Assembly (NCBI GenBank): GCA_001790815.1
Contig: MGDU01000020.1
Span: 14,277-78,276, forward strand
Length of the DNA stretch: 64,000 nt
Source of the DNA: Candidatus Uhrbacteria bacterium RIFCSPHIGHO2_02_FULL_46_47
GTDB taxonomy: Bacteria; Patescibacteriota; Patescibacteriia; GWA2-47-26
Reading direction: 5' to 3'
The position numbers and the translations under genes are program-made. Below are positions 1 to 64,000 of the stretch, piece after piece (the stretch's first letter is position 1; every line of letters starts with the position of its first letter). A model generated the notes under the pieces. It was given only the letters and a program-made list of their open reading frames with translations, was not told the DNA's origin and searched no databases.

Positions 1-347
1 ATGAGTTGTCTGGGTGATGCCGATGCTACAGAAAGTTTCAATCCCTTATCTTGGCAATAAGTAATCGCCTGTTCAAGACCGGGGTTTGGTTTAAGTTTTT
101 TGTGAAAAATAGTTTTAAGAAGTTTAACGCGTTCCTTGATAATCTCTTCCACAGATTGGGGAAGATTAAATTCTTTTTTATAAAAAACGGCAACCTGCGG
201 CTGCGTTTTACCCATTACATATTGTTTAAACTGATCATGATATTCTATTCCATGCCGCGAAAAAAATTCCTGTTCAATTTCTCCCCAAAGCACCTCCGAG
301 TCAACCATTACCCCATCCATGTCCCAGATAACAGCACTAATAGACAT
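1..347 (-). CDS. HAD-IA family hydrolase (phosphatase/beta-phosphoglucomutase-like), 3'-partial at window edge
   Basis: Reverse-strand translation from the ATG at 347-345 gives MSISAVIWDMDGVMVDSEVLW..., with the HAD motif I (DxDGV). The gene runs off the start of the window. The +strand ORF 51..395 is its antisense artefact. Confidence 0.5.
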   Translation of the reverse strand, partial: MSISAVIWDMDGVMVDSEVLWGEIEQEFFSRHGIEYHDQFKQYVMGKTQPQVAVFYKKEFNLPQSVEEIIKERVKLLKTIFHKKLKPNPGLEQAITYCQDKGLKLSVASASPRQL

Positions 348-364
348 ATCTCGCCCTTCGATTT

Positions 365-1372
365 TTATTTTGATGCTAAAATACTGCGCTTATAGGAATC
401 AAGATTTTCAAGCGCCACTCCGGTGCCTTTGGCAACGCAAAGAGCCGGATCATCAGCCATCATGCAAGGCACACCAGTTGCCTCCGAGAAAAGTTCGGGC
501 AAATTGCGCAGCTGGGAAGTTCCGCCGGAAACTACCATCCCTTTTTCCATAACATCCGCGGAAAGCTCTGGAGGAGTACTGTGCAAAACTTCTTTAATGG
601 TGGCCACCATTTGTTCAAGCGCATTTTGGATTGCGTCCGTTACGTCATGTGAGGTTACCGTAATAGTTTTGGGAAGGCCGACAATCATATCGCGTCCAGT
701 AACATCCAGCGTGAGCTTCTCATTCAAATATAAGGCAGAACCAATTTGAATTTTTATTGCTTCTGATGTGCGCTCCCCTACCGCGACATTGTAACGCCGG
801 CGCACATACTCCGCGATAGCGGAATCCAGTTTGTTTCCGCCCACGCGCACGGAGGCGGACGAAACGATTCCGCCCAGTGAAAGCACCGCGGCTTCCATAG
901 TTCCTCCCCCCATTTCAATAATCATGTGTCCTGAAGGAGAACCGATCGGGATGTCCGCGCCAATCGCGGCCACAATCGGTTCTTTGATAATATAAGCGGC
1001 TTTTGCTCCGGCGGCAATTGTTGCGTCAATGACCGCGCGCCGCTCAGTTGAAGTAATGCCGCCCGGAACGGCAACCATGACTTCCGGACGAAACAATTTT
1101 ACCCCGCCAAGCGCCTTATTAATAAAATAACGGAGCATTGCTTCGGTAGTCCGGTACTCGGCAATGACCCCATCCTTCATCGGACGCAAGGCCACAATAG
1201 TGTCTGGCGTGCGGCCAAGCATGTCTTTTGCCTCGCGGCCGACCGCCAGAATTTTTTTATCAATAGTGGAGACTGCCACCACTGATGGTTCATTGATAAT
1301 AATGCCGCGCTTTGGAACATATACGCGGACATTTGTGGTTCCAAGATCAATGCCGATTTTTTTGATAAACAT
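365..1372 (-). CDS. mreB: Rod shape-determining protein MreB (actin-like ATPase)
   Basis: MFIKKIGIDLGTTNVRVYV... The actin-fold phosphate-1 motif and full-length similarity to MreB are clear by eye. Confidence 0.92.
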   Translation of the reverse strand: MFIKKIGIDLGTTNVRVYVPKRGIIINEPSVVAVSTIDKKILAVGREAKDMLGRTPDTIVALRPMKDGVIAEYRTTEAMLRYFINKALGGVKLFRPEVMVAVPGGITSTERRAVIDATIAAGAKAAYIIKEPIVAAIGADIPIGSPSGHMIIEMGGGTMEAAVLSLGGIVSSASVRVGGNKLDSAIAEYVRRRYNVAVGERTSEAIKIQIGSALYLNEKLTLDVTGRDMIVGLPKTITVTSHDVTDAIQNALEQMVATIKEVLHSTPPELSADVMEKGMVVSGGTSQLRNLPELFSEATGVPCMMADDPALCVAKGTGVALENLDSYKRSILASK

Positions 1373-1410
1373 GCCTTGAAAATTTCTAATTCACCTAATT
1401 CCTAATTAAC

Positions 1411-3345
1411 CTAAAACTCCACATAGAATGCCTGATCTTGTCGCAGGTTCGTTTGCCAAGTCAAACGATTTTCTTGGCGAGAGGCGTTCAAACCAGTAGG
1501 ACTCCAGAGCTTTGGTACCTTACCAAAATCAGTTATGACTGTCAAACTGTGCCCGAGCGTTCCCGGCTGTTTTTGTACAGTAAGTTCATAAGCTCCAAGT
1601 GCCACCGCCTCTTCAATATATTCCGGCAAGCGATATATAAACTTCAAACGCTTTACTTCGCCGGCCTGCACTGCCAAAAACGCCCCGAATACGGTTTTAT
1701 CAAACTCTTGCGTAATTACAACTCCGCCCCTCTGCCGCGACTCTTCGTCGCGCATGGGACCCAGTGCGCTTTGAAGAATACTTCCTTTGGGCACATACAC
1801 TCGCGTCCAGCTACGGTATCCTTTTGTTTTCCAGGCCGGTCCTTCCTTGGGGTAAGAATATACGATTTCCACCTCGCCCATAAGACCGTGCTCGCTTCCA
1901 AACGCGTGATAGAAAATACTGCGCGTCACATACGGATCAGTTTTGAGAGAAAATAAATTCGCATCAAATACACCGAGATAATCAACTGAAGATTGCGCTA
2001 GGGTCCCGCTCCAACTATTCATTGTTAAAAGCGATTGCAAATCTTGGTCGGTTGAATATATTAGTATTTGTTTTTCATCAAGCGCATCGCGGATGGCGGC
2101 AAGCGCATCCGGCCATAGTTTGATCGGAAGATCCATCACTTTTGTAATGAGAGCATGTCCAAGCTCTGAGATAATTTCTTTTCGCTGAGGCCGCGGGATT
2201 CCTTTTTGAGCAAATCCAATTTCTACTTCGTACTCTAAAACATCCGTAAGATTTTCAGGAGTAAAGGTTTGATTTCTAACTGTAATAGGTCCGGTAAGTT
2301 TAAGCAATGAACGAATCGCCTCAGGCATTACGGCAATGACACCATGAATAGGAGTTGCGCTTTTGGCGGCGTATGCAAGCGCGGGATTTTTACGAGCGGC
2401 AAAAGGAAGCTCCTCACTGAAAAATTGCATGATCGTCTTTGCAGACTCAGAAAAATCAGGAGACCAATTTGCATCGCGCAGATAAAATTTCGGCTGCTCC
2501 AAATAATAGCGAATCGGATCCGGTGAGGACGGCCGGCTGTAGGAGGGTGCAAACCGATCAATATTATATACATCGTCAGTATAAAACTGCGTGATATGAC
2601 CAGCATCAAATGTCAAAAGCCCCGAGGTACCAATAAATCCGCCAGAGGGGCGCATCTCATCGCTATTTTGCAGGACAAATAAATAATTCTTAATCTCAGG
2701 AAATCCGAAAAGGCGTGGCGCTACTTCAAGAAGCGGAATACCATCGTAAGACAACGCTACGGCAAGATTAACTTGATCTTTAAGCTTTGTAATATCTTCC
2801 TGAAGCGCGTGAGTAAGACCGTCGCGCGGAATTTTCTCCAGTAGATTTTTTGCCTGCTCAAGCTCGCGCTTAGCCTCTTGCAATTTTGGTAGAGATGTTT
2901 GGATGATTTGAAGCGCGCTTTCCCGTTTACCCTTGGGAATTTCACCGATTGTCAATTCGCGCGCGCCTCGAAATGGCTCATACACCTCTCCCGCCACCTT
3001 AAGAGCTATTATAAGCGCGCGTAAGCCATGCTGCGCGGCTAGGGAGGCGGCGCGCGCGGATTTAATGTGAATAGAAACCCATGGAATAACACGCAGAAAA
3101 CTCAGCATCCTCAAATCTTTAGAGGCTGCGTTGAAAATCGATTCTGCCGCCTCCAAATTCTCTCGCGCAAGACTAAAATTCTTTTGCGTAACTAATGCGT
3201 ATTCCGCTTCTGAGATCTTTACGCGCGCGTAATTTATGCCGCGCACCGCGCGTAGGCCAATCGGCAATGAAATTACTCCTAAAATTACAATAATTACCGC
3301 GACGGCGGCGCTTAATTTGACAAGCATGGTAAGCGGACGTGACAT
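1411..3345 (-). CDS. DUF4012 domain-containing protein (N-terminal transmembrane anchor; CPR-typical cell-envelope protein)
   Basis: N-terminal TM helix and the MRPSGGFIG signature typical of DUF4012. Sits next to a GT2 glycosyltransferase, as is common in CPR genomes. Confidence 0.7.
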   Translation of the reverse strand: MSRPLTMLVKLSAAVAVIIVILGVISLPIGLRAVRGINYARVKISEAEYALVTQKNFSLARENLEAAESIFNAASKDLRMLSFLRVIPWVSIHIKSARAASLAAQHGLRALIIALKVAGEVYEPFRGARELTIGEIPKGKRESALQIIQTSLPKLQEAKRELEQAKNLLEKIPRDGLTHALQEDITKLKDQVNLAVALSYDGIPLLEVAPRLFGFPEIKNYLFVLQNSDEMRPSGGFIGTSGLLTFDAGHITQFYTDDVYNIDRFAPSYSRPSSPDPIRYYLEQPKFYLRDANWSPDFSESAKTIMQFFSEELPFAARKNPALAYAAKSATPIHGVIAVMPEAIRSLLKLTGPITVRNQTFTPENLTDVLEYEVEIGFAQKGIPRPQRKEIISELGHALITKVMDLPIKLWPDALAAIRDALDEKQILIYSTDQDLQSLLTMNSWSGTLAQSSVDYLGVFDANLFSLKTDPYVTRSIFYHAFGSEHGLMGEVEIVYSYPKEGPAWKTKGYRSWTRVYVPKGSILQSALGPMRDEESRQRGGVVITQEFDKTVFGAFLAVQAGEVKRLKFIYRLPEYIEEAVALGAYELTVQKQPGTLGHSLTVITDFGKVPKLWSPTGLNASRQENRLTWQTNLRQDQAFYVEF

Positions 3346-3347
3346 AG

Positions 3348-4883
3348 CTAGTTTGCGGCAACTATTTCTTGAATTCCCTCTGGCGTTTGATGCCGCTTGC
3401 GCTTTTTTTCCGTGACATTAAACCCAAGATATTTTCCAAACAGGAGTCGTGTCTGCGCATCAAATGCGGGAAGTGACCCGAAAATAATCAAAGTGACTGG
3501 CAAAAGGAGCCACTGCCAGAAGATGTGCCAGGCGCGATAGAACGCGACCCCTGGCGGGCGCGGCGGAAGCAAGCGTGAGGTTAAAATTGCAGACACAATC
3601 ATACCGACCATTGCCACGCGCATCAGCCATTGAAGCATAAATGGCGTGCTTTGAAAAAATACTGTATCAACAAAATGTCCTCCTCCCAAAAGAAATGGGA
3701 GTTTTCCAAGAAGAAAAATTAAAAGCGGCGCGGTTGCCCATGAATACATGCCTTCGCCAAGATTCCAAAGAAATTTGATTTTTCGCCGCAGAGGAATTTG
3801 TTTGTGCTTGAGAAAATTCCATGCCATGTACGGAAAGTGTTCAATTCCCCAAGCCCAGCGCCTCTGCTGATAATAAAGCGCCTTGAGACTATTCCAGTAA
3901 TTGCCGCTTGTTACAGTATCCATGGATACTGGAAGATACAGCGGTATGACACGATAATCGCCATTATAATGCAAAAAACACTGTAGAAAGATGCGCGAAT
4001 CCTCCGTCACAATATCTTTTTGCCAAAATCCTACGTCCAAAAGTGCTTTAAATGGCATGCTATGAGATGAAAAGGTAAAGAGACGTTCAGTACGCGGGAG
4101 TTCAGTCATCAGCCAAAATGTTGTACCAAGCGCGGCAATACGAATAAGCGCGGGCGAATCCCAAATATTATTATTGTAGAGCGCAATTGGCTGGTATGAG
4201 GCGCGCAAAGGATTAGGAACAGTCAAATACTGATATGAAAGATAGGCAAAATATTGCGGATGTACGATTGTATCAATATCAAGCGATGAGACTATGACAT
4301 CTTCATAAGGAATCTTAAGCTCGTCTATAAACTCCCGCGCGCGATGCCCGGCCCAGTTCAAGTTTGAACCCTTGCCAGGAATTTCATCAGGCAAATTTGC
4401 AGGATGTATAGTTTTAATAAAATGCCCAAATACATTTTTGAATTTTTCCTCAATGAGCGCGGCATTTTGCAAAAAATTCTCGCGGTCGCGCTCCTCTCCC
4501 GCAAATACTATAATTAATTTCTCTTTTGGATATGTTGAGTCAGCTAAGCTTTGGAGGGTCGTGGTTAAAATCTCAATCCCTTCTTTATAAGTAGGCAAAA
4601 ATATCAGATGATATAATTTCTCCCATTGCGGCCTCTCCGCTTTAAGTTTAGAAGTCCAATCACTGCTTGTATCGCGGCGAAACCGCCGCCAAGATATGCT
4701 CAGATAAAACACAAAGTAGACTACGCGAAATAGCCAGTACAAATCAAAGAGCACAATAAAATAAAGCACCCAAAGCGGACGGATAAACGATAAAATGATC
4801 GCCACGGCAAGCGTTATCCAAATAAGGGAACCGGGAATCATTTCAAAAAAACGATACAATTTTGGTTTTGACTTCATCATCAT
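3348..4883 (-). CDS. Processive family-2 glycosyltransferase (cellulose/chitin synthase-like, membrane-embedded)
   Basis: QQRRWAWG (the QxxRW motif) is present with multiple TM helices at both ends. The GT2 catalytic-domain layout is recognisable. Confidence 0.8.
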   Translation of the reverse strand: MMMKSKPKLYRFFEMIPGSLIWITLAVAIILSFIRPLWVLYFIVLFDLYWLFRVVYFVFYLSISWRRFRRDTSSDWTSKLKAERPQWEKLYHLIFLPTYKEGIEILTTTLQSLADSTYPKEKLIIVFAGEERDRENFLQNAALIEEKFKNVFGHFIKTIHPANLPDEIPGKGSNLNWAGHRAREFIDELKIPYEDVIVSSLDIDTIVHPQYFAYLSYQYLTVPNPLRASYQPIALYNNNIWDSPALIRIAALGTTFWLMTELPRTERLFTFSSHSMPFKALLDVGFWQKDIVTEDSRIFLQCFLHYNGDYRVIPLYLPVSMDTVTSGNYWNSLKALYYQQRRWAWGIEHFPYMAWNFLKHKQIPLRRKIKFLWNLGEGMYSWATAPLLIFLLGKLPFLLGGGHFVDTVFFQSTPFMLQWLMRVAMVGMIVSAILTSRLLPPRPPGVAFYRAWHIFWQWLLLPVTLIIFGSLPAFDAQTRLLFGKYLGFNVTEKKRKRHQTPEGIQEIVAAN

Positions 4884-5203
4884 AAAGTAATATTCGGCTC
4901 GCCGCTGTATTTCGCAGACATTTGCCGCTTATCATTCACTTTTATTCCAAGCCCCCAGGCCAGCGCATTTACGGTGGCGATTACTTGCCGCACTCCACTG
5001 AAGGTTGCCTCACGCATATTGACACTTATGCTTTGTATCGCGCGCCTCTTTAGAGCAACCTTAGATATTGCCCACAAAAGCGGTATTTTGTCAAGCCGTA
5101 CTCGCTTTGTGCGCTTACCAAACCGCACCTCCGCTTCTTTTCCAATCACTTCCACGCACAATTCATTCTGCATTCTGCATTTTACATTCTGCATTCTTTT
5201 CAT
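4880..5203 (-). CDS. Hypothetical small basic protein
   Basis: ORF of 107 aa. Its N-terminus is encoded by a CATTCTG tandem repeat at 5151-5183, and the start codon is uncertain. Confidence 0.3.
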   Translation of the reverse strand: MKRMQNVKCRMQNELCVEVIGKEAEVRFGKRTKRVRLDKIPLLWAISKVALKRRAIQSISVNMREATFSGVRQVIATVNALAWGLGIKVNDKRQMSAKYSGEPNITL

Positions 5204-5823
5204 ATTCCCATTCGCGCCGGTTGAGGCAATGTGTCAATGAGTACAATCTTCTTATTTTCGAAAAAATTATAAAGAAATCTATCCATCATCTCTTTGCGCT
5301 CTGTAAATTCTTTTAAAGGCAAGATCGTGTAATTAATTGTTCGCCCGAATTCTTCTTCAAATTCGCGAAATACTTTTGCTGATTTTTCTTTGTTCACGCG
5401 CCCAACAATCATAAGGTCAGTAGGAAATCCTGGAAGATCAACGAAAAAACCGGTAAGCGCTAAATAACGAATTGATCCGATCCCTTTAAGCTGACGCGCA
5501 AGCTCTTCCTGAAGTAGAAGCTGGCCTTTATTCAAAAGAATTCGAAGTTCATTAAAAATGACGCAAGCGGGATTTGCTTCGTAGAATTTTCGACGCAGAC
5601 CGCTTGCGCGATGGGTCTCCGCTTGGTTTTCTTCATGTATCTGAATAAGCCCGATCTTACTGAGATTCGAAAGTTCGCGGCGAACCGAATGAATATGCGA
5701 TCGAGTTAATCGCGTAATTTCCCGAACATAAAATGTTTGATCCGGGTGCTCCAAAAAAAGCTTTAAAAGCCGTACGCGTATTCTTGAACCAAAAATTTGT
5801 TCAAGGGAAGCTTGTTTTTTCAT
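5200..5823 (-). CDS. Winged-helix (ArsR/MarR-like) transcriptional regulator with an uncharacterised C-terminal domain
   Basis: N-terminal ...RLLKLFLEHPDQTFYVREITRLTRSHIHSVRRELSNLSKIGLI... is a typical wHTH. The start overlaps the upstream ORF by 4 nt. Confidence 0.6.
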   Translation of the reverse strand: MKKQASLEQIFGSRIRVRLLKLFLEHPDQTFYVREITRLTRSHIHSVRRELSNLSKIGLIQIHEENQAETHRASGLRRKFYEANPACVIFNELRILLNKGQLLLQEELARQLKGIGSIRYLALTGFFVDLPGFPTDLMIVGRVNKEKSAKVFREFEEEFGRTINYTILPLKEFTERKEMMDRFLYNFFENKKIVLIDTLPQPARMGI

Positions 5824-5913
5824 ACTATGTCTTGGAGTGCTGGGAGTGCTTTACAGTTGATATGATTATAGTATATACTAGCATAATGAATAGCGTCAAA
5901 GGTAACCACGCCC

Positions 5914-7983
5914 ATGCATCAAAAGTTTATTGTGCGAATCGAAATTAATTTTTCCGGTAAAGCATCTCTTCCTTGGGTTGCCATGAGCCGTCGTGGGCGC
6001 CAATTGGTGGAATCCCAATGCTTTGCCTTGCTTGGTTATCCCGAGACAGAGCTCTCAAAGCTTCAGGGTGCTGATTTGGAAAGTGCGCGCGATACTCTTG
6101 AATCCGCACTGCGCTTACTAAGCGCATTTGAATACATTCCAAAGGATGACACTCAAACTGATAGTTTTTTTGAAAAAAAAATTGTGGCTTTTGAAGAGCG
6201 GATCGCGCAATCCAGCACATTGCTTCCACTCCATGCGGCAATCGGAGTGATCCTTGGAACCCGCGTACTTTTTGCAACATCAGGCGACATTCTTGTGCTG
6301 CAAGTCACCCCCTCAAGTATCGTAAACCTTGCAGATTCTGGAAAAGGTGTATCCCTGCACTTTGAAACGTTTCGATCAGGGTTGCTTACACCTCAATCCA
6401 TGCTTCTTTTTATTCCTAAAAATACGGGTACGCTTCTTAAATCTGACGAACTGAAAAGTCTACATACCGCGCGAAGTTCTGAACATAAATTGAAATATCT
6501 TGAGCATCTTTTGGAAAAACGGTCTGCGCTTTCTGGAGCGCTGTGCGCCGTACTTTTGGAAACCAAGTCAAAAGTGGTAAAAACTTTTGAAACGACCGCG
6601 GTTTCTATCGCAAACTTGCTAAATACCGAGGCAAAAACCGAGGAATTGCTCTCCCCTCCACTGCTTAAACCGCTTATTGAACGGGTAAAAATTCTGGTGA
6701 TAAAAAGCTATGAACGTATTGCGGCAATCGTTAAAATTTATACAACTAAAAGCATGCCGGTGCGCACTACAAGATCAAAGCAAGCGCCTCAGGTGGCATC
6801 AAAAACTGAAGTAAATCGCCCGCGAAGCGTAAACCCGTCTCAGGTTGCGGAAAATGCAGCGCGTACTCCTACCCCTATATTTCTTTCTTCCTACTTTATG
6901 CATCTATCGGCATGGAACAAAACCAATCTCAACTGGTTTAATAGAAAATTAGCTTGGGGAGAGAGGCGCGCCCGTATTTTATCGCATTTGAATAGCACTA
7001 CTATTATTTCTCGCTTTAACGCATTACCCCTTAGAAGCAAAATACTCTTTATATTCGTCGCTACCTTTCTTTTTATCTTTGTTGAAAGCGTTTTTCTTAC
7101 CATGCAAAATGCAAAGGTAGTAAAAGCCGATACCGCGCTGCGTGATGAAATTACTGGGATACGAACTTTGATAGACAGCGCCGCCTCCTCGCTGATTTAC
7201 AATGATGAAGAAAAAGCGCGTAAGGAAGCAGACGAAGCAAAACTGCGTATTGCCGGATTGCCACAATTTCAAAAAACAACCGCGCAGAGTCTGCGCTTGA
7301 GATCGCTCCGAGGACTTAGAACTTCAGTCAGTAGAAAAATGATCTCTGAACTTGAAACAGCACTTACACCTGTTGTTGAAAAACTCCGGCATGCGGTTGT
7401 GATTGAAAATCCCACCGTAATTGAAAATCCTCTGCCAAATACAATTCCTAATCTCACCGGAGAAATTCCTACCAAAGTGGTGTACCACAAACGCATGTAT
7501 TCGCTTGAGCCGAGCGCGAATCAAATTTTCAAACACGAACCGGTAAAGGACGGATTTTCCGCCCAAGGCGGATCCGCCTTGGGCGGAGACGCCGGCACGC
7601 CCTGGATTAAAGACGGCACTGATGTGCGCAATGCCATAATGCTCACTGTTGATGGATCGTTTTACGTCACTGACGGAAGTGGCACAGTGATTGAACTTTT
7701 AAAAGGCAAAAAAACTGATTTTGCGCTTAAGTCCATTGATCCGGCGCTTACGCAAATTAAAAAACTTTGGACTAATGAAGGATCTGATTATCTTTACATA
7801 CTTGACCAGACGGAAAAAAGACTTGCTGTATTTACAAAAAAAGACGGGCTTCTCAAAGCGCAGTACACAAGTCCCAAATTCACTGACCTCAAAGACTTCG
7901 CCGTGGACGAAGGCAAAAAACTCGCCTATCTTTTAGACGGTACTTCCGTCATTTCTATCACTCTTTCCCATTTTGGGAAATAA
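5914..7983 (+). CDS. Hypothetical protein with a central TM helix and a Gly-rich C-terminal domain
   Basis: Long ORF with coding-like composition and a TM segment ILFIFVATFLFIFVESVFL. No recognisable family, and the true start is unclear. Confidence 0.5.
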   Translation: MHQKFIVRIEINFSGKASLPWVAMSRRGRQLVESQCFALLGYPETELSKLQGADLESARDTLESALRLLSAFEYIPKDDTQTDSFFEKKIVAFEERIAQSSTLLPLHAAIGVILGTRVLFATSGDILVLQVTPSSIVNLADSGKGVSLHFETFRSGLLTPQSMLLFIPKNTGTLLKSDELKSLHTARSSEHKLKYLEHLLEKRSALSGALCAVLLETKSKVVKTFETTAVSIANLLNTEAKTEELLSPPLLKPLIERVKILVIKSYERIAAIVKIYTTKSMPVRTTRSKQAPQVASKTEVNRPRSVNPSQVAENAARTPTPIFLSSYFMHLSAWNKTNLNWFNRKLAWGERRARILSHLNSTTIISRFNALPLRSKILFIFVATFLFIFVESVFLTMQNAKVVKADTALRDEITGIRTLIDSAASSLIYNDEEKARKEADEAKLRIAGLPQFQKTTAQSLRLRSLRGLRTSVSRKMISELETALTPVVEKLRHAVVIENPTVIENPLPNTIPNLTGEIPTKVVYHKRMYSLEPSANQIFKHEPVKDGFSAQGGSALGGDAGTPWIKDGTDVRNAIMLTVDGSFYVTDGSGTVIELLKGKKTDFALKSIDPALTQIKKLWTNEGSDYLYILDQTEKRLAVFTKKDGLLKAQYTSPKFTDLKDFAVDEGKKLAYLLDGTSVISITLSHFGK

Positions 7984-7987
7984 CTTT

Positions 7988-9517
7988 CTATTCCCATTCC
8001 ATCGTGGCGGGAGGTTTATTCGTAATATCATAGACTACACGGTTTACCTCACGCACTTCATTGGTAATTCGTGTTGAAATTTTTTCCAGGATTTCAAAAG
8101 GTATTTTTGCAAAGTTTGCTGTCATTGCATCTTTTGACTCTAAAATACGCACGACAACAGGATACTTATAACTGCGCGCGTCGCCCTGAATCCCCACACT
8201 TCGAATAGGAAGTAATACTGCAAAACTCATCCATAATTTTTTCCATAATAGTGTCTTTTTCAATTCCTCCTCAATAATCGCACTCGCCTGACGTACAATT
8301 TGAACACGCGTCGGCACTACCTCTCCAATAATACGCACCGCAAGTCCAGGTCCTGGAAATACCTGACGCGTCAGCATTACTTTCGGAAGCTTCAATGCTC
8401 GCGCCAATGTCCTCACTTCATCTTTATAAAGCTCCCGAAGCGGCTCGTATACTTCTAGTTTCAAATTCTTTGGCAATCCGCCAACGTTATGATGAGATTT
8501 AATCGTTGCTGAATGCGCCGTAAGACCGCTTTCGATGCGGTCCGAATAAATGGTTCCTTGCACAAGTACCTGGGATTTTTCCTTCTTTGCGATGGCAGAA
8601 AAAATATCAACAAATAATTTACCGATGATCTTCCGCTTCTTCTCCGGATCTTCAACACCCTTGAGCGCTCTAAAAAACTGCTTCTTGGCATCAATGATTC
8701 TAAGCGCAAGCGGCATTGTTTGAAATACCTTCCGGACATAGGCAGTATCATCCACCCTCATCAATCCTGTATCAACATATACCGCGATCAATTTATTACT
8801 TATGGCTTTTGAAAGAAGCACTGCGGCCACTGAAGAATCAATGCCGCCGGAAAGTCCAATTAAGGCCTTACGATCACCAATTACCTCTTTTGCTTCCTGT
8901 ACAATATCATCTTTCATGCGCGAAGTTGTCCAAGACTTTTTTGCATGGCATATCTGAAATACAAAATTCTTAAAAATTTGCATGCCATATTGCGTATGGG
9001 TAACTTCCGGGTGAAATTGCACGCCAAAAATCTTGCGATCCGGATTTGCAAATGCGGCGATTGGCGAATGCGCGGTATGTGCAAGAGATACAAAACCTGC
9101 AGAAAGCCGCACAACTATATCTCGATGATTCATCCATACCTTTTGATGCGCTGGCAAACTATGTAAAAGGAGCGGATCAGATTTCTGTACGAAGAGATCC
9201 GTAATCCCGTACTCCCCTGCTTTGCCAGAGTTCACTTTACCTCCGAACATATGCGCAATGAGCTGATGCCCATAGCAAATACCAAGAATCGGAAGCGAAC
9301 AATCAAAAAATGCGCGACTAAGCTTCGGCGCATTTTTCTCATATACAGACCGGGCACCACCTGAGAGAATAACTCCTTTTATTGAATCATCATTTTGTAT
9401 CTTTTGGGCAGCCGCCTCTGGAGATATAATCTCTGTCCACACCTGCACATCACGAATCCTGCGTGCAATAAGATGACAATATTGTCCCCCAAAATCTACA
9501 ATGAGGATTTTATCCAT
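7988..9517 (-). CDS. guaA: GMP synthase (glutamine-hydrolysing)
   Basis: MDKILIVDFGGQYCHLIARRIR... is the class-I glutamine amidotransferase start. The ATP-PPase SGGIDSSV motif and the C-terminal dimerisation domain are present. Confidence 0.93.
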   Translation of the reverse strand: MDKILIVDFGGQYCHLIARRIRDVQVWTEIISPEAAAQKIQNDDSIKGVILSGGARSVYEKNAPKLSRAFFDCSLPILGICYGHQLIAHMFGGKVNSGKAGEYGITDLFVQKSDPLLLHSLPAHQKVWMNHRDIVVRLSAGFVSLAHTAHSPIAAFANPDRKIFGVQFHPEVTHTQYGMQIFKNFVFQICHAKKSWTTSRMKDDIVQEAKEVIGDRKALIGLSGGIDSSVAAVLLSKAISNKLIAVYVDTGLMRVDDTAYVRKVFQTMPLALRIIDAKKQFFRALKGVEDPEKKRKIIGKLFVDIFSAIAKKEKSQVLVQGTIYSDRIESGLTAHSATIKSHHNVGGLPKNLKLEVYEPLRELYKDEVRTLARALKLPKVMLTRQVFPGPGLAVRIIGEVVPTRVQIVRQASAIIEEELKKTLLWKKLWMSFAVLLPIRSVGIQGDARSYKYPVVVRILESKDAMTANFAKIPFEILEKISTRITNEVREVNRVVYDITNKPPATMEWE

Positions 9518-9663
9518 AAATTAAATGAGTCCACAATTGTATCATACAATTGGCATCCCCTCCATCCCATTTCTCATTTCTGTAAAATAAGAGACCCTCG
9601 ACCAGCTTGCGCCAATCGAGAGCCATTAGGAACTTTTTGCGTTTCAGGCAATAAAGCGCGGTT

Positions 9664-9852
9664 CTAGTCGCCACTTCCGCAGTCACCGCCACCGTCCGGC
9701 GAGAAATGGAACTCCATTTCGCCGGAGAGAAAGTCGCTCGCGACATGCCCGTCAAGCAAAGCGGTGAACATGGGGCCGCTACGACTCGGCATCGTCTCTG
9801 CCTCTGCCTTGCCTACCCCTTCTTTTACCATTTTTGGAGCGCCGTCAACCAA
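9664..9852 (-). pseudogene. Remnant copy of the rplL 3' end (L7/L12 C-terminal ~20 codons) fused to GC-rich sequence
   Basis: Translation begins [21 protein letters not shown], matching the C-terminus of rplL at 10661..11071. Nucleotides 9791-9850 are an imperfect copy of 10707-10767. Confidence 0.5.
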
Positions 9853-9857
9853 GTCCC

Positions 9858-10196
9858 TTAAGGGTATACACGCCGCGCATCTTTATAAATACGGCGCAAA
9901 TTCGGAGATTCACTTTTTTTAAGATCGGCAAATTCCTTGGCAGTCAGTCCGATAATATCCATTGGCACTTGCAACGCCGAACCGCGGCGCATGCTATTAA
10001 GAAGCTGAAGCCGTTCCATAAGCGGCATACGCGCGAAATCCGGAGAAAGCACAATAAGATCAATATCACTGTCGTAGCGCATCTGACCCCGCGCACTACT
10101 GCCAAACAATACTACCTCCTCTACTTGTACCGCAGAAGCAATACTCTTAGCGTAATCGCGAGCTATTTTTTTTGCATTAATGCGTTCTCTATCCAT
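9858..10196 (-). CDS. Minimal nucleotidyltransferase (MNT) antitoxin of a HEPN/MNT module
   Basis: GSSARGQMRYDSDIDLIV is the nucleotidyltransferase GS...DxD motif. It overlaps the HEPN gene by 34 nt, a typical TA operon arrangement. Confidence 0.8.
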   Translation of the reverse strand: MDRERINAKKIARDYAKSIASAVQVEEVVLFGSSARGQMRYDSDIDLIVLSPDFARMPLMERLQLLNSMRRGSALQVPMDIIGLTAKEFADLKKSESPNLRRIYKDARRVYP

Positions 10197-10573
10197 ATAA
10201 ACAGTTCCTTAGTTTTATTAAGAATATCCTCAGCATTCTTACGGTTATAGGTGAATGAAAATTTTGGCGCAAATGGCAAATCTGGGTACCGTGGGATCAG
10301 ATAATGTGGCTGTAATTCGTCAATAAACTGTACAAATTTTTCTGGAATTTCAAGTTTAGTCGCAGTACGCAGAGCAGTAAGATCATGAATCTTTTTGACT
10401 TCTAAATCCTGCTCCACCAGGTGTGCCTTAAGAATTTTTTCAATCGATTGATGGCAATGGAATACCACTACCTGATACGCGCTCCCCCGCTTTGCTCCAT
10501 ATTGCATCTGCACTTCAGCCGCATCCAAATCAGCTCGCGCAAATTCAACCCACTTTTTGGTAATATCCTTCAT
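10163..10573 (-). CDS. HEPN-domain toxin of a HEPN/MNT module
   Basis: All-alpha protein with the YLIPRYPD (Rx4-6H-type RYP) motif characteristic of HEPN partners of MNT. Confidence 0.75.
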   Translation of the reverse strand: MKDITKKWVEFARADLDAAEVQMQYGAKRGSAYQVVVFHCHQSIEKILKAHLVEQDLEVKKIHDLTALRTATKLEIPEKFVQFIDELQPHYLIPRYPDLPFAPKFSFTYNRKNAEDILNKTKELFIWIENALMQKK

Positions 10574-10660
10574 ATTCGCAGTCTATAAGTATACCACCAC
10601 AAATTTCTATGTCAAATTCAAAAACCCTCCAATCGGAGGGCTTTTTATGAGTTGTGCTGT

Positions 10661-11071
10661 TTACTTCAGGGTCGCCTTCGCTCCCGCCTCTTCCAATTTT
10701 TTCTTCATCGTCTCTGCTTCGGCTTTGCCAACCCCTTCTTTTACCATTTTTGGAGCGCCGTCAACCATGTCTTTGGCATCTTTCAAGCCAAGCTGGGTAA
10801 TCTCGCGTAGCACTTTAATCACGCCGATTTTATTTGAGCCAGATTCAGTAAGCTCCACATTAAACGTGGTTTGCTCTTCAACGGGCGCAGTGGCCGCGGA
10901 GGGAGCGCCAGCGACCGGAGCCCCGACGAATGTCTGGGCGGCTGAAACACCGAACTTGCCTTCCAATACTTTTACAAGCTCCGCAAGATCGGAAACTGTG
11001 AGTTTCTCAATCTGCTCTACAAGGCCCTTGAATTTCTCCGGGACTTCAACATTTTTTTGTTCATCTGCCAT
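10661..11071 (-). CDS. rplL: 50S ribosomal protein L7/L12
   Basis: [10 protein letters not shown]... with the [16 protein letters not shown] dimerisation region and a conserved C-terminal domain ending ...[10 protein letters not shown]. Confidence 0.95.
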
Positions 11072-11169
11072 ATTGATTATGATACGAATCTACAAATGAT
11101 TGGCGAATCTTCGAATATGCGAATTCGTATATTGGTAGATTCGTCATTAATTCGCTGATTCGTATCGTA

Positions 11170-11697
11170 TTACGATTTAGACTCTTTAATTGCATTTAAT
11201 ACCTGCACCAATCCGCGCAAATTTCCAGCCAGTACATTTACAAAACCAGAGATTGGTGCTTTTACCGTGCCAACAAGTTTTGCCAAAAGCTCGACCCGAC
11301 TTGGCAAACTTGCCAGCGCTTTAATTTGGTTTGTATCTACAAACTTTCCTTCAAAAAGGCCGCCCAAAATCTTGAACGCCTCAAATTCTTTAGCTGTGGT
11401 GGCTGCAAATTTCGCCGTAGTCACCTCATCGCTATATCCGGTTACAAGTCCAATATTGCCTTCAAGCTTTTTAGGATCAACAGTGCTTTCCAAGCCGGCA
11501 TTTTTCAACGCGAGTTTCAGAAGTGACTTTTTGATCACTTCATAATCCACCGCTTCAGCCCAAGATTTTTCCCGAATCTTTTGCGCATCCTTAACTTTGA
11601 GTCCCTTGTAATCAACAAGAACCGCTCCTTTCATTTTTTTGAACTTATCAGTCAAGTCCGCAACACTTTGTTCTTTTTGTGTACGTGTCTTTGGCAT
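11170..11697 (-). CDS. rplJ: 50S ribosomal protein L10
   Basis: MPKTRTQKEQSVADLTDKFKKMKGAVLVDYKGLKV... is a typical L10. It lies immediately upstream of rplL. Confidence 0.93.
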   Translation of the reverse strand: MPKTRTQKEQSVADLTDKFKKMKGAVLVDYKGLKVKDAQKIREKSWAEAVDYEVIKKSLLKLALKNAGLESTVDPKKLEGNIGLVTGYSDEVTTAKFAATTAKEFEAFKILGGLFEGKFVDTNQIKALASLPSRVELLAKLVGTVKAPISGFVNVLAGNLRGLVQVLNAIKESKS

Positions 11698-11875
11698 ACC
11701 CGCTCTAAATTTTTCCGCATTATGTGCGGATTATACGATGAATAATTATAGTCAACGGTTCTGTAATTCTATTGTCCCCAACCTATTTACTCCACACTCC
11801 GCTTTGCGGAGTGAAGCGGAAAAATTTAGGCGGGCATAAAATAAATCTGTGGTTATGCCACAGACGCTTTAGGTT

Positions 11876-11946
11876 CCCCTCCCCTTAAGGTAAGGCCCGC
11901 TTCGCCCGCAAAGCGAGGCGAGGGAGAAGGAGGGGTTATGAACCCT
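11876..11946. repeat. Family-C GC-rich palindromic element (CTCCCCTTAAGGTAAGG...GGAGGGGTTATG), intergenic copy
   Basis: Nearly identical to 26144-26215. Related copies occur at 18905-18950, 46190-46245 and 63940-63990. Confidence 0.8.
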
Positions 11947-12194
11947 TGCCTCGGCAGGTCTTAGTCTCTCGAGCTTGTCGAGAGGCGCCTACTGTCTGTG
12001 GCGATTTAATTGTATTTATACACTACAATACTCCTTTATTTGTGTCAAGAGGCCGTGAAAATCTAAACACCTCCCTTGCGGGAGGCGTCCATTCAGGTCC
12101 GATGACCTGGATTCCAGATACCCCTCATCACTATTACTGTATCACAGACCACATTATATGTCAAGTAAATATGTGGACAACTCAAAACCCGAGC

Positions 12195-12275
12195 ATGACA
12201 GGTAAGGGAATCGAACCCTTCTGGATACCTTGATGAGGGGTATCTGGTCCCAGACCACCTGCCATTGCGCGGGTT
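12195..12275 (-). ncRNA. tRNA-like structure (good acceptor stem and T-arm, aberrant D and anticodon arms); possible tRNA pseudogene or att-site remnant
   Basis: The minus strand reads GGCAGGU...AAGGGUUCGAUUCCCUU ACCUGUC A, giving a 7-bp acceptor and a canonical T-loop. The anticodon arm has a 6-bp stem and a 9-nt loop. It overlaps a 17-bp inverted repeat (12113-12129 / 12229-12245). Confidence 0.3.
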
Positions 12276-12291
12276 TAACATTGTAACACAA

Positions 12292-12561
12292 TTATTTGAT
12301 TTTGAAATCTCTTAAAAGTTTGTCTGATTCTTCCCACTCCACATCCACTTTTTCAACCTTTGCCCATTTTGGCCCTTGTTTGCACCAATTTAAAAATTCC
12401 TGCAGTTGCGTTTCTTCTCCTTGCGCTACAATTTCCACTCCACCATTCGCATTTCTTGCCCAGCCAGTCAGTCCCAACTCCTTTGCGCGCTTTTGCGCTG
12501 AAGCCCTAAAAAACACCCCCACCACATCTCCTTTTATTTTTATATGCAGTTGTTTTTGCAT
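12292..12561 (-). CDS. acyP: Acylphosphatase
   Basis: 89 aa. VxGxVQGVxFR-like KGDVVGVFFRASAQ... and the GWARNANGGVEIVAQG motif are present. Confidence 0.85.
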   Translation of the reverse strand: MQKQLHIKIKGDVVGVFFRASAQKRAKELGLTGWARNANGGVEIVAQGEETQLQEFLNWCKQGPKWAKVEKVDVEWEESDKLLRDFKIK

Positions 12562-12585
12562 ACTTTATAATATATCAAATTGCGC

Positions 12586-12640
12586 AAAAAATTAAAGACC
12601 GTCCGGATGGTCGTGGGCTTTTGGCCTACACCCGGACGGT
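12586..12640 (-). terminator. Rho-independent terminator (stem ACCGTCCGG/CCGGACGGT followed by a T-run on the minus strand)
   Basis: Perfect 9-bp GC-rich stem followed, on the minus strand, by TTTAATTTTTT. Confidence 0.6.
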
Positions 12641-12805
12641 GAACTCCTCACTAACGATCTGTGCCACAGATGGGTTGAGCTACGGGGCTGTCCCGTGCCA
12701 TTGCCGGATCTGTGTCAAGACCCATCTTCTGAGCTTGCGCTCTTTACATGCGATTTTCACGCATGCGGCCTGAGAGGTAGGCCTGGTGCCGGCGTCGTCG
12801 TCGGG

Positions 12806-12943
12806 CTACTTGCCGCCGTCGAGGTAGTCGAAAAACTCGGTGGCGAGCGCCTTCGGCGGACCCGTGGCCCCCATGATGAACGCGGTCATGTTGTCCTTTC
12901 TGCCCGTGTGGGCTGCTTCGAGGCGACCACCGTGGCCACCCAT
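12806..12943 (-). CDS. Small GC-rich ORF (45 aa, MGGHGGRLEAAHTGRKDNMTAFIMGATGPPKALATEFFDYLDGGK) with its own promoter and terminator
   Basis: Promoter on the minus strand: TTGACA (12982-12977), 17-nt spacer, TAGAGT (12959-12954), then GAAGGTG 5 nt before the ATG. Rho-independent terminator hairpin at 12640-12599 plus a T-run. It is below the 60-aa cutoff of the supplied ORF track. Confidence 0.45.
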   Translation of the reverse strand: MGGHGGRLEAAHTGRKDNMTAFIMGATGPPKALATEFFDYLDGGK

Positions 12944-13229
12944 TTGCACCTTCACTCTACTCCTTTTTCACCTCTTTGTCAAGCCCAAAAAAAGCCGCCA
13001 GCTGAAGACCGCCGCACCAGAACAAGTTCGGTGCAGGACAGGCCGGCGACTACTTCTTACCTCTCTAGGCTGGCGCGCGGTGGCGGCTTGCAGCAAAAAT
13101 GTTGCGCAGGCCGAACAGGCACGGTGCCGAACGAAGTGAGGCGAGTGAGGCCGAGCACAAAGAGCGGGGTGCACGCTGGGCACCCCGACTCTGGTTTTTG
13201 CGCAAGTTGCCGACGCGCGACAGCCGCCC

Positions 13230-13814
13230 CTATCCCCCCAAACTAAACCGTACAAATCTGCGGACTTGGATATTTTCGCCAAGTTTGGAAATTTTACTTT
13301 TGACTACTTCTTCAATAGTGAGGTCTTCATCTTTGATAAATGACTGGCGCATGAGGCAAACATCCGAATACCATTTGTCCAGTTTGCCTTGCACAATTTT
13401 CTCCACAATATTTGCTGGCTTACCTGTCGTTTCTTCACCGTAGATTGATTTTTCTTTTTCAACCACTTCTTGCGGCACATCTTCCGGCTTTACATACAAA
13501 GGATTGGTGGCCGCAATTTGAAGCGCCAGATCATGGGCCAACTCTTCAAATTCCGGATTGCGCGCCACAAAATCAGTTTCACAAAGAAGCTCAACAAGTA
13601 CGCCAACTTTTCCGCCGCCGTGCACATAAGCGTGCACAACCCCTTCGTTGGTTGCGCGCTCGGCTTTTTTGGCGGCCTTAAGCACACCGCTTTTGCGCAA
13701 ATTCGTAGTGGCTTTTTCAATATCGCCTTGAGTTTCCTCCAGCGCTTTTTTCGCGTCAAGCACACCAGCGCCGGTTTGCTCGCGAAGTTGCATGACAAGT
13801 TTTGGATCGATCAT
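13230..13814 (-). CDS. tsf: Elongation factor Ts
   Basis: MIDPKLVMQLREQTGAGVLDAKKALEE... is the UBA-like N-terminus. It lies downstream of rpsB, as is conserved. Confidence 0.92.
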   Translation of the reverse strand: MIDPKLVMQLREQTGAGVLDAKKALEETQGDIEKATTNLRKSGVLKAAKKAERATNEGVVHAYVHGGGKVGVLVELLCETDFVARNPEFEELAHDLALQIAATNPLYVKPEDVPQEVVEKEKSIYGEETTGKPANIVEKIVQGKLDKWYSDVCLMRQSFIKDEDLTIEEVVKSKISKLGENIQVRRFVRFSLGG

Positions 13815-13856
13815 AATTGTTTGAGTAAATTAAGTAAATCAAGCAAGGCAAGTAAA

Positions 13857-14606
13857 TTAAGCAACCGATACCACTTGATTTACCTGATTTACTTGCGCAC
13901 TTGATTCACTCGTCTTCCCCTCTTCCTTCCCCTCCTGATACGCCTGCGCAATACATTTTACCACAAGTTCAATTGATTTTACAGCATCGTCATTGCCCGG
14001 AATTGGATATTGTACGCGCTCCGGGTTTGCATTGGTATCGCAAAGCGCGATTATCGGAATTTTTTTTTGATTGGCTTCGGCAAGCGCGGTTTCCTCATGC
14101 TTGATATCCACGATAAATAACGCATCCGGCAGTTTGGTCAAGGTGGAAATACCGTGCACAAGCTGGCTCATCCGTTCAATATCTTTTGAAAAATCAAGTT
14201 GTTCTTTTTTGGTATATTTTCCAAGCTCGCCGCGCTCCTGCTTGCCCTTAAGATCAAGATATTTTCTGATGAGCTTGTAAAGTTCGGCCCAATTAGTAAT
14301 TGTTCCGCCCAGCCAGCGATTTTCAACATAGGGCGCTCCGACTTCAGTTGCGTATTTTTTAATAAGCGGCGCGGCCTGCTTTTTGGTGCCCACAAACAAG
14401 AGCACCTTCCCCTCGCGACCCAGCGCCCTGACAAACTCGCAGGCGCGCGCAAGCTCCTCGCGCGTTTTTTCCAAATTAATAAGATGCACCCCGCCGCGCG
14501 CGCCAAAAATAAAAGGCGCCATTTTAGGGTGCCAACGTGATGTCTTATGGCCAAAGTGAACTCCGGCCTTAAGCAAATCCAATAATTCTGGGGTAGTGTT
14601 TGACAT
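13857..14606 (-). CDS. rpsB: 30S ribosomal protein S2
   Basis: ...LLKAGVHFGHKTSRWHPKMAPFIFGARGGVHLINLEKT... is the S2 signature. Confidence 0.95.
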   Translation of the reverse strand: MSNTTPELLDLLKAGVHFGHKTSRWHPKMAPFIFGARGGVHLINLEKTREELARACEFVRALGREGKVLLFVGTKKQAAPLIKKYATEVGAPYVENRWLGGTITNWAELYKLIRKYLDLKGKQERGELGKYTKKEQLDFSKDIERMSQLVHGISTLTKLPDALFIVDIKHEETALAEANQKKIPIIALCDTNANPERVQYPIPGNDDAVKSIELVVKCIAQAYQEGKEEGKTSESSAQVNQVNQVVSVA

Positions 14607-14788
14607 AGTTTGGTCCTTAATTCTTCCGCATGGCCCATCTTTGATTTCCGCTAAAGCGGAAAGCAGGACACGAAAGCCAGACGTGTATTTATTAATTGTT
14701 CCTTAGTCTACCAAACCACCCCAGGCTTGTCAAGCTTTTCAGTTCACAGGGCAGGGGCACGGGCTGCATCTACAAATCCTGGCTCGGT

Positions 14789-14826
14789 GTGTAAATTTTG
14801 AGTCTAAATTTGACTAAAACTTACAC
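14789..14826. repeat. Partial (terminal 37 nt) copy of the 147-bp foldback repeat unit
   Basis: Identical to 15976-16012 (TGTAAATTTTGAGTCTAAATTTGACTAAAACTTACAC). Confidence 0.85.
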
Positions 14827-14902
14827 TGGGAAGTTCTTTGCCAAAATGAAAAAGACCGGCGTCCCGTAGAGAGCCGGCGAGGAAGGAGCGTGGTTGCTGT
14901 GG

Positions 14903-15406
14903 TCAGCGTTGCTGGCGGCCTGCCCGTCGAAGCATGGCGAGAACGTCACGCCGTGCGGTGGCGCCAAGATAATGCTCAGCGTAGAGGTGTTCAATCGCCC
15001 TCTCTGCCTCCTGCATCGTGAGGAGGCTCACTTCAAAGGCGGTGATCAAGACCTTGCCGGTCCGAATCCATGGAAGCCCGAGCTGCTTCGCTGCCGCGAG
15101 TGCCTTGGCATCGTCGATGATCAGAACCGCATCCTCTTCGCGGCCGGCAAGCACAAGGCAAGCTGCTTCGCCCATGTCCAGATCGTAGGTCTGCTCGATC
15201 CCATTGCGCGCCCCAGAGTCTACGGTCATCACCTGGACACAGGTCAGCGAGGCGATCTCAAAGCCGGGACGGGTTTCTCCAGCCCGCGCCACTTCGTTAC
15301 GCACATCTTCCGGAACGATGATAGTTTCAAACAGAACCGGAAGGAGGTCGAGAAGGCCAACCTTGGAAAGCGCGATGATGGGACCGGAATCGACGATGGC
15401 TCTCAT
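14903..15406 (-). CDS. PIN-domain protein (COG2405/DUF3368-type), putative toxin
   Basis: The N-terminal IVDSGPIIALSKVGLLDLL pattern is typical of COG2405 PIN proteins. It overlaps the upstream UPF0175 gene by 4 nt. The locus is GC-rich. Confidence 0.65.
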   Translation of the reverse strand: MRAIVDSGPIIALSKVGLLDLLPVLFETIIVPEDVRNEVARAGETRPGFEIASLTCVQVMTVDSGARNGIEQTYDLDMGEAACLVLAGREEDAVLIIDDAKALAAAKQLGLPWIRTGKVLITAFEVSLLTMQEAERAIEHLYAEHYLGATARRDVLAMLRRAGRQQR

Positions 15407-15777
15407 GCAACTCTGGATCTGCGCTTGGCATGCGCCTTCATTGCACGCACTATACGCCGATCAGACACCGCTGCCGCCTCCGAATCATCCGCGTAGTACA
15501 AGCCCTCGGCTTTGAGGAGTTCCAGAAACTCCGCAAGTCGCATGCCCAGCGTCTTGGCCGCGACCCCAGCGGAGCAGGAACCTCTCTTGAAGAGGGCGAG
15601 TACAAGCTGACGACGACCCTCGCGAGCTGCCTCCGCCTTGAGCTTCGCGCTCACATGCGTGGGCAACTCGAAATCCACATGTACGCGTGTGGCCACAGTA
15701 GAACCTCCTGTTGTGTGTTGCATAGAGTGAACGGCAGCGTGGGCTGCCAGAAATTGAGAACCGACCTTTATCTTCAC
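15403..15777 (-). CDS. UPF0175 (COG2886) family antitoxin
   Basis: LVLALFKRGSCSAGVAAKTLGMRLAEFLELLKAEGL matches the UPF0175 HTH-like core. It is paired with a COG2405 PIN protein. Confidence 0.6.
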   Translation of the reverse strand: MKIKVGSQFLAAHAAVHSMQHTTGGSTVATRVHVDFELPTHVSAKLKAEAAREGRRQLVLALFKRGSCSAGVAAKTLGMRLAEFLELLKAEGLYYADDSEAAAVSDRRIVRAMKAHAKRRSRVA

Positions 15778-15865
15778 AATACACCTTGGTGCGGAACTCC
15801 GTCAATGCCTCGCGTCTCCGTCGTCTCCCTCTTCGTCTCCACCTGAGCATCGTGTTCCCGCCGAT

Positions 15866-16012
15866 TGTAAGTTTTAGTCAAAAATGTATGCATTTTTTAC
15901 AAAAAAATAGAATCGCTCATTGGCGAATATTCGCTAGAATAAGCAATCTTTGACAAGTTTGATATTCTATTTTTTTGTAAATTTTGAGTCTAAATTTGAC
16001 TAAAACTTACAC
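15866..16012. repeat. 147-bp quasi-palindromic foldback repeat unit (copy 1)
   Basis: Near-perfect reverse complement of 16639-16787. Termini are GTAAGTTTTAGTC...GACTAAAACTTAC, with the internal palindrome GCGAATATTCGC. Confidence 0.9.
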
Positions 16013-16022
16013 CTTTCGCTAT

Positions 16023-16613
16023 TCAGCATCGCAGCGCTTCCGTGTAGCGCGCATTCAAGAGGAGCGCGTCAATTTGCGAATCAATCAGTGGAATGAAACG
16101 GCGGTCAATGCGTACGAATTTACGGCAAGGAACCTCGAGAAAGTAAAGCTCGCCCGGCATCTCATCAGGAACCCTGAATCCGGAAAGTCCGCGTTCTGAT
16201 GTGAAGGGATTTCGGTAATCACGAAAGAGAACGTATTGGTTCTGCTCAATCCAGGCGTCCAGACTGCCGAACGGTTCATATGTAGCGGGCTCATGAAAGA
16301 AGAGAAGACTCAAATAGGTGTCGCTGTCTTTCATGGGTGATGGCGCGAGTACAATGAGAGAAATGCGTGTCTGATCTTGTGGGCGCGCGATTAGCCAGCC
16401 GGATGGTACGTCAAAGGCAATTGGACCTAGTTCGATCGACATTGCATCGATGGGGGTGACAGTCGGAGTCGGTCTATGACGGTGGCTTCCGAGTGCCCAC
16501 GCAGTGGGAAGCCCAATGAGGCTGACAAGCGCCAAAAAGGCTGCAACCACCCAGGGTCGCCCGCAAGTGTGTAAGCTGCTACTTGGCACCATATATTTCC
16601 AATTTACTCCCAT
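16023..16613 (-). CDS. Hypothetical secreted protein (signal peptide), GC-rich cassette
   Basis: N-terminal ...VVAAFLALVSLIGLPTAWA. Flanked on both sides by the 147-bp repeat units. Confidence 0.55.
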   Translation of the reverse strand: MGVNWKYMVPSSSLHTCGRPWVVAAFLALVSLIGLPTAWALGSHRHRPTPTVTPIDAMSIELGPIAFDVPSGWLIARPQDQTRISLIVLAPSPMKDSDTYLSLLFFHEPATYEPFGSLDAWIEQNQYVLFRDYRNPFTSERGLSGFRVPDEMPGELYFLEVPCRKFVRIDRRFIPLIDSQIDALLLNARYTEALRC

Positions 16614-16638
16614 GTCGCACGTTGAGTCAAGAGTCTGG

Positions 16639-16787
16639 TCTGTAAGTTTTAGTCAAATTTAGACTCAAAATTTACAAAAAAATAGAATATCAAACTTGTC
16701 AAAGATTGCTTATTCTAGCGAATATTCGCCAATGAGCGATTCTATTTTTTTGTAAAAAATGCATACATTTTCGACTCAAACTTACAG
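16639..16787. repeat. 147-bp foldback repeat unit (copy 2, inverted relative to copy 1)
   Basis: Reverse complement of 15866-16012 with only a few mismatches. Confidence 0.9.
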
Positions 16788-16880
16788 TATAGGGTAAAAG
16801 ATAAAATAAATAAAACTGAATAATTGTTTGGCTGTGGGCTTGCCAAATTTCAGCCCTTTTGCTATACTATTCCCACGAAT

Positions 16881-17165
16881 ATGAAGACCGACCTTCACCC
16901 ACAATATTACCCTCAAGCCAAGATTACATGCGTGTGCGGGGCAATCTATACCACAGGATCAACAGTTCCGGAGATCCGTGTGGAAATTTGCAGTGCCTGC
17001 CATCCATTTTTTACCGGAAAACAAAAGCTTGTTGACACTGCCCGTCGTGTTGAAAAATTCACGCAGCGCGTCGCAAAAAAAGCTACGACCGGAGCACGCA
17101 CAAGCAAAACCGTAAAACGCGCGACCAAGCAAGCCGCGAGAAAATTGAAATTGGAAGAAAAATAA
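16881..17165 (+). CDS. rpmE: 50S ribosomal protein L31
   Basis: [49 protein letters not shown]... contains the CxxC...CxxC zinc ribbon of L31. The track ORF 16824.. is trimmed to the internal Met. Confidence 0.88.
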
Positions 17166-17244
17166 GGGCCCGCTGATTTTGAATACGCGGATATCGCTGA
17201 TATAATAGGTATCAGCGCAATCAGCGCCAAAAGATCAGCGGACT

Positions 17245-18156
17245 TTGTATTTTATGAACCCGGAACTAAAACCATATCAATCCCGCCTTAAAGAACTGGA
17301 AGAGCTTTTCACTTCTCCGGAAGTGCTTTCTGATCCTCAAAAACTTGCGCAGTTAAGCCGTGAATATTCCCAGATCAAAGCTACATTTGCGCGTACTGCA
17401 AAAGCGGGAGATTTAGGCGAGCGTAATGTCATTATGGAAATACGCGCTGGCACGGGTGGGGACGAAGCCGCGCTTTTTGCCGCGCAGCTGTATCGCATGT
17501 ACGCGCGCTTTGCCGAACGGCAAAAATGGGCGGTGCGTGTGGCCTCTTCCAGCCGCACGGATATCGGCGGATTTAAAGAAATCATTTTTTCAATTGAAGG
17601 TAAAGGAGCGTATCGCGCGCTGAAATATGAATCTGGCGTGCACCGCGTCCAGCGCGTTCCGGAAACTGAAAAATCCGGCCGCGTCCATACTTCAACCGCG
17701 ACTGTGGCAGTGCTTCCTGAAGCAGAAGAAGTTGATATTAAAATTGATCCAAAAGATTTGCGCATTGATACCATGACTGCTGGAGGACATGGCGGGCAAT
17801 CAGTCAATACAACCTACTCCGCAGTGCGCATTACGCACATTGCCACCAACCTGGTGGTCATTTGTCAGGATGAACGGTCGCAGCAGCAAAATAAATCCAA
17901 AGCCATGCAAGTTTTGCGCGCGCGGCTTTTTGCTTTGGAGCAGGAAAAAAAGCGGGCAGAAAGAGAGGCGCAGCGGCGCGGACAAATCGGCACTGGCGAG
18001 CGCAGCGAAAAAATCCGCACCTACAATTTTCCCCAAGACCGTGTTACGGATCATCGCGTTAAAGAAAATTTTCACAATTTGCCAAAAATTATGGATGGCG
18101 AAATCAATCCTATCATTGAAACTTTACAAAAAGAAGGAATTGACACACAAAAGTAA
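17245..18156 (+). CDS. prfA: Peptide chain release factor 1
   Basis: GGQ motif ([21 protein letters not shown]) and PxT-region-like sequence. Short CPR-type RF1. Confidence 0.9.
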
Positions 18157-18227
18157 GAGGAGTATTCTCAGGCCAGTCACCGCGGCTCCACTTTGGGGAC
18201 GCGCGGACAAAGATGAGGAGGAGTCCC

Positions 18228-18641
18228 ATGAAGCGAGGGCGATCGAAGACAGAAGCGCTCCGAATCCTGCGGGAACGATTCAAGCGCGGCCAGAAGAACC
18301 GGCACATCCCGAAGGGCGCGAAGTTCCTCTACGGTGTGCGCGGCGGCCATAGCCTGAGGATGCCCTTAGTAGTCTTTCTCATGGCGGATGCGCACGGCAA
18401 GCTCTTCCCTGGAGCCTACGGAGACGTGCCCTTCACGCCCCGTGGCTACAAGCCACCCCCGCGCGAGCGCACGACGCGCGCAACGCCCGCCGCGATACCG
18501 CCCCCGGTCGTGGAAGACCACTCGGGTGATCCCACCACCGCCGACGGTCACGGCTCCGACATGCGCACCGACCGCGACGACACGCGTCAGTCGCCTCTGC
18601 GCCAAACCGGCCCCACCGCCACCGATCCTGCCATCGACTGA
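18228..18641 (+). CDS. Hypothetical basic protein in a GC-rich island
   Basis: Strong SD GAGGAGG 6 nt before ATG 18228. Arg/Pro-rich with no recognisable domain. Confidence 0.4.
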   Translation: MKRGRSKTEALRILRERFKRGQKNRHIPKGAKFLYGVRGGHSLRMPLVVFLMADAHGKLFPGAYGDVPFTPRGYKPPPRERTTRATPAAIPPPVVEDHSGDPTTADGHGSDMRTDRDDTRQSPLRQTGPTATDPAID

Positions 18642-18714
18642 TCTTCCAGTCCACCTGCACAACCAACGAGGAGACCCCGCCCTGCGATCGCACACGCGTG
18701 CTTCGCAGGGCATT

Positions 18715-19806
18715 CTATATTTTGATAATTGCCACACGATCCAATCTTGCCAGATCTTTTACTATTTTTACGCTGGCGCGCGGGAAAAATGTCCGCGCTA
18801 AAATTTTTATGTCGTCGGATTGATGAGGGTCAATTTCGCAAATTACAGACACTCGTAACTCCCCCTCACCCCCTCTTACCCTAAGAGGGGGAATGCCTTT
18901 TGACCCATCTCCTCCCCTTAAGATAAGGGGAGGTTGGGAGGGGTTATGTATTTTTTTCAATTGTTCAAACAATTTTCTATAATAATCCAACCCGGTTTTC
19001 CCTCCATCCAACGCGCCCCTAGGCTCAAAATTGCGCACTTCTGGCATAGCGCCCCGCCATTCACGGGTGGGCAGATACGGAAGATTGGCAGTGATTAGGA
19101 GATGAGTAGGTAGTATGTAGTATGTAGGAGGTAGAAATGGTTTGAGTAGGTTGCCATGGAAAAATTTAATTTTCTCTTCCACACCGTGCTGCTTGGCATT
19201 TTGTTTGGCCACGCGCAATGCCGCACGCGAGATATCAGTGGCAAAAAATGTAATCGCGTCTCCTCGTGGCCAGGCCACGGGTCGCGCCTGCGGCAGTGAC
19301 CTGGCCACTTCCACCGCGATTGCCACCACAATCGCCCCACTGCCAGTTCCAATATCAACAACCGTGTAACGTGTAGCGCGTAACTTGTAACGTGTCATTT
19401 CCTTGAGTGCCTCATCTACCAATATTTCCGTTTCCGGCCGCGGGATAAGCACATTTCTGTTCACTAAAAAATCCAATCCGTAAAATTCTTTGTGCCCGAT
19501 AATATACGCCACCGGCTCATGATTTATCCGTCGCGTGATAAATTGTTTAAAAATTTTGAGCTGCGCAGAGGTCAGTTTTTGCTCCGGATAGCCGTACAGC
19601 CATGCACGCCCCCTCACCTCATTCCTCTCCCTCAGGGAGAGGATGTCCAGTAGGACAGGTGAGGGTGAAACGGCATGCGTCAAAAGCACCTCCGCATCAA
19701 GCGCGGGTGAATCCGTCACTGAGTGATGGGCACCCTTATCACTCAGTGACGACCCGGTTTTTTTCAATTGCGCTATCCCCCACTTTAGCGCTTCGGCAAT
19801 TATCAT
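18715..19806 (-). CDS. prmC: Release-factor glutamine N5-methyltransferase PrmC/HemK
   Basis: VDIGTGSGAIVVAIA (SAM motif I) and the NLPYLP (NPPY) motif. Two in-frame repeat insertions (19611-19674 and 19093-19135). The 3' end reads through family-C elements at 18841-18950, so the native stop is probably near 18960. Confidence 0.8.
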   Translation of the reverse strand: MIIAEALKWGIAQLKKTGSSLSDKGAHHSVTDSPALDAEVLLTHAVSPSPVLLDILSLRERNEVRGRAWLYGYPEQKLTSAQLKIFKQFITRRINHEPVAYIIGHKEFYGLDFLVNRNVLIPRPETEILVDEALKEMTRYKLRATRYTVVDIGTGSGAIVVAIAVEVARSLPQARPVAWPRGDAITFFATDISRAALRVAKQNAKQHGVEEKIKFFHGNLLKPFLPPTYYILPTHLLITANLPYLPTREWRGAMPEVRNFEPRGALDGGKTGLDYYRKLFEQLKKIHNPSQPPLILRGGDGSKGIPPLRVRGGEGELRVSVICEIDPHQSDDIKILARTFFPRASVKIVKDLARLDRVAIIKI

Positions 19807-19812
19807 ATATCT

Positions 19813-21009
19813 CTAATATGACACATTGTATCCGGTTGGCACAATTTCAATCCAAGTTGTGCCGCCGTTAAATTCTATTTCATTGCCTTGCGCGTCATAA
19901 AAGCGCATACGCTCCCGCGCACTTGGCTTTTTCCAAGTGCCAACTGACACGCGCCCGTCTTGGAATACCAATCCTTTGCCTTCGCCAATTGTAGTAAATT
20001 GTTTGCGCCCCAGATCGTCCAGCACTTTCATCTCTTCAAACGCCACCGCGATATTTTTTGTCACAATTTCCCGACCTTGCGCGTCTTTGTGTACCCCACC
20101 CCATTGCATGCGCGTGTATGAATTTCGCGCCTTGTCATAAAGCCACTCCACATTGTATGGCGCGGCATATCCTATCTTAATATCACTTACATTACCGCGT
20201 ACATCCGGCGAGGCATCGCCTTTGAATTTCCATGGATCAATATTTGGAAGCTCAGCTTCCGCAGCTGCGGAAGCTGAGCTTCCAAATATATCATCATATG
20301 CTTTTCTCAAAAGTTCAGAAGAAGTTAATACATTATGCGGCGCAGGACGGCTGGTCACGCGCCGAAAATACTCGCTCTTGTACCATTGATCAAGATCGTG
20401 CACGCCTTCTACTCCCTGTTTTCGAAGCATATCGTATGCCACAGGGCTTGAACCCACATGACCATAAAGCGTATCAAACTCGGAAGCCCAGTCCAGATAA
20501 TATGGTCGTGCTGAGCGTACTGGCCCGATTTCAATGTCCCCCCCTCCCCTAGCCCCTCCCACGGGTGGGGGGGGATTTCCATCTACTTCCTCCACCTTGA
20601 TGGGGGAGGATTGAGGTGGGGGTGGGGGCAATACAAAATATGCTAAAAATCGTGTAATGTTTGCTTCCGTCAGTGCTTCAAAAACAAGATTTGCGTCTGC
20701 AAGACCGGAAATCGGTTGTGCCTCAACCATATTCTCAACCATCACTCCTGCAAACGGCGATTTTTCCTTTCCTGGCTCAACCAGCACTCCGTCAAGCCCT
20801 CTACGCACGGCTGCAACCTCTGCCACTTTTGCCACTTCTGTCACCTTCGGCTTGCGCCAGGGAGCTAATTTCAACATCACCACAAGTACTAAAAAAACAA
20901 GAACCGCAACAAGTACGGTTTCTTTTCGCGCATGATGAAATTTTTTTTTGTTTTTCATTTCTTTATTTTTCTCGTAAAAAGGAGGCGCGGATGCGCGGCG
21001 TTCCCGCAC
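19813..21009 (-). CDS. DUF3048 (YerB-like) domain protein, membrane-anchored
   Basis: N-terminal TM, ...ANITRFLAYF...IGPVRSARPYYLDWA... Contains the in-frame element 20541-20630 and a 48-nt perfect palindrome at 20241-20288. Confidence 0.55.
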   Translation of the reverse strand: MRERRASAPPFYEKNKEMKNKKKFHHARKETVLVAVLVFLVLVVMLKLAPWRKPKVTEVAKVAEVAAVRRGLDGVLVEPGKEKSPFAGVMVENMVEAQPISGLADANLVFEALTEANITRFLAYFVLPPPPPQSSPIKVEEVDGNPPPPVGGARGGGDIEIGPVRSARPYYLDWASEFDTLYGHVGSSPVAYDMLRKQGVEGVHDLDQWYKSEYFRRVTSRPAPHNVLTSSELLRKAYDDIFGSSASAAAEAELPNIDPWKFKGDASPDVRGNVSDIKIGYAAPYNVEWLYDKARNSYTRMQWGGVHKDAQGREIVTKNIAVAFEEMKVLDDLGRKQFTTIGEGKGLVFQDGRVSVGTWKKPSARERMRFYDAQGNEIEFNGGTTWIEIVPTGYNVSY

Positions 21010-21198
21010 GAGGACCCTCGCGCAGCCCCGCCATTGTATTGAGTTCTTTTAAGAGGGGCGCGTTGGCGGGGCGAGCGGGAGCGCAGCGGGGTAAGTTTGA
21101 TTTCACGCATACCGTGCGCTGACGCGTGTCCGAGAAGGGAATGCCGCACGGCTACGCCGACGCGAGTTTTCGTGCGGGCTGGCCGAGGCAGTCGAACA

Positions 21199-21885
21199 CT
21201 ATTTCTTTTCCTTCTCTTCCTCCTCCTTTTCTTTCGCCTTTTTCGCGCGCTCTTCCTCAGCCACTACTTTAATGCCTTCAATGGCTTCTTTTTCAGAGGC
21301 CGGCACCGCCACAACTTCTTCCTCCACGCGCGGCGCTTGCGCGAGAATAATCACCTCTTCCAGCTTGTTCAAAATCACAATGCCGGGCGGCGGCGTAATA
21401 TTTCCAACCGTAATGTTGTTTCCAAATTCTTTAAGCACGACAAGCGGCACTTCAATTTCGTGTACCAAATCCTGCGGCAAACATTGCACTTTCAATTCTT
21501 GCAAATTTTTTACCAAAACCGCGCCCAGTTCTTTGACTGCCGGAGCTTCGCCCGTAAACTTCAAAGGAATATCCGCGGTAAGCTTCTCAGTCATGGACAC
21601 CTTATAAAAATCAGCATGAATGGGTTTGAGTGTCAAGTAATGCTTCGCCACATCTTGAATAAGCACCTTGACCGGCGCTCCCTCGCCAACTTGAAGATCA
21701 ACAAGGGTTGACTCCCCGGCTTGTTTATATATTTTTTCAAAGATTTTGGCATCCATCTCCAGATTCTGCGATTCCACATTATGACCATAAAGCACAGCCG
21801 GAATTACTCCGCTTTTACGAAGGGTTTTGACTTGTTTACCAGCTTTTAAGCGAGGTTGTACCTGAAGCGTAATAGTTTGCTGCAT
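21199..21885 (-). CDS. rplY: 50S ribosomal protein L25 / general stress protein Ctc
   Basis: MQQTITLQVQPRLKAGKQVKTLRKSGVIPAVLYG... is the L25 signature. The track ORF extends 107 aa further upstream in-frame, overlapping the next gene, so the start was set at the MQQ codon. The acidic/Lys-rich C-terminal tail is typical of the Ctc form. Confidence 0.85.
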   Translation of the reverse strand: MQQTITLQVQPRLKAGKQVKTLRKSGVIPAVLYGHNVESQNLEMDAKIFEKIYKQAGESTLVDLQVGEGAPVKVLIQDVAKHYLTLKPIHADFYKVSMTEKLTADIPLKFTGEAPAVKELGAVLVKNLQELKVQCLPQDLVHEIEVPLVVLKEFGNNITVGNITPPPGIVILNKLEEVIILAQAPRVEEEVVAVPASEKEAIEGIKVVAEEERAKKAKEKEEEEKEKK

Positions 21886-21977
21886 ATATGACTGTGACCG
21901 TGCCTTATTGTGAACGATAGGATACCATATGCCTTTATATCGTGTCAATAATAATCCATTGGTGTAAAAGGAACCCA

Positions 21978-23063
21978 TCACACCCGCGCGCGAATTGATT
22001 GCACAATGCCAAGCAATAAAAAATTGGAAAGCATGGCTGAACCGCCTAAAGATACAAATGGCAAAGGCAAGCCCACAATTGGCAAAAGACCAACATTCAT
22101 TCCAATATTCAAAATCATTTGCATGGCCACCAAAATGGCAAATCCAGCGATGCAAAAAAGCGCGAATCCGTCGGTTGTTTTCCTGGAAAGAATCAAAAGC
22201 CGCCACATCATGACTGCGTAGCAGGCCAAAATCAACACCACAATAAAAAATCCCAATTGCTCGGCAAGCACGGCAAAAATAAAATCTGTTTGCGCTTCTG
22301 GCAAAAATCTAAGCTGTGATTGCGATCCCTCCCCCAGTCCGCGTCCCAAAATCCCGCCAGCGCCAACTGCAATTACGGATTGGCGGATATTGTAGCCGCG
22401 ACCGAATGGATCTGAAGCGGGATTAACAAAGCTTGAAACGCGCGCTTTTTGATAATCGTGCAGGAAAAAATTCCACCCAAGCACCAAAGTGACGGCCAGA
22501 AGCATTAATCCAAAAAAAACATAACGGCGCGGCACATTTGTTAAAAGCAGCATCCCGAGCGTTATGCCAAAAAGCGTAAGCGCTGATCCAAAATCCGGCT
22601 GCAAAAGCGTAGGCGCCACATACAATCCCGAAATAATTCCGAGATTTAATATAACCTTAAAATCAATTATGTGCGCTTTGAGCGACAGATATTTTGCCAG
22701 CACAACAATCAAAATTACTTTTGCAAGCTCAACCGGCTGAACGGTAAATGTACCGATTTGAAACCATCCGCGCGTGCCGCGAATAGTGGTTCCAAAAATT
22801 ACCACCGCCAGCAAAATTAGCGCTCCCGCAACATACAAAGTCTTCGAAAGTGAACGAAAGGCGCGATAATCAAAGTAACTTATAAAAAGCACCAGGACAA
22901 TTCCGCCTCCTACAAATGCAATCTGTTTTTGAAAATTGGCAAGCGTCCCGGGTGCTTGCGCCAAATCAACGCTCCAAATTCCAAGAATGCCAAGACCTGA
23001 AAGTATGAGCGTGCACAAAAAAAGGATCCAATCGATCCTCCTAAATATCATCATTAACCGCAT
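21978..23063 (-). CDS. FtsW/RodA/SpoVE (SEDS) family peptidoglycan glycosyltransferase
   Basis: ~10 TM helices and the conserved ...SDPFGRGYNIRQSVIAVGAGGILGRGLGEGSQ...LPEAQTDFIFAVLAEQLGF block. Confidence 0.88.
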   Translation of the reverse strand: MRLMMIFRRIDWILFLCTLILSGLGILGIWSVDLAQAPGTLANFQKQIAFVGGGIVLVLFISYFDYRAFRSLSKTLYVAGALILLAVVIFGTTIRGTRGWFQIGTFTVQPVELAKVILIVVLAKYLSLKAHIIDFKVILNLGIISGLYVAPTLLQPDFGSALTLFGITLGMLLLTNVPRRYVFFGLMLLAVTLVLGWNFFLHDYQKARVSSFVNPASDPFGRGYNIRQSVIAVGAGGILGRGLGEGSQSQLRFLPEAQTDFIFAVLAEQLGFFIVVLILACYAVMMWRLLILSRKTTDGFALFCIAGFAILVAMQMILNIGMNVGLLPIVGLPLPFVSLGGSAMLSNFLLLGIVQSIRARV

Positions 23064-23163
23064 AGCTGTGATGCAAATCTACAAATCTTATGCACATTTA
23101 CGAATTGCGAATAAATTCATTTGTATTTGTAGATTGGCATGAAATTCGTATATTGGCATCATA

Positions 23164-26094
<2,931 letters not shown>

Positions 26095-26097
26095 TTT

Positions 26098-26246
26098 CGT
26101 AACTCCCCCAACCCCCTCTTACCCTAAGAGGGGGTTTTTGTTTGTGCTCCACCCCTTAGGATAAGGCCCGCTTCGCCCGCAAAGCGAGGCGAGGGAGGTA
26201 GGAGGGGTTACGAAATTTGATGTAGCCGCAGGTCTTTAGCCTGCGC
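26098..26246. repeat. Composite of repeat families C and D immediately after the gyrB stop (GTAACTCCCCC...CCCTAAGAGGGGG, ...CCTTAGGATAAGG...GGAGGGGTTACG, then GTAGCCGCAGGTCTTTAGCCTGCGC)
   Basis: Subunits recur at 18841-18950, 11876-11946, 52259-52300, 41722-41746 and 61060-61111. Confidence 0.8.
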
Positions 26247-26327
26247 AAAATTACAACACACAATGCGCGGGGGCTTGCCTGCCCCGCACCGAGCTTTGCT
26301 CTGGTGCGTTGGGTCCCCCGTTAAAAA

Positions 26328-26365
26328 TTATGTCAACTGTGAGCGATCGTTTATATTTGACATAA
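26328..26365. promoter_or_regulatory. Conserved 38-nt palindromic motif TTATGTCAA-N20-TTGACATAA (copy 1 of 4)
   Basis: Identical core at 53858-53895 and 63147-63184, and a diverged copy at 41245-41288. All copies lie next to GC-rich islands. Confidence 0.6.
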
Positions 26366-26366
26366 T

Positions 26367-26882
26367 TTATTTTCCGTGTCGTAATACATATAAGGCCACA
26401 CCGGCGGCGACGGAAACATTGAGAGATTCTTTTTGGCCAAGCATGGGGATTTCAACTACAGCATCTACGCGTTTGAGCACGCCGTCTGATACGCCATTGA
26501 CTTCATTGCCAACCACAAGAGCAAGTGGAAATTTGGGATGCCAACTATCAATTGTAGCCGCAGGCTTTAGCCTGCGTTCTTGTCTTGGTGCGCCGGCTAA
26601 AGACCGGCGACTACGATCGAGCATATTATTTTCCAATGCCACCACATATATGCCTTGCGCTTTTAACTCTTCCACAACTTTCCAAGTCTGTCCCCTTTTT
26701 TCCCATGGCACTGTTTTTTCCGCACCTAACGCAACTTTACTAATTTCTTTTCGCGGCGGCGCTCCTGTATAGCCGCAAAGATAGATTTTTTTTACGCCAA
26801 ACGCGTCCGCAGTACGAAAAAGTGACCCAACATTATAAAGACTGCGAACACGATCTACAATAAGATATACTTCCCTGTGCAT
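26367..26882 (-). CDS. SpoU/TrmH-family RNA 2'-O-methyltransferase
   Basis: ...LIVDRVRSLYNVGSLFRTADAFGVKKIYLCGYTG... is the SPOUT fold. It contains an in-frame family-D hairpin pair (26554-26614). Confidence 0.8.
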   Translation of the reverse strand: MHREVYLIVDRVRSLYNVGSLFRTADAFGVKKIYLCGYTGAPPRKEISKVALGAEKTVPWEKRGQTWKVVEELKAQGIYVVALENNMLDRSRRSLAGAPRQERRLKPAATIDSWHPKFPLALVVGNEVNGVSDGVLKRVDAVVEIPMLGQKESLNVSVAAGVALYVLRHGK

Positions 26883-27051
26883 AGTACCCTAGCTTGACAC
26901 AAAAGTGACTATATTGTAAAGTAATTAACTGGCCCTGGGACGGGGCTTTTTTAGGACAACACGATGCCAATATACGAATTTCATGCCAATCTACAAATAC
27001 GAATTCGCAATTCGTAGATTAGCATAAGATTTGTAGATTTGCATCACAATT

Positions 27052-27237
27052 ATGCCGAAATTGCTGAATTACTTCAAAGAATCAAAGCAGGAAATGAAAA
27101 AAGTGGTCTGGCCTTCCAAAAAGGAAACCACCAATTATACCTTGGCCGTTATCTTTATCAGCTTGGGTCTGGCCGCGTTTTTCGCCATTGTGGATTACTT
27201 CCTCAATCTTGGTTTGGAAAAACTTATTAATAAGTAG
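27052..27237 (+). CDS. secE: Preprotein translocase subunit SecE
   Basis: 61 aa with a single C-terminal TM. It lies directly upstream of nusG, the conserved secE-nusG-rplKA order. Confidence 0.8.
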   Translation: MPKLLNYFKESKQEMKKVVWPSKKETTNYTLAVIFISLGLAAFFAIVDYFLNLGLEKLINK

Positions 27238-27338
27238 CAATGCGGATGATACGGATGACCATGCGGATCTACAGATGATACGAACGAATTATCCGCAGAT
27301 CCGAATGAATCCGTAGATCAGCATTACCAATCTGTAGT

Positions 27339-27884
27339 ATGCCTAAACAAACCTTAGAACTCGGACGGCGCTGGTACGCGCTTCATACTTATTCCGGATA
27401 CGAAGAGAACGTCACCCACAATTTGAAACAACGCATTGAATCCATGGGCATGGAGGATAAAATTTTCAATGTACTGGTTCCGACTGAAAAAAAAATAAAA
27501 ATCAAAAGCGGCAAGCGCAAAATTATTGAGGAAAAAATATTTCCCGGCTATGTCTTGGTGGAAATGGTGGTAACTGACGATTCTTGGTATGTGGTTCGCA
27601 ATACGCCAAATGTGACCGGTTTCGTGGGATCTGGAACCACTCCTACCCCCATTGCCGATGAGGAAGTTAAGTCGCTCATGAAGCGCATGCAAATTGAAGA
27701 GCCAAAGTACACTATTGACGTAACAGTCGGTTCTCCTGTACAAATAACCGACGGTCCGTTCAAAAACTTTGAAGGCAAGGTATCGGCAGTAGATGAAGCC
27801 CGCGGCAAAATTAAAGTTATGGTAACCATGTTCGGCCGCGAAACTCCGGTTGAATTAGACTTCTTACAGATTAAAAAGATATAA
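27339..27884 (+). CDS. nusG: Transcription termination/antitermination factor NusG
   Basis: ...[14 protein letters not shown]... is the NGN domain, with a C-terminal KOW domain (...[20 protein letters not shown]). Confidence 0.92.
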
Positions 27885-27978
27885 GCCCGCTGATCGGAAG
27901 ACACTGATAACGCTGATAGTAAAGCGTAGTCAGTGTAATCAAGATCAGCGATATCAGCGACTAAATAATCAGCGGACT

Positions 27979-28401
27979 ATGGCAAAGAAAGTAAAGACAG
28001 TCATTAAACTCCAAATTCCCGCAGGCAAGGCAAACCCCGCGCCTCCGGTTGGTCCAGCACTTGGTCAACATGGTCTTAACATTTCCGAGTTTTGCCAAAA
28101 ATTCAACGCCGCGACATCAAAGCTGGGCGATGATATTATTCCGGTTGAAATTACGGTTTTTGAAGACCGCACCTATACTTTCAAAACCAAAACTCCACCG
28201 GCATCTGAACTTTTGAAAAAAGCCGCCGGCATTACAAAAGGTTCTGGCAAGGCGCTTGTTGAAAAAGTCGGCAAAGTAACACGCGCGCAAATTCGCGAGA
28301 TTGCGGAGCGTAAACTTCCGGACTTAAATACTAAAGATGTTGAAGCCGCGATGCGCACCATTGAAGGCACCGCGAAACAGATGGGACTGGAAGTAGTATG
28401 A
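27979..28401 (+). CDS. rplK: 50S ribosomal protein L11
   Basis: [35 protein letters not shown]... is the L11 signature. Confidence 0.95.
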
Positions 28402-28504
28402 TACGAATCACCGAATATCTGACGAATCTGCGAATATACGAATTCGTTGATTCGCATATTTGTTGATTCGCCTAAAATTTGTAGATTCGTATCACATATA
28501 TTAT

Positions 28505-29182
28505 ATGCCAGGAAAAAAATATCAGGAAGCAGTAAAGTTAGTGGATGCCAAAAAATTATATTCGCCGAGCGAGGCGCTTGAGCTTGCCAAAAAAACTTCA
28601 ACTGTAAAATTTGACGCCTCAATTGAGGTGCATTGCCATCTTGGAATTGATCCGGCAAAAAGCGACCAAGCTGTGCGCGCAACACTGACTTTTCCGCATG
28701 GAACCGGGAAAAGTAAGCGCATTGCCGCGTTTGTAGATGCGGCAAACGAAAAAGCAGCAGAAGAAGCCGGCGCGGATATTGTGGGAGGCGATCGGCTTAT
28801 CGATGAGATCGCGTCCTCTGGGAAAATTGATTTTGACGTGGCAATCGCAACACCGCCTATAATGGCGAAACTTGCAAAGGTTGCAAAAGTGCTTGGGCCT
28901 AAGGGACTGATGCCAAACCCAAAATCAGAAACCGTTACTACAGATGTGAAAAAAACTATTGCGGAGCTTAAACGCGGCAAAGTAACTTTCAAAAATGACG
29001 ATACTGGAAATGTGCACCAAGTTCTTGGCAAAGTTTCTTTTGATACCCAAAAACTTCTTGAAAATTTCCAGACACTTCTGGAAGCTTTGCGAAAAGCAAA
29101 ACCATCTTCTTCAAAAGGAATATATCTTCAATCTTGCACAATAAGCGCATCCATGGGCCCGGCGATTAAAGTTTCCATTTAA
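28505..29182 (+). CDS. rplA: 50S ribosomal protein L1
   Basis: MPGKKYQEAVKLVD...GKSKRIAAF... The start was trimmed to the ATG at 28505, in frame with track ORF 28460. Confidence 0.92.
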   Translation: MPGKKYQEAVKLVDAKKLYSPSEALELAKKTSTVKFDASIEVHCHLGIDPAKSDQAVRATLTFPHGTGKSKRIAAFVDAANEKAAEEAGADIVGGDRLIDEIASSGKIDFDVAIATPPIMAKLAKVAKVLGPKGLMPNPKSETVTTDVKKTIAELKRGKVTFKNDDTGNVHQVLGKVSFDTQKLLENFQTLLEALRKAKPSSSKGIYLQSCTISASMGPAIKVSI

Positions 29183-29189
29183 ATTAAAC

Positions 29190-29666
29190 ATGGGAAAAAG
29201 GATGAATTATTTATCTTGGGATGAGGCGTTCATGCAAATTGCGCGCCTTATTGCCATGCGATCCAAAGACCCGAATACGCAAGCCGGAGCGGTTATTGTT
29301 GATGAAAATAATGTTATAGTCGGACTTGGCTATAATGGCTTTCCGCGCGGATGCTCGGATGACACGCTCCCGTGGGAAAGAACCGGCGACTTTTGCGACG
29401 CAAAATACGCTTATGTGGTTCATGCCGAAGCCAACGCGGTTTTCAACTCCAATAAACCAACTCGCGGGTGCAAAGCATATTGTACGCTTTTCCCCTGCAA
29501 CGAATGCGCGAAAATCATCATCCAAAACGGCATCACCGAGGTAATTTACGCGGAGGATAAATACCACGACGAAAAAATCTGGCAGGCCTCGCGGAAAATG
29601 CTTGAGATGGCCGGCATTAAATACACGCAATTTACGCCAAAATTCAAACTAAATCTGACCGTTTAA
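29190..29666 (+). CDS. dCMP deaminase (ComEB/cytidine-deoxycytidylate deaminase family)
   Basis: HAEANAV...CTLFPCNECAKIIIQ is the zinc-binding H(A)E...PCxxC motif. Confidence 0.88.
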   Translation: MGKRMNYLSWDEAFMQIARLIAMRSKDPNTQAGAVIVDENNVIVGLGYNGFPRGCSDDTLPWERTGDFCDAKYAYVVHAEANAVFNSNKPTRGCKAYCTLFPCNECAKIIIQNGITEVIYAEDKYHDEKIWQASRKMLEMAGIKYTQFTPKFKLNLTV

Positions 29667-29681
29667 GACATTTTTTACGCT

Positions 29682-30227
29682 ATGGTTATTGGCATTACCG
29701 GTACCACTGGCGCGGGCAAAGATACAATCGCGGATTATTTAAAAACTCTGGGTTTTGCGTATCATTCTCTTTCGGATATCATTCGCGATGAATGCGCCAA
29801 GAAAAACATTCCGCTTGACCGCGACAATCTCATCGCGATGGGTAATGAATTGCGAGGGAAACTCGGTCCGGGCGTATTGGGAAAACTCACTGCGGAAAAA
29901 ATACAAAACCTTGGCGAAACAAAAGCTATCGCGGTAAGCATACGAAATCCGGCAGAAGTCGCGGAACTTAAAAAAATGCCCGGCTTTTTTTTAATTTCCG
30001 TTGATGCGCCAATTGATATCCGCTATAACAGAATAAAAACTCGCGGACGAATTGAAGACTCCGTAACATTTGAAAAATTCAAGGCGCAGGAAGAGACTGA
30101 ACTGGCCGGTTCGGCAAATCAACAACAATTGAACAATGTAATGACTCTGGCGGATTTCCGGATAAAAAATGACGAGACATTTGAAAATCTTCACCGCCGC
30201 GTTGATGAAATTTTGAAAAAAACTTAA
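29682..30227 (+). CDS. P-loop nucleotide/nucleoside kinase (dephospho-CoA-kinase-like/dNMP kinase family)
   Basis: MVIGITGTTGAGKDT is a Walker A motif. The protein is small and sits between the dCMP deaminase and dut. Confidence 0.45.
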   Translation: MVIGITGTTGAGKDTIADYLKTLGFAYHSLSDIIRDECAKKNIPLDRDNLIAMGNELRGKLGPGVLGKLTAEKIQNLGETKAIAVSIRNPAEVAELKKMPGFFLISVDAPIDIRYNRIKTRGRIEDSVTFEKFKAQEETELAGSANQQQLNNVMTLADFRIKNDETFENLHRRVDEILKKT

Positions 30228-30232
30228 GGAAT

Positions 30233-30661
30233 ATGAGAGTGAAAATATTCCGCAAAGATCCGTCGGTTATTTTGCCCGCCTACCACACTTCGGGTTCAGT
30301 GGCGTTTGATTTGGCCGCAAACGAGGATATGGTTATTCCACCCCGCGAAATACGGCTAATTCCGACCGGACTGGTCATTTGTACTCCGGAAAATCACATG
30401 CTTCTTGTGGCCGCGCGCTCATCAACCCCGATGAAAAAAGGTTTAATGCTGGCAAACGGCATTGGCATAGTGGATCAGGATTTTTGCGGACCGGATGATG
30501 AAATCAAAATTCAAGTCTACAATTTCACCGACAAACCGGTGGAAGTTAAAAAAGGCGACCGCCTTGCCCAAGGACTATTTCTCCACCTTGAACGCGTGGA
30601 ATGGGAGGAGATTACTTCACTTCCTGAAAAATCTCGCGGAGGATTTGGAAGTACCGGATAG
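30233..30661 (+). CDS. dut: dUTP diphosphatase
   Basis: ...AYHTSGSVAFDL...GIGIVDQDFCG... are the dUTPase motifs. Confidence 0.9.
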   Translation: MRVKIFRKDPSVILPAYHTSGSVAFDLAANEDMVIPPREIRLIPTGLVICTPENHMLLVAARSSTPMKKGLMLANGIGIVDQDFCGPDDEIKIQVYNFTDKPVEVKKGDRLAQGLFLHLERVEWEEITSLPEKSRGGFGSTG

Positions 30662-30674
30662 AATAAAAAGAAAC

Positions 30675-31001
30675 CTATTCCGTCGGTTTACTCTTCTTTT
30701 TTAATTGCTCTTCTCTTATTTTTTCTCTCAACTCCCCTGTTGCCATCTGCCCTAAAAGCGTCTTAGGTCTTGCTGGAGCCTCGCCTTTTTTATAAACACC
30801 ATGATTGCGCAAATCTTCTTCCGTTAACCCACCTTGCTTGCTTAACAACTTTCTCAACTCTAGCAAACCAAACATGGAGGATTTAGGCCTGCCCCATTCA
30901 TAGTCACCCTCTTCTGCTCCAATTTTACTTAGTTGTTCCTCACTTATAATTACAAAATCAGGTTGATGTTCTCTCATTTCGCTCATAGAAAAATTTTTCA
31001 A
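30675..31001 (-). CDS. Hypothetical small protein, paralogous promoter class A
   Basis: 108 aa. Its upstream region shares a DnaA-box/TTGCAAT/SSR promoter module with the gene at 54058..54423. Confidence 0.45.
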   Translation of the reverse strand: MKNFSMSEMREHQPDFVIISEEQLSKIGAEEGDYEWGRPKSSMFGLLELRKLLSKQGGLTEEDLRNHGVYKKGEAPARPKTLLGQMATGELREKIREEQLKKKSKPTE

Positions 31002-31171
31002 AAATTAATCCTACTAAAATCCTACTATATATATATATATGGATTGCAAGGGGGGGTGTGGATAACATAATAAACAGGGCGCAAACAAACCGCACGTACT
31101 TTGCGTTTGCGTCTTTAAACAAAAATCAAGCCCAGCCGGGCTTGCCTTTACAAAAAGCTTGCTAACTACTT

Positions 31172-31471
31172 TTAGAGAAACAATTGCGGGAATGGCTCTA
31201 GAGAAAGAATGCGTTTTATATCCGGATCGGTTAGCACTTTCTTTTCGCGCAAAATTTCAACCAGTGTCCGCAATTTTACATCTTCTTTGCGCACAGTCAA
31301 AATAATATCTCCTTTTGTATTAAATAGTTTTTTATCCATATCATCTTGGGTTGGTATGGTAGTTAAAGTAGCATTAATCTTTACAAACTGCTGGTCTACT
31401 TTGGTTGCAAACTCATTCATGGCTTCAAGAATCTCAGCATTCGTTGGTTCTCCATTTATATTAGCAGACAT
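31172..31471 (-). CDS. Hypothetical protein
   Basis: 99 aa. Followed by a terminator hairpin (31105-31125, CAAGCCCGGCTGGGCTTG on the minus strand) and a T-run. Confidence 0.45.
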   Translation of the reverse strand: MSANINGEPTNAEILEAMNEFATKVDQQFVKINATLTTIPTQDDMDKKLFNTKGDIILTVRKEDVKLRTLVEILREKKVLTDPDIKRILSLEPFPQLFL

Positions 31472-31476
31472 ACGGA

Positions 31477-31674
31477 TTATTCTTCAGATTTTTCCAATTT
31501 AAAATACCTTTTAGTGTATTGCGCTAATCTTGTTCCACATTTATCACACAAATCAAAATAAAGATTCAGTCCTTGTCCGCGAATACTGCCACCTATCCAA
31601 GGCGCCCCCTTTTCAAATCCCCATGTGTTTTGAGGCTTATCCTTTTTACATTTATTACATTTCGTAATATTCAT
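31477..31674 (-). CDS. Small Cys-rich zinc-ribbon protein
   Basis: CNKC...CDKC pairs (65 aa). Confidence 0.4.
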   Translation of the reverse strand: MNITKCNKCKKDKPQNTWGFEKGAPWIGGSIRGQGLNLYFDLCDKCGTRLAQYTKRYFKLEKSEE

Positions 31675-31727
31675 ACATTCGTCATTATATCAACTGTAAA
31701 CACCGTGTCAAATTATTGTAAACAGCA

Positions 31728-32606
31728 TCATTTTGGTTCTAGATAAAAATCAATCTCTCGCTTACCGGCCATGTCCGCAGTAAATGGCTGGTTCAAAATT
31801 TGATACTGATTAGCAAGAGAAGGTGGCGGAGCAATCCAAAAGAAATCTATTTGCGATTGTGTAATTGTTCTGTGTGCTGAATTTGAAGCAACAAACTGAT
31901 AAAACCCGCCTGCATTCGCATCTGCTCTAATATTGCCAATTTTATTTTTTAAATAAACATATACCATAGGATCTGGAATTGGCGCTCCGGAGGCGGCATC
32001 TGTAACGTGCCCATAAAAAATCGCATCCGGCATTGGTTCAGTCATGGTCGTGTTGAAAATCAAAATATCAAATTGTTGCGTTTTTGAAGCATCAATAACA
32101 ACTCCTTCTGCGCTATAAGTTTGATAATTGACTCGTTCCAGTTCTAATTCATTCGGTGGGGCTGCCCAAATTGTGTATCGTCCGGATGGATAAGGAAATG
32201 GGTCATTTGAAGGCAATTGCTTTAATTCGTAGCGTCCACTTGCGTCAGTGCGCAATGGAACACTAATTCTACTCAGATATTCTTCTTCAAAATACAGATT
32301 CACAAACGCATTGGCAAAAGGTTGATTCGTCTTTGAATCGCGCACATAACCAAAAAGAATCACATCATTTGCGCGTGACCTTTGAATAATGGGCTGAGGC
32401 GATGAAAAATTTGTTGCGTTAGTAGGTTGTGGTTCAGCAACAGAAGGCACAGGCAATGTCTCTATATCTGCCACAGGGGCAGATATATCCTCGGGGGAGG
32501 ATATATTATCAGAAGGCGCGGATATTTCTGAAACGGGTGCGCTTGCACACTGAGCGCCAAAAAGCAAAAGTGCGGCAAAAAAGATAAAAAAATATAGCAA
32601 CCTCAT
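31728..32606 (-). CDS. Secreted protein with carboxypeptidase-regulatory-like beta-sandwich repeats
   Basis: Signal peptide MRLLYFFIFFAALLLFGAQCASA; ...NAFVNLYFEEEY...DASGRYELKQL... resembles a CarbopepD_reg-like fold. Confidence 0.45.
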   Translation of the reverse strand: MRLLYFFIFFAALLLFGAQCASAPVSEISAPSDNISSPEDISAPVADIETLPVPSVAEPQPTNATNFSSPQPIIQRSRANDVILFGYVRDSKTNQPFANAFVNLYFEEEYLSRISVPLRTDASGRYELKQLPSNDPFPYPSGRYTIWAAPPNELELERVNYQTYSAEGVVIDASKTQQFDILIFNTTMTEPMPDAIFYGHVTDAASGAPIPDPMVYVYLKNKIGNIRADANAGGFYQFVASNSAHRTITQSQIDFFWIAPPPSLANQYQILNQPFTADMAGKREIDFYLEPK

Positions 32607-32645
32607 ATCTTTTTATATATCATATAAAATCACGACTGTCAATAT

Positions 32646-33347
32646 CTAGAGCTTTTGTAATTTATATACAACATCCTTTCTTTCCACCACAATTTCCCAT
32701 CCTTTTTTCTTGGCCACTTGGTACAAGCCGCTTGAAGGATTAAAAGCAATTGGCCGATCAACTATTTCAAACATTGAAATATCGCTTTCTGTATCCCCGA
32801 CCGCGATTGACCCGCGCAAGGTAACATTGTATTTTTCCAGCACATGCTTGATAAGCAAATGTTTGTTCCGCACGGAATAGATGTATTTCATATTTCCTGT
32901 ATAGCGGCCGCTTTTGTCAGTTTCAAGAACCCAGCCGTAGGTCTTATCAAATCGCAGGAAACGATTGTACCAACGCACAATTTCAAATGGCGATCCGGAT
33001 ATGGCCACAATAAAGTAATTCTTTTTCTTTAGCTCTAAAATAAGATCGCGCGTAAAGCGATACACATGCGACTTTTCACTGGATACAATTTTACGACTAA
33101 TGCGCCGTATATCGCTTTGCTTTTTCCCTCTGATATGCGCGATAAATACTTTTACTAATTTTTCAAGATACACATCATATGATCCTTTGCGATTAAGCCA
33201 GGCGCGCAAATACGGATCCACTTCTTCCCGTGCGCCTTTTGAAAAAATTCCTTCATTCACTAAATAGGAAAAAAGCCGGCGGGTTAAACTGCTTCTAAAA
33301 ATCGTTCCATCCACATCAAACACCGCTAATTTCCGCAATTTCTGCAT
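32646..33347 (-). CDS. HAD-superfamily hydrolase (HAD-IB-like)
   Basis: LAVFDVDGTI is HAD motif I. C-terminal ...GDTESDISMF is motif IV. Confidence 0.6.
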   Translation of the reverse strand: MQKLRKLAVFDVDGTIFRSSLTRRLFSYLVNEGIFSKGAREEVDPYLRAWLNRKGSYDVYLEKLVKVFIAHIRGKKQSDIRRISRKIVSSEKSHVYRFTRDLILELKKKNYFIVAISGSPFEIVRWYNRFLRFDKTYGWVLETDKSGRYTGNMKYIYSVRNKHLLIKHVLEKYNVTLRGSIAVGDTESDISMFEIVDRPIAFNPSSGLYQVAKKKGWEIVVERKDVVYKLQKL

Positions 33348-33465
33348 AGATGTGATGCAAATCTACAAATCTTATGCTAATTTACAAATTGCGAATTTGT
33401 ATTTGTAGATTTGAATGACATTTGTATATTGGCATTGTAGCACAGTTATGATATAGTCCCCTAAT

Positions 33466-34338
33466 ATGCAAGCTTATTTAGATATTGTCCGTCATATTTT
33501 AGAGCATGGAGAAATGAAGGAAAACCGTACTGGCGTGCGTGCGCTCACAGTTGCGGGCGCGATGTTTGAGCATGACATGGCGCAGGGCTTCCCCCTGCTC
33601 ACTACCAAAAAAATGCCGTTTAAAGTCATGGCCACGGAATTGGAATTTTTTATTAAAGGCGTGACAGACAAACAGTGGCTTAAAGATCGCAATTGCCATA
33701 TTTGGGATGAATGGGCTTCTCCTAAAAAAGCTCCGTATGGCCATGATGAGCAGTCAAAAAAACGCATGGCGCAGGAGCGAGATTTAGGGCCAGTATACGG
33801 TTTTCAATGGCGGCATTTTGGCGCGCCTTATCATAGCCATGATACAAACTATGATGGACAAGGCGTAGATCAACTGGCAAATCTTGTACAAAAACTCAAA
33901 ACCAATCCAGACGATCGTCGTATGATTGTCTGCGCTTGGAATCCAGTGGCTTTGCCGGAAATGGGTTTGCCGCCTTGCCATTACGCCTTTCAAGTAACAG
34001 TTATCAATGGCAAACTTAATCTGCTGTGGAATCAGCGTTCAGTAGATACTATGCTTGGTCTGCCCTTTAACATTTCCAGCTACGCGCTTCTTTTACACTT
34101 GCTTGCTAAAGAAGCAGGGCTGAAAGAAGGAAAACTGGTTGGATTTTTAGGCGATGTGCATATTTATGAAAATCATCTGGACGGCGCGAGAGAACAACTT
34201 ATCCGGGATCCGATGACATATGCGCTTCCCACAATCCAAACTGATCCATGGACTGGTATTTTCAACTGGGAAGCCACCCACACCAAACTCCTTGGCTACG
34301 AAAGTTATCCTAAGATTGAATTCCAAATTGCGGTATAG
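33466..34338 (+). CDS. thyA: Thymidylate synthase (ThyA)
   Basis: ...GPVYGFQWRHFGA...RRMIVCAWNPVALPEMGLPPCHYAFQ... contains the catalytic Cys motif. Confidence 0.95.
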   Translation: MQAYLDIVRHILEHGEMKENRTGVRALTVAGAMFEHDMAQGFPLLTTKKMPFKVMATELEFFIKGVTDKQWLKDRNCHIWDEWASPKKAPYGHDEQSKKRMAQERDLGPVYGFQWRHFGAPYHSHDTNYDGQGVDQLANLVQKLKTNPDDRRMIVCAWNPVALPEMGLPPCHYAFQVTVINGKLNLLWNQRSVDTMLGLPFNISSYALLLHLLAKEAGLKEGKLVGFLGDVHIYENHLDGAREQLIRDPMTYALPTIQTDPWTGIFNWEATHTKLLGYESYPKIEFQIAV

Positions 34339-34357
34339 TACAAGCAACGCACACTCA

Positions 34358-34403
34358 ATTAAAATAAAAAGAACTCCCGCACCAGGATGAACCCAGTGCG
34401 GGA
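34358..34403 (-). terminator. Rho-independent terminator (stem CTCCCGCAC/GTGCGGGAG) for the GC-rich gene
   Basis: 9-bp perfect stem with a T-run on the minus strand (A-run 34355-34370 on plus). It also sits after the thyA stop. Confidence 0.65.
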
Positions 34404-34428
34404 GAGTGCAACATGACCGAAACCGATG

Positions 34429-34890
34429 TTACTCGCTGACCGCGACGAGCCAGTGCCAGCCGCCGCTGAAGGCGCTGCCGACCCAGTCGAAGCCCGAGCG
34501 GCCGTAGCCGTGCACGCACGGGAAGGCGGCGTTGCCGTCCGGATCCGACCACGAGGAGTCGGCCACACCGATCTGACCTTTGCCGTCGGGCTTCCGGTAG
34601 CTGGCCTTGAACGCCTGACGCCACTGGCCCTCGGGGATCTTGCCGTGCGGCGCGAGCTTGCGCTTGACCTCCTCAAAGTCTCGGCAGTAACCGATCGCAA
34701 CGAGCTTGAAGCGGCAGGTCTGCGCGCCCTTGACCACACGGCCGTTGTGCTTCCACTTGCCGGTGTAGCCGTCGGTGTGCACCATCGCAAGCGGCTGGTT
34801 GTCGGACGCGTCGCCGTTGAGGGTGAGCTTGAAGACTTCGCCATCAGCCGGGTAGGCGAAGAACGGCTTCACCTCCGCCTCGCCGCGCAC
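34429..34890 (-). CDS. Hypothetical protein in a GC-rich island (possibly the 3' part of a frameshifted gene that continues at 34869..35057)
   Basis: Diverse, Trp/Lys-containing composition, unlike the overlapping Ala/Arg-rich alternative frames. The upstream 62-aa ORF 34869..35057 is in a different frame but contiguous. Confidence 0.45.
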   Translation of the reverse strand: MRGEAEVKPFFAYPADGEVFKLTLNGDASDNQPLAMVHTDGYTGKWKHNGRVVKGAQTCRFKLVAIGYCRDFEEVKRKLAPHGKIPEGQWRQAFKASYRKPDGKGQIGVADSSWSDPDGNAAFPCVHGYGRSGFDWVGSAFSGGWHWLVAVSE

Positions 34891-35545
34891 GACCGGCAGA
34901 GCCCCGCCGCCGTGTTGCCTTCCGAAAGTTTCTCGACGTCGGCGTTGGTCCAGCCGTTGCGACCAAACGCCAACGCCAGCTCGTGTGCCTGTCCTGTTGA
35001 CATCTGGAACGTGTCACCACTCATGACCTGTTCTCCCTTCTCATGCAACTGGTTCATCGCGAACTGTGTTGCAGTTCATGGCCAGAACCCATTTGTCCCA
35101 GCCTTATTTTGAAGGCAATAAAGCCGCCAAAACAAGGCCAGGAATCCTATTCAAAGAACACATTTTATACTACCATATTTTGGACAAAATGTCAAGAGTG
35201 GTGTAAAATGATGAGTGCAGTATGCAAAAACCACTCATCAATTACGCTTTTATTGGTGATTTTTATTGTCTTGTAAAATATTTTCTTAAGCAAAACAAGT
35301 TTGAACGCCTTATTGTACCAAATCGTTATAAATACTCGGTACTCCTGCACCGAGTCTTCTCCGGTTTGCCACAAATCACATTCATGAACGATTTAAAAAA
35401 TATTCTGGAATATAAAAAGAGCAACACCGGGTCTCCCCGGTGAAGCTCATATCGGGGGGTCTATGCAGAGACGGAACCCTGCACATGCCCTACCCGTAGT
35501 AATTCTAAACATAGTATACCATACCCATAAAAACTGTCAAGAGCT

Positions 35546-36157
35546 ATGATATCTATTATTGCCGCGGTTGCAAAAAATGGAGTAATCGGTGCGAAAAATG
35601 ATTTGCCCTGGTATTTGCCCGAAGACTTGAAGCATTTTAAAGAGCTCACTACAGGTAAAACAGTGCTGATGGGGCGCAAAACTTTTGAATCAATTCTGAA
35701 ACGTTTAGGCAAACCCTTGCCCAATCGCAAAAATGTGGTGGTCACGCGGGATCGAAATTATACCCTCTCACCCCCTCCTCAATCCTCCCCCATCAAGGGG
35801 GAGGAAGAAAAAGGAAAAAATCCTCTCCCACAAGGGGAGAGGAAGAACCAAAAAATTCCCTCTCCCTTAATGGGAGAGGGTGCTCCGACCGCAGTCGGAG
35901 CGGGTGAGGGTGTATGTGTACACCACTCGGTTGACGAAGCGCTTGAGCACCACAGTGCCGAAGAAATTATGGTTGCCGGCGGAGGCGAGATATTTAGGCA
36001 AACAATGGACAAAGCAGATACGCTTTATGTTACTGAAGTCGACAAAATTGTAGAAGGCGATGTTTATTTTCCAACGATTGATCCAAAGATCTGGAAAGAA
36101 GTTACCCGCGAACCACATGATGGTTTTTCATTTGTCACCTATATTCGCAATTCGTAG
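35546..36157 (+). CDS. folA: Dihydrofolate reductase carrying a ~55-aa in-frame repeat-element insertion
   Basis: MISIIAAVAKNGVIGAKNDLPWYLPEDLKHFKELTTGKTVLMGRKTFESI is canonical DHFR. The insertion TLSPPPQSSPIKGEEEKGKNPLPQGERKNQKIPSPLMGEGAPTAVGAGEGV is encoded by 35762-35928. Confidence 0.88.
   Translation: MISIIAAVAKNGVIGAKNDLPWYLPEDLKHFKELTTGKTVLMGRKTFESILKRLGKPLPNRKNVVVTRDRNYTLSPPPQSSPIKGEEEKGKNPLPQGERKNQKIPSPLMGEGAPTAVGAGEGVCVHHSVDEALEHHSAEEIMVAGGGEIFRQTMDKADTLYVTEVDKIVEGDVYFPTIDPKIWKEVTREPHDGFSFVTYIRNS
35762..35928. repeat. Composite nested palindromic element (outer CCCTCACCC...GGGTGAGGG; inner family-B core CCCCCTCCTCAATCCTCCCCCATCAAGGGGGAGG; CCCTCTCCC..GGGAGAGGG; GCTCCGACCGCAGTCGGAGC)
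   Basis: Four nested hairpins, GC-rich relative to the flanking folA sequence. Confidence 0.85.
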
Positions 36158-36177
36158 ATTGGCATGAAATTTGTAGA

Positions 36178-36879
36178 TTGGCATCACATATGAAAGGAAC
36201 TTTCATCGTTATTGAAGGCACAGACGGCTCTGGAAAAACAACCCATCTTGAACTGGCTGTAAAAAAACTCACTGCCGACAGCCGTGCAGTTGAAGTTGTG
36301 GATTTTCCACAATACGGCAAAAAAAGTGCTGGCCCGGTTGAAGAATACTTAAATGGGAAATATGGCAGCGCTCAAGAAGTGTCCCCTTATGTGGCTTCAC
36401 TTTTCTATGCAGTTGATCGTTTTGATGCCTCCTTCAAAATCAATAAAGCGCTTACTGATGGAAAAATCGTGCTGGCCAATCGCTATGTTCCGTCTAACAT
36501 CGCGCATCAAGGCGCAAAAATTACGGACATTGCTGAGCGGCAAAAATTCATGCATTGGGTAGAGGAGATAGAGTACGGCATTATGAAACTCCCCAGACCA
36601 GATCGCGTGATTTTCCTGCATGTACCAGCTCATATAAGCTTCGAGCTTGTCGAGAAGAAAAACGAACGCGCCTATTTGCAAGAAGGGAAAAAACGTGATA
36701 TCCATGAATCAGATCTTTTATACCAAAAAGCAGTGGAGCAAAGCTATCTTGAGCTTGCCGCGCATGATACTACTGTAAAGACGATAGAGTGCGCGCCGGA
36801 AGGAAAACTCCTTTACATTGAAGAAATTCATCCTTTAGTCATGAAACAAATTTATGATCTCTTTCAGCAATCTGCTTAA
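36178..36879 (+). CDS. tmk: Thymidylate kinase
   Basis: GTFIVIEGTDGSGKTT is the dTMP kinase P-loop, and the LID region is present. Confidence 0.9.
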   Translation: MASHMKGTFIVIEGTDGSGKTTHLELAVKKLTADSRAVEVVDFPQYGKKSAGPVEEYLNGKYGSAQEVSPYVASLFYAVDRFDASFKINKALTDGKIVLANRYVPSNIAHQGAKITDIAERQKFMHWVEEIEYGIMKLPRPDRVIFLHVPAHISFELVEKKNERAYLQEGKKRDIHESDLLYQKAVEQSYLELAAHDTTVKTIECAPEGKLLYIEEIHPLVMKQIYDLFQQSA

Positions 36880-37555
36880 AAAAACACTGGCTGCTTATTT
36901 TGCGAACTTCAAGGCCATCATGCCATTGCTCGCCGTGTTTGTAATTTGGCAAATCATAATCAATTTATTTTCGGCAGATATCAAAACGGCAATAAGCATA
37001 CTCCCGTATGTCGCGGCTTTCTCGCTTATCGTCGCGGCATTTACCCAACTTTTGCTTTGTCAGACCTTTGGCGATATCTTTAACGGGAAAACTCTGAGTG
37101 CAAGCACGGCGTATAAAGAATCCCTAAAACGTTTTCCGCTTTTTGTGATATTGCTTATATTGCTCGCGGTCATGGTTATCGGCGGACTTTTTTTAGCGCT
37201 TGTGCCCGGCATTATTTTCGCCACTTGGTTTATTTTTTTAGCGCCTGTACTGATGATTGAAAATACCAATATTAGTTCAACCTTCAAGCGCAGCAAATAT
37301 TTGGTCAGCGGAAATTTTTTCCAAGTTCTTTGGCAAACCGCGCTTGTCAGCGTTCTGATAATATTTATTGTAAATATGGCAACTCAAGGGTTGGCGGCAG
37401 TTGCAAAATTGATTACCCCCGGAGTTGCCTTGCCTTATGTATTGACTTTGTCTAACATAGTCGGAGCGTTTTTGGGGGCATTTACCAGCCCTATTATGGT
37501 CGGCTTTCTTGTTGCGCTTTACTTTGAACTGCGGAAATTAAAAAAAGAAATCTAG
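36854..37555 (+). CDS. Hypothetical polytopic membrane protein
   Basis: ~6 predicted TM helices. Overlaps the tmk 3' end by 26 nt. Confidence 0.5.
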   Translation: MISFSNLLKKTLAAYFANFKAIMPLLAVFVIWQIIINLFSADIKTAISILPYVAAFSLIVAAFTQLLLCQTFGDIFNGKTLSASTAYKESLKRFPLFVILLILLAVMVIGGLFLALVPGIIFATWFIFLAPVLMIENTNISSTFKRSKYLVSGNFFQVLWQTALVSVLIIFIVNMATQGLAAVAKLITPGVALPYVLTLSNIVGAFLGAFTSPIMVGFLVALYFELRKLKKEI

Positions 37556-37562
37556 CTTATCT

Positions 37563-39194
37563 ATGAAATATGAACCTATAATCGGGTTGGAAATCCATGT
37601 TCAACTCAAAACTAAAAGCAAGCTTTTCTGCGGTTGCGACAATCGCGGAGAAGACGCGCCGCCAAATACTACCGTGTGCCCTATTTGCATGGGACATCCC
37701 GGGACGCTTCCGGTATTGAATAAACAAGCGCTGGAATTTGGACTGATGGAAGCGCTGGCTTTGAATTGCAAAATTCCGGAAAAAGCAAAATTTGACCGGA
37801 AGAATTATTTTTATCCTGATTTGCCCAAGGGTTATCAAATTTCCATGTTTGATGAGCCAATTTGCGTGGACGGGCTTGTGCCGATTGATATTCAAGCCAC
37901 CGGAGGCGCGCGCAAGTACGCGGAAATCCGCATTACTCGCATTCATCTTGAAGATGATGCGGCAAAGAGTATGCATGCTCCCCCCTCACCCGACCCTCGG
38001 TCTCCATCTCCCGAAGGGGTCGAAGACGGGCCGAGCGAGCGCAGGCCCCGGGGAGGGCAGGGTGAGGGTAAAAATTCCACCTACGTCGATTTCAACCGCG
38101 CTGGGACGCCTTTGACTGAAATAGTGACTGAGCCGGATTTTCGCTCCCCACTTGAAGCCAAAACTTTTTTACACGAATTGCGCCGCATTATGCGCTATCT
38201 TGGAGTATCTGACGCGGATATGGAAAAAGGGCATATGCGTTGCGATGCCAATATCTCGTTACGCCCCCTTTCTTCACAATCTCCCTCTCCCCGTATGGGA
38301 GAGGGCGGGGGTGAGGGGTTATACCCAAAAACCGAAATCAAAAATATCAACTCCTTCCGCGCGGTTGAGCGGGCTTTACAGTATGAAATCCAACGTCAAA
38401 CAAAACTTTGGGAAGCAGGAACGCCACCGACCATTACTACTACCCGCGGCTGGAATGATGCTGAAGGAGTAACTGAGGAACAACGCGTGAAAGAGGAATC
38501 AGCCGATTATCACTATTTTCCTGAACCGGATTTGCCGCCCCTGCTTCTCCATGAAATTGCGGAGCAAGTCCGTCCGCGCATGCCAGAACTTCCCCGCGCA
38601 AAACGCACGCGTTTTCAAGAAGAGTACGGATTTCCGTCCGGGGATGCAATAATTTTAACGGAGGAAAAACAGCTGGCGGATTATGTGGAAAAAGTCATGT
38701 CAGAACTCCAAGCCTGGGTACGCACTCTTGAAACCGAAGGAACAGAAGAGGAAAAATGGGAAACGAATAAAAAGAAACTTACAAAACTATTTTCCGGCTG
38801 GTTTATTTCCAAACTTTTTGGACTTATGGAAAAACATGCAGTTGATATCCGCCGCCTCAAAATTACTCCGGAAAACTTTGCCGAATTTTTAACGCTTCTT
38901 CACGAAAATAAAATTTCGTCTGCGTCAGGACTTAAGCTTCTTGAAGATATGCTTTTGACCGGTGGCCACCCGCGCCTGATGGTTAAAGAGAAAAAACTGG
39001 AGCAAGTAACCAATGAGGAAGAAATTGCCTCTGTGGTGCAAGAAATTATTGATGCCAACCCTGAACCAGTAGCGGATTTTAAAGCTGGCAAGCAAAATGC
39101 ATTACAATTTTTAGTTGGCCAAGTTATGAAAGCGACCAAAGGCCGCGCCAACCCTCCCCTTGCCCAAAAACTACTAAAAAAAATGTTAAAATAG
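37563..39194 (+). CDS. gatB: Asp/Glu-tRNA(Asn/Gln) amidotransferase subunit B with two in-frame repeat insertions
   Basis: MKYEPIIGLEIHVQLKTKSKLFCGCDN... with a C-terminal YqeY-like domain. Insertions at 37987-38069 (PPSPDPRSPSPEGVEDGPSERRPRGGQGEGK) and 38263-38320 (SSQSPSPRMGEGGGEGL). Confidence 0.93.
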   Translation: MKYEPIIGLEIHVQLKTKSKLFCGCDNRGEDAPPNTTVCPICMGHPGTLPVLNKQALEFGLMEALALNCKIPEKAKFDRKNYFYPDLPKGYQISMFDEPICVDGLVPIDIQATGGARKYAEIRITRIHLEDDAAKSMHAPPSPDPRSPSPEGVEDGPSERRPRGGQGEGKNSTYVDFNRAGTPLTEIVTEPDFRSPLEAKTFLHELRRIMRYLGVSDADMEKGHMRCDANISLRPLSSQSPSPRMGEGGGEGLYPKTEIKNINSFRAVERALQYEIQRQTKLWEAGTPPTITTTRGWNDAEGVTEEQRVKEESADYHYFPEPDLPPLLLHEIAEQVRPRMPELPRAKRTRFQEEYGFPSGDAIILTEEKQLADYVEKVMSELQAWVRTLETEGTEEEKWETNKKKLTKLFSGWFISKLFGLMEKHAVDIRRLKITPENFAEFLTLLHENKISSASGLKLLEDMLLTGGHPRLMVKEKKLEQVTNEEEIASVVQEIIDANPEPVADFKAGKQNALQFLVGQVMKATKGRANPPLAQKLLKKMLK

Positions 39195-39225
39195 ATAGCG
39201 GCACTTCATGTGCCGCTATCTATTT
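39188..39225. terminator. Bidirectional rho-independent terminator (perfect palindrome AAATAGATAGCGGCAC-TTCA-TGTGCCGCTATCTATTT)
   Basis: Lies between the convergent gatB and 39206..39970 genes, with A/T runs on both sides. Confidence 0.7.
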
Positions 39226-39970
39226 CTTTGATCTCATCCGGCCACTTTCCTTGATGTTCCTCAAGCCATTGCTTCAATTGACCAAGCCGCAAAGCGTTGT
39301 GCGGGACTGGTATTTCCCCTCCCTCAACCATCTTTTGCAATGCACTCAGATACCAACGATAGGTACGCGGATCAAAAAATACAAGCGTAAAAGCATGGAC
39401 CTGTTTTCCCAATCTTTCTTCCTCCACTGCACCAGGACTCTTTATAACCCAACACTCATTGCTTTGATGCTGTCCCCCGATTGATTCTCCAGCCCACCAT
39501 CCACCCTGACCTCCAGCTTCCTCACTCTCAAAAAATCCAAAATCTCCACGAGTAAAGCCTTCACGAAGAATACCCTTCCCGAAATGCGTTTGGATTCGCG
39601 CTGCCGACCCAAAAAGGCTTGACACATCGGTCTTATGAGCTCCCACTGATCCTAAGTGGGCTTCCTCTCGCACAGGTACTACCGTGCTACGATACCATGA
39701 CAAAAAATCGCGCACTTCACGATCTAACCACTCATATTTAGCGAGATGATCCCTATGCGCCGCTTCCCATTGCGGATCAGGCCCCACTGACGTGCGTTTC
39801 GCTGCCAATTGTACCATCGCCCTTTCCCACTCCTGGACAAACTCATCAGCATCTTTTATGCGTCTGGCGATCTCATTTTGCCACCATCGGCGGCTATATC
39901 GTTCTGCACTTTCACTCTCCATTATTATACGTCCTTCTGCCGACGGTAACGGTGTTCTCGATTCTGGCAT
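39206..39970 (-). CDS. Hypothetical protein
   Basis: 254 aa with coding-like composition. Convergent with gatB. Confidence 0.5.
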   Translation of the reverse strand: MPESRTPLPSAEGRIIMESESAERYSRRWWQNEIARRIKDADEFVQEWERAMVQLAAKRTSVGPDPQWEAAHRDHLAKYEWLDREVRDFLSWYRSTVVPVREEAHLGSVGAHKTDVSSLFGSAARIQTHFGKGILREGFTRGDFGFFESEEAGGQGGWWAGESIGGQHQSNECWVIKSPGAVEEERLGKQVHAFTLVFFDPRTYRWYLSALQKMVEGGEIPVPHNALRLGQLKQWLEEHQGKWPDEIKEIDSGT

Positions 39971-40222
39971 ATTCCACTACATTATCACACAGTACAACAA
40001 AAAGAAAGCCCCTTGCAGGGCTTCCTCTGGGATTCGTGATCCCAAGAAACAGAATCGTCTCATCAGCATTATTAGAATATCACAGGTACAACATACTGTC
40101 AAGCGCGAGCTTATCCACAAACCGGAGATGGATCGTAGAGGATTTTAACCCCTCTGGAATCGCTGATGAAACGTTTCTGGTCCCTAGACCACGACCCCCA
40201 AACCTCCGGCTTCGCCAGTATA

Positions 40223-41206
40223 TCACAAACGAAAATTTCGCACGAGCCGTGCGGCTTCTTTTTTATTTTTCACCCACACAATTCTCTTATCCCTTTTAAA
40301 CCACGTCATCTGTCGGCGGGAATAATCTTTTATCGCGCGAGAAAGCTCTTTTTGCATCGTTCCGAGATTGGCGCGATCGCGAGAATCTCGGAATCCTGTT
40401 TTGGCACGGTAATTTTGCAAATAACGACTTATATGTCGATATTCTAAACCAAAGGATTCTAGGCGCTTCCAGGACACGCCTTGCGCGTGCAAACGCTCAA
40501 CTTCCTTAATCATCCCCTGCTTTAACCGCTCTTTAAGGCGTTTATCAATTCGGGGATCAAGCACATGTTTTGGAAAAGTAAGGCCTAGCATCAGCATCTC
40601 ATAAGGCGGCGGATGTTTTACGCGCTGTTTGGAAAGTGGAATGCCGGTCACCACACAAATCTCAATTGCCCGCTCCAGACGGCGGCGATTATTTTTATCA
40701 ATAGTGCGATATGTTTCCGGATCTAACTTTTTAAGTTTGGCACGCAACTCACGCAATGACATCGTGGCTAATTTTTTTCGTAACTTCAGATCAGGCGATG
40801 CCTCTGGCAAAACATAGCCATCAACCACAGCTTGCACATAAAGTCCAGTGCCACCAACCAGAATTGGCACTTTGCCGCGGCGCAAAATATCATCAATTGC
40901 TCTATATGCGAGCTTTTGATACTGCGCAAGCGTAAAATTCGTCCTTGGACTGACGATGTCAATAAGATGATACGGAATCCCCTCACCCCCGTCCCTCTCC
41001 CCGCGGGAGAGGGTGGCCGCAGGCCGGGTGAGGGCGGGGTGATGGCCATATTCGCTTAAATCTTTCCCCGTTCCAATATCCATGCCCTTATATACCTGCC
41101 GCGAATCCGCGCTTACAATCTCGCCATTAAACTTTCGTGCCAACTCAACCGCGAGTTTTGTTTTACCAGTGGCAGTTGGTCCAACGATTACAATTAATTT
41201 TTGCAT
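40223..41206 (-). CDS. miaA: tRNA dimethylallyltransferase with an in-frame repeat insertion
   Basis: MQKLIVIVGPTATGKTKLAVELA...ADSRQVYKGMDIGTGK... Insertion 40974-41052 encodes LTRPAATLSRGERDGGEG. Confidence 0.9.
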   Translation of the reverse strand: MQKLIVIVGPTATGKTKLAVELARKFNGEIVSADSRQVYKGMDIGTGKDLSEYGHHPALTRPAATLSRGERDGGEGIPYHLIDIVSPRTNFTLAQYQKLAYRAIDDILRRGKVPILVGGTGLYVQAVVDGYVLPEASPDLKLRKKLATMSLRELRAKLKKLDPETYRTIDKNNRRRLERAIEICVVTGIPLSKQRVKHPPPYEMLMLGLTFPKHVLDPRIDKRLKERLKQGMIKEVERLHAQGVSWKRLESFGLEYRHISRYLQNYRAKTGFRDSRDRANLGTMQKELSRAIKDYSRRQMTWFKRDKRIVWVKNKKEAARLVRNFRL

Positions 41207-41244
41207 ATATTCTATCCTACCATATTAAGCATCTACCAAAAAGC

Positions 41245-41288
41245 ATGTTGTCAAAATAGCACGATCGTGTCAATTTGACAACAATTTA
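41245..41288. promoter_or_regulatory. Diverged copy of the 38-nt palindromic motif (ATGTTGTCAA..CGATCG..TTGACAACAATT)
   Basis: Shares the ATGT(T)GTCAA / CGATCG / TTGACA-AATT architecture and abuts the GC-rich island 41290-41650. Confidence 0.45.
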
Positions 41289-41353
41289 AAAAAAGAAAAA
41301 CTGGCGGCCGCAAGCACCACGTAAGTGATGCAAGCGGCGCGCCAGCGTGCAAC

Positions 41354-41590
41354 TCAGCATGAGGATCGATGAGGAGCTTCTTTGCGGAAGCGCCACCAGA
41401 TAATCGGCCATGCGAACAGCACGATCGTGACTCGAGAACTCGTCTGAAACAGAATTCCCTTGTCCTCCGAACCAGTGCGGCGCATCTCCTCCCACGTCAT
41501 TCCTGTGAGCCGCATCTCAAGGCGCACCATGACCACGATGCCGACGACGAGATACATTGCGAACACGAGCGCGATTTGCCAATCCATCAT
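41354..41590 (-). CDS. Small two-TM membrane protein in a GC-rich island
   Basis: MMDWQIALVFAMYLVVGIVVMV...IVLFAWPIIWW. The start was set at the internal MM of track ORF 41354..41617. Confidence 0.4.
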   Translation of the reverse strand: MMDWQIALVFAMYLVVGIVVMVRLEMRLTGMTWEEMRRTGSEDKGILFQTSSRVTIVLFAWPIIWWRFRKEAPHRSSC

Positions 41591-41755
41591 GTACACCTCC
41601 TGCGCGAAGGGTACCACATTTTTGGACTTTTGTCAAGGCCGGGGGGTGTGGTAGAATGAAAAAATGTAGCGCGGGGCTTTATGCCCCGCTTAAGCGGCAC
41701 ACAAGGTGCCGCGCTACCATTGCGCCGGCTAAAGACCGGCGGCTACAATAATCTT

Positions 41756-42649
41756 ATGTCCTCAGCCCATACCACCCATTCCACCACCCGCACACTTTGG
41801 ATTGCGATTGCGCTTGGAATCATTACACTGGTGATTGAAATTATAGGCGGTATTAAAGCCGGAAGTTTGGCCTTGCTTTCAGACGCCAGCCATGTGTTTT
41901 CTGATTTGCTTGCGCTCGGCATTACTCTTTTTGCTTTGCGGCTTGCCGCAAAACCATCAACTTCCCAGCGCACTTTTGGCTATCATCGCGCAGAGATTTT
42001 TGGCGCCCTTATCAATGGCCTGCTTTTGTTAATTATGGCCGCAAGCATTAGCGTTGAGGCATGGCAAAGACTTTCTGTCCCGCATGAAATTAAAGGCGGC
42101 CTTGTCTCGCTTATTGGTTTTATTGGCATAATGCCCAATGTCTGGACTGTACTGCAATTGCGCAAATCAGAAAATCTCAACATAAAAAGCGCGTTTTTGC
42201 ACGCGCTTGGCGACACGTTTTCCTCTGTAGCTGTAGTGGCAAGCGGTATTGCCATTGCCATTACCGGAATTTCTGCGTTTGATGGAGTGGCGAGCTTTTT
42301 TGTAGTATTACTCTTAATTGTTGGCGCCGTGCGGCTTTTGCGGCAGGTTGTTGTGATTTTTCTTGAAGGCACTCCGCCTGGCATTGATAGAGAAAAAATT
42401 TCCAAACTGGTCTGTGCACTCCAGGGCGTGCGCTCAACCCATGATGTGCATCTTTGGACGCTGTGCTCGGACGTGGTTTATTTTACCGGACACCTCGTGC
42501 TTGATGCGCCGGATTTAAAAAACGCGCAGGCAGTAGTTTCTCGCGCGACAGATGCGCTTGATAAAGAAGGCGTGCATCATGTGACACTACAGACAGAAAC
42601 TCCAGACCATGCCTGCACACGAAAGGAGGTCTGCGAGATAATACACTAG
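41756..42649 (+). CDS. Cation diffusion facilitator (CzcD-like) metal efflux transporter
   Basis: HxxxD motifs (HVFSDLLALG, HALGDTFSSV), 6 TM helices and a C-terminal cytoplasmic domain. The start was trimmed to the ATG at 41756. Confidence 0.85.
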   Translation: MSSAHTTHSTTRTLWIAIALGIITLVIEIIGGIKAGSLALLSDASHVFSDLLALGITLFALRLAAKPSTSQRTFGYHRAEIFGALINGLLLLIMAASISVEAWQRLSVPHEIKGGLVSLIGFIGIMPNVWTVLQLRKSENLNIKSAFLHALGDTFSSVAVVASGIAIAITGISAFDGVASFFVVLLLIVGAVRLLRQVVVIFLEGTPPGIDREKISKLVCALQGVRSTHDVHLWTLCSDVVYFTGHLVLDAPDLKNAQAVVSRATDALDKEGVHHVTLQTETPDHACTRKEVCEIIH

Positions 42650-42652
42650 GGG

Positions 42653-42680
42653 TTGACACCATCATCTGTAGGCGTACAAT
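42653..42680 (+). promoter_or_regulatory. Strong sigma70-like promoter (TTGACA-16-TACAAT)
   Basis: Near-consensus hexamers. Drives a ~140-nt unit that ends at the terminator 42806-42837. Confidence 0.55.
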
Positions 42681-42805
42681 GAAAATGAGGACAGGTGAAC
42701 GAGGGGGAGTTCTGTGGATAACACGTATTGTGAAAAGTACATGTTTATTCGGAGAAGCTGACCCTCTGTATCACACCCCCTCTCCTGCCCGACCAAATGC
42801 ATAAT

Positions 42806-42837
42806 AAAAACCCGCCTTTTGGGCGGGATTTTCTATT
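42806..42837. terminator. Bidirectional rho-independent terminator (CCCGCC-TTTT-GGGCGGG plus a T-run)
   Basis: Also lies just 3' of the minus-strand gene 42843..44720. Confidence 0.65.
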
Positions 42838-42842
42838 CAAAT

Positions 42843-44720
42843 CTACGGACACTCGGTCGCGTACTTGGCGTTGAGACAACCCGAATTGCATTTTGACACC
42901 GCGCCGGTGCATTTAGAGAGCGTCCCGATACAAGTATTTATACAATTTGATTTAGTCAGAAGATTGCCTGTCCCCTCGCAACCCGGGGTGCAGGCACTAT
43001 ATTCGGTATAACAATCTTGCGATTCGCCACACCCAGCGACGCAGGTATTATAAGTGGACTCTCTCACTTGCGAACAAGTTGGGCTTGGCTTCGGAACTAG
43101 TTTTGGCGTTGGTGGTGATGGCAAGGGCGTAATAGGCGTTGGTGAAATTGGTTTGGGCGAGGGTGGGATTGGGGCGGGCTTGGGCGGCGGAGCTGGGGTT
43201 GGTTTAATCTCATCATAGCCGCCATTGGCTAGGCCAGTGCCGTCAAACTCCGCGTAGCTGCTATTTTGCGGCAACAGCGCCACATCTACAAACGGCTTAA
43301 ACAGTCCTTCAACCATCTCGTTTGCCAAGAACATAAAATTTTCCGGATTTTTCCAAAGGTCCGCGATTATTTGGCCGGTTTGGAGGATTATGGAGCGTGA
43401 GTCCATACAGCCGCTCGTGGGTAAGGACGCACATGCAAAATCATAAATATCCACGGCCAGCATTAAATCTGCCCAAAAGGCCTTGCCCCCTAGGCGCACC
43501 AGCCGCGAGTCCCTCATTTCGGCGGCAATGGAAGCAACCAGTGTCAGATAAATATTTTTATCAATGCTTTTACCGGAGAGCGCGTTGTCAATTTCAATAG
43601 ACAAAAATGTTGAGAGAAGGATTTGCGATGGCTTGCTCCACTCGGAGGTAAAATATGGGAGAGAAGAAGCGAAAAACGGAATCTCGGCCAGATACTCCCA
43701 TTTAAACCATTTATCATCGGTCTTTTGGCCGACATCAGTACTAGGCTCAAAGATATAACAAATTGTCTTCGCAATCTCAAGCAGATATGTATTATAACCC
43801 TGCTCGTACAAAAGCGCGCTGGTGCAAGCGTCTTCGGTAGCGGCCCGCGCGGCCGGGATAAGCGTCAGCGGTTTTGGTTTAGAAGACTCGATTTGTTTTT
43901 CCACTGTTCCTAAAAAGCTTTTATAGTAAGCATCTATCCAGGCAACGTCTTTTGCGCTGATGTAATCCGTGCTTCCGCTGCCGGTTTTAACCTGGGCAAT
44001 TGCGCCCGGATTTTTAATAATTTTATCCACGGCCGCGAGGAGCTCTTGCATTGCCGTCTGGCCCTTGGCTGTTGCCGCTACTAGCTCTGGCGTCGAAGTC
44101 GCGATTTTTACAGAAAATGCTTTTAGACGTTCTACTGCGAGCGCCACAAACATCCGCGTCACGGCGCCCGTTGGCAAATTTGCCGCTCCTGTATTAGCAT
44201 AGACGCTGGGCAATGGCGGAATTGTAATTACTTTGTCGCGCACCTCGTTAGAAGTTTTGGCAATCAACTTTTTGCCAACTTTCTTCGCCTGAATAATTTT
44301 AACGGAAACTGTGTCCGAGAAAAACGCGCCGCGCGCGTCGCTATATCCAACCAGCGGCACCGGTGCCTCAATGGCATTGCTCGTAACTTTAAGCGCGGGC
44401 ATGAATAACGCTTCGCCTGCGCGGGTAGTGTAGACAATCGAGGTCGCGGCCTCCGGGTCAAACCCCTGACCTTTAATAGTCAAAGTACTAAAAGGCACAA
44501 ACCCAGGCTCGGGGATGGTGATTGCAATCTGCCCGGCCGGAGTAGCCGGAATGGGCTTGGCTGTTTCTGCCAATTCTTGCCCGCCTTTGCGGATTTGCCC
44601 CAACACAACGAACATTAGCGCCGTACCGAGGACAATGGCTCCGGCCAAAATAATCTTGGTAGTTGGTTTAAGTGTCATACTCCTTAATAAAAATCGCCTA
44701 ACGGGCGAGCTTAATGACAT
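42843..44720 (-). CDS. Large secreted/surface protein with a Pro-rich linker and a Cys-rich C-terminal domain
   Basis: N-terminal TM/signal, PTPAPPPKPAPIPPSPKPISPTPITPLPSPPTPK linker and a 14-Cys C-terminal module. Confidence 0.55.
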   Translation of the reverse strand: MSLSSPVRRFLLRSMTLKPTTKIILAGAIVLGTALMFVVLGQIRKGGQELAETAKPIPATPAGQIAITIPEPGFVPFSTLTIKGQGFDPEAATSIVYTTRAGEALFMPALKVTSNAIEAPVPLVGYSDARGAFFSDTVSVKIIQAKKVGKKLIAKTSNEVRDKVITIPPLPSVYANTGAANLPTGAVTRMFVALAVERLKAFSVKIATSTPELVAATAKGQTAMQELLAAVDKIIKNPGAIAQVKTGSGSTDYISAKDVAWIDAYYKSFLGTVEKQIESSKPKPLTLIPAARAATEDACTSALLYEQGYNTYLLEIAKTICYIFEPSTDVGQKTDDKWFKWEYLAEIPFFASSLPYFTSEWSKPSQILLSTFLSIEIDNALSGKSIDKNIYLTLVASIAAEMRDSRLVRLGGKAFWADLMLAVDIYDFACASLPTSGCMDSRSIILQTGQIIADLWKNPENFMFLANEMVEGLFKPFVDVALLPQNSSYAEFDGTGLANGGYDEIKPTPAPPPKPAPIPPSPKPISPTPITPLPSPPTPKLVPKPSPTCSQVRESTYNTCVAGCGESQDCYTEYSACTPGCEGTGNLLTKSNCINTCIGTLSKCTGAVSKCNSGCLNAKYATECP

Positions 44721-44729
44721 TTATCCACA

Positions 44730-46583
44730 CTAAGTCTTATTTTCAATTTCTTTTTTCACACGTTTGATAAACGCACTAACAGCCATTTGCGGCTGTTTTT
44801 GCTGTCCGCGAATGCGCACAGTTAATTTACGAAGTGACTTCTCTTTATCACCTATTACCAGCATATACGGAATCTTTTGCTTTTCTGCTTTGCGAATTTT
44901 ATAACCAACCGTATCGTTGCCATCATCTGTTTCCACCCGCAGCCCTTCGGCGCTGAGCATTTTCCCAAGCTTGCGTACAGCAGTGCTATGTCCTTTGCCA
45001 ACTGAACCCACATATACTTGCACCGGAGCAAGCCATACCGGAAACGCCCCGCCGTAGTGTTCAATAAGAATTGAAAGATAGCGTTCAATAGATCCCATAA
45101 TAGCCGCGTGGATCATGACAATACGCTCTTTTTCGCCTTTTTCATTCACACAAGTAAGATCAAACCGCTCTGGCTGATTCATATCCAGCTGAATAGTAGC
45201 AACTTGCCACTGCCGCCCGAGCGAATCTTTAGCCAAAAAATCAATTTTAGGGCCATAAAATGCCGCCTCCCCTTTTGCCTCTATTGCCTTTTCTCTTTTT
45301 TCTTTTATCACAGCACGTAATTGCCCTTCTGCATTCTGCCATTGCGCTTCTTCTCCAAGATATTTGTCCATCTGTGCGGGATCATGCAGTGAAAGACGCA
45401 CAGTAAGAGAAAATCCGGCAGCTTTATAAAATTTCTTAATAATTTCCCAGATATTGCTTATTTCCTTTCCAATCTGGGATGTTCGGCAAAACACATGCGC
45501 GTCATCTTGAGTAAAGGCGCGCACGCGAGAAAGGCCGTGCAACTCTCCGGTTTGCTCATCACGGTAGCATGTCGTTGTATTAGCATATCTCTGTGGGAGT
45601 TCGCGATAACTAAACTGCCGACGCGCATACAATTGAGTGTGGTGCGGACAATTCATCGGCTTCATCGCAAACTCATGCCCCTCACGCGTGGTAATCTTAA
45701 ATAATTCATCTTTAAACTTTTGCCAATGCCCGCTTTTTTCGTACAAATCTTTTTTGGTAATATGAGGGATTTCCACTTTTTGATAGCCATATGGCGCGCG
45801 CAATTCCCACACAAAATTATCAAGTGTGTTGCGCAAAAATGTACCCTTGGGCGTCCAAAGCGGAAGACCTGGGCCGACTAAATCTGAAAAAGTAAAAAGA
45901 TCTAGTTGTTCGCCAAGTTTGCGGTGATCTCTCTTTTCTGCCTCAGCCATCATTTCCAAATGCTTTTTTAATTCATCTTCAGTATAAAATGCAAGGCCGT
46001 AAATGCGCTGAAGTTGCTTGTTCTTTTCGCTTCCTCGCCAATATGCGCCGGCAATGCTGGTAAGTTTAAATACGCCAATTTGTCCAGAATGTTCCACATG
46101 CGGCCCGCGACAAAGATCAATAAACTTCCCAGTTTCATAAACTGAAACCTTCATAACCCCCTTGTCCCCCCTTATCTTAAGGGGGGTACTTATTTTTTCT
46201 CCCTCCCTTAAGGTAAGGGAGGGTTGGGGAGGGTTATGCAGAATCTCATCCATCTTCGTCGTACCATGCTTCTTGATATCCTCAAGGAGTTCTACCTTAA
46301 AATCCTGCCCGCGCCCCTTAAAATATGCAATCGCTTCCTCAAGCGGCATTTCACGGCGCACAAACTTTTCCTTGCGCTTCTGAATCTCCTTTATCCGCTT
46401 TTCAATTTTAAGCAAGTCCACTGGTGTAAATTTGTGCTCCAAATCAAAATCATAAAAAAAGCCGTTTTCAATCACCGGCCCTACTCCCAATTTTGTGTCG
46501 GGGAATAATTCAAGAACCGCGCCAGCAAGAATGTGGGCGGTTGAGTGGCGTACTGTTTCTATGGGAAAATGCTCGTCGGCCAT
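44730..46583 (-). CDS. thrS: Threonyl-tRNA synthetase with an in-frame repeat insertion
   Basis: Class II motifs (...CRGPHVEHSGQIGVFKL..., ...MIHAAIMGSIERY...). Insertion 46145-46245 encodes PPQPSLTLREGEKISTPLKIRGDKG. Confidence 0.92.
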   Translation of the reverse strand: MADEHFPIETVRHSTAHILAGAVLELFPDTKLGVGPVIENGFFYDFDLEHKFTPVDLLKIEKRIKEIQKRKEKFVRREMPLEEAIAYFKGRGQDFKVELLEDIKKHGTTKMDEILHNPPQPSLTLREGEKISTPLKIRGDKGVMKVSVYETGKFIDLCRGPHVEHSGQIGVFKLTSIAGAYWRGSEKNKQLQRIYGLAFYTEDELKKHLEMMAEAEKRDHRKLGEQLDLFTFSDLVGPGLPLWTPKGTFLRNTLDNFVWELRAPYGYQKVEIPHITKKDLYEKSGHWQKFKDELFKITTREGHEFAMKPMNCPHHTQLYARRQFSYRELPQRYANTTTCYRDEQTGELHGLSRVRAFTQDDAHVFCRTSQIGKEISNIWEIIKKFYKAAGFSLTVRLSLHDPAQMDKYLGEEAQWQNAEGQLRAVIKEKREKAIEAKGEAAFYGPKIDFLAKDSLGRQWQVATIQLDMNQPERFDLTCVNEKGEKERIVMIHAAIMGSIERYLSILIEHYGGAFPVWLAPVQVYVGSVGKGHSTAVRKLGKMLSAEGLRVETDDGNDTVGYKIRKAEKQKIPYMLVIGDKEKSLRKLTVRIRGQQKQPQMAVSAFIKRVKKEIENKT

Positions 46584-47735
46584 TTATTTCTTTATCACAA
46601 TCTTAATACGATCAGGAATCGTAGGAATTCGCTTTTGCCATGAGGGAAATAGTCGAATCTCAACTGCCTCAATCGCATCAAAACTTTGTAAATATTGCTT
46701 CGCCTCATCCGGCAACATTCCTGCGATTTTTACCGGATCCAAAATCGGACTCGCCGCGTTCAGACGCACCTCGCCGTCCGCGTATACCGCAAGCTGGGCC
46801 TCGCCGGTTTGGCTATTCACATTTTTAATGCGGGCAATAATGGCATCTTTATTAAATTTAACCAGTTCGCGATCAGAGGGTATATTGGCGCTAATTTTTT
46901 CCAGCGCAATTTTTTCCAGCGCGGCTTTATCATAGGACAAAAGCTCGGCTTTGATTTTGGCCTTGCCGCTAAAAGTCTGCTTCTCGTCGCCTTTTTTTGC
47001 ATCAAAAATTACCTCTTGCACTTCGGTTGTGGCAACCACTCCGCCAAGCGCCGCCGCCGGGGTTTTTGCAAAATCCTCTTTTACCTTGGCCAATGCTTTT
47101 TCAATAATCGCGCCTTTGGCTTTTTCCAAATCGTCTGCCGTAACAACCCGTACTTGCACTGAAGTATCCCCCGAAAGGCGCTCCGTATTTTCACCATAAA
47201 TCAATTTTTGCTTTGCGACATTAAGGCCTGGAAAAGTAAATTGCGTACCAATATCAAAGCCCCAATCCGGATCAGTTCCATCTTGGTACACATTCACTTC
47301 AACTTTCCCATTTGCCGGAACAGTTGCGCCGGATTTCATGCGCAACAAAACACGTGAGTCGGGTGAAAATAAACGCGTGGTTGCCACCAATGGTTGCGCG
47401 GCAGTCGTGGTATTTACGAGCGTGAGCTTCCCTTCCCAACGCCCGGCACTCTTTGCCACTGTGCCGGTTGCTTCAAACTGCCCTTCATCCTCAACTACCT
47501 TTTCTTCATAATGCCCATTTAAAGTCCCGGGGATTGGTGCAGTTCCATCTTTGACCGTTACTAAAAATTCAGCACTACGTAACTCCTTTTTAGGGGTTAT
47601 TGCCACAGTGGCTTTGGACATTGAGAAAAACGCAATTACCCCGACCAAAAGCACGGTTAAAACCACAAAACTTATGGCAATTTTACGATAAATTATGGAA
47701 AGCGGCGGTAGCGTTGGTTTTTTTTGTTTAGCCAT
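46584..47735 (-). CDS. Hypothetical membrane-anchored protein
   Basis: N-terminal TM (ISFVVLTVLLVGVIAFF), 383 aa, no recognisable family. Confidence 0.5.
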   Translation of the reverse strand: MAKQKKPTLPPLSIIYRKIAISFVVLTVLLVGVIAFFSMSKATVAITPKKELRSAEFLVTVKDGTAPIPGTLNGHYEEKVVEDEGQFEATGTVAKSAGRWEGKLTLVNTTTAAQPLVATTRLFSPDSRVLLRMKSGATVPANGKVEVNVYQDGTDPDWGFDIGTQFTFPGLNVAKQKLIYGENTERLSGDTSVQVRVVTADDLEKAKGAIIEKALAKVKEDFAKTPAAALGGVVATTEVQEVIFDAKKGDEKQTFSGKAKIKAELLSYDKAALEKIALEKISANIPSDRELVKFNKDAIIARIKNVNSQTGEAQLAVYADGEVRLNAASPILDPVKIAGMLPDEAKQYLQSFDAIEAVEIRLFPSWQKRIPTIPDRIKIVIKK

Positions 47736-47802
47736 ATCCCCCTATTTTAGTTATGTTTTATTAAAATCAGTATAACATATTATCCCCTGAAAGCAAACTG
47801 CA

Positions 47803-48228
47803 CTATGCGGCTTTTTTCCAGCGCCGGCACTTTGTGTATAACGGGGATACCTTATTTGCTAAAAACGCGTAAAAAAGATTCTGGGGAGTATCCGCTTGCT
47901 TAGGCGATGATATATCTCTTGCATACTCCAAATCCTGTACCAAGCTCTCTATGCCTTGCGCAAGATCATCATTTATAGTTCGCGCCTGATTCTCCCATTG
48001 CTCCGTGAGTTGCAAATATCTTGTAAAAAGAGTTAAATCTGCATCTGATATATCCTCAAACGCTCCCCGCATGCCATCAAAATGAGCGCCGGCTTGCGCC
48101 TTGAGTTTTGCTAAAAGATGTTCTCGCGGAAACGGTTCACTGTCCTCTTCACCACGTGCACTCTTGGGTTGATGCAATTCTCGCATAATATCCAAAACCC
48201 CCTTTCGGGGGCATAATATTAATTTCAA
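47803..48228 (-). CDS. Hypothetical protein
   Basis: 141 aa. It forms a gene pair with 48231..48725, with the CCCCCGAAAGGGGG hairpin at their junction. Confidence 0.4.
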   Translation of the reverse strand: MKLILCPRKGVLDIMRELHQPKSARGEEDSEPFPREHLLAKLKAQAGAHFDGMRGAFEDISDADLTLFTRYLQLTEQWENQARTINDDLAQGIESLVQDLEYARDISSPKQADTPQNLFYAFLANKVSPLYTKCRRWKKAA

Positions 48229-48230
48229 AA

Positions 48231-48725
48231 TTAACTAACCATTGGCTGATCTGCTTCGTGTCGCGGTCCACGACGCGCGACATATTCATCCATTGTTTCC
48301 TTTAAGGATGGCGAAATAATTTTATCCACTGAATATCTAATCTCTCCGGCAGTTTGCGCTGCTTCGCCATATATCCGTTTCGCTTGTTTCAATGCATTAT
48401 CAAATCCTGGACCTCGTTCACCTAATCCTGCAAACATCTGCTGCAATGCTGCTCTGAATCCCGGTTCAAGACGTTGTTGCTGTCGCCTAATCCATGCTTC
48501 TTTTTCCGCAGTTGTTCTGGGCGCAGTATCTAACATTAACTCCCCTTCGACTTCTGGCCCAAACTCCCTTAATGCCTCAAGCGCCGCATGACCTTCTGCA
48601 ACCCTTGTTTGCGCGGCTTGAGCATCAGAAGATAGTGTTCTCTTATGGCGGGTAACCTCAGATTGAGGTCTTCCTGTATTTTGCATAGCATTTTCTGATA
48701 TAAAATGTTCACTTTGCATATTCAT
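48231..48725 (-). CDS. Hypothetical protein
   Basis: 164 aa with coding-like composition. Confidence 0.4.
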   Translation of the reverse strand: MNMQSEHFISENAMQNTGRPQSEVTRHKRTLSSDAQAAQTRVAEGHAALEALREFGPEVEGELMLDTAPRTTAEKEAWIRRQQQRLEPGFRAALQQMFAGLGERGPGFDNALKQAKRIYGEAAQTAGEIRYSVDKIISPSLKETMDEYVARRGPRHEADQPMVS

Positions 48726-48844
48726 TATGAAATAAGCATACTTTATTTACATAAAAATGTCAAATACTCCAATCTGATGATGATGAGTTCAAAAGCTTGA
48801 CAAGGTAATCAAACTGTGGTAAATCTAACAAGAGGGAGGGACGC

Positions 48845-49225
48845 ATGGCCCAAACACATCGCCCGATAATTGATCGGGCCGTGTTGATTCGGCCCGGTCA
48901 TCTGACCTTTGACATCCTTATGACGAACGAGTGCGCCACTGAGATTCCCTCGGAAATTCAGCACGTGGAGATCTCCTATGCGCTAGACGGCACCACACGG
49001 TCTGAACGATTTGCCGTCATACGAGTGAAAGTGGGGCCACGGCGTAGGTGGCTTTCGCTCACCCTTGTGCCTAGCAGGCCTCGAAACTCCTGCGTACTGG
49101 CCCTGTTTCGGCAGAAGTCTCACCGGATCGCAATGCAATGCATCACAGCTGTAGAGATCAGCTGCCGAAGCGGAACTACGCTTCCCCTGAAGAAACGAGG
49201 CACTTTGCTCTTCCCTAGCACCTAG
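48845..49225 (+). CDS. Hypothetical protein in a GC-rich island
   Basis: Promoter-like TTGACA-17-TAAATC at ~48812-48840 and an SD AGGGAGGG before the ATG. Confidence 0.4.
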   Translation: MAQTHRPIIDRAVLIRPGHLTFDILMTNECATEIPSEIQHVEISYALDGTTRSERFAVIRVKVGPRRRWLSLTLVPSRPRNSCVLALFRQKSHRIAMQCITAVEISCRSGTTLPLKKRGTLLFPST

Positions 49226-49318
49226 CACCGCCTTCCACGGCGTACATCAAAAACGGCGGCCCCTACCAAGAGATCGCCGTTTTTCCAATTTTAACTGGTT
49301 TGATTAACCTGTATTTAT

Positions 49319-49585
49319 TTAACTAAGATCAACATCTATTTCTCCTGTTTCAAAAGCACTAATTTTCGCTTCAAGCGTATCGATCTGTTGTCTTAAGTCA
49401 ATTATTTGATCTGCAAATGCTGACTGCGTTGCCTCATCATCCTCTGGAACTTTCTCCAACTTCGCTTGTGCCTCCGCAAGTTTGCGTTCCACCTCCATTT
49501 TTTTAAGCTCTAGCACGCTTTGCTGTGTCTCAAGACTTGGCCCTGTTCCGCGTGCCACAGGCGGGGGTAATGTTTCTCCGCGCAT
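49319..49585 (-). CDS. Hypothetical coiled-coil protein
   Basis: 88 aa, predicted coiled coil. Confidence 0.35.
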   Translation of the reverse strand: MRGETLPPPVARGTGPSLETQQSVLELKKMEVERKLAEAQAKLEKVPEDDEATQSAFADQIIDLRQQIDTLEAKISAFETGEIDVDLS

Positions 49586-49719
49586 AGTATTTATGGTATT
49601 TAAGATTTATTAAGTATTTTAGTATATCATATATTTCTCTTCTTGTCAAGTTTTTGGGGGTGCTTTGAATAATTTCGTAGCAATGGCGGGTTTGGGCGTT
49701 GTTCTTTGCTCATAGTTTA

Positions 49720-52700
49720 TTATCCTACTATACTTACGGCATCTTTGCCAACTATGGATTTCAAGGATTGCAAAATAGCCGGCAAAGGATCAATGCAAAA
49801 ACTGGTCTCAATAGTGCGTTTTTGTCCATTTTGTTCAAGCACAATAAAGACCGGAAGCGCGCCATGGGTTGATGAAAGGAAAGTGCGCAATGTATCAAGA
49901 ATATTTTTATCTTGAGTGGCAAGGCTAATAAAGATACGCTGACCAGATGACAGAGGACGGATGACAGAGGACGGATCTGTCTTCTGTTTTCTGTCTTCTG
50001 TTTTACGCAAAGGCGCACCCTGAAGACCGGCGGCTACATTGTCATGCGTAAGCGGCATGGCGCGATCGCACACTACTCGTTTTTCCTCTCCTCCGCCTTT
50101 GCCCCACACACAAAGTAATGTGCCATCGGTAAATAATTCCGGACTGACTTTATAGGCCTTGGGAAATACGATAAGTTCGCATGATCCCGCAAGATCTTGC
50201 AGACGCGCGGTTAGCATGGCCTCGCCATTTTTAGTAAAACGTTTTTTGCAATCCACAAGCACCCCAGCCAACATTAGCGGCGTATTGTCTTTCAACTCGG
50301 TTAGGGCACCGGTAGCCACAACTTTGCCTTTGAGTACTTCTTCAAATTCATAAAGCGGATGCGAGGTAACATACAAACCCAGCAATTCTTTTTCCCACTG
50401 CAATTTTTCCTCCTTACTTGCCGGCGGAACATTGTCTTTAAGCGTCAGTTTGCGCACTTGCGGCAAAGCCCCAAACAGCGAACTCTGTTTAGTTGGCATC
50501 TCCGCCGCGCCCCGATTAAACGTGAGCATCACTTCCATGCTTTCCATCATGAAAGCGCGGTCGCCAAAGCGATCCATCGCGCCGGATTTTACCAAACTTT
50601 CCAGCGATTTCTTGTTCAAATTCTTGTGCTGAACGCGTTTTAGACAGTCTTCCAAATCCACAAACAAACCGTTACTTTCACGCTCGGCAATTATTGCCCC
50701 CACTACATCAGTCCCTAAATTTTTAATCGCGAGCAACCCAAAACGAATATGTGTATCATCCACATATGTAAAATCCTTTCCGCTTTCATTAACATCCGGC
50801 GGAAGAACAGTAATTCCGGCTTCACGCGCGCCGGCAATTACTTCCGCAACTTTATCACTATTTCCAGCTTCAGCAGTCAAAATCGCGGTGATAAATTCCG
50901 CCGGAAAATGCGCTTTCATGTAGGCGGTTTGATAAGCTACCATGCCATAGGAGGCGGCATGCGCTTTGTTAAAGCCGTAAGCCGCAAATGGCTCAATAAG
51001 GGCCCAAAGCTCTTCTGCCTTTGTTCGCGGAAGGCCGCCTTTCACACAGCCGGTTAAAAATTTCTCGCGCTGGGCAATCATTTCGCGCGGAATCTTTTTT
51101 CCCATTGCTTTGCGCAGTTTATCTGCCTCTTCCCAACTGTAACCGGCAAGCTCAATAGCAATCAAAAGCACGTCGTCTTGATAAACCAAAATTCCATAAG
51201 TGCGCTCCAAAATTGTCGCCAGGCGCGGATCCAAATATGATACAAGGCGCGGATTATGTTTGCGGCGAATATACTCCGGGATTGATTCCATCGGACCGGG
51301 GCGAAACAGCGCAACCATGGCCATAATATCATGAATTGAAGAGGGCTTGAGTTCTTTTAAATAGCGCGTCATGCCAGATCCGGCAAGCTGGAATACACCC
51401 ATGGTATCCCCGCGCGAAAGCATTTCAAAAGTTTTAGCATCGTGGGACGGAAGTTTTCCAATATCAATCTCCATTCCTTTTGTTTTCTTCACGATTGAAA
51501 CGGCATCTCCAAGAATGGAGAGATTGCGAATGCCAAGCATATCCATTTTAACCAGCCCTGCCGCCTCGGCAGCGTGCATGTCATATTGAGTGATGATATT
51601 GTCGCCATTGGCTTCACGCGCAAGCGGAGTAAAATCCGTAAGTTTGGTAGGCGCGATAACCATACCGGCGGCATGCACTGAAGCATGGCGCGCGCATCCC
51701 TCAACTTTGCGCGCCAGATCAAGCACGCGCTTAACATTTGCATCTTCGTTGTAAAGTTTTCCAAGATCCGGATTTTCCTCAAGCGCGCGATCAACAGTCA
51801 TGTGAAATCCTTGCGCGCCTGGCGGAATCATTTTAGAAATTTTATCACCAAAAGAATAGGGCAGGCCAAGTACGCGCGTTACATCACGCACAGCCGCGCG
51901 TGGTAGCATGGTTCCAAACGTGCAAATCTGCGCCACTTTATCCGCGCCGTACTTTTGACGCACATAATCAATCACCTCATCACGGCGATTATCCGCGAAA
52001 TCCACATCAATATCCGGCGGGGTTGGACGGGTGACAGTTAAAAATCGCTCAAATGGCAGTTTAAAATCCAAAGGATTTATCGTAGTTATATCAATAAGAT
52101 ATGAAACCAGCGATCCTGCGGCTGAACCGCGAGTAGTTACCACAATGCCTTGCTCGCGCGCCCATTTTACATAATCTGACACAATCAAAAAATAAGTAGA
52201 GAAACCAGTTTTCTTAATTACATCAAGCTCGTAATCAATACGCTTTTTAATCTCATCTGTAACTCCCCCTCCCCTCACCCCTCCCACAGGTGGAGGGGAA
52301 TTTATTTTTTCTTCCTCCCCCTTTATGGGGGAGGATTGAGGTGGGGGTGCACCAAATTTTTCCTGCGCCCCCTGCCAGGTAAGCTCCTGCAAATACTCAT
52401 CATGAGTTTTGCCTTGGGTTGGAAATTGCGGAAAAGCCCATTTATTAAGCGTGAGTTCCAGATTGCAAAGCTCGGCCACTTTCAAAGTATTTGCCACCGC
52501 CTCTGGCATGTCAGCCCATTGTTCTTCCACCCGTTTGGGCGAGGCAAACGAAAGATCCGCGCCAGTCATGTTCAGACGGCCTTTGTCAGTGATAAATTTT
52601 CCAGTTTGCACGCAAACCAGTACATCCTGGGCTTCGGCGTCGTCAGCGTGCAAATAATGGCTGTCTACAGTGGCAACCGGAAGCAGGCCCAGTTCTTTAC

Positions 52701-53280
52701 ATAGACGAAACATTCCTTCATTTACGACTTCCTGCTCCGGTAGTTCTGGGTGTTTTTGCACCTCAGCAAAAAAGTTTTCTTTTCCGAAAATTTCTTGAAA
52801 CTCTTGCGCAACACGCTTGGCCTCTTCATATTTGCCGGCCATAAGCGCGCGCGAAATTTCTCCGCGCAAACAGCCTGACAGGGCTATAAGCCCTTTGCCA
52901 TGCACTCTAAGTAAATTTTTGTCTATCCGTGGTTTGTAGTAAAAACCTTCCAGATGCGCAATGGTCGTGAGCATCATGAGGTTGCGATAGCCCTCTTCAT
53001 TGCGCGCCAAAAGCGTTAAATGGTGATAATCCTTGTCCACCCCAGCGCGCTTTTCTTCTTTTTCTCCAAGCGCCATATACGCCTCCATTCCAATAATCGG
53101 TTTCACTCCTGCTTTTTTGCATGCTTGATAAAACTCCAGCGCGCCATACATTACTCCATGATCTGTGAGTGCCAGCGCCGGACATCCAAACTCTTTTGCT
53201 TTTGCCACTAGGTCGTGAATTTTAGGAAGACCATCAAGAAGAGAATAATGGGAGTGGGTATGGAGATGGACAAAAGACAT
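49720..53280 (-). CDS. dnaE: DNA polymerase III alpha subunit with in-frame repeat insertions
   Basis: N-terminal PHP domain (MSFVHLHTHSHYSLLDG), polymerase core, OB fold. Insertions at 52259-52348 (PPPQSSPIKGEEEKINSPPPVGGVRGGGV) and 49948-50040. Confidence 0.95.
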   Translation of the reverse strand: MSFVHLHTHSHYSLLDGLPKIHDLVAKAKEFGCPALALTDHGVMYGALEFYQACKKAGVKPIIGMEAYMALGEKEEKRAGVDKDYHHLTLLARNEEGYRNLMMLTTIAHLEGFYYKPRIDKNLLRVHGKGLIALSGCLRGEISRALMAGKYEEAKRVAQEFQEIFGKENFFAEVQKHPELPEQEVVNEGMFRLCKELGLLPVATVDSHYLHADDAEAQDVLVCVQTGKFITDKGRLNMTGADLSFASPKRVEEQWADMPEAVANTLKVAELCNLELTLNKWAFPQFPTQGKTHDEYLQELTWQGAQEKFGAPPPQSSPIKGEEEKINSPPPVGGVRGGGVTDEIKKRIDYELDVIKKTGFSTYFLIVSDYVKWAREQGIVVTTRGSAAGSLVSYLIDITTINPLDFKLPFERFLTVTRPTPPDIDVDFADNRRDEVIDYVRQKYGADKVAQICTFGTMLPRAAVRDVTRVLGLPYSFGDKISKMIPPGAQGFHMTVDRALEENPDLGKLYNEDANVKRVLDLARKVEGCARHASVHAAGMVIAPTKLTDFTPLAREANGDNIITQYDMHAAEAAGLVKMDMLGIRNLSILGDAVSIVKKTKGMEIDIGKLPSHDAKTFEMLSRGDTMGVFQLAGSGMTRYLKELKPSSIHDIMAMVALFRPGPMESIPEYIRRKHNPRLVSYLDPRLATILERTYGILVYQDDVLLIAIELAGYSWEEADKLRKAMGKKIPREMIAQREKFLTGCVKGGLPRTKAEELWALIEPFAAYGFNKAHAASYGMVAYQTAYMKAHFPAEFITAILTAEAGNSDKVAEVIAGAREAGITVLPPDVNESGKDFTYVDDTHIRFGLLAIKNLGTDVVGAIIAERESNGLFVDLEDCLKRVQHKNLNKKSLESLVKSGAMDRFGDRAFMMESMEVMLTFNRGAAEMPTKQSSLFGALPQVRKLTLKDNVPPASKEEKLQWEKELLGLYVTSHPLYEFEEVLKGKVVATGALTELKDNTPLMLAGVLVDCKKRFTKNGEAMLTARLQDLAGSCELIVFPKAYKVSPELFTDGTLLCVWGKGGGEEKRVVCDRAMPLTHDNVAAGLQGAPLRKTEDRKQKTDPSSVIRPLSSGQRIFISLATQDKNILDTLRTFLSSTHGALPVFIVLEQNGQKRTIETSFCIDPLPAILQSLKSIVGKDAVSIVG

Positions 53281-53396
53281 ATTGATGAGTACGTAGTATG
53301 TAGTAGGTAGTGCGTAGTCATTGAATTCGAGCGTAACACCTACGTACTACTTACTACCTTCTACCTACTGACATGATGCATCCTATCACAGCACTC

Positions 53397-53425
53397 TTGA
53401 CAGGGCAAGAAAAAGTTGGTAGTGT
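53397..53425 (+). promoter_or_regulatory. Sigma70-like promoter (TTGACA-17-TAGTGT) for the small ORF 53446..53598
   Basis: Followed by the SD AAGGAGGA 6 nt before the ATG. Confidence 0.5.
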
Positions 53426-53445
53426 AACGATCAAGGAGGAACCAC

Positions 53446-53598
53446 ATGCGAAAAGTACTCGATCTTGCCAGTCTCATCTTCTTTTTCGGCTTCGGGCTCT
53501 TCGCGGCCTTACACGCGGACATGACCGCGGCACGGCAGGCCGCACAGGCCAACTTCACCGCGCCGGCCGGTTCACCCGACTGCGACTGCATGCCATAG
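53446..53598 (+). CDS. Small hydrophobic peptide (50 aa, MRKVLDLASLIFFFGFGLFAALHADMTAARQAAQANFTAPAGSPDCDCMP) in a GC-rich island
   Basis: Perfect SD, promoter and a downstream terminator (53705-53734). Below the ORF-track cutoff. Confidence 0.5.
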   Translation: MRKVLDLASLIFFFGFGLFAALHADMTAARQAAQANFTAPAGSPDCDCMP

Positions 53599-53704
53599 CG
53601 CCATGCCATGGGCACCCATCCTGACCGCTCCTTCTATTCATTCTGCGATTCCGCGGAATTGCAGAACGCCTCGGCGGACACTCTGCACCTCGTCCGCCAA
53701 ATTC

Positions 53705-53734
53705 AAAAAACCATCTCCTGCGAGGTGGTTTTTT
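53705..53734. terminator. Bidirectional rho-independent terminator (AAAAAACCATCTC-CTGC-GAGGTGGTTTTTT)
   Basis: Stem flanked by an A-run and a T-run. Confidence 0.6.
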
Positions 53735-53857
53735 AATTCTCAAATTTCCTCCGGCCGCTACAAATCTGACACGAAACATAGTGCGCAGATTTTCTGCGCC
53801 CGCAGAATTTTGACTCACTAATTTTCTTACATATCAGGCGAGATACGTCTTTTAAAA

Positions 53858-53895
53858 TTATGTCAACTGTGAGCGATCGTTTATATTTGACATAA
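53858..53895. promoter_or_regulatory. Conserved 38-nt palindromic motif (copy 2)
   Basis: Identical to 26328-26365 over the full 38 nt. Confidence 0.6.
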
Positions 53896-54057
53896 TTCCA
53901 TTTTGCCGTGTACTACTGATCCTGCGGCAGATTCATTACGATCGTGGTATTCTTACCGCAAAATAACAGCACGATGAGATGTAAAAAATACAAAAGATCG
54001 CGGAGACTTTGCCCCGCGACCTAATTTTTCGAAAGTTAGGTTCACTCTAGAAAAAAG

Positions 54058-54423
54058 CTAATGCATTCCTTCAATAATATCAATTTCTGGTTTCTCTTTC
54101 ACATTTTTTTGGCTCATGTTTTTATATGCGGCCGCTTCTGCCATCTGTCTTGCTACATTGCTCTCCTTAATGCGCTTTGAGCCGATTCCCATTGCGGCCA
54201 AAAATTCTAACAATGGTTCTTGTGCCTCTGGCTTATTTGCTAAATCAAGATTAAGCAATTTATCAACAGTTTCTGTGCCAAGTTGTCCAAGAAAGTAATC
54301 AGCCTTTTCAGGTGATTTACCAGTATCTAAACCACTTACTCTCAGTCGAGATTCCTGTGCTTTTTCTGGAGCTTTCCCTGTTTCTGCGCCCGGTGGTCGA
54401 TATTTCCCTTCACCTTCTGGCAT
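54058..54423 (-). CDS. Hypothetical small protein, paralogous promoter class A
   Basis: 121 aa. Its upstream module is homologous to that of 30675..31001 but is interrupted by a MITE. Confidence 0.45.
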   Translation of the reverse strand: MPEGEGKYRPPGAETGKAPEKAQESRLRVSGLDTGKSPEKADYFLGQLGTETVDKLLNLDLANKPEAQEPLLEFLAAMGIGSKRIKESNVARQMAEAAAYKNMSQKNVKEKPEIDIIEGMH

Positions 54424-54483
54424 AAAATGTTTTCCTAAAAATTATTTCCTTACTAAAATCCTACTCTCTCTCTGGATTGCAAG

Positions 54484-54621
54484 CCCAGTAGTAGAAGTTC
54501 AACTTTGTGCGCGTCAAGCGCGCATTATGAAAATCATTTGTTTGACACCACTTTCCCTTTAAAATAAGGCATTTTAGGGCATGCGAATATAGTTATTTGC
54601 CTGTTGAACTTTCACTACTGG
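54484..54621. mobile_element. 138-bp MITE-like insertion with ~19-bp terminal inverted repeats and a 5-bp target-site duplication (GCAAG)
   Basis: TIRs are CCCAGTAGTAGAAGTTCAAC ... GTTGAACTTTCACTACTGG. The uninterrupted paralogous site at 31041-31060 (GGATTGCAAG|GGGGGGTG) shows the empty target. Confidence 0.7.
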
Positions 54622-54900
54622 GCAAGGGGGGATGTGGATAACTTGGATGCCATTGCTTGACAAAAATGCGTAATATGGTATGCTGAATATGGTTATCAAT
54701 CCATGAGCCACACTCCTATCCGGAGTCAAAAAACAGTCCCGCATTTGCGGGATTGTTTTTCATATTCACAATTTTTGCTATACTTAAGAGTGCACGGAGT
54801 GGCTAGGAGGGTATTGCTATACAGTTTTATAGCCATGGATTGATAACCCATTGACCCCGAAAGGGGTGTGGTGCAACTCCACTGCCCTCCGTGTAAAAAT

Positions 54901-54938
54901 CCCCCCGATGTCCATCGGGGGGATTTTTATTTTCCAAA
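54901..54938. terminator. Bidirectional rho-independent terminator (TCCCCCCGATG-TC-CATCGGGGGGA)
   Basis: 11-bp GC-rich stem flanked by A5 and T-rich runs. Lies 3' of gene 54944..55300. Confidence 0.7.
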
Positions 54939-54943
54939 CTTTT

Positions 54944-55300
54944 TTATTCCTTCTCTTCTTCACCTTCAGTCTCCGCTTCTTCCTTTTTCTCGTGCTTTTT
55001 CTTTTTTGTCGTTTTGCGCTCGCCTCTGCGATCCATTAAGTAACTCCCTACGTATTTAACTCCTTCGGCAATTCCGGCAAAAACATTAAGCGAGCGCTCA
55101 AATTTTTCTTTCAAACTCTCAAAAATACCCAGGGCCTTATTTATTTTTTCCCGCACGTCTTTGGTCATCCCCCGCGCCTCACGCATGATGGAAATAAAAT
55201 AATACAAAAGCCAGCACACAAAAATGGTAAACCAGAGCACGGAAAACGCGAGGACTAGGTAAAAAATATCTTTTGCGTCGGAAATCATATGTTTTGTCAT
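54944..55300 (-). CDS. Hypothetical small membrane protein with an acidic/Lys-rich tail
   Basis: Two TM helices near the N-terminus. Confidence 0.45.
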   Translation of the reverse strand: MTKHMISDAKDIFYLVLAFSVLWFTIFVCWLLYYFISIMREARGMTKDVREKINKALGIFESLKEKFERSLNVFAGIAEGVKYVGSYLMDRRGERKTTKKKKHEKKEEAETEGEEEKE

Positions 55301-55377
55301 CCACTAAAATTGGACACGAATAGCACTAAAATATTTCGTGTTTTTTGTGATTTATTTTCGTGGATGTCAATTATTTT

Positions 55378-57963
55378 TTAATTTCTAATCTTTGCCCCAA
55401 ACTTATCCTTTAACATCTTGACCAGTTTCTCGTGCACGCGCTCAGCTTCTTGCGCTGTAAGTGTCCGCTCAGGGCTCACATAACTTAAATGAAAAGCCAC
55501 ACTGCGGCTTCCCTCCGGCACGCCTTTGCCTTCATATAAATCAAATAGCTCGACTTTGTGCAGAAGAGGATCAATTTGCTGTATTGCGGCAACCAGTGTT
55601 GCGTATTCCACAGTCTTTGGTGCCACAAATGCAATATCGCGCTTTACTGGCGGATAAGACAATGGCGCACGATATACCCTCCCGCTTCCAATAAGCGGCA
55701 GAAGCACTTTTGCTTCCCATTCCAAAAATGCTACGCGTTGCTCTATGCCATATGCTTTAAGGAGCGATGGGTGTAATTCCCCTACCACACCTAGTATATC
55801 ACGCCCAGCCTTGCATAACAAAACCCGGCCGGGATGATAGCGGCTGGCCCAGGGTGTCTTTTCTGATTTGGCAATTTTTTCAAATGAAAAATCAGAAAGT
55901 CCAAGCACATATGCTAAATGTTCTGCTATACCCTTGAGTCCAAAAAAGTGCTGACCGTCGCGCTCTTCGCGACCGGCACAGGATACGATAAGTTTTTGTC
56001 GTTCCTCTGGCAACTCACCCATGCGCGGATGGTATTCGCTTGAGAGTTCAAAAAATTTCAACATCTTTCCGGCTTCTTCATTTTTTTTGATTGACAAAAG
56101 CATGGAAATTCCCAGCCATGGCCGCATATGCGTAATTTCAGAGCTTAATGGATTTTGCAAAGCTACTGCATTCTCAACTTTAAGCCCAGCGCGCAATATT
56201 TCATCTGCCGAAATAAATGAGTAAGTATACAATTCAGTAAGACCTGCACCGCGCAAAATTTCCTTTATCATGCGCTCTTGCGCAAATTGTATATTTGGTG
56301 GTTCATCTGGCGGTGCGCCGGCCGGCAATACACTTGGTAGATTATGGTATCCATACATGCGTGCTACTTCCTCCGCAATATCTGCAAGCCCGCCAGCTTC
56401 TATTTCGCGCCAGTATGGAAAGGTCACGCTCCACTTGTTTGCACTGCCAGCAACCTTAAATCCTAATCCAGTTAAATACTTTTTCATCTGTGTTGCCGGT
56501 ATTTCCACGCCGATCATGCGCGAAATATCCTGTGGAGAAACTTTAACCTTGTTCCCCTCACCCTGCCCTCTCCCTAGGGGAGAGGATGGCCGAAGGCCAA
56601 GTGAGGGTTTCCGATCCACAACCTGCACCACTTCCCCGCCAGCCACTTGTTTTGTAAGCTCGGCCAATCGCGCAGCAGCAAATTCCGGCAACTGTGTTGG
56701 CAAACCTTTGTTAAAGCGTGCAGATGAATCGCTGGAAAGGCCAAGCTGATGCTCGCCGCGTCGCACTGTAACCGGATCAAAATTAGCAATTTCATATACA
56801 ATACGCATGGTATCTGCATGCACGCCGGTTTCTTCTCCTCCCATAATTCCAGCAATGGCAACTGGCCGTCCTGCCCCGTAGTGTTGCTTTGCACTACTAC
56901 TGGGGTTGGCATCCGCAATCACTAAAATATTTTCATCAAGATCATAAGTATTTCCATCCAGTGCCAAAATTTTCTCACCCTTCTTCCCCATCCGCACCAC
57001 AATCTCCGTTCGTGTCTGTTCGTCTCCGTTTCGTGTATTGTTCGTGTGTTGCAGCTTTGCTGCATCGAAGGCATGACATGGTTGTCCCCATTCCAAAAGC
57101 ACATAATTTGTAATATCCACGATATTGTTGATCGGCCGCACACCAGAGGCGATCAGTCGTCTTTTCAGCCACCAGGGCGATGGACCAACTTTTACACCCT
57201 CCATCACCACGGCCATATATCGGGGACAAAGTTTCGGCACTTCCACTTTTACCTCTAATGATTTTTGGATTTGGGATTTGGGATTTGTTTGAAATTTGGT
57301 GCTTGGGATTTGGAATTTTACACCCAATATCGCCCCCACTTCCCTTGCCAATCCAATCATTCCCATAGCATCCGGCCGATTGGTAGTGATTTCAATTTCC
57401 ATTACTGTGTCATCAAGACCAAGCGCCTTTGCCAGAGGTGTGCCGGGCTTGGCCTTGGTCCAAGTTAAATCCAAAATCTCGCGTTTCCCACCACCCTCTC
57501 CCTCTCCCCGGGGGAGAGGGTGCAGGGTGAGGGCTTCAAGTCCAATTTCATTTGCCGCGCAAATCATGCCTTCACTTTTTACTCCGCGAATTTCAGTTAT
57601 TTTCATTTCAACCTGTTCTCCTTCTCCATGCCAGCGCACCTTCGCGCCTGGAAGAGCAACAGCCACCAATTGTCCTTCAAACAAATTTGTTCCGCCGCAC
57701 ACAATAGGGACGTTCCCCTTTTTGGTCGCAAAAAGGGGAACGTCCCCTACTTCGACCATCACTACACGCAACTTGTCCGCATTCGGATGTTTTTCAATCT
57801 TCACGATTTTTCCTATCACGATATTTTCCAAACCCTCATCCGTTCTCCACCATCTTTCAACTGAAAAAGCATGCAAAGATAATTTCTGCGCCACTTCTTC
57901 CGGAGACGCTTTTAATCCAGGCAAATATTCACGCAACCAATTGTATGAAACCATTAAATTCAT
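55378..57963 (-). CDS. pheT: Phenylalanyl-tRNA synthetase beta subunit with two in-frame repeat insertions
   Basis: tRNA-binding, B3/4 and B5 domains and the C-terminal FDX-ACB. Insertions at 56546-56612 and 57487-57535. Confidence 0.93.
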   Translation of the reverse strand: MNLMVSYNWLREYLPGLKASPEEVAQKLSLHAFSVERWWRTDEGLENIVIGKIVKIEKHPNADKLRVVMVEVGDVPLFATKKGNVPIVCGGTNLFEGQLVAVALPGAKVRWHGEGEQVEMKITEIRGVKSEGMICAANEIGLEALTLHPLPRGEGEGGGKREILDLTWTKAKPGTPLAKALGLDDTVMEIEITTNRPDAMGMIGLAREVGAILGVKFQIPSTKFQTNPKSQIQKSLEVKVEVPKLCPRYMAVVMEGVKVGPSPWWLKRRLIASGVRPINNIVDITNYVLLEWGQPCHAFDAAKLQHTNNTRNGDEQTRTEIVVRMGKKGEKILALDGNTYDLDENILVIADANPSSSAKQHYGAGRPVAIAGIMGGEETGVHADTMRIVYEIANFDPVTVRRGEHQLGLSSDSSARFNKGLPTQLPEFAAARLAELTKQVAGGEVVQVVDRKPSLGLRPSSPLGRGQGEGNKVKVSPQDISRMIGVEIPATQMKKYLTGLGFKVAGSANKWSVTFPYWREIEAGGLADIAEEVARMYGYHNLPSVLPAGAPPDEPPNIQFAQERMIKEILRGAGLTELYTYSFISADEILRAGLKVENAVALQNPLSSEITHMRPWLGISMLLSIKKNEEAGKMLKFFELSSEYHPRMGELPEERQKLIVSCAGREERDGQHFFGLKGIAEHLAYVLGLSDFSFEKIAKSEKTPWASRYHPGRVLLCKAGRDILGVVGELHPSLLKAYGIEQRVAFLEWEAKVLLPLIGSGRVYRAPLSYPPVKRDIAFVAPKTVEYATLVAAIQQIDPLLHKVELFDLYEGKGVPEGSRSVAFHLSYVSPERTLTAQEAERVHEKLVKMLKDKFGAKIRN

Positions 57964-57965
57964 AT

Positions 57966-59111
57966 TTAAAATTGCTCTAGAAAATTCAGATCCGCAATAT
58001 AAAATGCCCGAATATCGCTGAGTTTCAACTTCATCATAAGCATGCGTTCAATTCCCCAACCGCAGGCAAACCCGCTATATTCCTTTGGATCAATTCCGCC
58101 GGCTTTTAAAACATTGGGGTGTACCATGCCAGCTCCGCCCAGTTCATGCCACCCGCTTTTGCATACTTTGCACCGCTCGCCATGTATTTCTCCAGTGCCA
58201 CCACAAATGCCGCAGGAAATATCAATTTCAAAACTCGGTTCAGTAAACCGAAAATGAAATGGCCGCAAACGCGTGCGCCGATCTTTTCCATAATAAGCGC
58301 GCGCAAAATAATCAAGCGTGCCTTTCAAATGTGTAACCGATACATTGCGATCAATCAACAACCCTTCAAATTGATGAAACATCGGCGCGTGCGTAACATC
58401 AGATTGCCGGCGATAGCATTTTGCAATATTGATCATGCGAATGGGTGGCCGCCGGCGCTCCATCTCGCGCACCTGGCCATTGGAAGTGTGCGGGGTAAGT
58501 ACCATCCTGCCTAACTTTGGATGTTCTGCGGCCCTCACCCTCCCCTCTCTCTCGGGGAGAGGGTGTCCGTTAGGACGGGTGAGGGTCTGCTGCGAGCCAG
58601 CAATGAAGAACGTTTCCCATTCATCGCGCGCTGGATGGCCCTTGGGCATGTTTAAACTTTCAAACGCGTAATAATCCCAATCTATTTCCGGATAACGCAT
58701 ACGCTGAAATCCCAGTTGCGCGAAAATCCGGCTGATTTCTTCAATCGCCTGCGTGGTGATATGCAAATGTCCGTACGGCAGGCGCGCGCCCGGAAGCGTT
58801 ACATCCAGCGCCTCGGCTTCAGCCAGTTTTTCCAAAGCAAGTGTTTGCATTGCATTTTCCCGTTGTTCTAGTGCTCTAGTGATTTCATGCTTTAATGCGT
58901 TAAGCTCCTGCCCTTGCCTTGCCCGCTCATCACCTTTTAATTTTGTAAGCTGCGCAAAAAACTCGGCCACAATCCCCTTGCGGCCCAGATATTTCACCCG
59001 CAATTCCTCCAGCACACTTTGTGATTGTGCTTGCTCAATAGCCTGCTTGGCCTCCTGTAAAATATTATTGGATTTCATATTATTCGTAATGTCGTAGTTT
59101 CGTAGCGACAT
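57966..59111 (-). CDS. pheS: Phenylalanyl-tRNA synthetase alpha subunit with an in-frame repeat insertion
   Basis: Class II core (...FRFTEPSFEIDI..., GWGIERMLM). Insertion 58522-58590. The true start may be the internal Met at ~59078. Confidence 0.93.
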   Translation of the reverse strand: MSLRNYDITNNMKSNNILQEAKQAIEQAQSQSVLEELRVKYLGRKGIVAEFFAQLTKLKGDERARQGQELNALKHEITRALEQRENAMQTLALEKLAEAEALDVTLPGARLPYGHLHITTQAIEEISRIFAQLGFQRMRYPEIDWDYYAFESLNMPKGHPARDEWETFFIAGSQQTLTRPNGHPLPEREGRVRAAEHPKLGRMVLTPHTSNGQVREMERRRPPIRMINIAKCYRRQSDVTHAPMFHQFEGLLIDRNVSVTHLKGTLDYFARAYYGKDRRTRLRPFHFRFTEPSFEIDISCGICGGTGEIHGERCKVCKSGWHELGGAGMVHPNVLKAGGIDPKEYSGFACGWGIERMLMMKLKLSDIRAFYIADLNFLEQF

Positions 59112-59127
59112 TCGTAGATTCGTGACA

Positions 59128-60237
59128 TCATTGTACTATGCCTTTGAAAAACTCCACAATCCTCCCTCCATATCTCCCAAGATCTTTGTACGTAACAAAA
59201 AGCACAAGAAGAATTAAAAGCGCAAAACCAATACTATGAATCCATCCTTCAACTTTTCGCGAAACTGGACGGCGCAGTATTTTTTCTATACCAATAAAAA
59301 GAATGCGTCCGCCGTCAAGCGCAGGAAATGGAAGAATATTAAGAATCGCGAGATTCAGCGATAAAACAGAAACAAACTGCAATAAAAATATAAATCCTTG
59401 CCGAGCGGCCTGGCCAGTTAAAACCGCGATGCCCACTGGTCCGGCCAAATCAGCAGTTACAGGACGGCCAAGTATGGCATCGCGAATCAACTCAAAAATA
59501 GAAAGTACAATTGCTTTCAAAAGCACTCCGGTTAGTACAATTGCCTTTGGCATAGCCAACCAAAAAGGATATTTCACTATTGCCGCGTCGCTAAGCGCTA
59601 CCCCTATTCCCGGCTTATTGGTTTGTTCAAGCAGTTTGGGCGTAACCTCCACTTCACGACGTGCACTATCGCGCTCCAAAGTTAAGCGAATCGGCTTTTC
59701 TAGAAATTCTGTTACAAAGGAACGAAACTCTTCCGCGCTTTGAAATTCTTTGCCATTGCCGGAAATAACACGATCAGTCGGTTTGATTTGAGCGACCTCA
59801 GCCGGAGACCCCGGAAGCACTCCCATAATCTCAATACGCCGATCTTTTATTGTTGCGTATTTTGAAATTCCATTATCAATTGGCTGTGGAAATCCAATCA
59901 TATATCCGCCGGCAATCAGTACTGCCGCAAGCGCCACATTCATAATCACTCCAGCGGCAATAATGCCAATGCGCACTCCTGCGCCGCGATTGGCAAAACT
60001 ATCATGATCTTCTGCTCCTTCACCCGATTCACCTTTAATTTTCACAAATCCGCCAAAAGGCAGGGCATTAATTGAATATAAAGTATCTCCCTTGCGCACC
60101 CCAAAAATGCGCGGCGGAAATCCAAAACCAAATTCATCCACCCGTATTCCGGCTTTTTTTGCAGTAATAAAATGTCCGAACTCGTGGACAAAAACTAGAA
60201 CAGAGAGAACGAGGAGAAAAATAAGGAGAGTAATCAT
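59128..60237 (-). CDS. Site-2 (RIP) zinc metalloprotease RseP-like
   Basis: HEFGH motif, PDZ domain and a C-terminal LDGG motif. Confidence 0.88.
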   Translation of the reverse strand: MITLLIFLLVLSVLVFVHEFGHFITAKKAGIRVDEFGFGFPPRIFGVRKGDTLYSINALPFGGFVKIKGESGEGAEDHDSFANRGAGVRIGIIAAGVIMNVALAAVLIAGGYMIGFPQPIDNGISKYATIKDRRIEIMGVLPGSPAEVAQIKPTDRVISGNGKEFQSAEEFRSFVTEFLEKPIRLTLERDSARREVEVTPKLLEQTNKPGIGVALSDAAIVKYPFWLAMPKAIVLTGVLLKAIVLSIFELIRDAILGRPVTADLAGPVGIAVLTGQAARQGFIFLLQFVSVLSLNLAILNILPFPALDGGRILFIGIEKILRRPVSRKVEGWIHSIGFALLILLVLFVTYKDLGRYGGRIVEFFKGIVQ

Positions 60238-60285
60238 GGTTGAGAGGATTAAGGATTAAGCGAGATAAGCAAGGTAAGCAATTAC

Positions 60286-61053
60286 TTAATCCTTATCTTG
60301 CTTAGTCCTTATCTCGCGCAATTCAATCTTGTGGCCAAGCCAGTTTTGCGCAATTTCTTGAAACTTCGGCGTTTTCTTGCTGACATAGAATTCATGCTTT
60401 GGTAATTTTACATTTTGCATTTTAAATTTTACATTTGCAATTTCCCTTGCCACCGTTTCCGCCGAATCAACAAGCTGTACAGTATTTCCCATAATACTCT
60501 TAATCAATGGTTTAAGTAAGGGATAATGGGTACACCCAAGAATCAGGGTATCAATCCCCGCACGCTTGAGTGGTTCAAGATAGTGCCGCGCAATTTCATG
60601 TGTTGTGGGATGATTAAGATGCCCGGCTTCCACAAGCGGCACAAAAAGCGGACACTCACGCGTATGCATTTTACACCATTTTTGATATGCCCCGCTCCCA
60701 ATTGTAGTGCGCGTGCCAATTACGCCGATCTTCCCATTGCGGGTAACCCGCAAGGCCTCGCGCACGGCCGGAGTAATCACTTCAAAAATCGGCACCTTTG
60801 GAAATTCCTTGCGCAGTTTAAGTCCAGCCACTGCTGAGGCGGTATTACATCCCACTACAATCGCCTTTGCTTTTTTGCGCAAAAGAAATTTGGTATTTTC
60901 AATGGCGTATTGCGCAACAACTTCCGGCGATTTATTGCCGTAAGGAGTGCGCGCGGTATCTCCAAAATACAAAATTTTCTGCCCGGGAAGCGCGCGCATA
61001 ATTTCTTTTGCCACAGTAAGTCCTCCAAGACCTGAATCAAAAATGCCAATCAT
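60286..61053 (-). CDS. murI: Glutamate racemase
   Basis: MIGIFDSGLGGLTVAKEI...VVGCNTAS...GCTHYPLL... are the catalytic Cys motifs. Confidence 0.92.
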   Translation of the reverse strand: MIGIFDSGLGGLTVAKEIMRALPGQKILYFGDTARTPYGNKSPEVVAQYAIENTKFLLRKKAKAIVVGCNTASAVAGLKLRKEFPKVPIFEVITPAVREALRVTRNGKIGVIGTRTTIGSGAYQKWCKMHTRECPLFVPLVEAGHLNHPTTHEIARHYLEPLKRAGIDTLILGCTHYPLLKPLIKSIMGNTVQLVDSAETVAREIANVKFKMQNVKLPKHEFYVSKKTPKFQEIAQNWLGHKIELREIRTKQDKD

Positions 61054-61059
61054 AGTCGT

Positions 61060-61111
61060 GTAGTCGCAGCTCTTTAGGCTGCGCAGTCGCCGGCTAAAGA
61101 CCGGCGGCTAC
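61060..61111. repeat. Family-D hairpin pair (GTAGTCGCAGCTCTTTAGGCTGCGC / GCCGGCTAAAGACCGGCGGCTAC)
   Basis: Same pair architecture as 26554-26614. Single units at 26219-26246 and 41722-41746. Confidence 0.8.
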
Positions 61112-61123
61112 CGTGATAATGTT

Positions 61124-61963
61124 TCATAACACATTGAGCCAAGAGCGAATTAACTGCTTGGTCTCTTCTGGCCCTGTTACTGCTATGCATTCCACACCTG
61201 TCCGCTTGGTAGCATAATCATTGCCACCTTCATATAAAGCATCGCCGACAAACAGCATCTGCGCGCGCGATATTCCCAAAAGTTTTTCAATCTGGTGAAT
61301 CCCATAGGCCTTATCAATTCCTTTGCGCGTTACATCAATGGAAGTGTGGCCTGCCAAACGCACTTCAAACTCAGGCAAGCGGGAAGCTACGGCCGCAGTC
61401 AATTCCTTCAGTTTTTGTTCATGCTTGACACGAAACTCCTTTTTCTGGCGCACGCCTTCTTCGCCCAACACATCAGCAATATCCTGCCCTAACGCCGAAA
61501 AAGTCACTTGCGTGCCGCGATCTTCAACTATTTCTCCATAAACTTTCTCCGGATGTTGATACCCAATATCCTCAAAGGCGCGCTCAAACGCTTCTTTAAT
61601 TTTCCGCCGTTCTTCCACTGTCATCAAATCCGCGTATACTTCAACTAAATCATCACCTTGATATTTATAAAAACGCGTAGCAGAAGTTGGGAAAAGAAAA
61701 AGATTAGCGCATGATTCAGGAGAACACTGTAAAGCCGCAAGCAATTGTTTTTTAAATTGTCCAAAACCGCCACCGGAAATAACCGCCACGCGCTTCTTTT
61801 CCAGCAACTGTCGGAACAGACCAGTCATCTCGCCGTCCATTGGTGATTTGGTTTCGGTCAATGTTCCGTCCAGATCAAAGATAACAATCTTCTTTTGTGT
61901 AATATCCATAGGTGCTTGCATATAATGGTTTCCTATTGTACAATAGTTAAAGCATTTTGCCAA
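61124..61963 (-). CDS. HAD-IIB family hydrolase (phosphomannomutase-like)
   Basis: IVIFDLDGTLTE is HAD motif I, with a cap domain and C-terminal ...FVGDALYEGGND. The start is ambiguous (Met 1, 15 or 19). Confidence 0.55.
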   Translation of the reverse strand: MAKCFNYCTIGNHYMQAPMDITQKKIVIFDLDGTLTETKSPMDGEMTGLFRQLLEKKRVAVISGGGFGQFKKQLLAALQCSPESCANLFLFPTSATRFYKYQGDDLVEVYADLMTVEERRKIKEAFERAFEDIGYQHPEKVYGEIVEDRGTQVTFSALGQDIADVLGEEGVRQKKEFRVKHEQKLKELTAAVASRLPEFEVRLAGHTSIDVTRKGIDKAYGIHQIEKLLGISRAQMLFVGDALYEGGNDYATKRTGVECIAVTGPEETKQLIRSWLNVL

Positions 61964-62007
61964 TAATAATCATAATTCATACTTCATAATTCATAATTCT
62001 CTCAAAT

Positions 62008-62565
62008 ATGCCTACTTATCTTTGGGTCATTATCGCAGTCGCCGCAGTTATAATTCTTTGGCTAATTAGCACCTACAATGGCCTGGTTACGCGCCGAAAC
62101 CGCGTGCAAGAGTCATGGTCTGATATTGATGTGCAACTCAAGCGCCGGTATGATCTGATTCCCAATTTGATGGAGTCCGTCAAGGGCTATATGACCCATG
62201 AACGTGAGACGCTCCAAAAAGTTACGGAAGCGCGTACCGCGGCCATGGGGGCCAAAACTATGACGGAACACGCTAAGAGCGAAAACATGCTTACCGAAGC
62301 ATTAAAATCTATTTTTGCAGTAGCGGAAAATTATCCTGATCTTAAGGCCTCGCAAAACTTTCTGCAACTGCAGGATGAACTGTCGGATACAGAAAACAAA
62401 ATCCAAGCCGCCCGCCGCTTCTACAACCAAAATGTCATGGACTACAATACTCGCTTGCAAAGCTTCCCCGTAAACACAATTGCCAATATGTTCAAATTTA
62501 CCACCCGCGAATTTTTTGAACTCACTGAACCCGCGGCACGCGAGGCGGTAAAGGTCAAGTTTTGA
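62008..62565 (+). CDS. lemA: LemA family protein
   Basis: N-terminal TM plus ...YNGLVTRRNRVQESWSDIDVQLKRRYDLIPNL... is the LemA signature. Confidence 0.85.
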   Translation: MPTYLWVIIAVAAVIILWLISTYNGLVTRRNRVQESWSDIDVQLKRRYDLIPNLMESVKGYMTHERETLQKVTEARTAAMGAKTMTEHAKSENMLTEALKSIFAVAENYPDLKASQNFLQLQDELSDTENKIQAARRFYNQNVMDYNTRLQSFPVNTIANMFKFTTREFFELTEPAAREAVKVKF

Positions 62566-62612
62566 GGGTATGCGCTTGACAGTCAACATCAGGTACAGTA
62601 AACTCAAAATGT

Positions 62613-62927
62613 ATGGCAGAGAGTAATAACGAAATCCTAGAAGCAATCCAAACGCTTTCTACGCATGTGGATGGGCAGATTGGCGAGGTGAGAAAAGAGA
62701 GTGGCGAGGTGAGAAAAGACCTGACCGGTCAAATCGGCAAATTACGCAGCGACCTTATTGATCATGTTACCAAAACCGTAAATAACGCTAAGGGAGATAT
62801 TGTACAAAGTATCAAGACCGACCGCGAGCGACACAAATTGTTTCATGAAAAAGTGCTTAACATTTTTGAGCGCAGCAAAATTGCCGAACCAGAAGAAGTT
62901 GCGGTATTAAGGGAGTTAGTTGTGTAA
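62613..62927 (+). CDS. Hypothetical coiled-coil protein with an internal 21-nt tandem repeat
   Basis: GGCGAGGTGAGAAAAGA occurs twice at 62682-62720, encoding GEVRKESGEVRKD. Confidence 0.4.
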   Translation: MAESNNEILEAIQTLSTHVDGQIGEVRKESGEVRKDLTGQIGKLRSDLIDHVTKTVNNAKGDIVQSIKTDRERHKLFHEKVLNIFERSKIAEPEEVAVLRELVV

Positions 62928-63146
62928 TCAACGCCTTGCCTTAGGGGCCTGTTGTAGAAAATCAAAAACCGCCTAGAAGGGCGGATTTTTCTTTTGACAA
63001 AATTCAGTGCGGCCGCATCGTATTTTGTCATTTGATTTTGGGTCAGATTTCTCACGCCTGCCCGCCGAGTATGCTGGTGTCACAGAGCCGAATGGCCGCA
63101 CGGTGAAATGAGAGGCGGGATCGTGAGGTTTTTGACCCACTAACAT

Positions 63147-63184
63147 TTATGTCAACTGTGAGCGATCGTTTATAATTGACATAA
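63147..63184. promoter_or_regulatory. Conserved 38-nt palindromic motif (copy 3)
   Basis: TTATGTCAACTGTGAGCGATCGTTTATAATTGACATAA; one mismatch to copies 1 and 2. Confidence 0.6.
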
Positions 63185-63221
63185 TTTATTTTTCTGTTTT
63201 TTTACGATTTGGGCATCTGAA

Positions 63222-63283
63222 ATTGAAAAAATGCCCGGGGCGAGTTGCCTGCCTGCGGTAGGCAGGCGCGCTCGCCACCGGGC
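63222..63283 (-). terminator. Rho-independent terminator (nested hairpin CCCGGGGCGAG..GCCTGCC-TGCGGTA-GGCAGGC..CTCGCCACCGGG) followed by a T-run on the minus strand
   Basis: Lies 3' of gene 63298..63756. Confidence 0.55.
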
Positions 63284-63297
63284 TCGGGACTACTTGC

Positions 63298-63756
63298 TCA
63301 CCTCGCGCCGACGAGCTCGTCTGCGGTACGGGCATCAAGCTCGGCTTTGAGCAGATCCCACATTCGCGCGACAAGCGTGGTCGCGGCGAGCATTTCCAAC
63401 CACTTTCGTCCGCTCATGAGCGAATGATGGTGCCACCCACGCGTTCCACCCTCATGCACCATGTGGAGAGTGGTGTGGTCGTTTTCTCTTTCGAAAAAGT
63501 GTCCAGACCCGGTGGCTACGATCTGTCCCAAGGTCCTGGACCTGAGCCGCTTTATCTTGGCTATGACGACATCCCACACCATCTCACGCAGATCCTGCAC
63601 GCTGGCCGTGACGTTGCGCTCTCTCGGCAGCGGATCCGTGCCATCCGAGACGATCCGGATGTACTTGAACTCATCCAGCACGAGGCGGATCTTCTGTCGT
63701 GCGATGATATCTCGGGCGATCTTGTCCACCAGATCCAAGTCACGATGCTTCCCCAT
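63298..63756 (-). CDS. Hypothetical protein in a GC-rich island
   Basis: 152 aa with a balanced composition. The SD AGGAGG lies 7 nt upstream of the ATG. Confidence 0.5.
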   Translation of the reverse strand: MGKHRDLDLVDKIARDIIARQKIRLVLDEFKYIRIVSDGTDPLPRERNVTASVQDLREMVWDVVIAKIKRLRSRTLGQIVATGSGHFFERENDHTTLHMVHEGGTRGWHHHSLMSGRKWLEMLAATTLVARMWDLLKAELDARTADELVGAR

Positions 63757-64000
63757 GGTTGTTCCTCCTGTTGTGTTTTCCGCCGCAAGTACGTGCCCTG
63801 GGAAAAAGGCGCGTGGGGAGGCGCATGCCTCCTGGCGGAGTTATGGCCTTTGGGCCATGACTTATTAAGAATGCGCCAAAATTGCGATTTTGTCAAGATT
63901 GGGGTATTATTGATAGACAATACAGATGGTACAAACGGATTCCCTCCCTTAAGGTAAGGGAGGGTTAGGGTGGGTTATGAACCATGCATATCTCGTAACC

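Follow-up and report, generated by a model that had tools for sequence, protein, structure and literature searches.

A HEPN/MNT gene pair and an orphaned rplL segment in a variable slot of an Uhrbacteria genome

In a Candidatus Uhrbacteria genome from groundwater, a HEPN/MNT gene pair is found directly 3' of rplL, the gene of ribosomal protein L7/L12, and a second, slightly divergent segment of rplL is found on the far side of the pair. This raises the question of how an essential ribosomal gene comes to be represented twice around a piece of accessory DNA. The initial annotation read the locus as site-specific integration that had rebuilt the 3' end of rplL. We analysed the locus within the window, the whole 64-kb stretch of DNA under study, which as a whole has 46% GC. 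All of the 24 contigs that we read, taken from assemblies at ENA, JGI and NCBI, share an identical arrangement. These contigs were assembled independently, which settles the concern that the duplication could be an assembly artefact: it is genuine. Seven aligned retrieved loci match the window at 100% over 4661-17071, save for one mismatch and a scaffold N-gap in L003. The species is clonal across all samples, and a cassette-free strain was sought among its retrieved contigs with no success, since every contig carries the cassette. The genes concerned are all encoded on the minus strand, so that the intact rplL is upstream and the fragment downstream of the cassette, the reverse of the orientation first assumed, in which an rplL remnant was placed upstream. 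The features are collected in Table 1.

Table 1. Features of the rplL locus, in window coordinates
Feature	Position	Strand	Evidence or remark
Convergent conserved hypothetical gene, 689 aa	5914..7983	+	usual rplL neighbour in related genomes
guaA (GMP synthase)	7988..9517	-	Pfam; extra at this site compared with related genomes
Palindrome CCACAATTGTATCATACAATTGG	9533..9555		self-match; just upstream of guaA
Strong intrinsic-terminator-like hairpin	9583..9624	-	14-bp stem, then TCTTATTTTA; also in the MFE fold
End of the chimeric ORF: stop codon preceded by a G/D-rich tail (GGGDCGSGD)	9664..9696	-	resembles the P0269/P0275 C-terminus
Internal fragment of an orphan family (P0269/P0272 residues ~87-121)	9697..9789	-	in frame with R2, 62% GC
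R2, orphaned piece from inside rplL (codons 101-122)	9790..9855	-	61/66 identical to R1
MNT (minimal nucleotidyltransferase) gene, 112 aa	9858..10196	-	PF01909, E = 2.6e-11
HEPN-domain gene, 136 aa	10163..10573	-	PF05168, E = 2.8e-22
Candidate cassette promoter	10588..10615	-	-35 TTGACA (10615-10610), 16-nt spacer, extended -10 TGgTATACT (10593-10588)
Native, bidirectional-looking rplL terminator hairpin	10620..10646		AAAAA-CCCTCC-AATC-GGAGGG-CTTTTT on the + strand
rplL (L7/L12), intact, 136 aa	10661..11071	-	PF16320 and PF00542; C-terminal domain model covered in full
R1, repeat copy within intact rplL, codons 101-122	10706..10771	-	repeat search and codon mapping
rplJ (ribosomal protein L10)	11170..11697	-	PF00466, E = 2e-18; conserved, precedes rplL in every related locus

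The repeat and the intact rplL gene

The direct repeat consists of two copies of 66 nt, R1 and R2, which are spaced by 916 bp and agree at 92.4% of their positions (E = 5e-21, blastn-short within the window). The longest exact block common to both is 37 nt. The existence of a direct repeat had been recognized correctly, while its limits are replaced by those of Table 1 and its mismatches are reduced from about eight to five. The repeat begins with D[M/L] and encodes residues 101-122 of the 136 residues of L7/L12. It had been taken for the last ~20 residues of the protein, which is not the case, as 14 further codons follow in the intact gene. These last 14 codons and the terminator hairpin look like the gene's own, and they are collinear with the closest relatives, L097 and L100, both of which have homologous hairpins after rplL. 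Nucleotide homology to L097 spans the rplL hairpin and stops near 10620. Identity to L097 is even along the gene, with 81% in the 5' part, 88% in R1 and 84% in the tail. We could not detect a discontinuity indicating a mosaic boundary in rplJ-rplL, at a resolution limited by the ~79% nucleotide identity of the nearest relative.

The distal copy R2 starts 2 nt past the MNT stop codon. After R2 the reading frame runs on as PSRSGPMF..., with no rplL tail, and it leads into a gene fragment of the P0269 family and not into the original 3' end of the gene. An internal repeat, a distal copy that lacks the displaced tail and a native-looking end of rplL speak against an integration that rebuilt the 3' end of the gene.

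R2 is nearest to R1, and any other rplL examined matches it at 56 of 66 positions at most. Four of the five differences between R1 and R2 are synonymous, and the fifth exchanges M for L at a position where Leu is common in homologues. The codon states peculiar to R2 are TTG, GTA, AAG, GCA and GAG. Under neutral decay of R2, at least four synonymous changes out of five are expected with P = 0.008-0.015, an argument that rests on five sites only. With the nearest relatives as outgroups, three of these five changes fall on the R2 branch, the polarisation of third codon positions being weak. With four synonymous differences and one common variant, R2 is probably derived from a once-functional, slightly diverged rplL allele.

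The HEPN/MNT module

Both genes of the pair, proposed from the open reading frames alone, are borne out by their Pfam matches (Table 1), and they overlap by 34 nt. A motif scan finds neither RX4-6H (R.{4,6}H) nor RX4HXY in HEPN, and the conserved RY(PD) tyrosine region is retained. The PDB relatives of HEPN are 1WOL, 1UFB and 1O3U, with TT1696 (1UFB) and TM0613 among the proteins represented. MNT carries the motif GSX10DXD at residues 32-46 (GSSARGQMRYDSDID) and scores 36.7 bits against the NCBIfam MntA equivalog, which is under the cutoff of 60. The classification of such pairs goes back to the prediction by Makarova et al. 2009 (PMC2701414), with Class II HEPN/MNT defined by Yao et al. 2020 (PMC7641770). 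As in Class II, adjacent and overlapping PF05168 and PF01909 genes are found here, with GSX10DXD in MNT and with RX4HXY missing in HEPN. Judged by these sequence features, the pair is a Class II HEPN/MNT module, a class for which, according to PMC7641770, no biochemical study has validated a toxin-antitoxin role. Type VII HepT/MntA (Class I) was considered and rejected: MNT would agree with it (PF01909, GSX10DXD), but HEPN belongs to PF05168, not to PF01934 or PF08780, and has no RX4HXY. In contrast to characterised Class I HepT/MntA pairs, where MNT is upstream, the gene order here is HEPN then MNT.

The cassette is very compact and extends from just past the terminator T-run to 2 nt past the MNT stop codon. 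Its candidate promoter matches the consensus at 11 of 12 positions and has an upstream TG. In L092 and L093, where the context differs, the same promoter elements lie in front of HEPN homologues. The stretch 10588-10615 would be expected to function as promoter of the module. Homologues of the cassette (60-79% aa identity) sit in unrelated contexts, and no rplL fragment adjoins them there. The pair is missing from every related locus examined, which agrees with its early description as accessory DNA 3' of rplL.

The chimeric reading frame and the slot after rplL

The GC-rich stretch next to R2 had been noted as fused to an rplL remnant. The rise in GC is real, with 62% in 9664-9789 compared to 46% in the window, and the stretch is a fragment of a protein-coding gene. 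An exhaustive phmmer search of 1.84 billion proteins relates it to the P0269/P0272 family with E = 4.6e-6 and 1.4e-4 at 66-67% identity, backed by alignment and reciprocal tblastn. A tblastn extension of the P0269 homology into R2 amounts to ~2 identities over 13 residues and was rejected as alignment overhang. For the G/D-rich tail, homology to P0269/P0275 is suggested by a similarity of low complexity. The resulting chimeric ORF spans 9852-9664 and ends in a stop codon, followed by a strong terminator. The P0269/P0272 family has no match in Pfam, PHROGs, PADLOC, PDB sequences, INPHARED phages, PLSDB plasmids or IMG/VR. A P0269-like gene beside rplL occurs in no relative, and the window and all fetched loci contain no further copy of the GC-rich stretch. 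A structured RNA or a riboswitch leader of guaA was also considered, and Rfam returned noise only, both for the window at gathering thresholds and for 9400-10000 at permissive E-values. The upstream regions of guaA relatives have nothing in common with the GC-rich stretch. The RNA reading was dropped because the protein homology was found.

The expectation was that a genome lacking the cassette would have guaA directly after rplL. Instead, relatives have the convergent 689-aa gene at this place. Most of the 80 related genomes have its homologue directly after rplL. So does L098, with 52% identity along the full length. In other relatives, rplL is followed by lineage-specific genes, among them Dus, EamA and unknowns. 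With either the 689-aa gene or other lineage-specific genes after rplL, the slot is variable. guaA downstream of rplL is absent in ~90 related Patescibacteria loci, its nearest homologues, found in other contexts, reach only ~70% identity, and a metagenome scan with guaA gave only relatives of at most 45% identity. As rplL is followed by the 689-aa gene in relatives, guaA itself is inserted extra DNA. The palindrome in front of it is a possible candidate promoter or operator. The best relatives, with L12 identities of 91%, 86% and 84%, have neither the HEPN/MNT module nor guaA nor R2. Among the relatives examined, none showed an intermediate arrangement.

Origin of the second rplL segment

We conclude that the locus is probably no attachment site but a scar that recombination left in a variable slot. 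The slot, bounded by the native rplL terminator (~10620) on one side and by the 689-aa gene, which stops at 7983, on the other, would have been filled with accessory DNA in this lineage of Uhrbacteria, in the order Class II HEPN/MNT module with promoter (10615-9858), dead chimeric ORF (9852-9664), terminator (9624-9583) and guaA. R2 would be an orphaned stretch from within rplL that has lost both ends and continues, in the same frame, into an inner part of an unrelated orphan gene. The early idea that the second rplL segment is the product of recombination with a divergent copy remains the best explanation, while the idea of an integrase footprint finds no support. The specific history by which the scar arose is tentative, possible rather than probable. 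DNA of a close relative may have entered at rplL by recombination, paired on one side with a homologous anchor and joined illegitimately on the other. This would have left a redundant partial rplL copy downstream, which later deletions would have cut to 66 nt and fused to the remains of a neighbouring gene. Today, the module would have its own promoter, just past the rplL terminator, for transcription. The 3' untranslated region of its transcript would consist of R2 and the gene fragment, and the predicted hairpin at 9624-9593 would stop this transcript before guaA. Such a history requires at least two or three events. It is weakened, too, by the clonality of the species, by a nearest relative with 91% L12 identity and no intermediate genome among the relatives examined, by the even identity along rplJ-rplL and by the finding of no P0269-like gene beside rplL in any relative.

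The proposed history resembles C-terminal displacement by homology-facilitated illegitimate recombination, which is described for Rhs, CDI and T6SS effector loci together with orphaned 3' fragments (PMC5361080). These systems have a conserved 5' homologous anchor, illegitimately joined new DNA, 3' orphans of the old allele downstream and no integrase. At the Uhrbacteria locus, R2 as probable orphan of an alternative rplL allele is found downstream of the cassette, and no recombinase was found among ORFs of at least 100 aa in the window. By analogy, displacement of this kind may have acted at Uhrbacteria rplL. In contrast to Rhs, CDI and T6SS, where the variable tip is swapped and new toxin tips arrive with immunity genes, the gene here encodes an essential ribosomal protein, its tip is unchanged, and the 66-nt stub would later have been fused to a gene fragment.

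Origin of R2 in situ is unlikely by comparison. Tandem duplication or a template switch in replication would have copied at least 66 nt of the resident rplL as filler, and the copy would have diverged later. The short distance of 916 bp between the copies and the fact that no rplL is closer to R2 than the resident one are in line with this, and the patchwork of 66 nt of rplL, ~95 nt of another gene and a short tail fits template switching. A dead copy decaying neutrally is nevertheless not expected to show four synonymous differences out of five next to a common variant (P ~0.01), nor is it favoured by the three changes that the nearest outgroups place on the R2 branch. The synonymy argument is weak, as it has few sites and changes in the selected R1 are synonymous as well.

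It is highly unlikely that the module is a small integrative cassette at an att site within rplL, with the 66-nt copies serving as attL and attR for a recombinase that is encoded elsewhere and works in trans. Accessory DNA is indeed bracketed by direct repeats of the 3' region of a gene, the 37-nt exact block would suffice for a core site, and the tight fit of the cassette between terminator T-run and MNT stop codon is as expected. A precedent is known from streptococci: the tyrosine integrases of the ICESa2603 family insert their elements into the 3' end of rplL, using a 15-bp att site (PMC4735348). An essential ribosomal gene as target, initially set against the usual tRNA and tmRNA genes, is therefore not without example. 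Both the ICESa2603 family and the Uhrbacteria locus have accessory DNA directly 3' of rplL, bracketed by repeated rplL sequence. ICESa2603 elements, however, are tens of kb in size, encode a tyrosine integrase and have identical 15-bp att sites at the very 3' end of rplL, whereas no integrase was found in the 64-kb window around the Uhrbacteria locus, and its repeat is 66 nt long, imperfect and internal, with a distal copy that lacks the gene end. The displaced rplL tail and terminator expected after R2 are missing and an unrelated gene fragment takes their place, while tail and terminator after R1 look native. A search for the recombinase that the initial annotation assumed gave no match to integrase, recombinase or transposase families (Phage_integrase, Resolvase, rve, DDE) in ORFs of at least 100 aa in the 64-kb window. 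Cassette homologues elsewhere are without rplL-like flanks. The site is occupied in all 24 contigs, with neither an empty nor an excised form, and among ~90 related loci there is no second rplL segment, nor is there the same att site with different cargo. A function of the fragment, as a translated chimera of 55-62 aa, a 3'-UTR RNA structure or an antisense transcript pairing with rplL mRNA, is scarcely credible: the ORF is open with a 55-aa gene called there by JGI (P0266), the fold of the 343-nt region is better than that of shuffled sequence (z = -2.9) and a promoter-like site at 9473-9502 (+) points into the fragment, but on inspection neither candidate start codon has a usable ribosome-binding site, the L12 piece has no complete fold element, the chimera finds only itself in 1.84 billion proteins, no Rfam score is meaningful, and the fold signal comes mostly from the terminator and palindrome hairpins.

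The main value of the scar reading is a correction of annotation. A repeat with the look of an attachment site turns into a stub from inside a gene, fused to a gene scrap, the GC-rich stretch becomes what is left of a pseudogene from an orphan protein family, and guaA, the presumed native neighbour, becomes a newcomer. Current understanding is not challenged by the locus. The module offers an example of Class II HEPN/MNT with well-delimited predicted promoter and terminator, which suits a test of toxicity and neutralisation. Beyond that, we consider it quite unlikely that the rplL 3' region with its terminator is a recurrent integrase-free anchor for promoter-bearing modules in Patescibacteria, or that the 66 nt are a true att site for a recombinase in trans. 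If a recurrent anchor did exist, C-terminal displacement would act on an essential ribosomal gene, and orphaned stubs of ribosomal genes would be a readable record of successive captures. On the preferred reading of a scar in a variable slot, the locus illustrates how the streamlined genomes of the candidate phyla radiation may gain accessory modules just past the terminator of a conserved operon, where the scars persist.

Structure and reality of the repeat

Downstream of the intact rplL gene for ribosomal protein L7/L12, a HEPN/MNT gene pair is followed by a second, orphan copy of an rplL segment (R2), which is identical at 61 of 66 positions to the corresponding segment within the intact gene (R1). 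This match is far beyond chance for the window (E = 5e-21). The direct repeat of about 60 bp described in the initial annotation is present, with different limits and quality, and it does not comprise the last residues of L7/L12 as had been stated. It encodes residues 101-122 (D(M/L) followed by 20 residues); beyond it, the intact gene runs for 14 more codons and the fragment reads on as PSRSGPMF.... The genes of this finding are all encoded on the minus strand.

The repeat is not an assembly artefact, a possibility raised at its first description, since the same gene order is found in 24 of 24 contigs encoding this L12 protein (ENA, JGI and NCBI, different samples) and the seven loci retrieved and aligned are 100% identical to the window across 12.4 kb, a single mismatch in L003, a locus of the same species, being the exception. 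The lack of HEPN and MNT genes in L003 is apparent only, with a run of N inside HEPN.

Features of the rplL locus in transcription order, followed by other elements of the window
Feature	Position	Strand	Remark
rplJ	11697-11170	-	first in transcription order
rplL, intact	11071-10661	-	136 aa
R1	10706-10771		66 nt, inside rplL
Terminator hairpin after rplL	10646-10620
Promoter	-35 at 10615-10610, extended -10 at 10593-10588	-	sequence pattern
HEPN gene	10573-10163	-	PF05168
MNT gene	10196-9858	-	PF01909; 34-nt overlap with HEPN
R2, second rplL segment	9855-9790	-	66 nt, 2 nt after MNT
Stop codon closing GC-rich stretch after R2	9666-9664	-
Strong terminator-like hairpin	9624-9593, T-run to ~9583	-
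Palindrome upstream of guaA	9555-9533
guaA	9517-7988	-
Convergent 689-aa gene	5914-7983	+	stop codon four bases past guaA
rplJ-rplL	10661-11697	-
nusG-rplK-rplA	27339-29182	+
L10 leader-like match	11880-12019	-	upstream of rplJ
GC-rich hairpin, two copies	11873-11942, 26144-26214		91% identity
GC-rich region	12600-13250		~650 bp, 60% GC
146-nt inverted repeats	15866-16011, 16641-16786		99% complementary; element 15866-16786
196-aa ORF	16023-16613	-	between the inverted repeats
37-nt copy of the 146-nt repeat's end	14790-14826
AT-rich repeat family	11078-11169, 23044-23163, 26961-27068, 28393-28519, 33328-33439, 36142-36188
GC-rich hairpin repeats	18862-18948, 19610, 20538-20624, 26105, 35769, 38275, 40980, 46158-46238, 52265-52349, 56553, 57487, 58530, 63941
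57-nt element	26317-26373, 53847-53903, 63136-63192		88-91% identical
tRNA-Ile(GAT) call	54806-54891		86 nt, ARAGORN

The position after rplL in relatives

We inspected 5 kb around rplL in 80 related Patescibacteria genomes recovered by L12. In most of them, a homologue of the 689-aa gene follows rplL directly, in convergent orientation and 60-150 bp away, and within these 5 kb HEPN, MNT, guaA or a second rplL segment is found in none of the 80. The picture is unchanged for closer relatives from the protein database with L12 identities of 91%, 86%, 84% and 84%: in L098, the convergent 689-aa homologue comes directly after rplL (52% identity, full length), and in L097, L099 and L100 other genes lie past the terminator. 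In several more distant lineages, Dus, EamA transporter or unknown genes occupy the gap. As relatives carry differing genes after rplL, this position is a variable slot. The empty site that had been predicted, with guaA adjoining rplL, does not appear in relatives, which show the convergent 689-aa gene or other genes instead. Compared with the common arrangement, the extra DNA comprises all of 7984-10619, guaA included. The nearest homologues of guaA are only ~70% identical and belong to other Patescibacteria and other operons (e.g. guaA-guaB-phosphoribosyltransferase).

Between the window and L097, the closest relative, nucleotide homology continues past the rplL stop codon, takes in the terminator hairpin and stops near 10620; a hairpin homologous to the rplL terminator also occurs in L100. 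Compared with L097, the 5' part of rplL is 81% identical, R1 88% and the tail 84%, and the remaining relatives give similarly even values along rplL. Because homology is collinear through the terminator and identity is even, the evidence indicates that the intact gene, its tail and terminator behave as one native unit, with R2 as the extra piece, at a resolution limited by relatives no closer than ~79% nucleotide identity. An insertion is present as initially annotated, but its interpretation as site-specific integration that reconstitutes the rplL 3' end is not supported.

Two further observations concern the surroundings of rplL. In L100 (86% L12 identity), a GC-rich insertion of ~190 nt at 1562-1770 separates the stop codon of rplL from the conserved terminator hairpin; its sequence is not related to that of the GC-rich stretch in the window. 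The usual nusG-rplK-rplA-rplJ-rplL cluster is split in the window, with its plus-strand part ~16 kb from the minus-strand rplJ-rplL, and rpoB does not follow rplL.

The HEPN/MNT module, the GC-rich stretch and other elements

HEPN and MNT match their Pfam families with E = 2.8e-22 and E = 2.6e-11, respectively. MNT contains the GSX10DXD motif at residues 32-46 and scores under the cutoff of the NCBIfam MntA equivalog model. A motif scan of HEPN, whose relatives with solved structure are 1WOL, TT1696 (1UFB) and TM0613, gave no RX4-6H / RX4HXY motif. By these features the pair belongs to Class II as defined by Yao et al. 2020, a class that according to this paper lacks biochemical proof as a toxin-antitoxin system (PMC7641770); the class is known but uncharacterised, and the module is one member of it. 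It is a self-contained unit of ~760 bp with its own predicted promoter, because homologues with 60-79% amino-acid identity sit in unrelated neighbourhoods, share nucleotide similarity only over the promoter -10 region, HEPN and MNT (~10597-9898), repeat the TTGAC(A/T)...TATACT promoter upstream and have no rplL-like sequence beside them.

The GC-rich stretch after R2 has no meaningful Rfam match and no further copy in the window or the loci retrieved, and codon-position GC indicates that the frame running on from R2 could be coding. When the 41 residues that follow R2 were compared exhaustively with 1.84 billion representative proteins, the non-repetitive matches besides the ORF itself were two proteins from a single orphan family: P0269 (287 aa; E = 4.6e-6, 66% identity over residues 87-121) and P0272 (165 aa; E = 1.4e-4, 67% identity over 30 residues). 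The alignment has the invariant core R..P.F.A.LDGHVAS.F.....EF.F.P, and the match is upheld by reciprocal tblastn. A hairpin (14-bp stem, T-run) comes 40 nt after the stop codon, the usual layout for the 3' end of a gene. From this protein homology, the stop codon and the 3'-end layout, the stretch is what remains of a protein-coding gene, fused in frame to R2 as a chimeric ORF of 62 codons. The last nine residues of the stretch, GGGDCGSGD, are similar to the G/D-rich C-terminus of P0269 and P0275, a low-complexity likeness that would fit an internal deletion and is only suggestive. The family has no match in Pfam, PHROGs, PADLOC, PDB sequences, phage, plasmid or IMG/VR data and is otherwise uncharacterised. 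P0269 and P0272 both start with a HExxH-like motif (HENQH, HEIKH) at the predicted N-terminus, a pattern suggesting that the start codon was mis-called or that a small metallopeptidase-like domain is present.

The window holds further repeats. The ORF between the 146-nt inverted repeats has no Pfam, NCBIfam or PADLOC match; the whole looks like an IS/MITE-like or invertible element, and the 37-nt copy of the repeat's end is found next to a UPF0175/DUF3368 gene pair. A further repeat family, AT-rich, intergenic and in many cases palindromic (ATTCGTAGATTGGCAT...-like), has copies in the rplJ-rplL and rplK-rplA spacers, and short GC-rich hairpin repeats of several families (CCCCTC...GGGAGAGG type) are scattered between genes in the fashion of REP elements. 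The 57-nt element with the palindrome TTATGTCAACTGTGAGCGATCGTTTATATTTGACATAA could be a shared operator or promoter. The L10 leader-like match (RF00557) scores 25 bits, below the gathering score of 44; one GC-rich hairpin is part of it and recurs downstream of gyrB. Between the acylphosphatase gene and tsf, the 60% GC region has no evident gene, only spurious-looking ORFs and no Rfam match at permissive or gathering threshold. The tRNA-Ile(GAT) call is either false or marks an unusual tRNA, possibly one that has an intron or a long arm; the Rfam tRNA model reaches its gathering score nowhere in the window.

Origin of the second rplL segment

R2 is nearest to the resident R1, and the 61 of 66 matches against at most 56 of 66 for the other rplL segments examined point to this lineage or a very close relative as its source. 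Four of the five differences between R1 and R2 are synonymous third-position changes; when the nearest relatives serve as outgroups, three of these fall on the R2 lineage. The remaining difference, ATG to TTG, replaces M by L, and Leu is found there in many functional homologues. Under simple decay of R2 as dead DNA, at least four synonymous changes in five have a probability of 0.008-0.015. As the pattern is unlikely under decay, it favours a functional, slightly diverged rplL allele as origin over a recent in-situ copy, within the limits of few sites and of selection on R1, changes in which would also be synonymous. The patchwork structure would suit in-situ duplication or template switching, which accounts less well for the substitutions and which we regard as unlikely.

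R2 is truncated on both sides, one end meeting the MNT stop codon and the other the interior of the unrelated gene; that gene, too, seems to have lost an internal part. The most likely explanation is that these ends are scars of deletion or illegitimate joining and not recombination cores. In the history we favour, DNA of a close relative may have recombined at rplL, anchored there by homology and joined illegitimately at its distal end, leaving a redundant partial rplL copy downstream; subsequent deletions would have trimmed this copy and fused the rest to what was left of a neighbouring gene. Orphaned 3' fragments at T6SS effector and Rhs loci have been explained along the same lines (PMC5361080).

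We consider site-specific integration, with the recombinase supplied in trans, improbable: it fails on the position of the repeat, the content of the distal copy, recombinase presence, empty sites and recurrence of the site. Among the ORFs of at least ~100 aa in the 64-kb window, Pfam scans identified just housekeeping genes plus a few unknowns, and no family of integrases, resolvases or transposases. Elements of the ICESa2603 family rely on a tyrosine integrase and on a 15-bp att site that lies at the extreme 3' end of rplL (PMC4735348); the locus described here has only the location in common with them.

Judged from sequence patterns, the module's own promoter just past the rplL terminator probably drives transcription of HEPN/MNT. 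The 3' untranslated region of the module would consist of R2 and the gene fragment, and the hairpin following them would insulate guaA. A functional chimeric ORF or antisense RNA is very hard to credit: an open frame and a promoter-like match speak for it, nothing more, and the 62 codons have no plausible ribosome-binding site.

Integration beside rplL is not unusual in itself. We lean towards regarding the feature as a recombination scar, ordinary yet instructive, that occupies a variable slot in a streamlined genome.

What the first reader, a model, noticed from the sequence alone, without database searches (positions are those of the whole stretch)
14789..16787. Array of 147-bp foldback repeats delimiting GC-rich cassettes (a UPF0175/PIN TA pair and a secreted protein), an integron-like cassette cluster without an integrase
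Three copies of a quasi-palindromic 147-bp unit (partial at 14789-14826; full at 15866-16012; full and inverted at 16639-16787) bracket two cassettes that are clearly GC-richer than the surrounding rpsB/rpmE sequence. Cassette 1 holds a COG2886/COG2405 toxin-antitoxin pair. Cassette 2 holds a signal-peptide protein. Each unit has short terminal inverted repeats (GTAAGTTTTAGTC) and an internal GCGAATATTCGC palindrome. The layout of repeat, then cassette, then repeat, then cassette, with a TA module among the cargo, resembles the VCR arrays of Vibrio superintegrons or attC clusters without an integrase (CALINs). The repeat lacks the canonical attC R-box sequences, however, so this may be a different recombination system or a composite MITE structure.
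Basis: partly seen in the sequence, partly recalled or inferred. Interest (0 to 1): 0.85.

Follow-up and report, generated by a model that had tools for sequence, protein, structure and literature searches.

The report
Foldback repeats bracketing imported genes
A candidate-phyla (Uhrbacteria) bacterium carries a 2.1-kb piece of foreign DNA (a toxin-antitoxin pair and an orphan secreted protein) between two ribosomal-protein promoters, and copies of an AT-rich hairpin repeat punctuate it; the repeat looks like a small non-autonomous mobile element, not an integron site.

Summary
A 146-nt foldback unit lies at 15866-16011. An inverted copy with 2 mismatches lies at 16641-16786. A solo 36/37-nt right end lies at 14790-14826. 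These copies bracket two GC-richer modules: a UPF0175/DUF3368 (PIN-like) toxin-antitoxin pair and an orphan signal-peptide protein.

The host is Candidatus Uhrbacteria RIFCSPLOWO2_01_FULL_47_24. Relatives with 75-81% identical rpsB have an empty site, where the rpsB and rpmE promoters share one palindromic -35. So the roughly 2.1-kb block (14743-16836) is a lineage-specific insertion. A third relative (73%) has unrelated DNA inserted at the same palindrome.

The integron/CALIN reading fails. The units have no attC R boxes and lie on opposite strands. About 84 kb surveyed holds no integrase. All sampled contigs of this population (24 read for the PIN gene) show the same fixed arrangement.

The 19-21-nt termini (TGTAAGTTTTAGTCAAAAATG) recur as inverted termini of two elements with unrelated interiors in two unrelated metagenome contigs. 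This implies a trans-acting enzyme that recognises the ends. No target duplications, parent element or dispersed copies were found.

Best reading: MITE-like elements bracketing cargo as a composite cassette (0.4). Rivals: modules like Acinetobacter dif modules that move by site-specific recombination, or later local invasion of an already inserted island. Interest is moderate to low.

The parts
14705..14733 (-). rpsB promoter (TTGACA-17-TAGACT, extended -10), conserved with relatives
   Evidence: 10/12 match. Alignment with L098, L094 and L096.
14724..14742 (.). Copy 1 of the ancestral shared -35 palindrome (GGCTTGTCAAGCTTTTCAG), on the rpsB side of the insert
   Evidence: Relatives with an empty site have a single copy. 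The pairwise match to copy 2 is statistically weak (p about 0.08).
14743..14789 (.). 47-nt GC-rich stub of inserted DNA lying outside the outermost repeat
   Evidence: It is not homologous to the relatives' intergenic DNA. It shows that the repeats do not exactly delimit the foreign DNA.
14790..14826 (+). Solo right-end module R. It is a 36-nt imperfect palindrome (15-nt arm, 7-nt spacer, 14-nt Y arm) plus a shared C
   Evidence: 37/37 identical to 15976-16012. It folds as a hairpin with z = -3.7 and -5.5 on the two strands.
14827..15865 (.). Cassette 1, foreign DNA with GC 0.59
14903..15406 (-). DUF3368 / COG2405 PIN-like toxin gene (167 aa)
   Evidence: Precomputed PF11848. PADLOC PDC-S70 at E = 1.6e-25. 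The direct Pfam scan gave only a weak PIN hit. GC3 is 0.66.
15403..15696 (-). UPF0175 antitoxin gene (97 aa from a GTG preceded by AGGAGG; an alternative ATG lies at 15723). Its stop overlaps the toxin start (ATGA)
   Evidence: Pfam PF03683. PADLOC PDC-S70. The same gene pair occurs in L100.
15776..15805 (-). Promoter-like site upstream of the toxin-antitoxin operon (TTGACG-18-TATTGT)
   Evidence: 9/12 match, consensus match only.
15866..16011 (+). Full foldback unit A. It consists of the L module (15866-15901), a 74-nt centre with GCGAATATTCGC (15902-15975), and the R module (15976-16011). GC is 0.25
   Evidence: An internal promoter-like site TAGACT-17-TAGAAT lies on the - strand at 15992-15964.
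16012..16640 (.). Cassette 2, GC 0.53
16023..16592 (-). Orphan gene for a 189-aa protein with an N-terminal signal-peptide-like segment (the 196-aa ORF extends to 16613)
   Evidence: No Pfam, NCBIfam or PADLOC hit. Only one real homologue (53-55% identity) was found in 5.8 and 1.8 billion proteins. That homologue sits on a GC-rich contig, L099.
16601..16630 (-). Promoter-like site for the cassette-2 gene (TTGACT-18-TAAATT)
16641..16786 (-). Full foldback unit B, the reverse complement of unit A with 2 mismatches
   Evidence: (I1, 99%). An internal promoter-like site lies on the + strand at 16660-16688.
16787..16836 (.). AT-rich stub of inserted DNA between unit B and the rpmE promoter
   Evidence: Not alignable to relatives.
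16837..16868 (+). Copy 2 of the ancestral -35 palindrome (GGCTTGCCAAATTTCAG, 16837-16853) and the rpmE promoter (TTGCCA-17-TATACT, 16840-16868)

Best explanation
The locus is a lineage-specific island of about 2.1 kb (14743-16836) of horizontally acquired DNA. It was inserted at the palindromic -35 element that the divergent rpsB-tsf and rpmE-prfA promoters share in related Uhrbacteria.

The island holds two self-contained modules, each with a promoter-like site of its own. One is a UPF0175/DUF3368 toxin-antitoxin pair. The other is an orphan secreted or membrane-anchored protein.

The modules are separated and bounded by copies of an AT-rich, non-coding foldback element with a conserved terminus of about 20 nt (5'-TGTAAGTTTTAGTCAAAAATG). 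I read these repeats as non-autonomous, MITE-like elements whose ends are recognised by an enzyme encoded elsewhere. Pairs of them bracket passenger genes, so the cargo moved as composite 'mobile insertion cassettes'. The solo 36-mer is an internally deleted copy, which can be derived from a full unit by deletion between the two direct TGTAA(G/A)TTTT arms.

In this population the structure is now fixed and probably immobile.

Shown: the repeats, their fold, the foreign composition of the cargo, the empty site in relatives, and the recurrence of the termini in two unrelated genomes.

Inferred: trans-mobilisation, capture of the cargo by element pairs, and the deletion origin of the solo copy.
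For: - Repeat anatomy and significance.
- Termini with a TG...CA signature and 14-17 nt perfect inverted repeats.
- The same termini on other elements. A 103-nt foldback in a 57%-GC contig (L085) has 21/23 inverted arms and shares 15 and 21 nt with the unit's ends. A 175-nt element in L088 has 16-nt perfect arms. Both have unrelated interiors. None of the 72 other 17-mer hits in the genome and viral collections has a partner arm at 3 or fewer mismatches. Three have a 4-mismatch candidate 408-605 nt away, which looks like chance.
- Foreign cargo. GC3 is 0.54-0.66 against 0.36-0.52 for host genes. The only homologue of the cassette-2 protein lies on a GC-rich contig.
- The insertion is lineage-specific. 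L098 (rpsB 81% identical) has a 203-bp gap between rpmE and rpsB. L094 has a single shared -35. L096 has a different GC-rich insert at the same palindrome.
- Each module has its own promoter-like site.
- MITE pairs that mobilise passenger genes are documented elsewhere: Tn3-derived miniature elements (TIMEs) and mobile insertion cassettes (PMC4133298 and PMC5444012).
Against: - None of the five copies has a target-site duplication: unit A, unit B, the solo R, L085, L088. Most DDE-type MITEs make one.
- The Pfam scans of the larger window ORFs and the precomputed tables for the flanks show no transposase or recombinase, and about 84 kb holds no further copy.
- No autonomous parent with these termini was found in plasmids, phages, viral contigs or the literature.
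- All contigs of this population, 24 read for the PIN gene, share one arrangement.
- A 47-nt GC-rich stub lies outside the outermost repeat, so the repeats do not exactly delimit the foreign DNA.
- The cargo modules were not found in any other context.
Confidence: 0.4

Rival explanations
1. The repeats are double-stranded recombination sites, as in Acinetobacter dif modules. Each 36-nt module (R: 15-nt arm, 7-nt spacer, 14-nt Y arm; L: Y arm, 7-nt spacer, degenerate arm) is a core site for a tyrosine or serine recombinase encoded elsewhere. The array is then five such sites bounding four modules: cassette 1, a 74-nt mini-module, cassette 2, and the inverted mini-module. Modules move by recombination between sites, as pdif modules do with XerC/D.
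For: - R has the geometry of a lox, FRT or dif-type core site.
- The conserved Y arm alternates in orientation along all five sites (R, L, R, R', L'), and the Y arms always face the GC-rich cargo. That is the formal rule for pdif module arrays, which often carry toxin-antitoxin genes and single ORFs of 0.5-2.3 kb and have no linked recombinase (PMC6160057).
- The absence of target duplications is expected for this mechanism.
- Cassette 1 plus L plus the centre is flanked by perfect 37-nt direct repeats. That is an excisable circle of 1186 bp (D3).
Against: - The sites show no similarity to dif or pdif (no ...ATAA-6-TTATG... core).
- No recombinase was seen in the roughly 84 kb surveyed.
- L085 and L088 conserve only the Y arm plus 5-7 inner nt, not the two-arm site.
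- No module was found in a second context, and the population shows no variation.
- GC skew shows no terminus-like switch at the locus.
Confidence: 0.2
2. The repeats played no part in bringing in the cargo. The 2.1-kb foreign island was inserted first, and the duplicated copy of the -35 palindrome marks that event. Later a foldback element entered and spread locally into each of the island's three intergenic gaps, or was duplicated by local rearrangement. The copies may now serve as insulators or promoters between the cargo and the ribosomal-protein promoters.
For: - Foreign GC-rich DNA continues for 47 nt beyond the solo repeat.
- The two copies of the flanking palindrome differ at about 4 of 19 positions, while the units differ at 2 of 146. 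This suggests the units are younger than the island.
- L096 has an insert at the same palindrome with no such repeats.
- Each copy sits in an intergenic gap.
- The units carry an internal promoter-like TAGACT-17-TAGAAT that points at the toxin-antitoxin operon from unit A and at rpmE from unit B.
Against: - Three copies lie within 2 kb and none in the other 82 kb or so. That needs extreme local hopping.
- The two cassettes differ in composition (GC3 0.65 against 0.54), and the only homologue of the cassette-2 gene has other neighbours. One contiguous donor fragment is therefore unlikely.
- The promoter matches are weak (9/12) and lie in AT-rich DNA.
Confidence: 0.25
3. The locus is an integron-type cassette array (attC sites, a CALIN), recombined as folded single strands by an IntI-type integrase encoded elsewhere.
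For: - The units are imperfect palindromes that fold strongly as single-stranded DNA.
- The layout is repeat, cassette, repeat, with toxin-antitoxin cargo.
Against: - No R'' or R' box exists in any unit, and no RYYYAAC-N35-135-GTTRRRY pair exists in 14000-17500.
- The two full units are on opposite strands, whereas CALINs require attC sites on one strand (PMC4889954).
- The 17-bp perfect terminal stem and the 146-nt length do not fit attC architecture.
- No integrase was seen in the roughly 84 kb surveyed.
- There is no cassette variation among the sampled contigs, 24 of them read for the PIN gene.
Confidence: 0.03
4. Each unit is an invertible promoter switch (an inverton). The terminal inverted repeats are invertase sites, and flipping the interior turns transcription toward the neighbouring genes on or off.
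For: - A short segment is bounded by 14-17 nt inverted repeats and holds a promoter-like site that points outward.
- In the viral contig L101, an 18-nt inverted repeat with the same 11-nt core lies 16 nt (24 nt from the 11-nt core) from a resolvase-family gene.
Against: - Every assembly has unit A in one orientation and unit B in the other.
- The arms are 48 nt long and the whole unit is a foldback, unlike typical invertons.
- The number of L101-type hits is at chance level for the pattern used, and its recombinase is a Bacteroidales plasmid type.
- No invertase is nearby.
Confidence: 0.05

Closest known systems
Composite elements flanked by MITEs or terminal inverted repeats, and mobile insertion cassettes (MICs, Tn3-derived TIMEs, integron mobilisation units)
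   Same: Short non-coding elements with terminal inverted repeats lie on both sides of passenger genes. No transposase lies inside. The two flanking copies are inverted, as around cassette 2. Family members share termini but not interiors.
   Different: There are no target-site duplications. No parent insertion sequence is known. Copy number is very low. The host is a candidate-phyla bacterium. The element is a nested foldback whose ends are themselves 36-nt palindromes.
Acinetobacter pdif (dif) modules (PMC6160057, PMC6449649)
   Same: Small modules of 0.5-2 kb, often toxin-antitoxin pairs or single ORFs, are bounded by sites in alternating inverse orientation. Each site has one well-conserved arm and one variable arm around a short spacer. 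No recombinase is linked.
   Different: Here the sites are 36 nt (15-7-14) and unrelated in sequence to XerC/D sites. The locus is chromosomal, not on a Rep_3 plasmid. No module has been seen in a second context. There is no evidence of a recombinase.
Integron attC arrays, Vibrio VCRs, and CALINs (PMC4889954)
   Same: Imperfect palindromic repeats separate promoterless-looking small cassettes. Toxin-antitoxin cargo is present. No integrase is adjacent.
   Different: R boxes are absent. The units lie on opposite strands. The cassettes carry their own promoter-like sites. The stem architecture differs from attC. The array does not vary within the population.
REPINs (REP doublets forming hairpins, moved by RAYT transposases; from my own knowledge)
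   Same: Two short imperfect palindromes in inverted orientation around a spacer form one long hairpin. Solo singlets occur alongside doublets. There are no target duplications. The location is intergenic.
   Different: REPINs occur in tens to hundreds of copies alongside a RAYT gene and do not bracket cargo. Here there are 2.3 copies at one locus, and no Y1 transposase was seen.

Membership tests
Integron attC array / CALIN | [quoted passage not shown] | tested here: not met
   The definition comes from PMC4889954. The two full units are reverse complements of each other (I1).
Integron attC array / CALIN | Conserved R'' (RYYYAAC) and R' (GTTRRRY) boxes at the ends of each site | tested here: not met
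   The regex scan of both strands found no box in any unit and no spaced pair in 14000-17500.
Integron attC array / CALIN | A match to the IntegronFinder attC covariance model, which captures a bulged hairpin with extrahelical bases | not testable with these tools
   That model is not in Rfam. Rfam searches found nothing relevant. The single-stranded DNA fold is a long nested hairpin with a 17-bp perfect terminal stem, which is unlike attC.
Integron attC array / CALIN | Cassette content varies between strains | tested here: not met
   All 24 PIN-carrying and 7 ORF196-carrying contigs have the same context. The apparent variants are runs of N or a foldback assembly path.
MITE (miniature inverted-repeat transposable element) | Short, non-coding, with terminal inverted repeats | tested here: met
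   The unit is 146 nt with GC 0.25. Its terminal inverted repeats are 14-17 nt perfect, and its 48-nt arms are 81% complementary.
MITE (miniature inverted-repeat transposable element) | Target-site duplication flanking each copy | tested here: not met
   No direct repeat flanks unit A, unit B, the solo R, the L085 element or the L088 element.
MITE (miniature inverted-repeat transposable element) | Multiple dispersed copies in the genome | tested here: inconclusive
   No other copy lies in the window or in 20 kb of extension. The terminus scans of the genome and metagenome collections returned no other hit for this organism, but they did not return the source locus either. The source is probably masked or absent, so the whole genome was not really tested.
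MITE (miniature inverted-repeat transposable element) | Termini shared with other elements or an autonomous parent | tested here: inconclusive
   The termini are shared with two non-autonomous elements in unrelated contigs, L085 and L088. No autonomous parent was found.
Xer-dependent dif modules | Flanking sites are XerC/XerD binding sites (11-6-11, dif-like) | tested here: not met
   The R and L modules are 36 nt (15-7-14) and contain no ATAA-N6-TTATG core, by reading the sequence. The definition comes from PMC6160057.
Xer-dependent dif modules | Sites alternate in orientation along the array, and modules are bounded by inverse sites | tested here: met
   The position of the conserved Y arm alternates right, left, right, left, right across the five sites at 14790, 15866, 15976, 16641 and 16751.
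Xer-dependent dif modules | The same module is found in different contexts | tested here: not met
   The exact PIN and ORF196 proteins occur in only one context. The nearest homologues (34% and 53% identity) lie in ordinary contexts without the repeats.
Type II toxin-antitoxin pair, UPF0175/DUF3368 (COG2886/COG2405) | Two small adjacent co-directional genes with overlapping stop and start codons, matching both families | tested here: met
   PF03683 for the antitoxin. Precomputed PF11848 for the toxin. Both proteins hit PADLOC PDC-S70. There is an ATGA overlap at 15403-15406. The same pair occurs in L100. Toxicity itself was not tested.

The most novel reading that the evidence does not exclude
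The five 36-nt two-arm sites (a conserved 14-nt Y arm, a 7-nt spacer and a variable partner arm, strictly alternating in orientation) could define a previously undescribed gene-cassette platform that works by site-specific recombination. It would resemble integrons and Acinetobacter pdif modules but use a different site and an unknown recombinase acting in trans. Candidate-phyla bacteria could use it to slot small defence and surface-protein modules into a safe harbour between essential promoters.
Probability: 0.12. Interest if true: 0.75.

Novelty: new variant of a known kind. Interest (0 to 1): 0.38.

Why it matters
Candidate-phyla bacteria have tiny genomes and few recognised mobile elements, so how they gain accessory genes is poorly documented. 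In this case a candidate defence toxin-antitoxin pair and an orphan secreted protein were slotted between two essential ribosomal-protein promoters, and both promoters survived. The cargo is punctuated by a repeat family that is not in Rfam, was not found in phage or plasmid collections or in the literature searched, and occurs in unrelated bacteria.

If the repeats prove to be recombination or transposition sites, they would mark a route of gene gain in these organisms. They would also give a searchable signature, the 21-nt terminus. If they do not, the locus is a small fixed genomic island, and the integron reading can be dropped.

Tried and rejected
1. Strain variants. The apparent deletions and insertions in L002, L007, L010 and L001 are runs of N at the palindromic repeats. 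L005, which places cassette 2 in inverted order, has the same cassette-1 flank at both ends. It is therefore a graph-traversal artefact across the inverted repeat, not a clean inversion.

2. Genome-wide copy number. A 17-mer scan of 185,579 species genomes gave 68 single hits, all in unrelated taxa and none with a partner arm at 3 or fewer mismatches. The source genome was not hit at all, so the locus is probably masked or absent. The negative result is therefore weak.

3. Viral contigs.
   - The 17-mer gave 4 chance hits.
   - Paired 11-mer arms gave L101 and L102/L103.
   - L101 lies next to a resolvase gene. The hit count is about what chance predicts, the recombinase is a Bacteroidales plasmid type, and no relatives were found. 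I kept it only as a lead.

4. BLAST of the unit and its end against plasmids and phages found nothing meaningful. tblastn of the PIN protein against plasmids found no match.

5. A literature string search for the terminus found no relevant paper. No paper on MITEs in candidate-phyla bacteria surfaced.

6. Rfam gave no hit at gathering thresholds or at E up to 0.1 over the window. The only hit was a spurious microRNA match at E = 0.35.

7. The dif/terminus idea. GC skew stays negative across most of the window, with no terminus-like switch at the locus.

8. Homology of the unit's centre to the native CGAAT-rich palindromes of this genome. The alignment is unconvincing.

9. The Y arm resembles the native rpmE promoter of L096 (TGTCAAGTTTTAGTG). 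The number of such fuzzy hits is at chance level.

10. Target duplication around the whole island. Both sides keep a copy of the ancestral -35 palindrome. The pairwise match is weak (p about 0.08) and could reflect selection for promoter function.
Full report
**The observation**

- Unit A spans 15866-16011. It is 146 nt, from 5'-TGTAAGTTTTAGTC to GACTAAAACTTACA-3'.
- Unit B spans 16641-16786. It is the reverse complement of A with two mismatches, both in the end distal to cassette 2.
- A solo copy of the right-hand 36 nt (37 with a shared C) lies at 14790-14826. It is identical to 15976-16012.
- The 14-nt terminus occurs five times in the window against 0.27 expected. The 25-nt centre occurs twice against none expected. 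No other copy exists in the 64 kb.
- Each unit folds as single-stranded DNA far better than shuffled controls, z = -6 to -9.6.

Independent NCBI, ENA and JGI assemblies reproduce the arrangement at 99.96-100% identity. It is therefore not an assembly artefact.

**Anatomy of the unit**

The unit is a nested palindrome made of three parts.
- The left 36 nt (L) consist of the perfect 14-nt 'Y' arm TGTAAGTTTTAGTC, a 7-nt spacer, and a degenerate arm.
- The right 36 nt (R) consist of the arm TGTAAATTTTGAGTC, a 7-nt spacer, and the Y arm inverted.
- Between L and R lie 74 nt that include GCGAATATTCGC.

Along the locus the five 36-nt modules (R; L and R of unit A; R' and L' of unit B) alternate in the orientation of the Y arm. 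The Y arms always face the GC-rich DNA. The solo R can be derived from a full unit by deletion between the two direct TGTAA(G/A)TTTT arms.

**The cargo**

Cassette 1 (14827-15865, GC 0.59) carries an operon on the minus strand.
- The UPF0175 antitoxin gene is 15403-15696 and matches Pfam PF03683.
- The 167-aa DUF3368/COG2405 PIN-like protein gene is 14903-15406. It has precomputed PF11848 hits. The direct Pfam scan gave only a sub-threshold PIN hit.
- Both proteins match the PADLOC candidate defence system PDC-S70.
- The same gene pair occurs in an unrelated contig, L100.

Cassette 2 (16012-16640, GC 0.53) carries a 189-aa protein with a signal-peptide-like N-terminus, judged by reading the sequence only. 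It has no family match. Exactly one real homologue (53-55% identity) turned up in searches of 5.8 and 1.8 billion proteins, and it lies on a GC-rich contig among other genes.

GC3 is 0.66, 0.64 and 0.54 for the three cargo genes against 0.36-0.52 for 25 host genes. The units themselves are 25% GC. Each cassette has its own promoter-like site.

**Context and comparison with relatives**

The host is Candidatus Uhrbacteria bacterium RIFCSPLOWO2_01_FULL_47_24, since the rpsB protein is 100% identical. The insert lies between the divergent rpsB-tsf and rpmE-prfA operons. All contigs that carry the cargo proteins belong to one near-clonal population and tell us nothing about variation. Their apparent variants are runs of N or a foldback assembly path.

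More distant Uhrbacteria are informative.
- L098 (rpsB 81% identical) has only 203 bp between rpmE and rpsB. The two promoters share one palindromic -35 (CTTGACAAG).
- L094 (75%) also has a single shared -35. A different 160-nt foldback sits further downstream.
- L096 (73%) has an unrelated GC-rich insert of about 0.9 kb, carrying an HTH gene, at the same palindrome.

In the window each side of the insert keeps a copy of that palindrome, at 14724-14742 and 16837-16853. The inserted DNA is therefore 14743-16836. That is larger than the repeat array, and it includes a 47-nt GC-rich stub outside the solo repeat. The pairwise similarity of the two copies is weak (p about 0.08). I treat 'target duplication' as an inference. 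Selection to keep both promoters would give the same picture.

**Is it an integron-like array?**

No, on every test I could run.
- No R'' or R' box exists in any unit, and no spaced pair exists in 14000-17500.
- The full units lie on opposite strands, whereas CALINs are defined by attC sites on one strand (PMC4889954).
- The 17-bp perfect terminal stem and the 146-nt length do not fit attC.
- No integrase, other recombinase or transposase domain appeared in the Pfam scans of the larger window ORFs, in the precomputed tables for the region around the locus, or in 10 kb beyond each end of the window.
- Cassette content does not vary among the sampled contigs (24 read for the PIN gene, 7 for the cassette-2 gene).
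- The attC covariance model itself was not available.

**What the repeat is**

The key positive result comes from a metagenome scan for the terminus. Besides the source locus it returned two elements in unrelated contigs.
- L085 holds a 103-nt foldback in a 57%-GC contig. Its arms are 21/23 complementary and it shares 15 nt and 21 nt with the unit's two ends. It supplies the stop codon of an XRE-family gene.
- L088 holds a 175-nt element between a carotenoid desaturase-like gene and another gene. Its arms are 16 nt and perfect.

Both have interiors unrelated to the unit. By contrast, none of the 72 chance hits to the 17-mer in the genome and viral collections has a partner arm at 3 or fewer mismatches. 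A conserved 19-21-nt terminus on otherwise unrelated short elements, in hosts of different GC content, is the signature of ends recognised by a trans-acting enzyme. That means a MITE-like family.

Several facts count against a classical DDE-type MITE.
- None of the five copies has a target-site duplication.
- No parent element was found in phages, plasmids, viral contigs or the literature.
- No dispersed copies were seen.

The whole genome could not be scanned, and the collection scans did not return the source locus either. That negative result is therefore weak.

**How it most likely works**

I commit, at about 0.4, to the composite reading. The units are non-autonomous elements defined by their termini. 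Pairs of them bracketed foreign genes and delivered them as mobile insertion cassettes, as described for TIMEs and MICs (PMC4133298 and PMC5444012). They landed in a hot spot where only insertions that keep both promoters survive. The structure is now a fixed relic.

The main rivals are these.
- Site-specific recombination at the 36-nt two-arm modules (0.2). The alternating orientation of the sites, the toxin-antitoxin cargo, the lack of a linked recombinase and the lack of target duplications all parallel Acinetobacter pdif modules (PMC6160057). However, the sites are unrelated to dif, the two-arm structure is not conserved in L085 or L088, and no module was seen in a second context.
- Later local invasion or duplication of the repeat within an island that was already there (0.25). 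The GC-rich stub outside the array favours this. So does the fact that the units are much more alike than the two copies of the flanking palindrome.
- An inverton reading (0.05) and the integron reading (0.03) are unlikely.

**Verdict**

The integron/CALIN interpretation is not supported.

The locus is a small, fixed genomic island in a candidate-phyla bacterium, punctuated by a previously undescribed foldback repeat family. I rate it a new variant of a known kind, with moderate to low interest (0.38). The most novel surviving reading is a cassette platform like dif modules but with a new site. I give it about 0.12 probability.

Noticed in passing
window 9790-10771: A HEPN/MNT (nucleotidyltransferase) toxin-antitoxin pair (10163-10573 and 9858-10196, minus strand) sits just downstream of rplL. 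It is flanked by a 66-nt direct repeat (9790-9855 and 10706-10771, 92% identical), which is a duplicate of the rplL 3' end. This is the signature of integration into the end of a gene. The module is present in all sampled contigs of the population.
   Followed up: partly
window 11078-11169, 26965-27056, 28398-28505: A family of palindromes of about 90-105 nt built from TACGAATC/GATTCGTA motifs lies in intergenic gaps of ribosomal-protein and nusG operons. Related Uhrbacteria (L098, L096) have direct TACGAAT repeats in the rpmE leader. These may be a lineage-specific regulatory or REP-like element. They are not convincingly related to the centre of the 146-nt unit.
   Followed up: partly
window 12601-13280, 18141-18760, 34321-35080, 63201-63840: Four further GC-rich islands (mean GC 0.59-0.63, peaks to 0.73) lie in a 46%-GC genome. 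The long ORFs scanned there have no significant Pfam match, and there is no Rfam match. The two checked (12601-13280 and 18141-18760) have no flanking repeats. They may be more foreign DNA or unknown structured RNAs.
   Followed up: partly
window 12114-12247: A perfect 17-nt inverted repeat (CCAGATACCCCTCATCA / TGATGAGGGGTATCTGG) encloses 100 nt. This is another small foldback element, located between rplJ and the acylphosphatase gene.
   Followed up: no
L094 2279-2438; L096 3046-3975: The gap between the rpmE and rpsB promoters is a recurrent insertion site in Uhrbacteria. L094 has an unrelated 160-nt foldback (24-nt arms, 88% complementary) in the rpsB leader. L096 has a GC-rich insert of about 0.9 kb with an HTH_3 gene, flanked by two copies of CTTGACAAG.
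   Followed up: partly
L101 714-1599: In a 16-kb viral contig, a 244-aa resolvase-family serine recombinase gene lies 16 nt from an 18-nt perfect inverted repeat (TTTGTGCAAGTTTTAGTC ... GACTAAAACTTGCACAAA, 99 nt apart). The repeat shares the 11-nt core of the unit's terminus, and a third partial copy lies inside. It may be that recombinase's site. The link to the window's repeat is at chance level.
   Followed up: partly
L085 1738-1840: The 103-nt family member in a 57%-GC contig lies between an XRE-family HTH gene and a 110-aa ORF on the same strand. Its terminal repeat supplies the TAA stop codon of the HTH gene.
   Followed up: partly

What the first reader, a model, noticed from the sequence alone, without database searches (positions are those of the whole stretch)
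26328..26365. Conserved 38-nt palindromic motif TTATGTCAA-N20-TTGACATAA next to GC-rich islands (four copies)
Identical or near-identical copies lie at 26328-26365, 53858-53895 and 63147-63184, all with the internal sequence CTGTGAGCGATCGTTTATA(T/A)T and a shared 3' extension TTTATTTT(C)CGTG. A diverged copy lies at 41245-41288. Each is within ~100 nt of a GC-rich island or fragment. The 9-bp arms separated by exactly 20 nt, together with this association with foreign DNA, suggest an integration or recombination site (att-like). Other possibilities are a transcription-factor operator or an RNA hairpin terminator with a 20-nt loop.
Basis: seen in the sequence. Interest (0 to 1): 0.75.

Follow-up and report, generated by a model that had tools for sequence, protein, structure and literature searches.

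The report
Binding site of a PaaX-like regulator
The repeated 38-base palindrome is most likely the DNA docking site of a small, uncharacterised DNA-binding protein (mislabelled "Cas2" in databases) of these ultra-small Patescibacteria, not an integration site for foreign DNA.

Summary
The motif is real. There are three near-identical 38-nt copies and one diverged copy, and all four fit TGTCAA-N7-CGATCG-N7-TTGACA (0.01 expected by chance).

The same tripartite palindrome occurs almost only in Patescibacteria/CPR genomes. In loci fetched by DNA pattern alone, it repeatedly lies beside a gene for a ~190-aa protein with a winged helix and a Cas2-like domain (Pfam PaaX_M).

In 9 of 9 loci where both flanks could be read, that gene is bracketed by two copies of a palindrome. 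The palindrome sequence changes with the paralogue. The upstream copy usually overlaps the gene's -35 box.

The window's own genome (Uhrbacteria RIFCSPLOWO2_01_FULL_47_24) encodes such a protein on another contig, bracketed by exact copies of the window motif. The diverged copy matches the bracket of a paralogue found in a very close relative.

Best reading: these are operator or roadblock sites of a PaaX-like repressor. E. coli PaaX likewise binds TGATTC-N27-GAATCA.

The link to GC-rich islands is no stronger than for any intergenic position (p about 0.06-0.29). The att-site idea is not supported.

Still unexplained: copies within a genome are identical, and in other CPR genomes they sit in-frame inside recG and pth. 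A REP/RAYT-like selfish spread therefore remains a live rival.

The parts
26328..26365 (.). Copy 1 of the 38-bp palindrome (main subtype): TTATGTCAA CTGTGAG CGATCG TTTATAT TTGACATAA. It is an orphan site between the convergent 3' ends of gyrB(+) and trmH(-). The repeat unit spans about 26317-26373.
   Evidence: It differs by 1 nt from the reverse complement of the copies that bracket the cognate PaaX-like gene in the same genome. It lies 1 nt from the trmH stop codon.
53858..53895 (.). Copy 2 (main subtype), identical to copy 1. It lies about 100 nt downstream of the terminator of ORF 54058-54423(-) and about 580 nt upstream of dnaE (49720-53280, -).
63147..63184 (.). Copy 3 (main subtype, loop ...TATAAT). 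It is the exact reverse complement of both copies that bracket the PaaX-like gene P0031 on contig MGDS01000048.1 of the same genome. It lies about 160 nt after the terminator of ORF 62613-62927(+), beside a GC-rich stretch.
41246..41283 (.). Copy 4, a second subtype: TGTTGTCAA AATAGCA CGATCG TGTCAAT TTGACAACA. It lies 40 nt upstream of the miaA start (40223-41206, -) and just after a terminator-like hairpin on the minus strand.
   Evidence: Its arms, centre (CACGATCGTG) and right half match the palindromes that bracket the paralogue P0022/P0039 (ATTGTTGTCAACTATTCACGATCGTGCTATATTGACAACAA).

Best explanation
The motif is the cognate double-stranded DNA site of a small dimeric DNA-binding protein. 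[quoted passage not shown] It resembles PaaX but lacks PaaX's C-terminal ligand domain.

SHOWN:
- The window's genome encodes such a protein (P0031, 192 aa) between metK and murE. Two exact copies of the motif bracket the gene.
- The same [palindrome]-[gene]-[palindrome] layout holds for every paralogue or orthologue whose two flanks could be read (9 of 9).
- The palindrome sequence differs from one paralogue to the next. The geometry arm(6)-N7-CGATCG-N7-arm(6) is kept in 8 of those 9; the P0017 bracket has a different centre (CGGCCG) and longer spacing.

INFERRED:
- A dimer contacts the two outer TGTCAA half-sites and the central CGATCG block.
- At its own gene, the outward-facing TTGACA arm doubles as the -35 hexamer, so binding would exclude RNA polymerase (autorepression, as in E. 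coli PaaX).
- The four window copies are orphan sites of the same two proteins. They sit just after terminators or stop codons and upstream of the next promoter. There the bound protein most likely acts as a repressor, or as a roadblock or insulator against read-through.
- How the site came to be copied as a unit of about 40-57 nt around the genome is not explained.
For: 1. Pattern-only scans. Scans for TGTCAA-N7-CGATCG-N7-TTGACA gave 32 genome loci, about 27 of them from Patescibacteria MAGs. A narrower scan (A/T-extended arms) gave 15 metagenome loci. tblastn then found a PaaX_M-domain gene right next to the palindrome in L003, L008, L021, L032, L038/L045 and L049.

2. Reverse test, starting from the protein. 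P0023, P0022, P0017, P0026, P0031, P0039, P0171 and P0212 are each bracketed by two palindromes. The arms vary with the paralogue (TGTCAA, TGTCCC, GAGCTA, CTTCAA, CGACAT). The N7-CGATCG-N7 spacing is kept in all but the P0017 bracket, which has a CGGCCG centre and 9-nt spacers.

3. Same genome. The window matches GCA_001791005.1. That assembly carries P0031, bracketed by TTATGTCAATTATAAACGATCGCTCACAGTTGACATAA, which is the reverse complement of window copy 3.

4. Promoter overlap. The palindrome arm is followed by a -10-like hexamer at the right spacing in L058 (TTGACA-16-TAAAAT), L021 (TTGACT-16-TATAAT), L003 (TTGACA-18-TAAAGT) and L054 (TTGACA-18-AATAAT). In L072, TTGACA-17-TAAAAT-7-ATG lies inside the palindrome.

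5. Protein identity. Pfam PaaX_M scores E 1e-14 to 1e-17. The NCBIfam PaaX model matches profile positions 42-152 only, and the cas2 model matches residues 114-168. The AlphaFold2 model has pLDDT 77. Foldseek hits Cas2 structures, and hits PaaX 8a39 and Rv0674 over about 135 columns.

6. Precedent. E. coli PaaX binds TGATTC-N27-GAATCA and represses its own promoter by steric hindrance (PMC9493321).

7. Pattern of dyad symmetry. It is concentrated in the outer and central blocks. The 4-nt linker is asymmetric in 34% of cells, including in bracket copies. This fits protein contacts better than an obligatory hairpin.

8. Stability. The metK-paaX-murE order is conserved between species whose PaaX-like proteins are 65% identical. 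An orphan site is also conserved between L018 and L044.
Against: - No binding experiment exists. The link rests on adjacency and co-variation alone.
- Copies within a genome are identical over 36-57 nt, spacers and partly flanks included. Independently evolved operators would not look like this.
- In Nealsonbacteria and Paceibacterota the palindrome sits in-frame inside genes. This was checked against solved homologues for recG and pth, and seen as uninterrupted ORFs for tsaD, uvrC and a comEA-like gene. It also sits 4 nt after a stop codon and 7 nt before the recR start. An operator has no obvious business in these places.
- The window's orphan copies have no convincing -10 element downstream of either arm, so what they regulate is unclear.
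- The half-site centres are 26 bp apart, about 2.5 helical turns, which puts them on opposite faces of straight B-DNA.
- The P0017-type palindrome has a different spacing.
- Assignment of contig MGDS01000048.1 to the window's genome relies on MAG binning.
Confidence: 0.62

Rival explanations
1. A REP/RAYT-like selfish system. The palindromes would be miniature mobile or homogenised repeats. The flanked winged-helix/Cas2-like gene would be their single-copy, vertically inherited cognate partner, which mobilises or maintains them, possibly through a Cas2-type nuclease activity. Any transcriptional effect would be a by-product.
For: - The genomic signature matches REP-RAYT pairs. Each gene is flanked by its own repeat type, several paralogue/repeat pairs coexist in one genome, and the gene is syntenic and single-copy.
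- Copies within a genome are identical over 36-57 nt.
- The palindrome appears as an in-frame insertion in recG (about 22 extra residues compared with T. maritima RecG) and in pth.
- The residues matching the Cas2 signature, D-x-P-E ... R ... Q-x-S-x-W, are invariant.
- The cas2 model scores above its curated cut-off.
Against: - There is no HUH/Y1 transposase domain or any other known transposase domain, and no target-site duplication was seen.
- In PaaX the Cas2-like fold serves for dimerisation.
- The copies seen are modest in number (4 in 64 kb).
- No insertion polymorphism was observed between relatives. The L018/L044 site and the bracket synteny are both stable.
- The upstream copy is positioned on the promoter, as expected for a repressor.
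Confidence: 0.22
2. An RNA-level element: a hairpin that acts as an intrinsic, partly bidirectional terminator or as an mRNA 3'-end stabiliser. It would be repeated only because it is a good terminator.
For: - The + strand RNA folds into a stem of about 17-19 bp (three G.U pairs, one 1x1 mismatch) with a GAUC tetraloop. Free energy is -15 to -18 kcal/mol with z of -4 to -4.8. The - strand RNA forms only the outer stem, at about -9 kcal/mol.
- An A-rich tract lies upstream and a T-rich tract downstream.
- The copies lie at gene ends.
- Dyad-symmetric co-variation is strong.
Against: - The strongly folding strand is antisense to the flanking genes in L018, L044, L038/L058 and at window copy 2.
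- Ordinary GC-rich terminators already stand next to copies 1, 2 and 3 and to the L018/L044 site. For copy 4 only a weak 5-pair terminator-like match lies nearby.
- Bracket copies in L003, L051 and L054 cannot pair in the linker.
- A terminator model does not explain the invariant TGTCAA/CGATCG blocks across phylum-level lineages, or the linkage to one gene family.
- Rfam gives no hit.
Confidence: 0.1
3. An att- or dif-like recombination site at which GC-rich foreign islands or gene cassettes integrate.
For: - The two copies that flank the PaaX-like gene are in direct orientation, like the boundaries of a cassette.
- One paralogue with three neighbouring ORFs lies between rseP and pheS in a relative, whereas those two genes are adjacent in the window (compared).
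- In related genomes, palindromes and GC-rich small ORFs co-occur in the trmH-gyrB spacer.
- From memory only: the TTATGTCAA arm resembles the XerD arm of dif.
Against: - The GC association is not significant, and the islands are unrelated to one another.
- No integrase or Xer gene is adjacent to the copies.
- No second arm lies at the 6-8 nt spacing a dif-like site needs.
- The TTA flank is specific to this lineage.
- There are no viral hits.
- The sites and the bracketed gene are syntenic across species.
Confidence: 0.05

Closest known systems
E. coli / Pseudomonas PaaX repressor and its operator (TGATTC-N27-GAATCA)
   Same: - The protein has a winged helix followed by a Cas2-like (PaaX_M) domain.
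- The site is two 6-bp inverted half-sites separated by a long spacer.
- The regulator's own promoter is covered by the site, giving autorepression by steric hindrance (PMC9493321).
   Different: - The CPR proteins are about 175-220 aa and lack the C-terminal phenylacetyl-CoA-binding domain.
- They score 37 bits against a cut-off of 264 for the PaaX equivalog.
- No paa genes are nearby.
- The spacer is 20 bp, with a conserved CGATCG at the dyad.
- The gene is bracketed on both sides.
- The sites are multi-copy and near-identical.
REP sequences and their RAYT genes (REPINs) in proteobacteria
   Same: - Palindromes of 20-40 bp are dispersed around the genome.
- Each repeat family is paired with a single-copy, vertically inherited gene that it flanks.
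- Several such pairs can coexist in one genome.
(General knowledge of REP/RAYT.)
   Different: - The associated protein is not an HUH/Y1 transposase homologue.
- There is no GTAG or CGTC tag.
- The flanking copies are direct rather than inverted.
- Some copies in other genomes lie inside genes.
Rickettsia palindromic elements (RPEs)
   Same: In other CPR genomes the palindrome is inserted in-frame in conserved genes (checked for recG and pth; seen as uninterrupted ORFs for tsaD and uvrC) without breaking them.
   Different: - These elements are 36-60 nt, against about 100-150 nt for RPEs.
- They are linked to a cognate DNA-binding protein gene.
- All the window's own copies are intergenic.
Promoter-coupled terminators, and terminator palindromes that double as transcription-factor sites (Fletcher et al., bioRxiv 10.64898/2026.08.19.745784)
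   Same: A palindrome at the end of one gene has a downstream arm that serves as the -35 box of the next promoter, and a transcription factor can bind it.
   Different: - In the preprint the palindromes are diverse and single-copy.
- The present case is a conserved, multi-copy family tied to one protein family.
- Most orphan copies lack a matching -10 element.
CRISPR-associated Cas2
   Same: The C-terminal domain matches Cas2 models above the curated cut-off, and NCBI annotates these proteins as Cas2.
   Different: - The proteins carry an N-terminal winged helix.
- No cas1 gene was called and no Cas domain other than the weak Cas2 match appears in any locus with gene calls. CRISPR arrays were not searched for.
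- They are twice the size of Cas2.

Membership tests
PaaX-family transcriptional repressors | [quoted passage not shown] | tested here: met
   Weak Pfam hits to HTH_45, PadR and PaaX N-terminal models. A weak sequence match to the AspA winged helix. The AlphaFold2 model shows a helix followed by a beta-hairpin wing at residues 43-86. Foldseek aligns about 135 columns with PaaX 8a39 and Rv0674.
PaaX-family transcriptional repressors | Central Cas2-like (PaaX_M, PF20803) dimerisation domain | tested here: met
   PF20803 scores E 2e-14 and 8e-17. The domain is precomputed for every homologue listed except two short fragments.
PaaX-family transcriptional repressors | C-terminal helical ligand-binding (phenylacetyl-CoA) domain, with a full-length match to the PaaX equivalog | tested here: not met
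   The proteins are 175-222 aa. TIGR02277 matches profile positions 35-155 of 279 only, at 37 bits against a cut-off of 264.55.
PaaX-family transcriptional repressors | Operator made of two 6-bp inverted repeats with a long spacer, overlapping the regulator's own promoter | tested here: inconclusive
   The layout matches (6-N20-6, with the arm acting as the -35 box in at least 5 loci), and the precedent is in PMC9493321. Binding itself has not been tested.
REP / RAYT systems | Dispersed palindromic repeats whose family-specific copies flank a single cognate gene | tested here: met
   Bracketing was seen in 9 of 9 loci, with paralogue-specific palindromes.
REP / RAYT systems | The cognate gene encodes an IS200/IS605-like HUH Y1 transposase (RAYT) | tested here: not met
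   Pfam, NCBIfam and PADLOC show only PaaX_M, Cas2 and winged-helix matches.
Intrinsic (Rho-independent) terminators | Stable RNA hairpin immediately followed by a U tract on the transcribed strand | tested here: inconclusive
   This is met on the + strand (-15 to -18 kcal/mol, followed by UAAUUUAUUUU). That strand, however, is antisense to most flanking genes, and the sense-strand hairpin is weak (-9 kcal/mol).
Xer/dif-like or att recombination sites | Two recombinase-binding arms separated by a 6-8 bp central region, with a recombinase or island boundary at the site | tested here: not met
   The arms are 20 bp apart. No partner arm lies 6-8 bp outside either arm. No recombinase gene is adjacent to any copy; the one resolvase-family gene called, in L059/L060, lies about 2.5 kb from the bracket. 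The island association is not significant.
CRISPR-Cas adaptation module (Cas2) | Cas2 encoded next to cas1 and a CRISPR array | tested here: not met
   No cas1 gene was called and no other Cas domain was found in L051-L072. CRISPR arrays were not searched for explicitly.

The most novel reading that the evidence does not exclude
The small winged-helix/Cas2-like proteins and their palindromes may form a previously unrecognised REP/RAYT-like partnership that is widespread in Patescibacteria. The family has more than 3,000 clusters at 50% identity. In this reading, a non-transposase protein with a Cas2 fold recognises, and perhaps propagates or homogenises, its own 32-42-bp palindrome throughout a tiny genome, including in-frame into essential genes. 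The same sites would be co-opted as promoter, operator or insulator punctuation.
Probability: 0.22. Interest if true: 0.8.

Novelty: new variant of a known kind. Interest (0 to 1): 0.6.

Why it matters
Patescibacteria have very few recognisable regulators, and none of their regulatory circuits has been mapped experimentally. This work gives a concrete, testable protein-DNA pair for them.

- **Annotation.** A large protein family, with 3,124 representative clusters at E<=1e-10, is currently annotated as "CRISPR-associated endonuclease Cas2". It is more likely a truncated PaaX-type DNA-binding protein.
- **Predictable sites.** Each paralogue's site can be read directly from the two palindromes that bracket its gene.
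- **Practical uses.** This corrects a systematic misannotation. It allows regulon or insulator maps to be drawn from sequence alone. It also supplies orthogonal repressor/operator pairs.
- **Open question.** If the palindromes prove to be mobilised by the protein, this would be a new kind of repeat-partner system built on a Cas2 fold.

Tried and rejected
- **Known RNA families.** Rfam at gathering threshold gave no match anywhere in the window.
- **Phage or attP origin.** The tripartite pattern has 0 matches in 2.9 million viral contigs.
- **Internal promoter.** The scan flags ATGTCA-16-TATAAT on the + strand. This is not conserved in other lineages' palindromes or in L044, so I rejected it as the general function.
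- **Outward-facing -35 with a fixed -10 at orphan copies.** No consistent -10 element was found.
- **dif/Xer similarity of the TTATGTCAA arm.** This was a lead from memory. There is no partner arm at 6-8 bp, and the TTA flank is lineage-specific.
- **Integron attC or LexA/SOS box.** I considered these from memory; the sequences do not fit. Literature searches for Patescibacteria LexA motifs or palindromic repeats returned nothing relevant.
- **Homology among GC-rich islands.** blastn and tblastx all-against-all gave nothing. Pfam on ten island ORFs gave nothing.
- **Central inversion in L044.** I first read this variant as an inversion of the central 12-mer. Alignment with its orthologue L018 shows plain point substitutions.
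- **G.U pairing on one strand.** It is real, but three same-direction transitions have a prior of only about 0.25. The folding strand is also antisense to the neighbouring genes, so I do not take it as proof of an RNA function.
- **Empty-site test at trmH-gyrB.** Relatives carry other palindrome subtypes, or none, in the same spacer. This is informative but not a clean presence/absence comparison.

Full report
**1. The observation**

Their 9-bp arms are perfect and the loop is CTGTGAGCGATCGTTTATA(T/A)T. Shuffled sequence gives 0.03 matches.

The diverged copy is a 38-nt palindrome at 41246-41283. All four copies share a more specific layout, TGTCAA-N7-CGATCG-N7-TTGACA, with 0.01 expected by chance.

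The repeat unit extends to about 57 nt. It has an A-rich left flank and a T-rich right flank (family D4). In copy 1 the right flank supplies the last two codons and the stop codon of a SpoU/TrmH gene.

The window is a Patescibacteria genome. Its TrmH protein and the surrounding 350 nt are identical to GCA_001791005.1, Candidatus Uhrbacteria bacterium RIFCSPLOWO2_01_FULL_47_24.

**2. The GC-rich association**

About 18% of the window is GC-rich in 150-nt windows, spread over some 33 segments. Among non-genic positions, 49-73% lie within 120-250 nt of such a segment. Four out of four copies being close to one therefore has p of about 0.06-0.29.

The islands share no nucleotide or translated similarity with one another. 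Their ORFs have no Pfam match. This part of the finding is not more than chance.

**3. The same palindrome across the CPR**

A scan of 185,579 species genomes for the 18 specified bases returned 32 loci. About 27 came from Patescibacteria MAGs: Paceibacterota, Nealsonbacteria, Uhrbacteria, Berkelbacteria, Saccharibacteria and an unclassified bin. A metagenome scan with a slightly narrower pattern (one extra base on each arm) added 15 more loci. A scan of viral contigs found none.

In most of these genomes the element is a perfect 36-42-nt palindrome that is identical among copies. The N7 segments and the outer flanks differ between genomes but stay dyad-symmetric.

I counted pairs on 32 distinct sequences:
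- 87.8% of cells are symmetric, against 65% in shuffles.
- 12 of 18 pairs show changes on both sides.
- The symmetry is concentrated in the outer block (nnn-TGTCAA) and the central block (nnn-CGATCG-nnn).
- The 4-nt linker is asymmetric in 34% of cells.

In Paceibacterota, two non-complementary half-site types (TCCGTGC and AGTTGGC) are combined freely.

**4. The link to a protein**

In two unrelated lineages, two loci had a pair of palindromes around a single gene. In both, the gene encodes a protein of about 190-200 aa with the Pfam PaaX_M (Cas2-like) domain and a weak winged-helix match.

tblastn then showed such a gene immediately next to the palindrome in six independent loci, all of which had been fetched by DNA pattern alone.

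Going the other way, I fetched contigs for homologues of this protein. Every one whose two flanks could be read is bracketed by two palindromes:
- P0023 and P0022/P0039 carry TGTCAA-type palindromes.
- P0017 has TGTCCC-N9-CGGCCG-N9-GGGACA, and P0026 has GAGCTA-N7-CGATCG-N7-TAGCTC. Both occur in one genome.
- P0171 from Nealsonbacteria has CTTCAA-N7-CGATCG-N7-TTGAAG.
- The distant P0212 has CGACAT-N7-CGATCG-N7-ATGTCG.

Together with L003 and L021 this makes nine of nine.

The decisive case is the window's own genome. It carries P0031 on contig MGDS01000048.1, between metK and murE. The gene is bracketed by TTATGTCAATTATAAACGATCGCTCACAGTTGACATAA, which is the exact reverse complement of window copy 3.

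Window copy 4 matches the bracket of the paralogue P0022/P0039 in its arms, centre and right half. P0039 was found in GCA_001791555.1, a close relative that also carries an identical P0031. One of P0039's protein accession numbers lies close to that of P0031, which suggests it is also in the window's genome. That was not shown directly.

**5. What the protein is**

The NCBIfam cas2 model matches residues 114-168 above its cut-off, which explains the NCBI name "Cas2". The PaaX equivalog matches only the winged-helix and central-domain part, at 37 bits against a cut-off of 264.

The AlphaFold2 model has mean pLDDT 77. It shows a helical N-terminus, a wing, and a ferredoxin-like domain. Foldseek finds Cas2 structures for the C-terminal half. 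Over about 135 columns it also finds E. coli PaaX (8a39) and Rv0674, at weak E values near 1e-2.

No cas1 gene was called, and no other Cas domain was found, in any locus with gene calls. I did not search for CRISPR arrays. A profile search finds 3,124 clusters (50% identity) at E<=1e-10, mostly proteins of 170-230 aa.

E. coli PaaX binds TGATTC-N27-GAATCA and represses its own promoter by steric hindrance (PMC9493321). That is the same logic as seen here.

**6. Mechanism**

At the cognate genes, the arm of the upstream palindrome is followed at 16-18 nt by a -10-like hexamer:
- L058: TTGACA-16-TAAAAT
- L021: TTGACT-16-TATAAT
- L003: TTGACA-18-TAAAGT
- L054: TTGACA-18-AATAAT

In L072 the whole core promoter lies inside the palindrome, 7 nt before the ATG.

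I infer that a dimer bound to the site excludes RNA polymerase. The second copy, 2-100 nt after the stop codon, may help by DNA looping or by blocking read-through.

The window's orphan copies sit after terminators or stop codons and upstream of the next gene. The same is true of the L018/L044 site. That site lies between a GC-rich terminator and a TTGACC-17-TATAGT promoter, and is conserved between species whose flanking protein is 74% identical. A repressor, roadblock or insulator role is the most economical inference, but it is not shown.

**7. What does not fit**

Copies within a genome are identical over spacers and partly over flanks. In Nealsonbacteria and Paceibacterota the palindrome lies in-frame inside genes. 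I verified this against solved homologues for recG and pth. For tsaD, uvrC and a comEA-like gene it rests on uninterrupted ORFs only. It also lies in a 43-nt gap between a stop codon and the recR start.

This is how REP or RPE-like selfish repeats behave. The pattern of each repeat family flanking its own gene is also the hallmark of REP/RAYT pairs. I therefore keep a REP/RAYT-like model as the main rival, while noting that no transposase fold is present.

The window subtype has an unexplained strand asymmetry. On the + strand the non-identical N7 segments pair through three G.U pairs (-15 to -18 kcal/mol, z about -4.5), followed by a U-rich tract. The - strand RNA reaches only about -9 kcal/mol. 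The folding strand is antisense to most neighbouring genes, including the cognate gene. It could serve as a backstop terminator for antisense transcription, or it could be coincidence.

**8. Verdict**

The motif is real and non-random.

The element belongs to a CPR-wide family of palindromes that has not been described, as far as the searchable literature shows. The family is paired with a large and misannotated family of truncated PaaX-like proteins.

Noticed in passing
window 52265-52349 (dnaE), 56553-56588 and 57487-57522 (pheT), 40980-41015 (miaA), 26556-26617 (trmH); also 18862-18948, 20538-20624, 26105-26197, 46158-46238: Several families of short GC-rich palindromic repeats (for example CCCTCTCCC...GGGAGAGGG, and GTAGCCGCAGGCTTTAGCCTGCG) are scattered through the window. 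Some are translated in-frame inside housekeeping genes. Examples are 'PPVGGVRGGGV' in DnaE, 'PLPRGEGEGGG' in PheT, and 'RRLKPAAT' in TrmH. Close TrmH homologues lack this stretch of about 18 residues. This is RPE-like behaviour and accounts for much of the 'GC-rich island' signal.
   Followed up: partly
window 54806-54891: The only tRNA found by ARAGORN is an 86-nt tRNA-Ile(GAT) with the anticodon at position 37. That is unusually long, which suggests an insertion, an intron or a long arm. It lies in a 520-nt gap with no ORF.
   Followed up: no
window 14790-14826 = 15976-16012 (identical 37 nt); 15866-15913 / 15964-16011 and 16640-16688 / 16739-16787: A separate AT-rich repeat family (TGTAAGTTTTAGTC...TTTACAAAAAAATAGAAT) forms 48-nt inverted pairs 50 nt apart. 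It brackets the GC-rich ORFs at 14894-15850 and 16023-16613. This family tracks GC-rich islands better than the motif under study does.
   Followed up: partly
window 11078-11144, 23044-23163, 27003-27048, 28397-28496, 33328-33439, 36143-36188: AT-rich repeats with an 8-bp phase (ATTCGCAATTCGTAGATTGGCATGAAATTTGTAGATT...) recur in intergenic regions, several of them upstream of translation-related genes (secE/nusG, rplA). They may be another regulatory or UP-like element (families D1, D3 and D12).
   Followed up: no
window 41354-41617 (-); L068 3368-3691; L069 about 3075-3410: GC-rich islands in this lineage encode small hydrophobic proteins. The L068 and L069 versions share the motif LGFLEFGIR.ALKR. 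In L069 a TGTCAA-type palindrome supplies the -35 box (TTGACA-17-TAACTT) of such a gene.
   Followed up: partly
L056 3567-7658, compared with window 59111-59128: In Uhrbacteria NC_groundwater_469, a block of about 4.1 kb lies between rseP and pheS. It holds a PaaX-like paralogue (P0017), its own palindromes and three unknown ORFs. In the window these two genes are only 16 nt apart.
   Followed up: partly
window 26330-26365 (and the other main-type copies): On the + strand the motif reads as a mini-ORF, ATG TCA ACT GTG AGC GAT CGT TTA TAT TTG ACA TAA (MSTVSDRLYLT*). This is probably a by-product of the TTATG...CATAA palindrome. In other genomes, the frame without a stop codon is the one used where the element is translated inside genes ('VSKSCDRRILT').
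   Followed up: no
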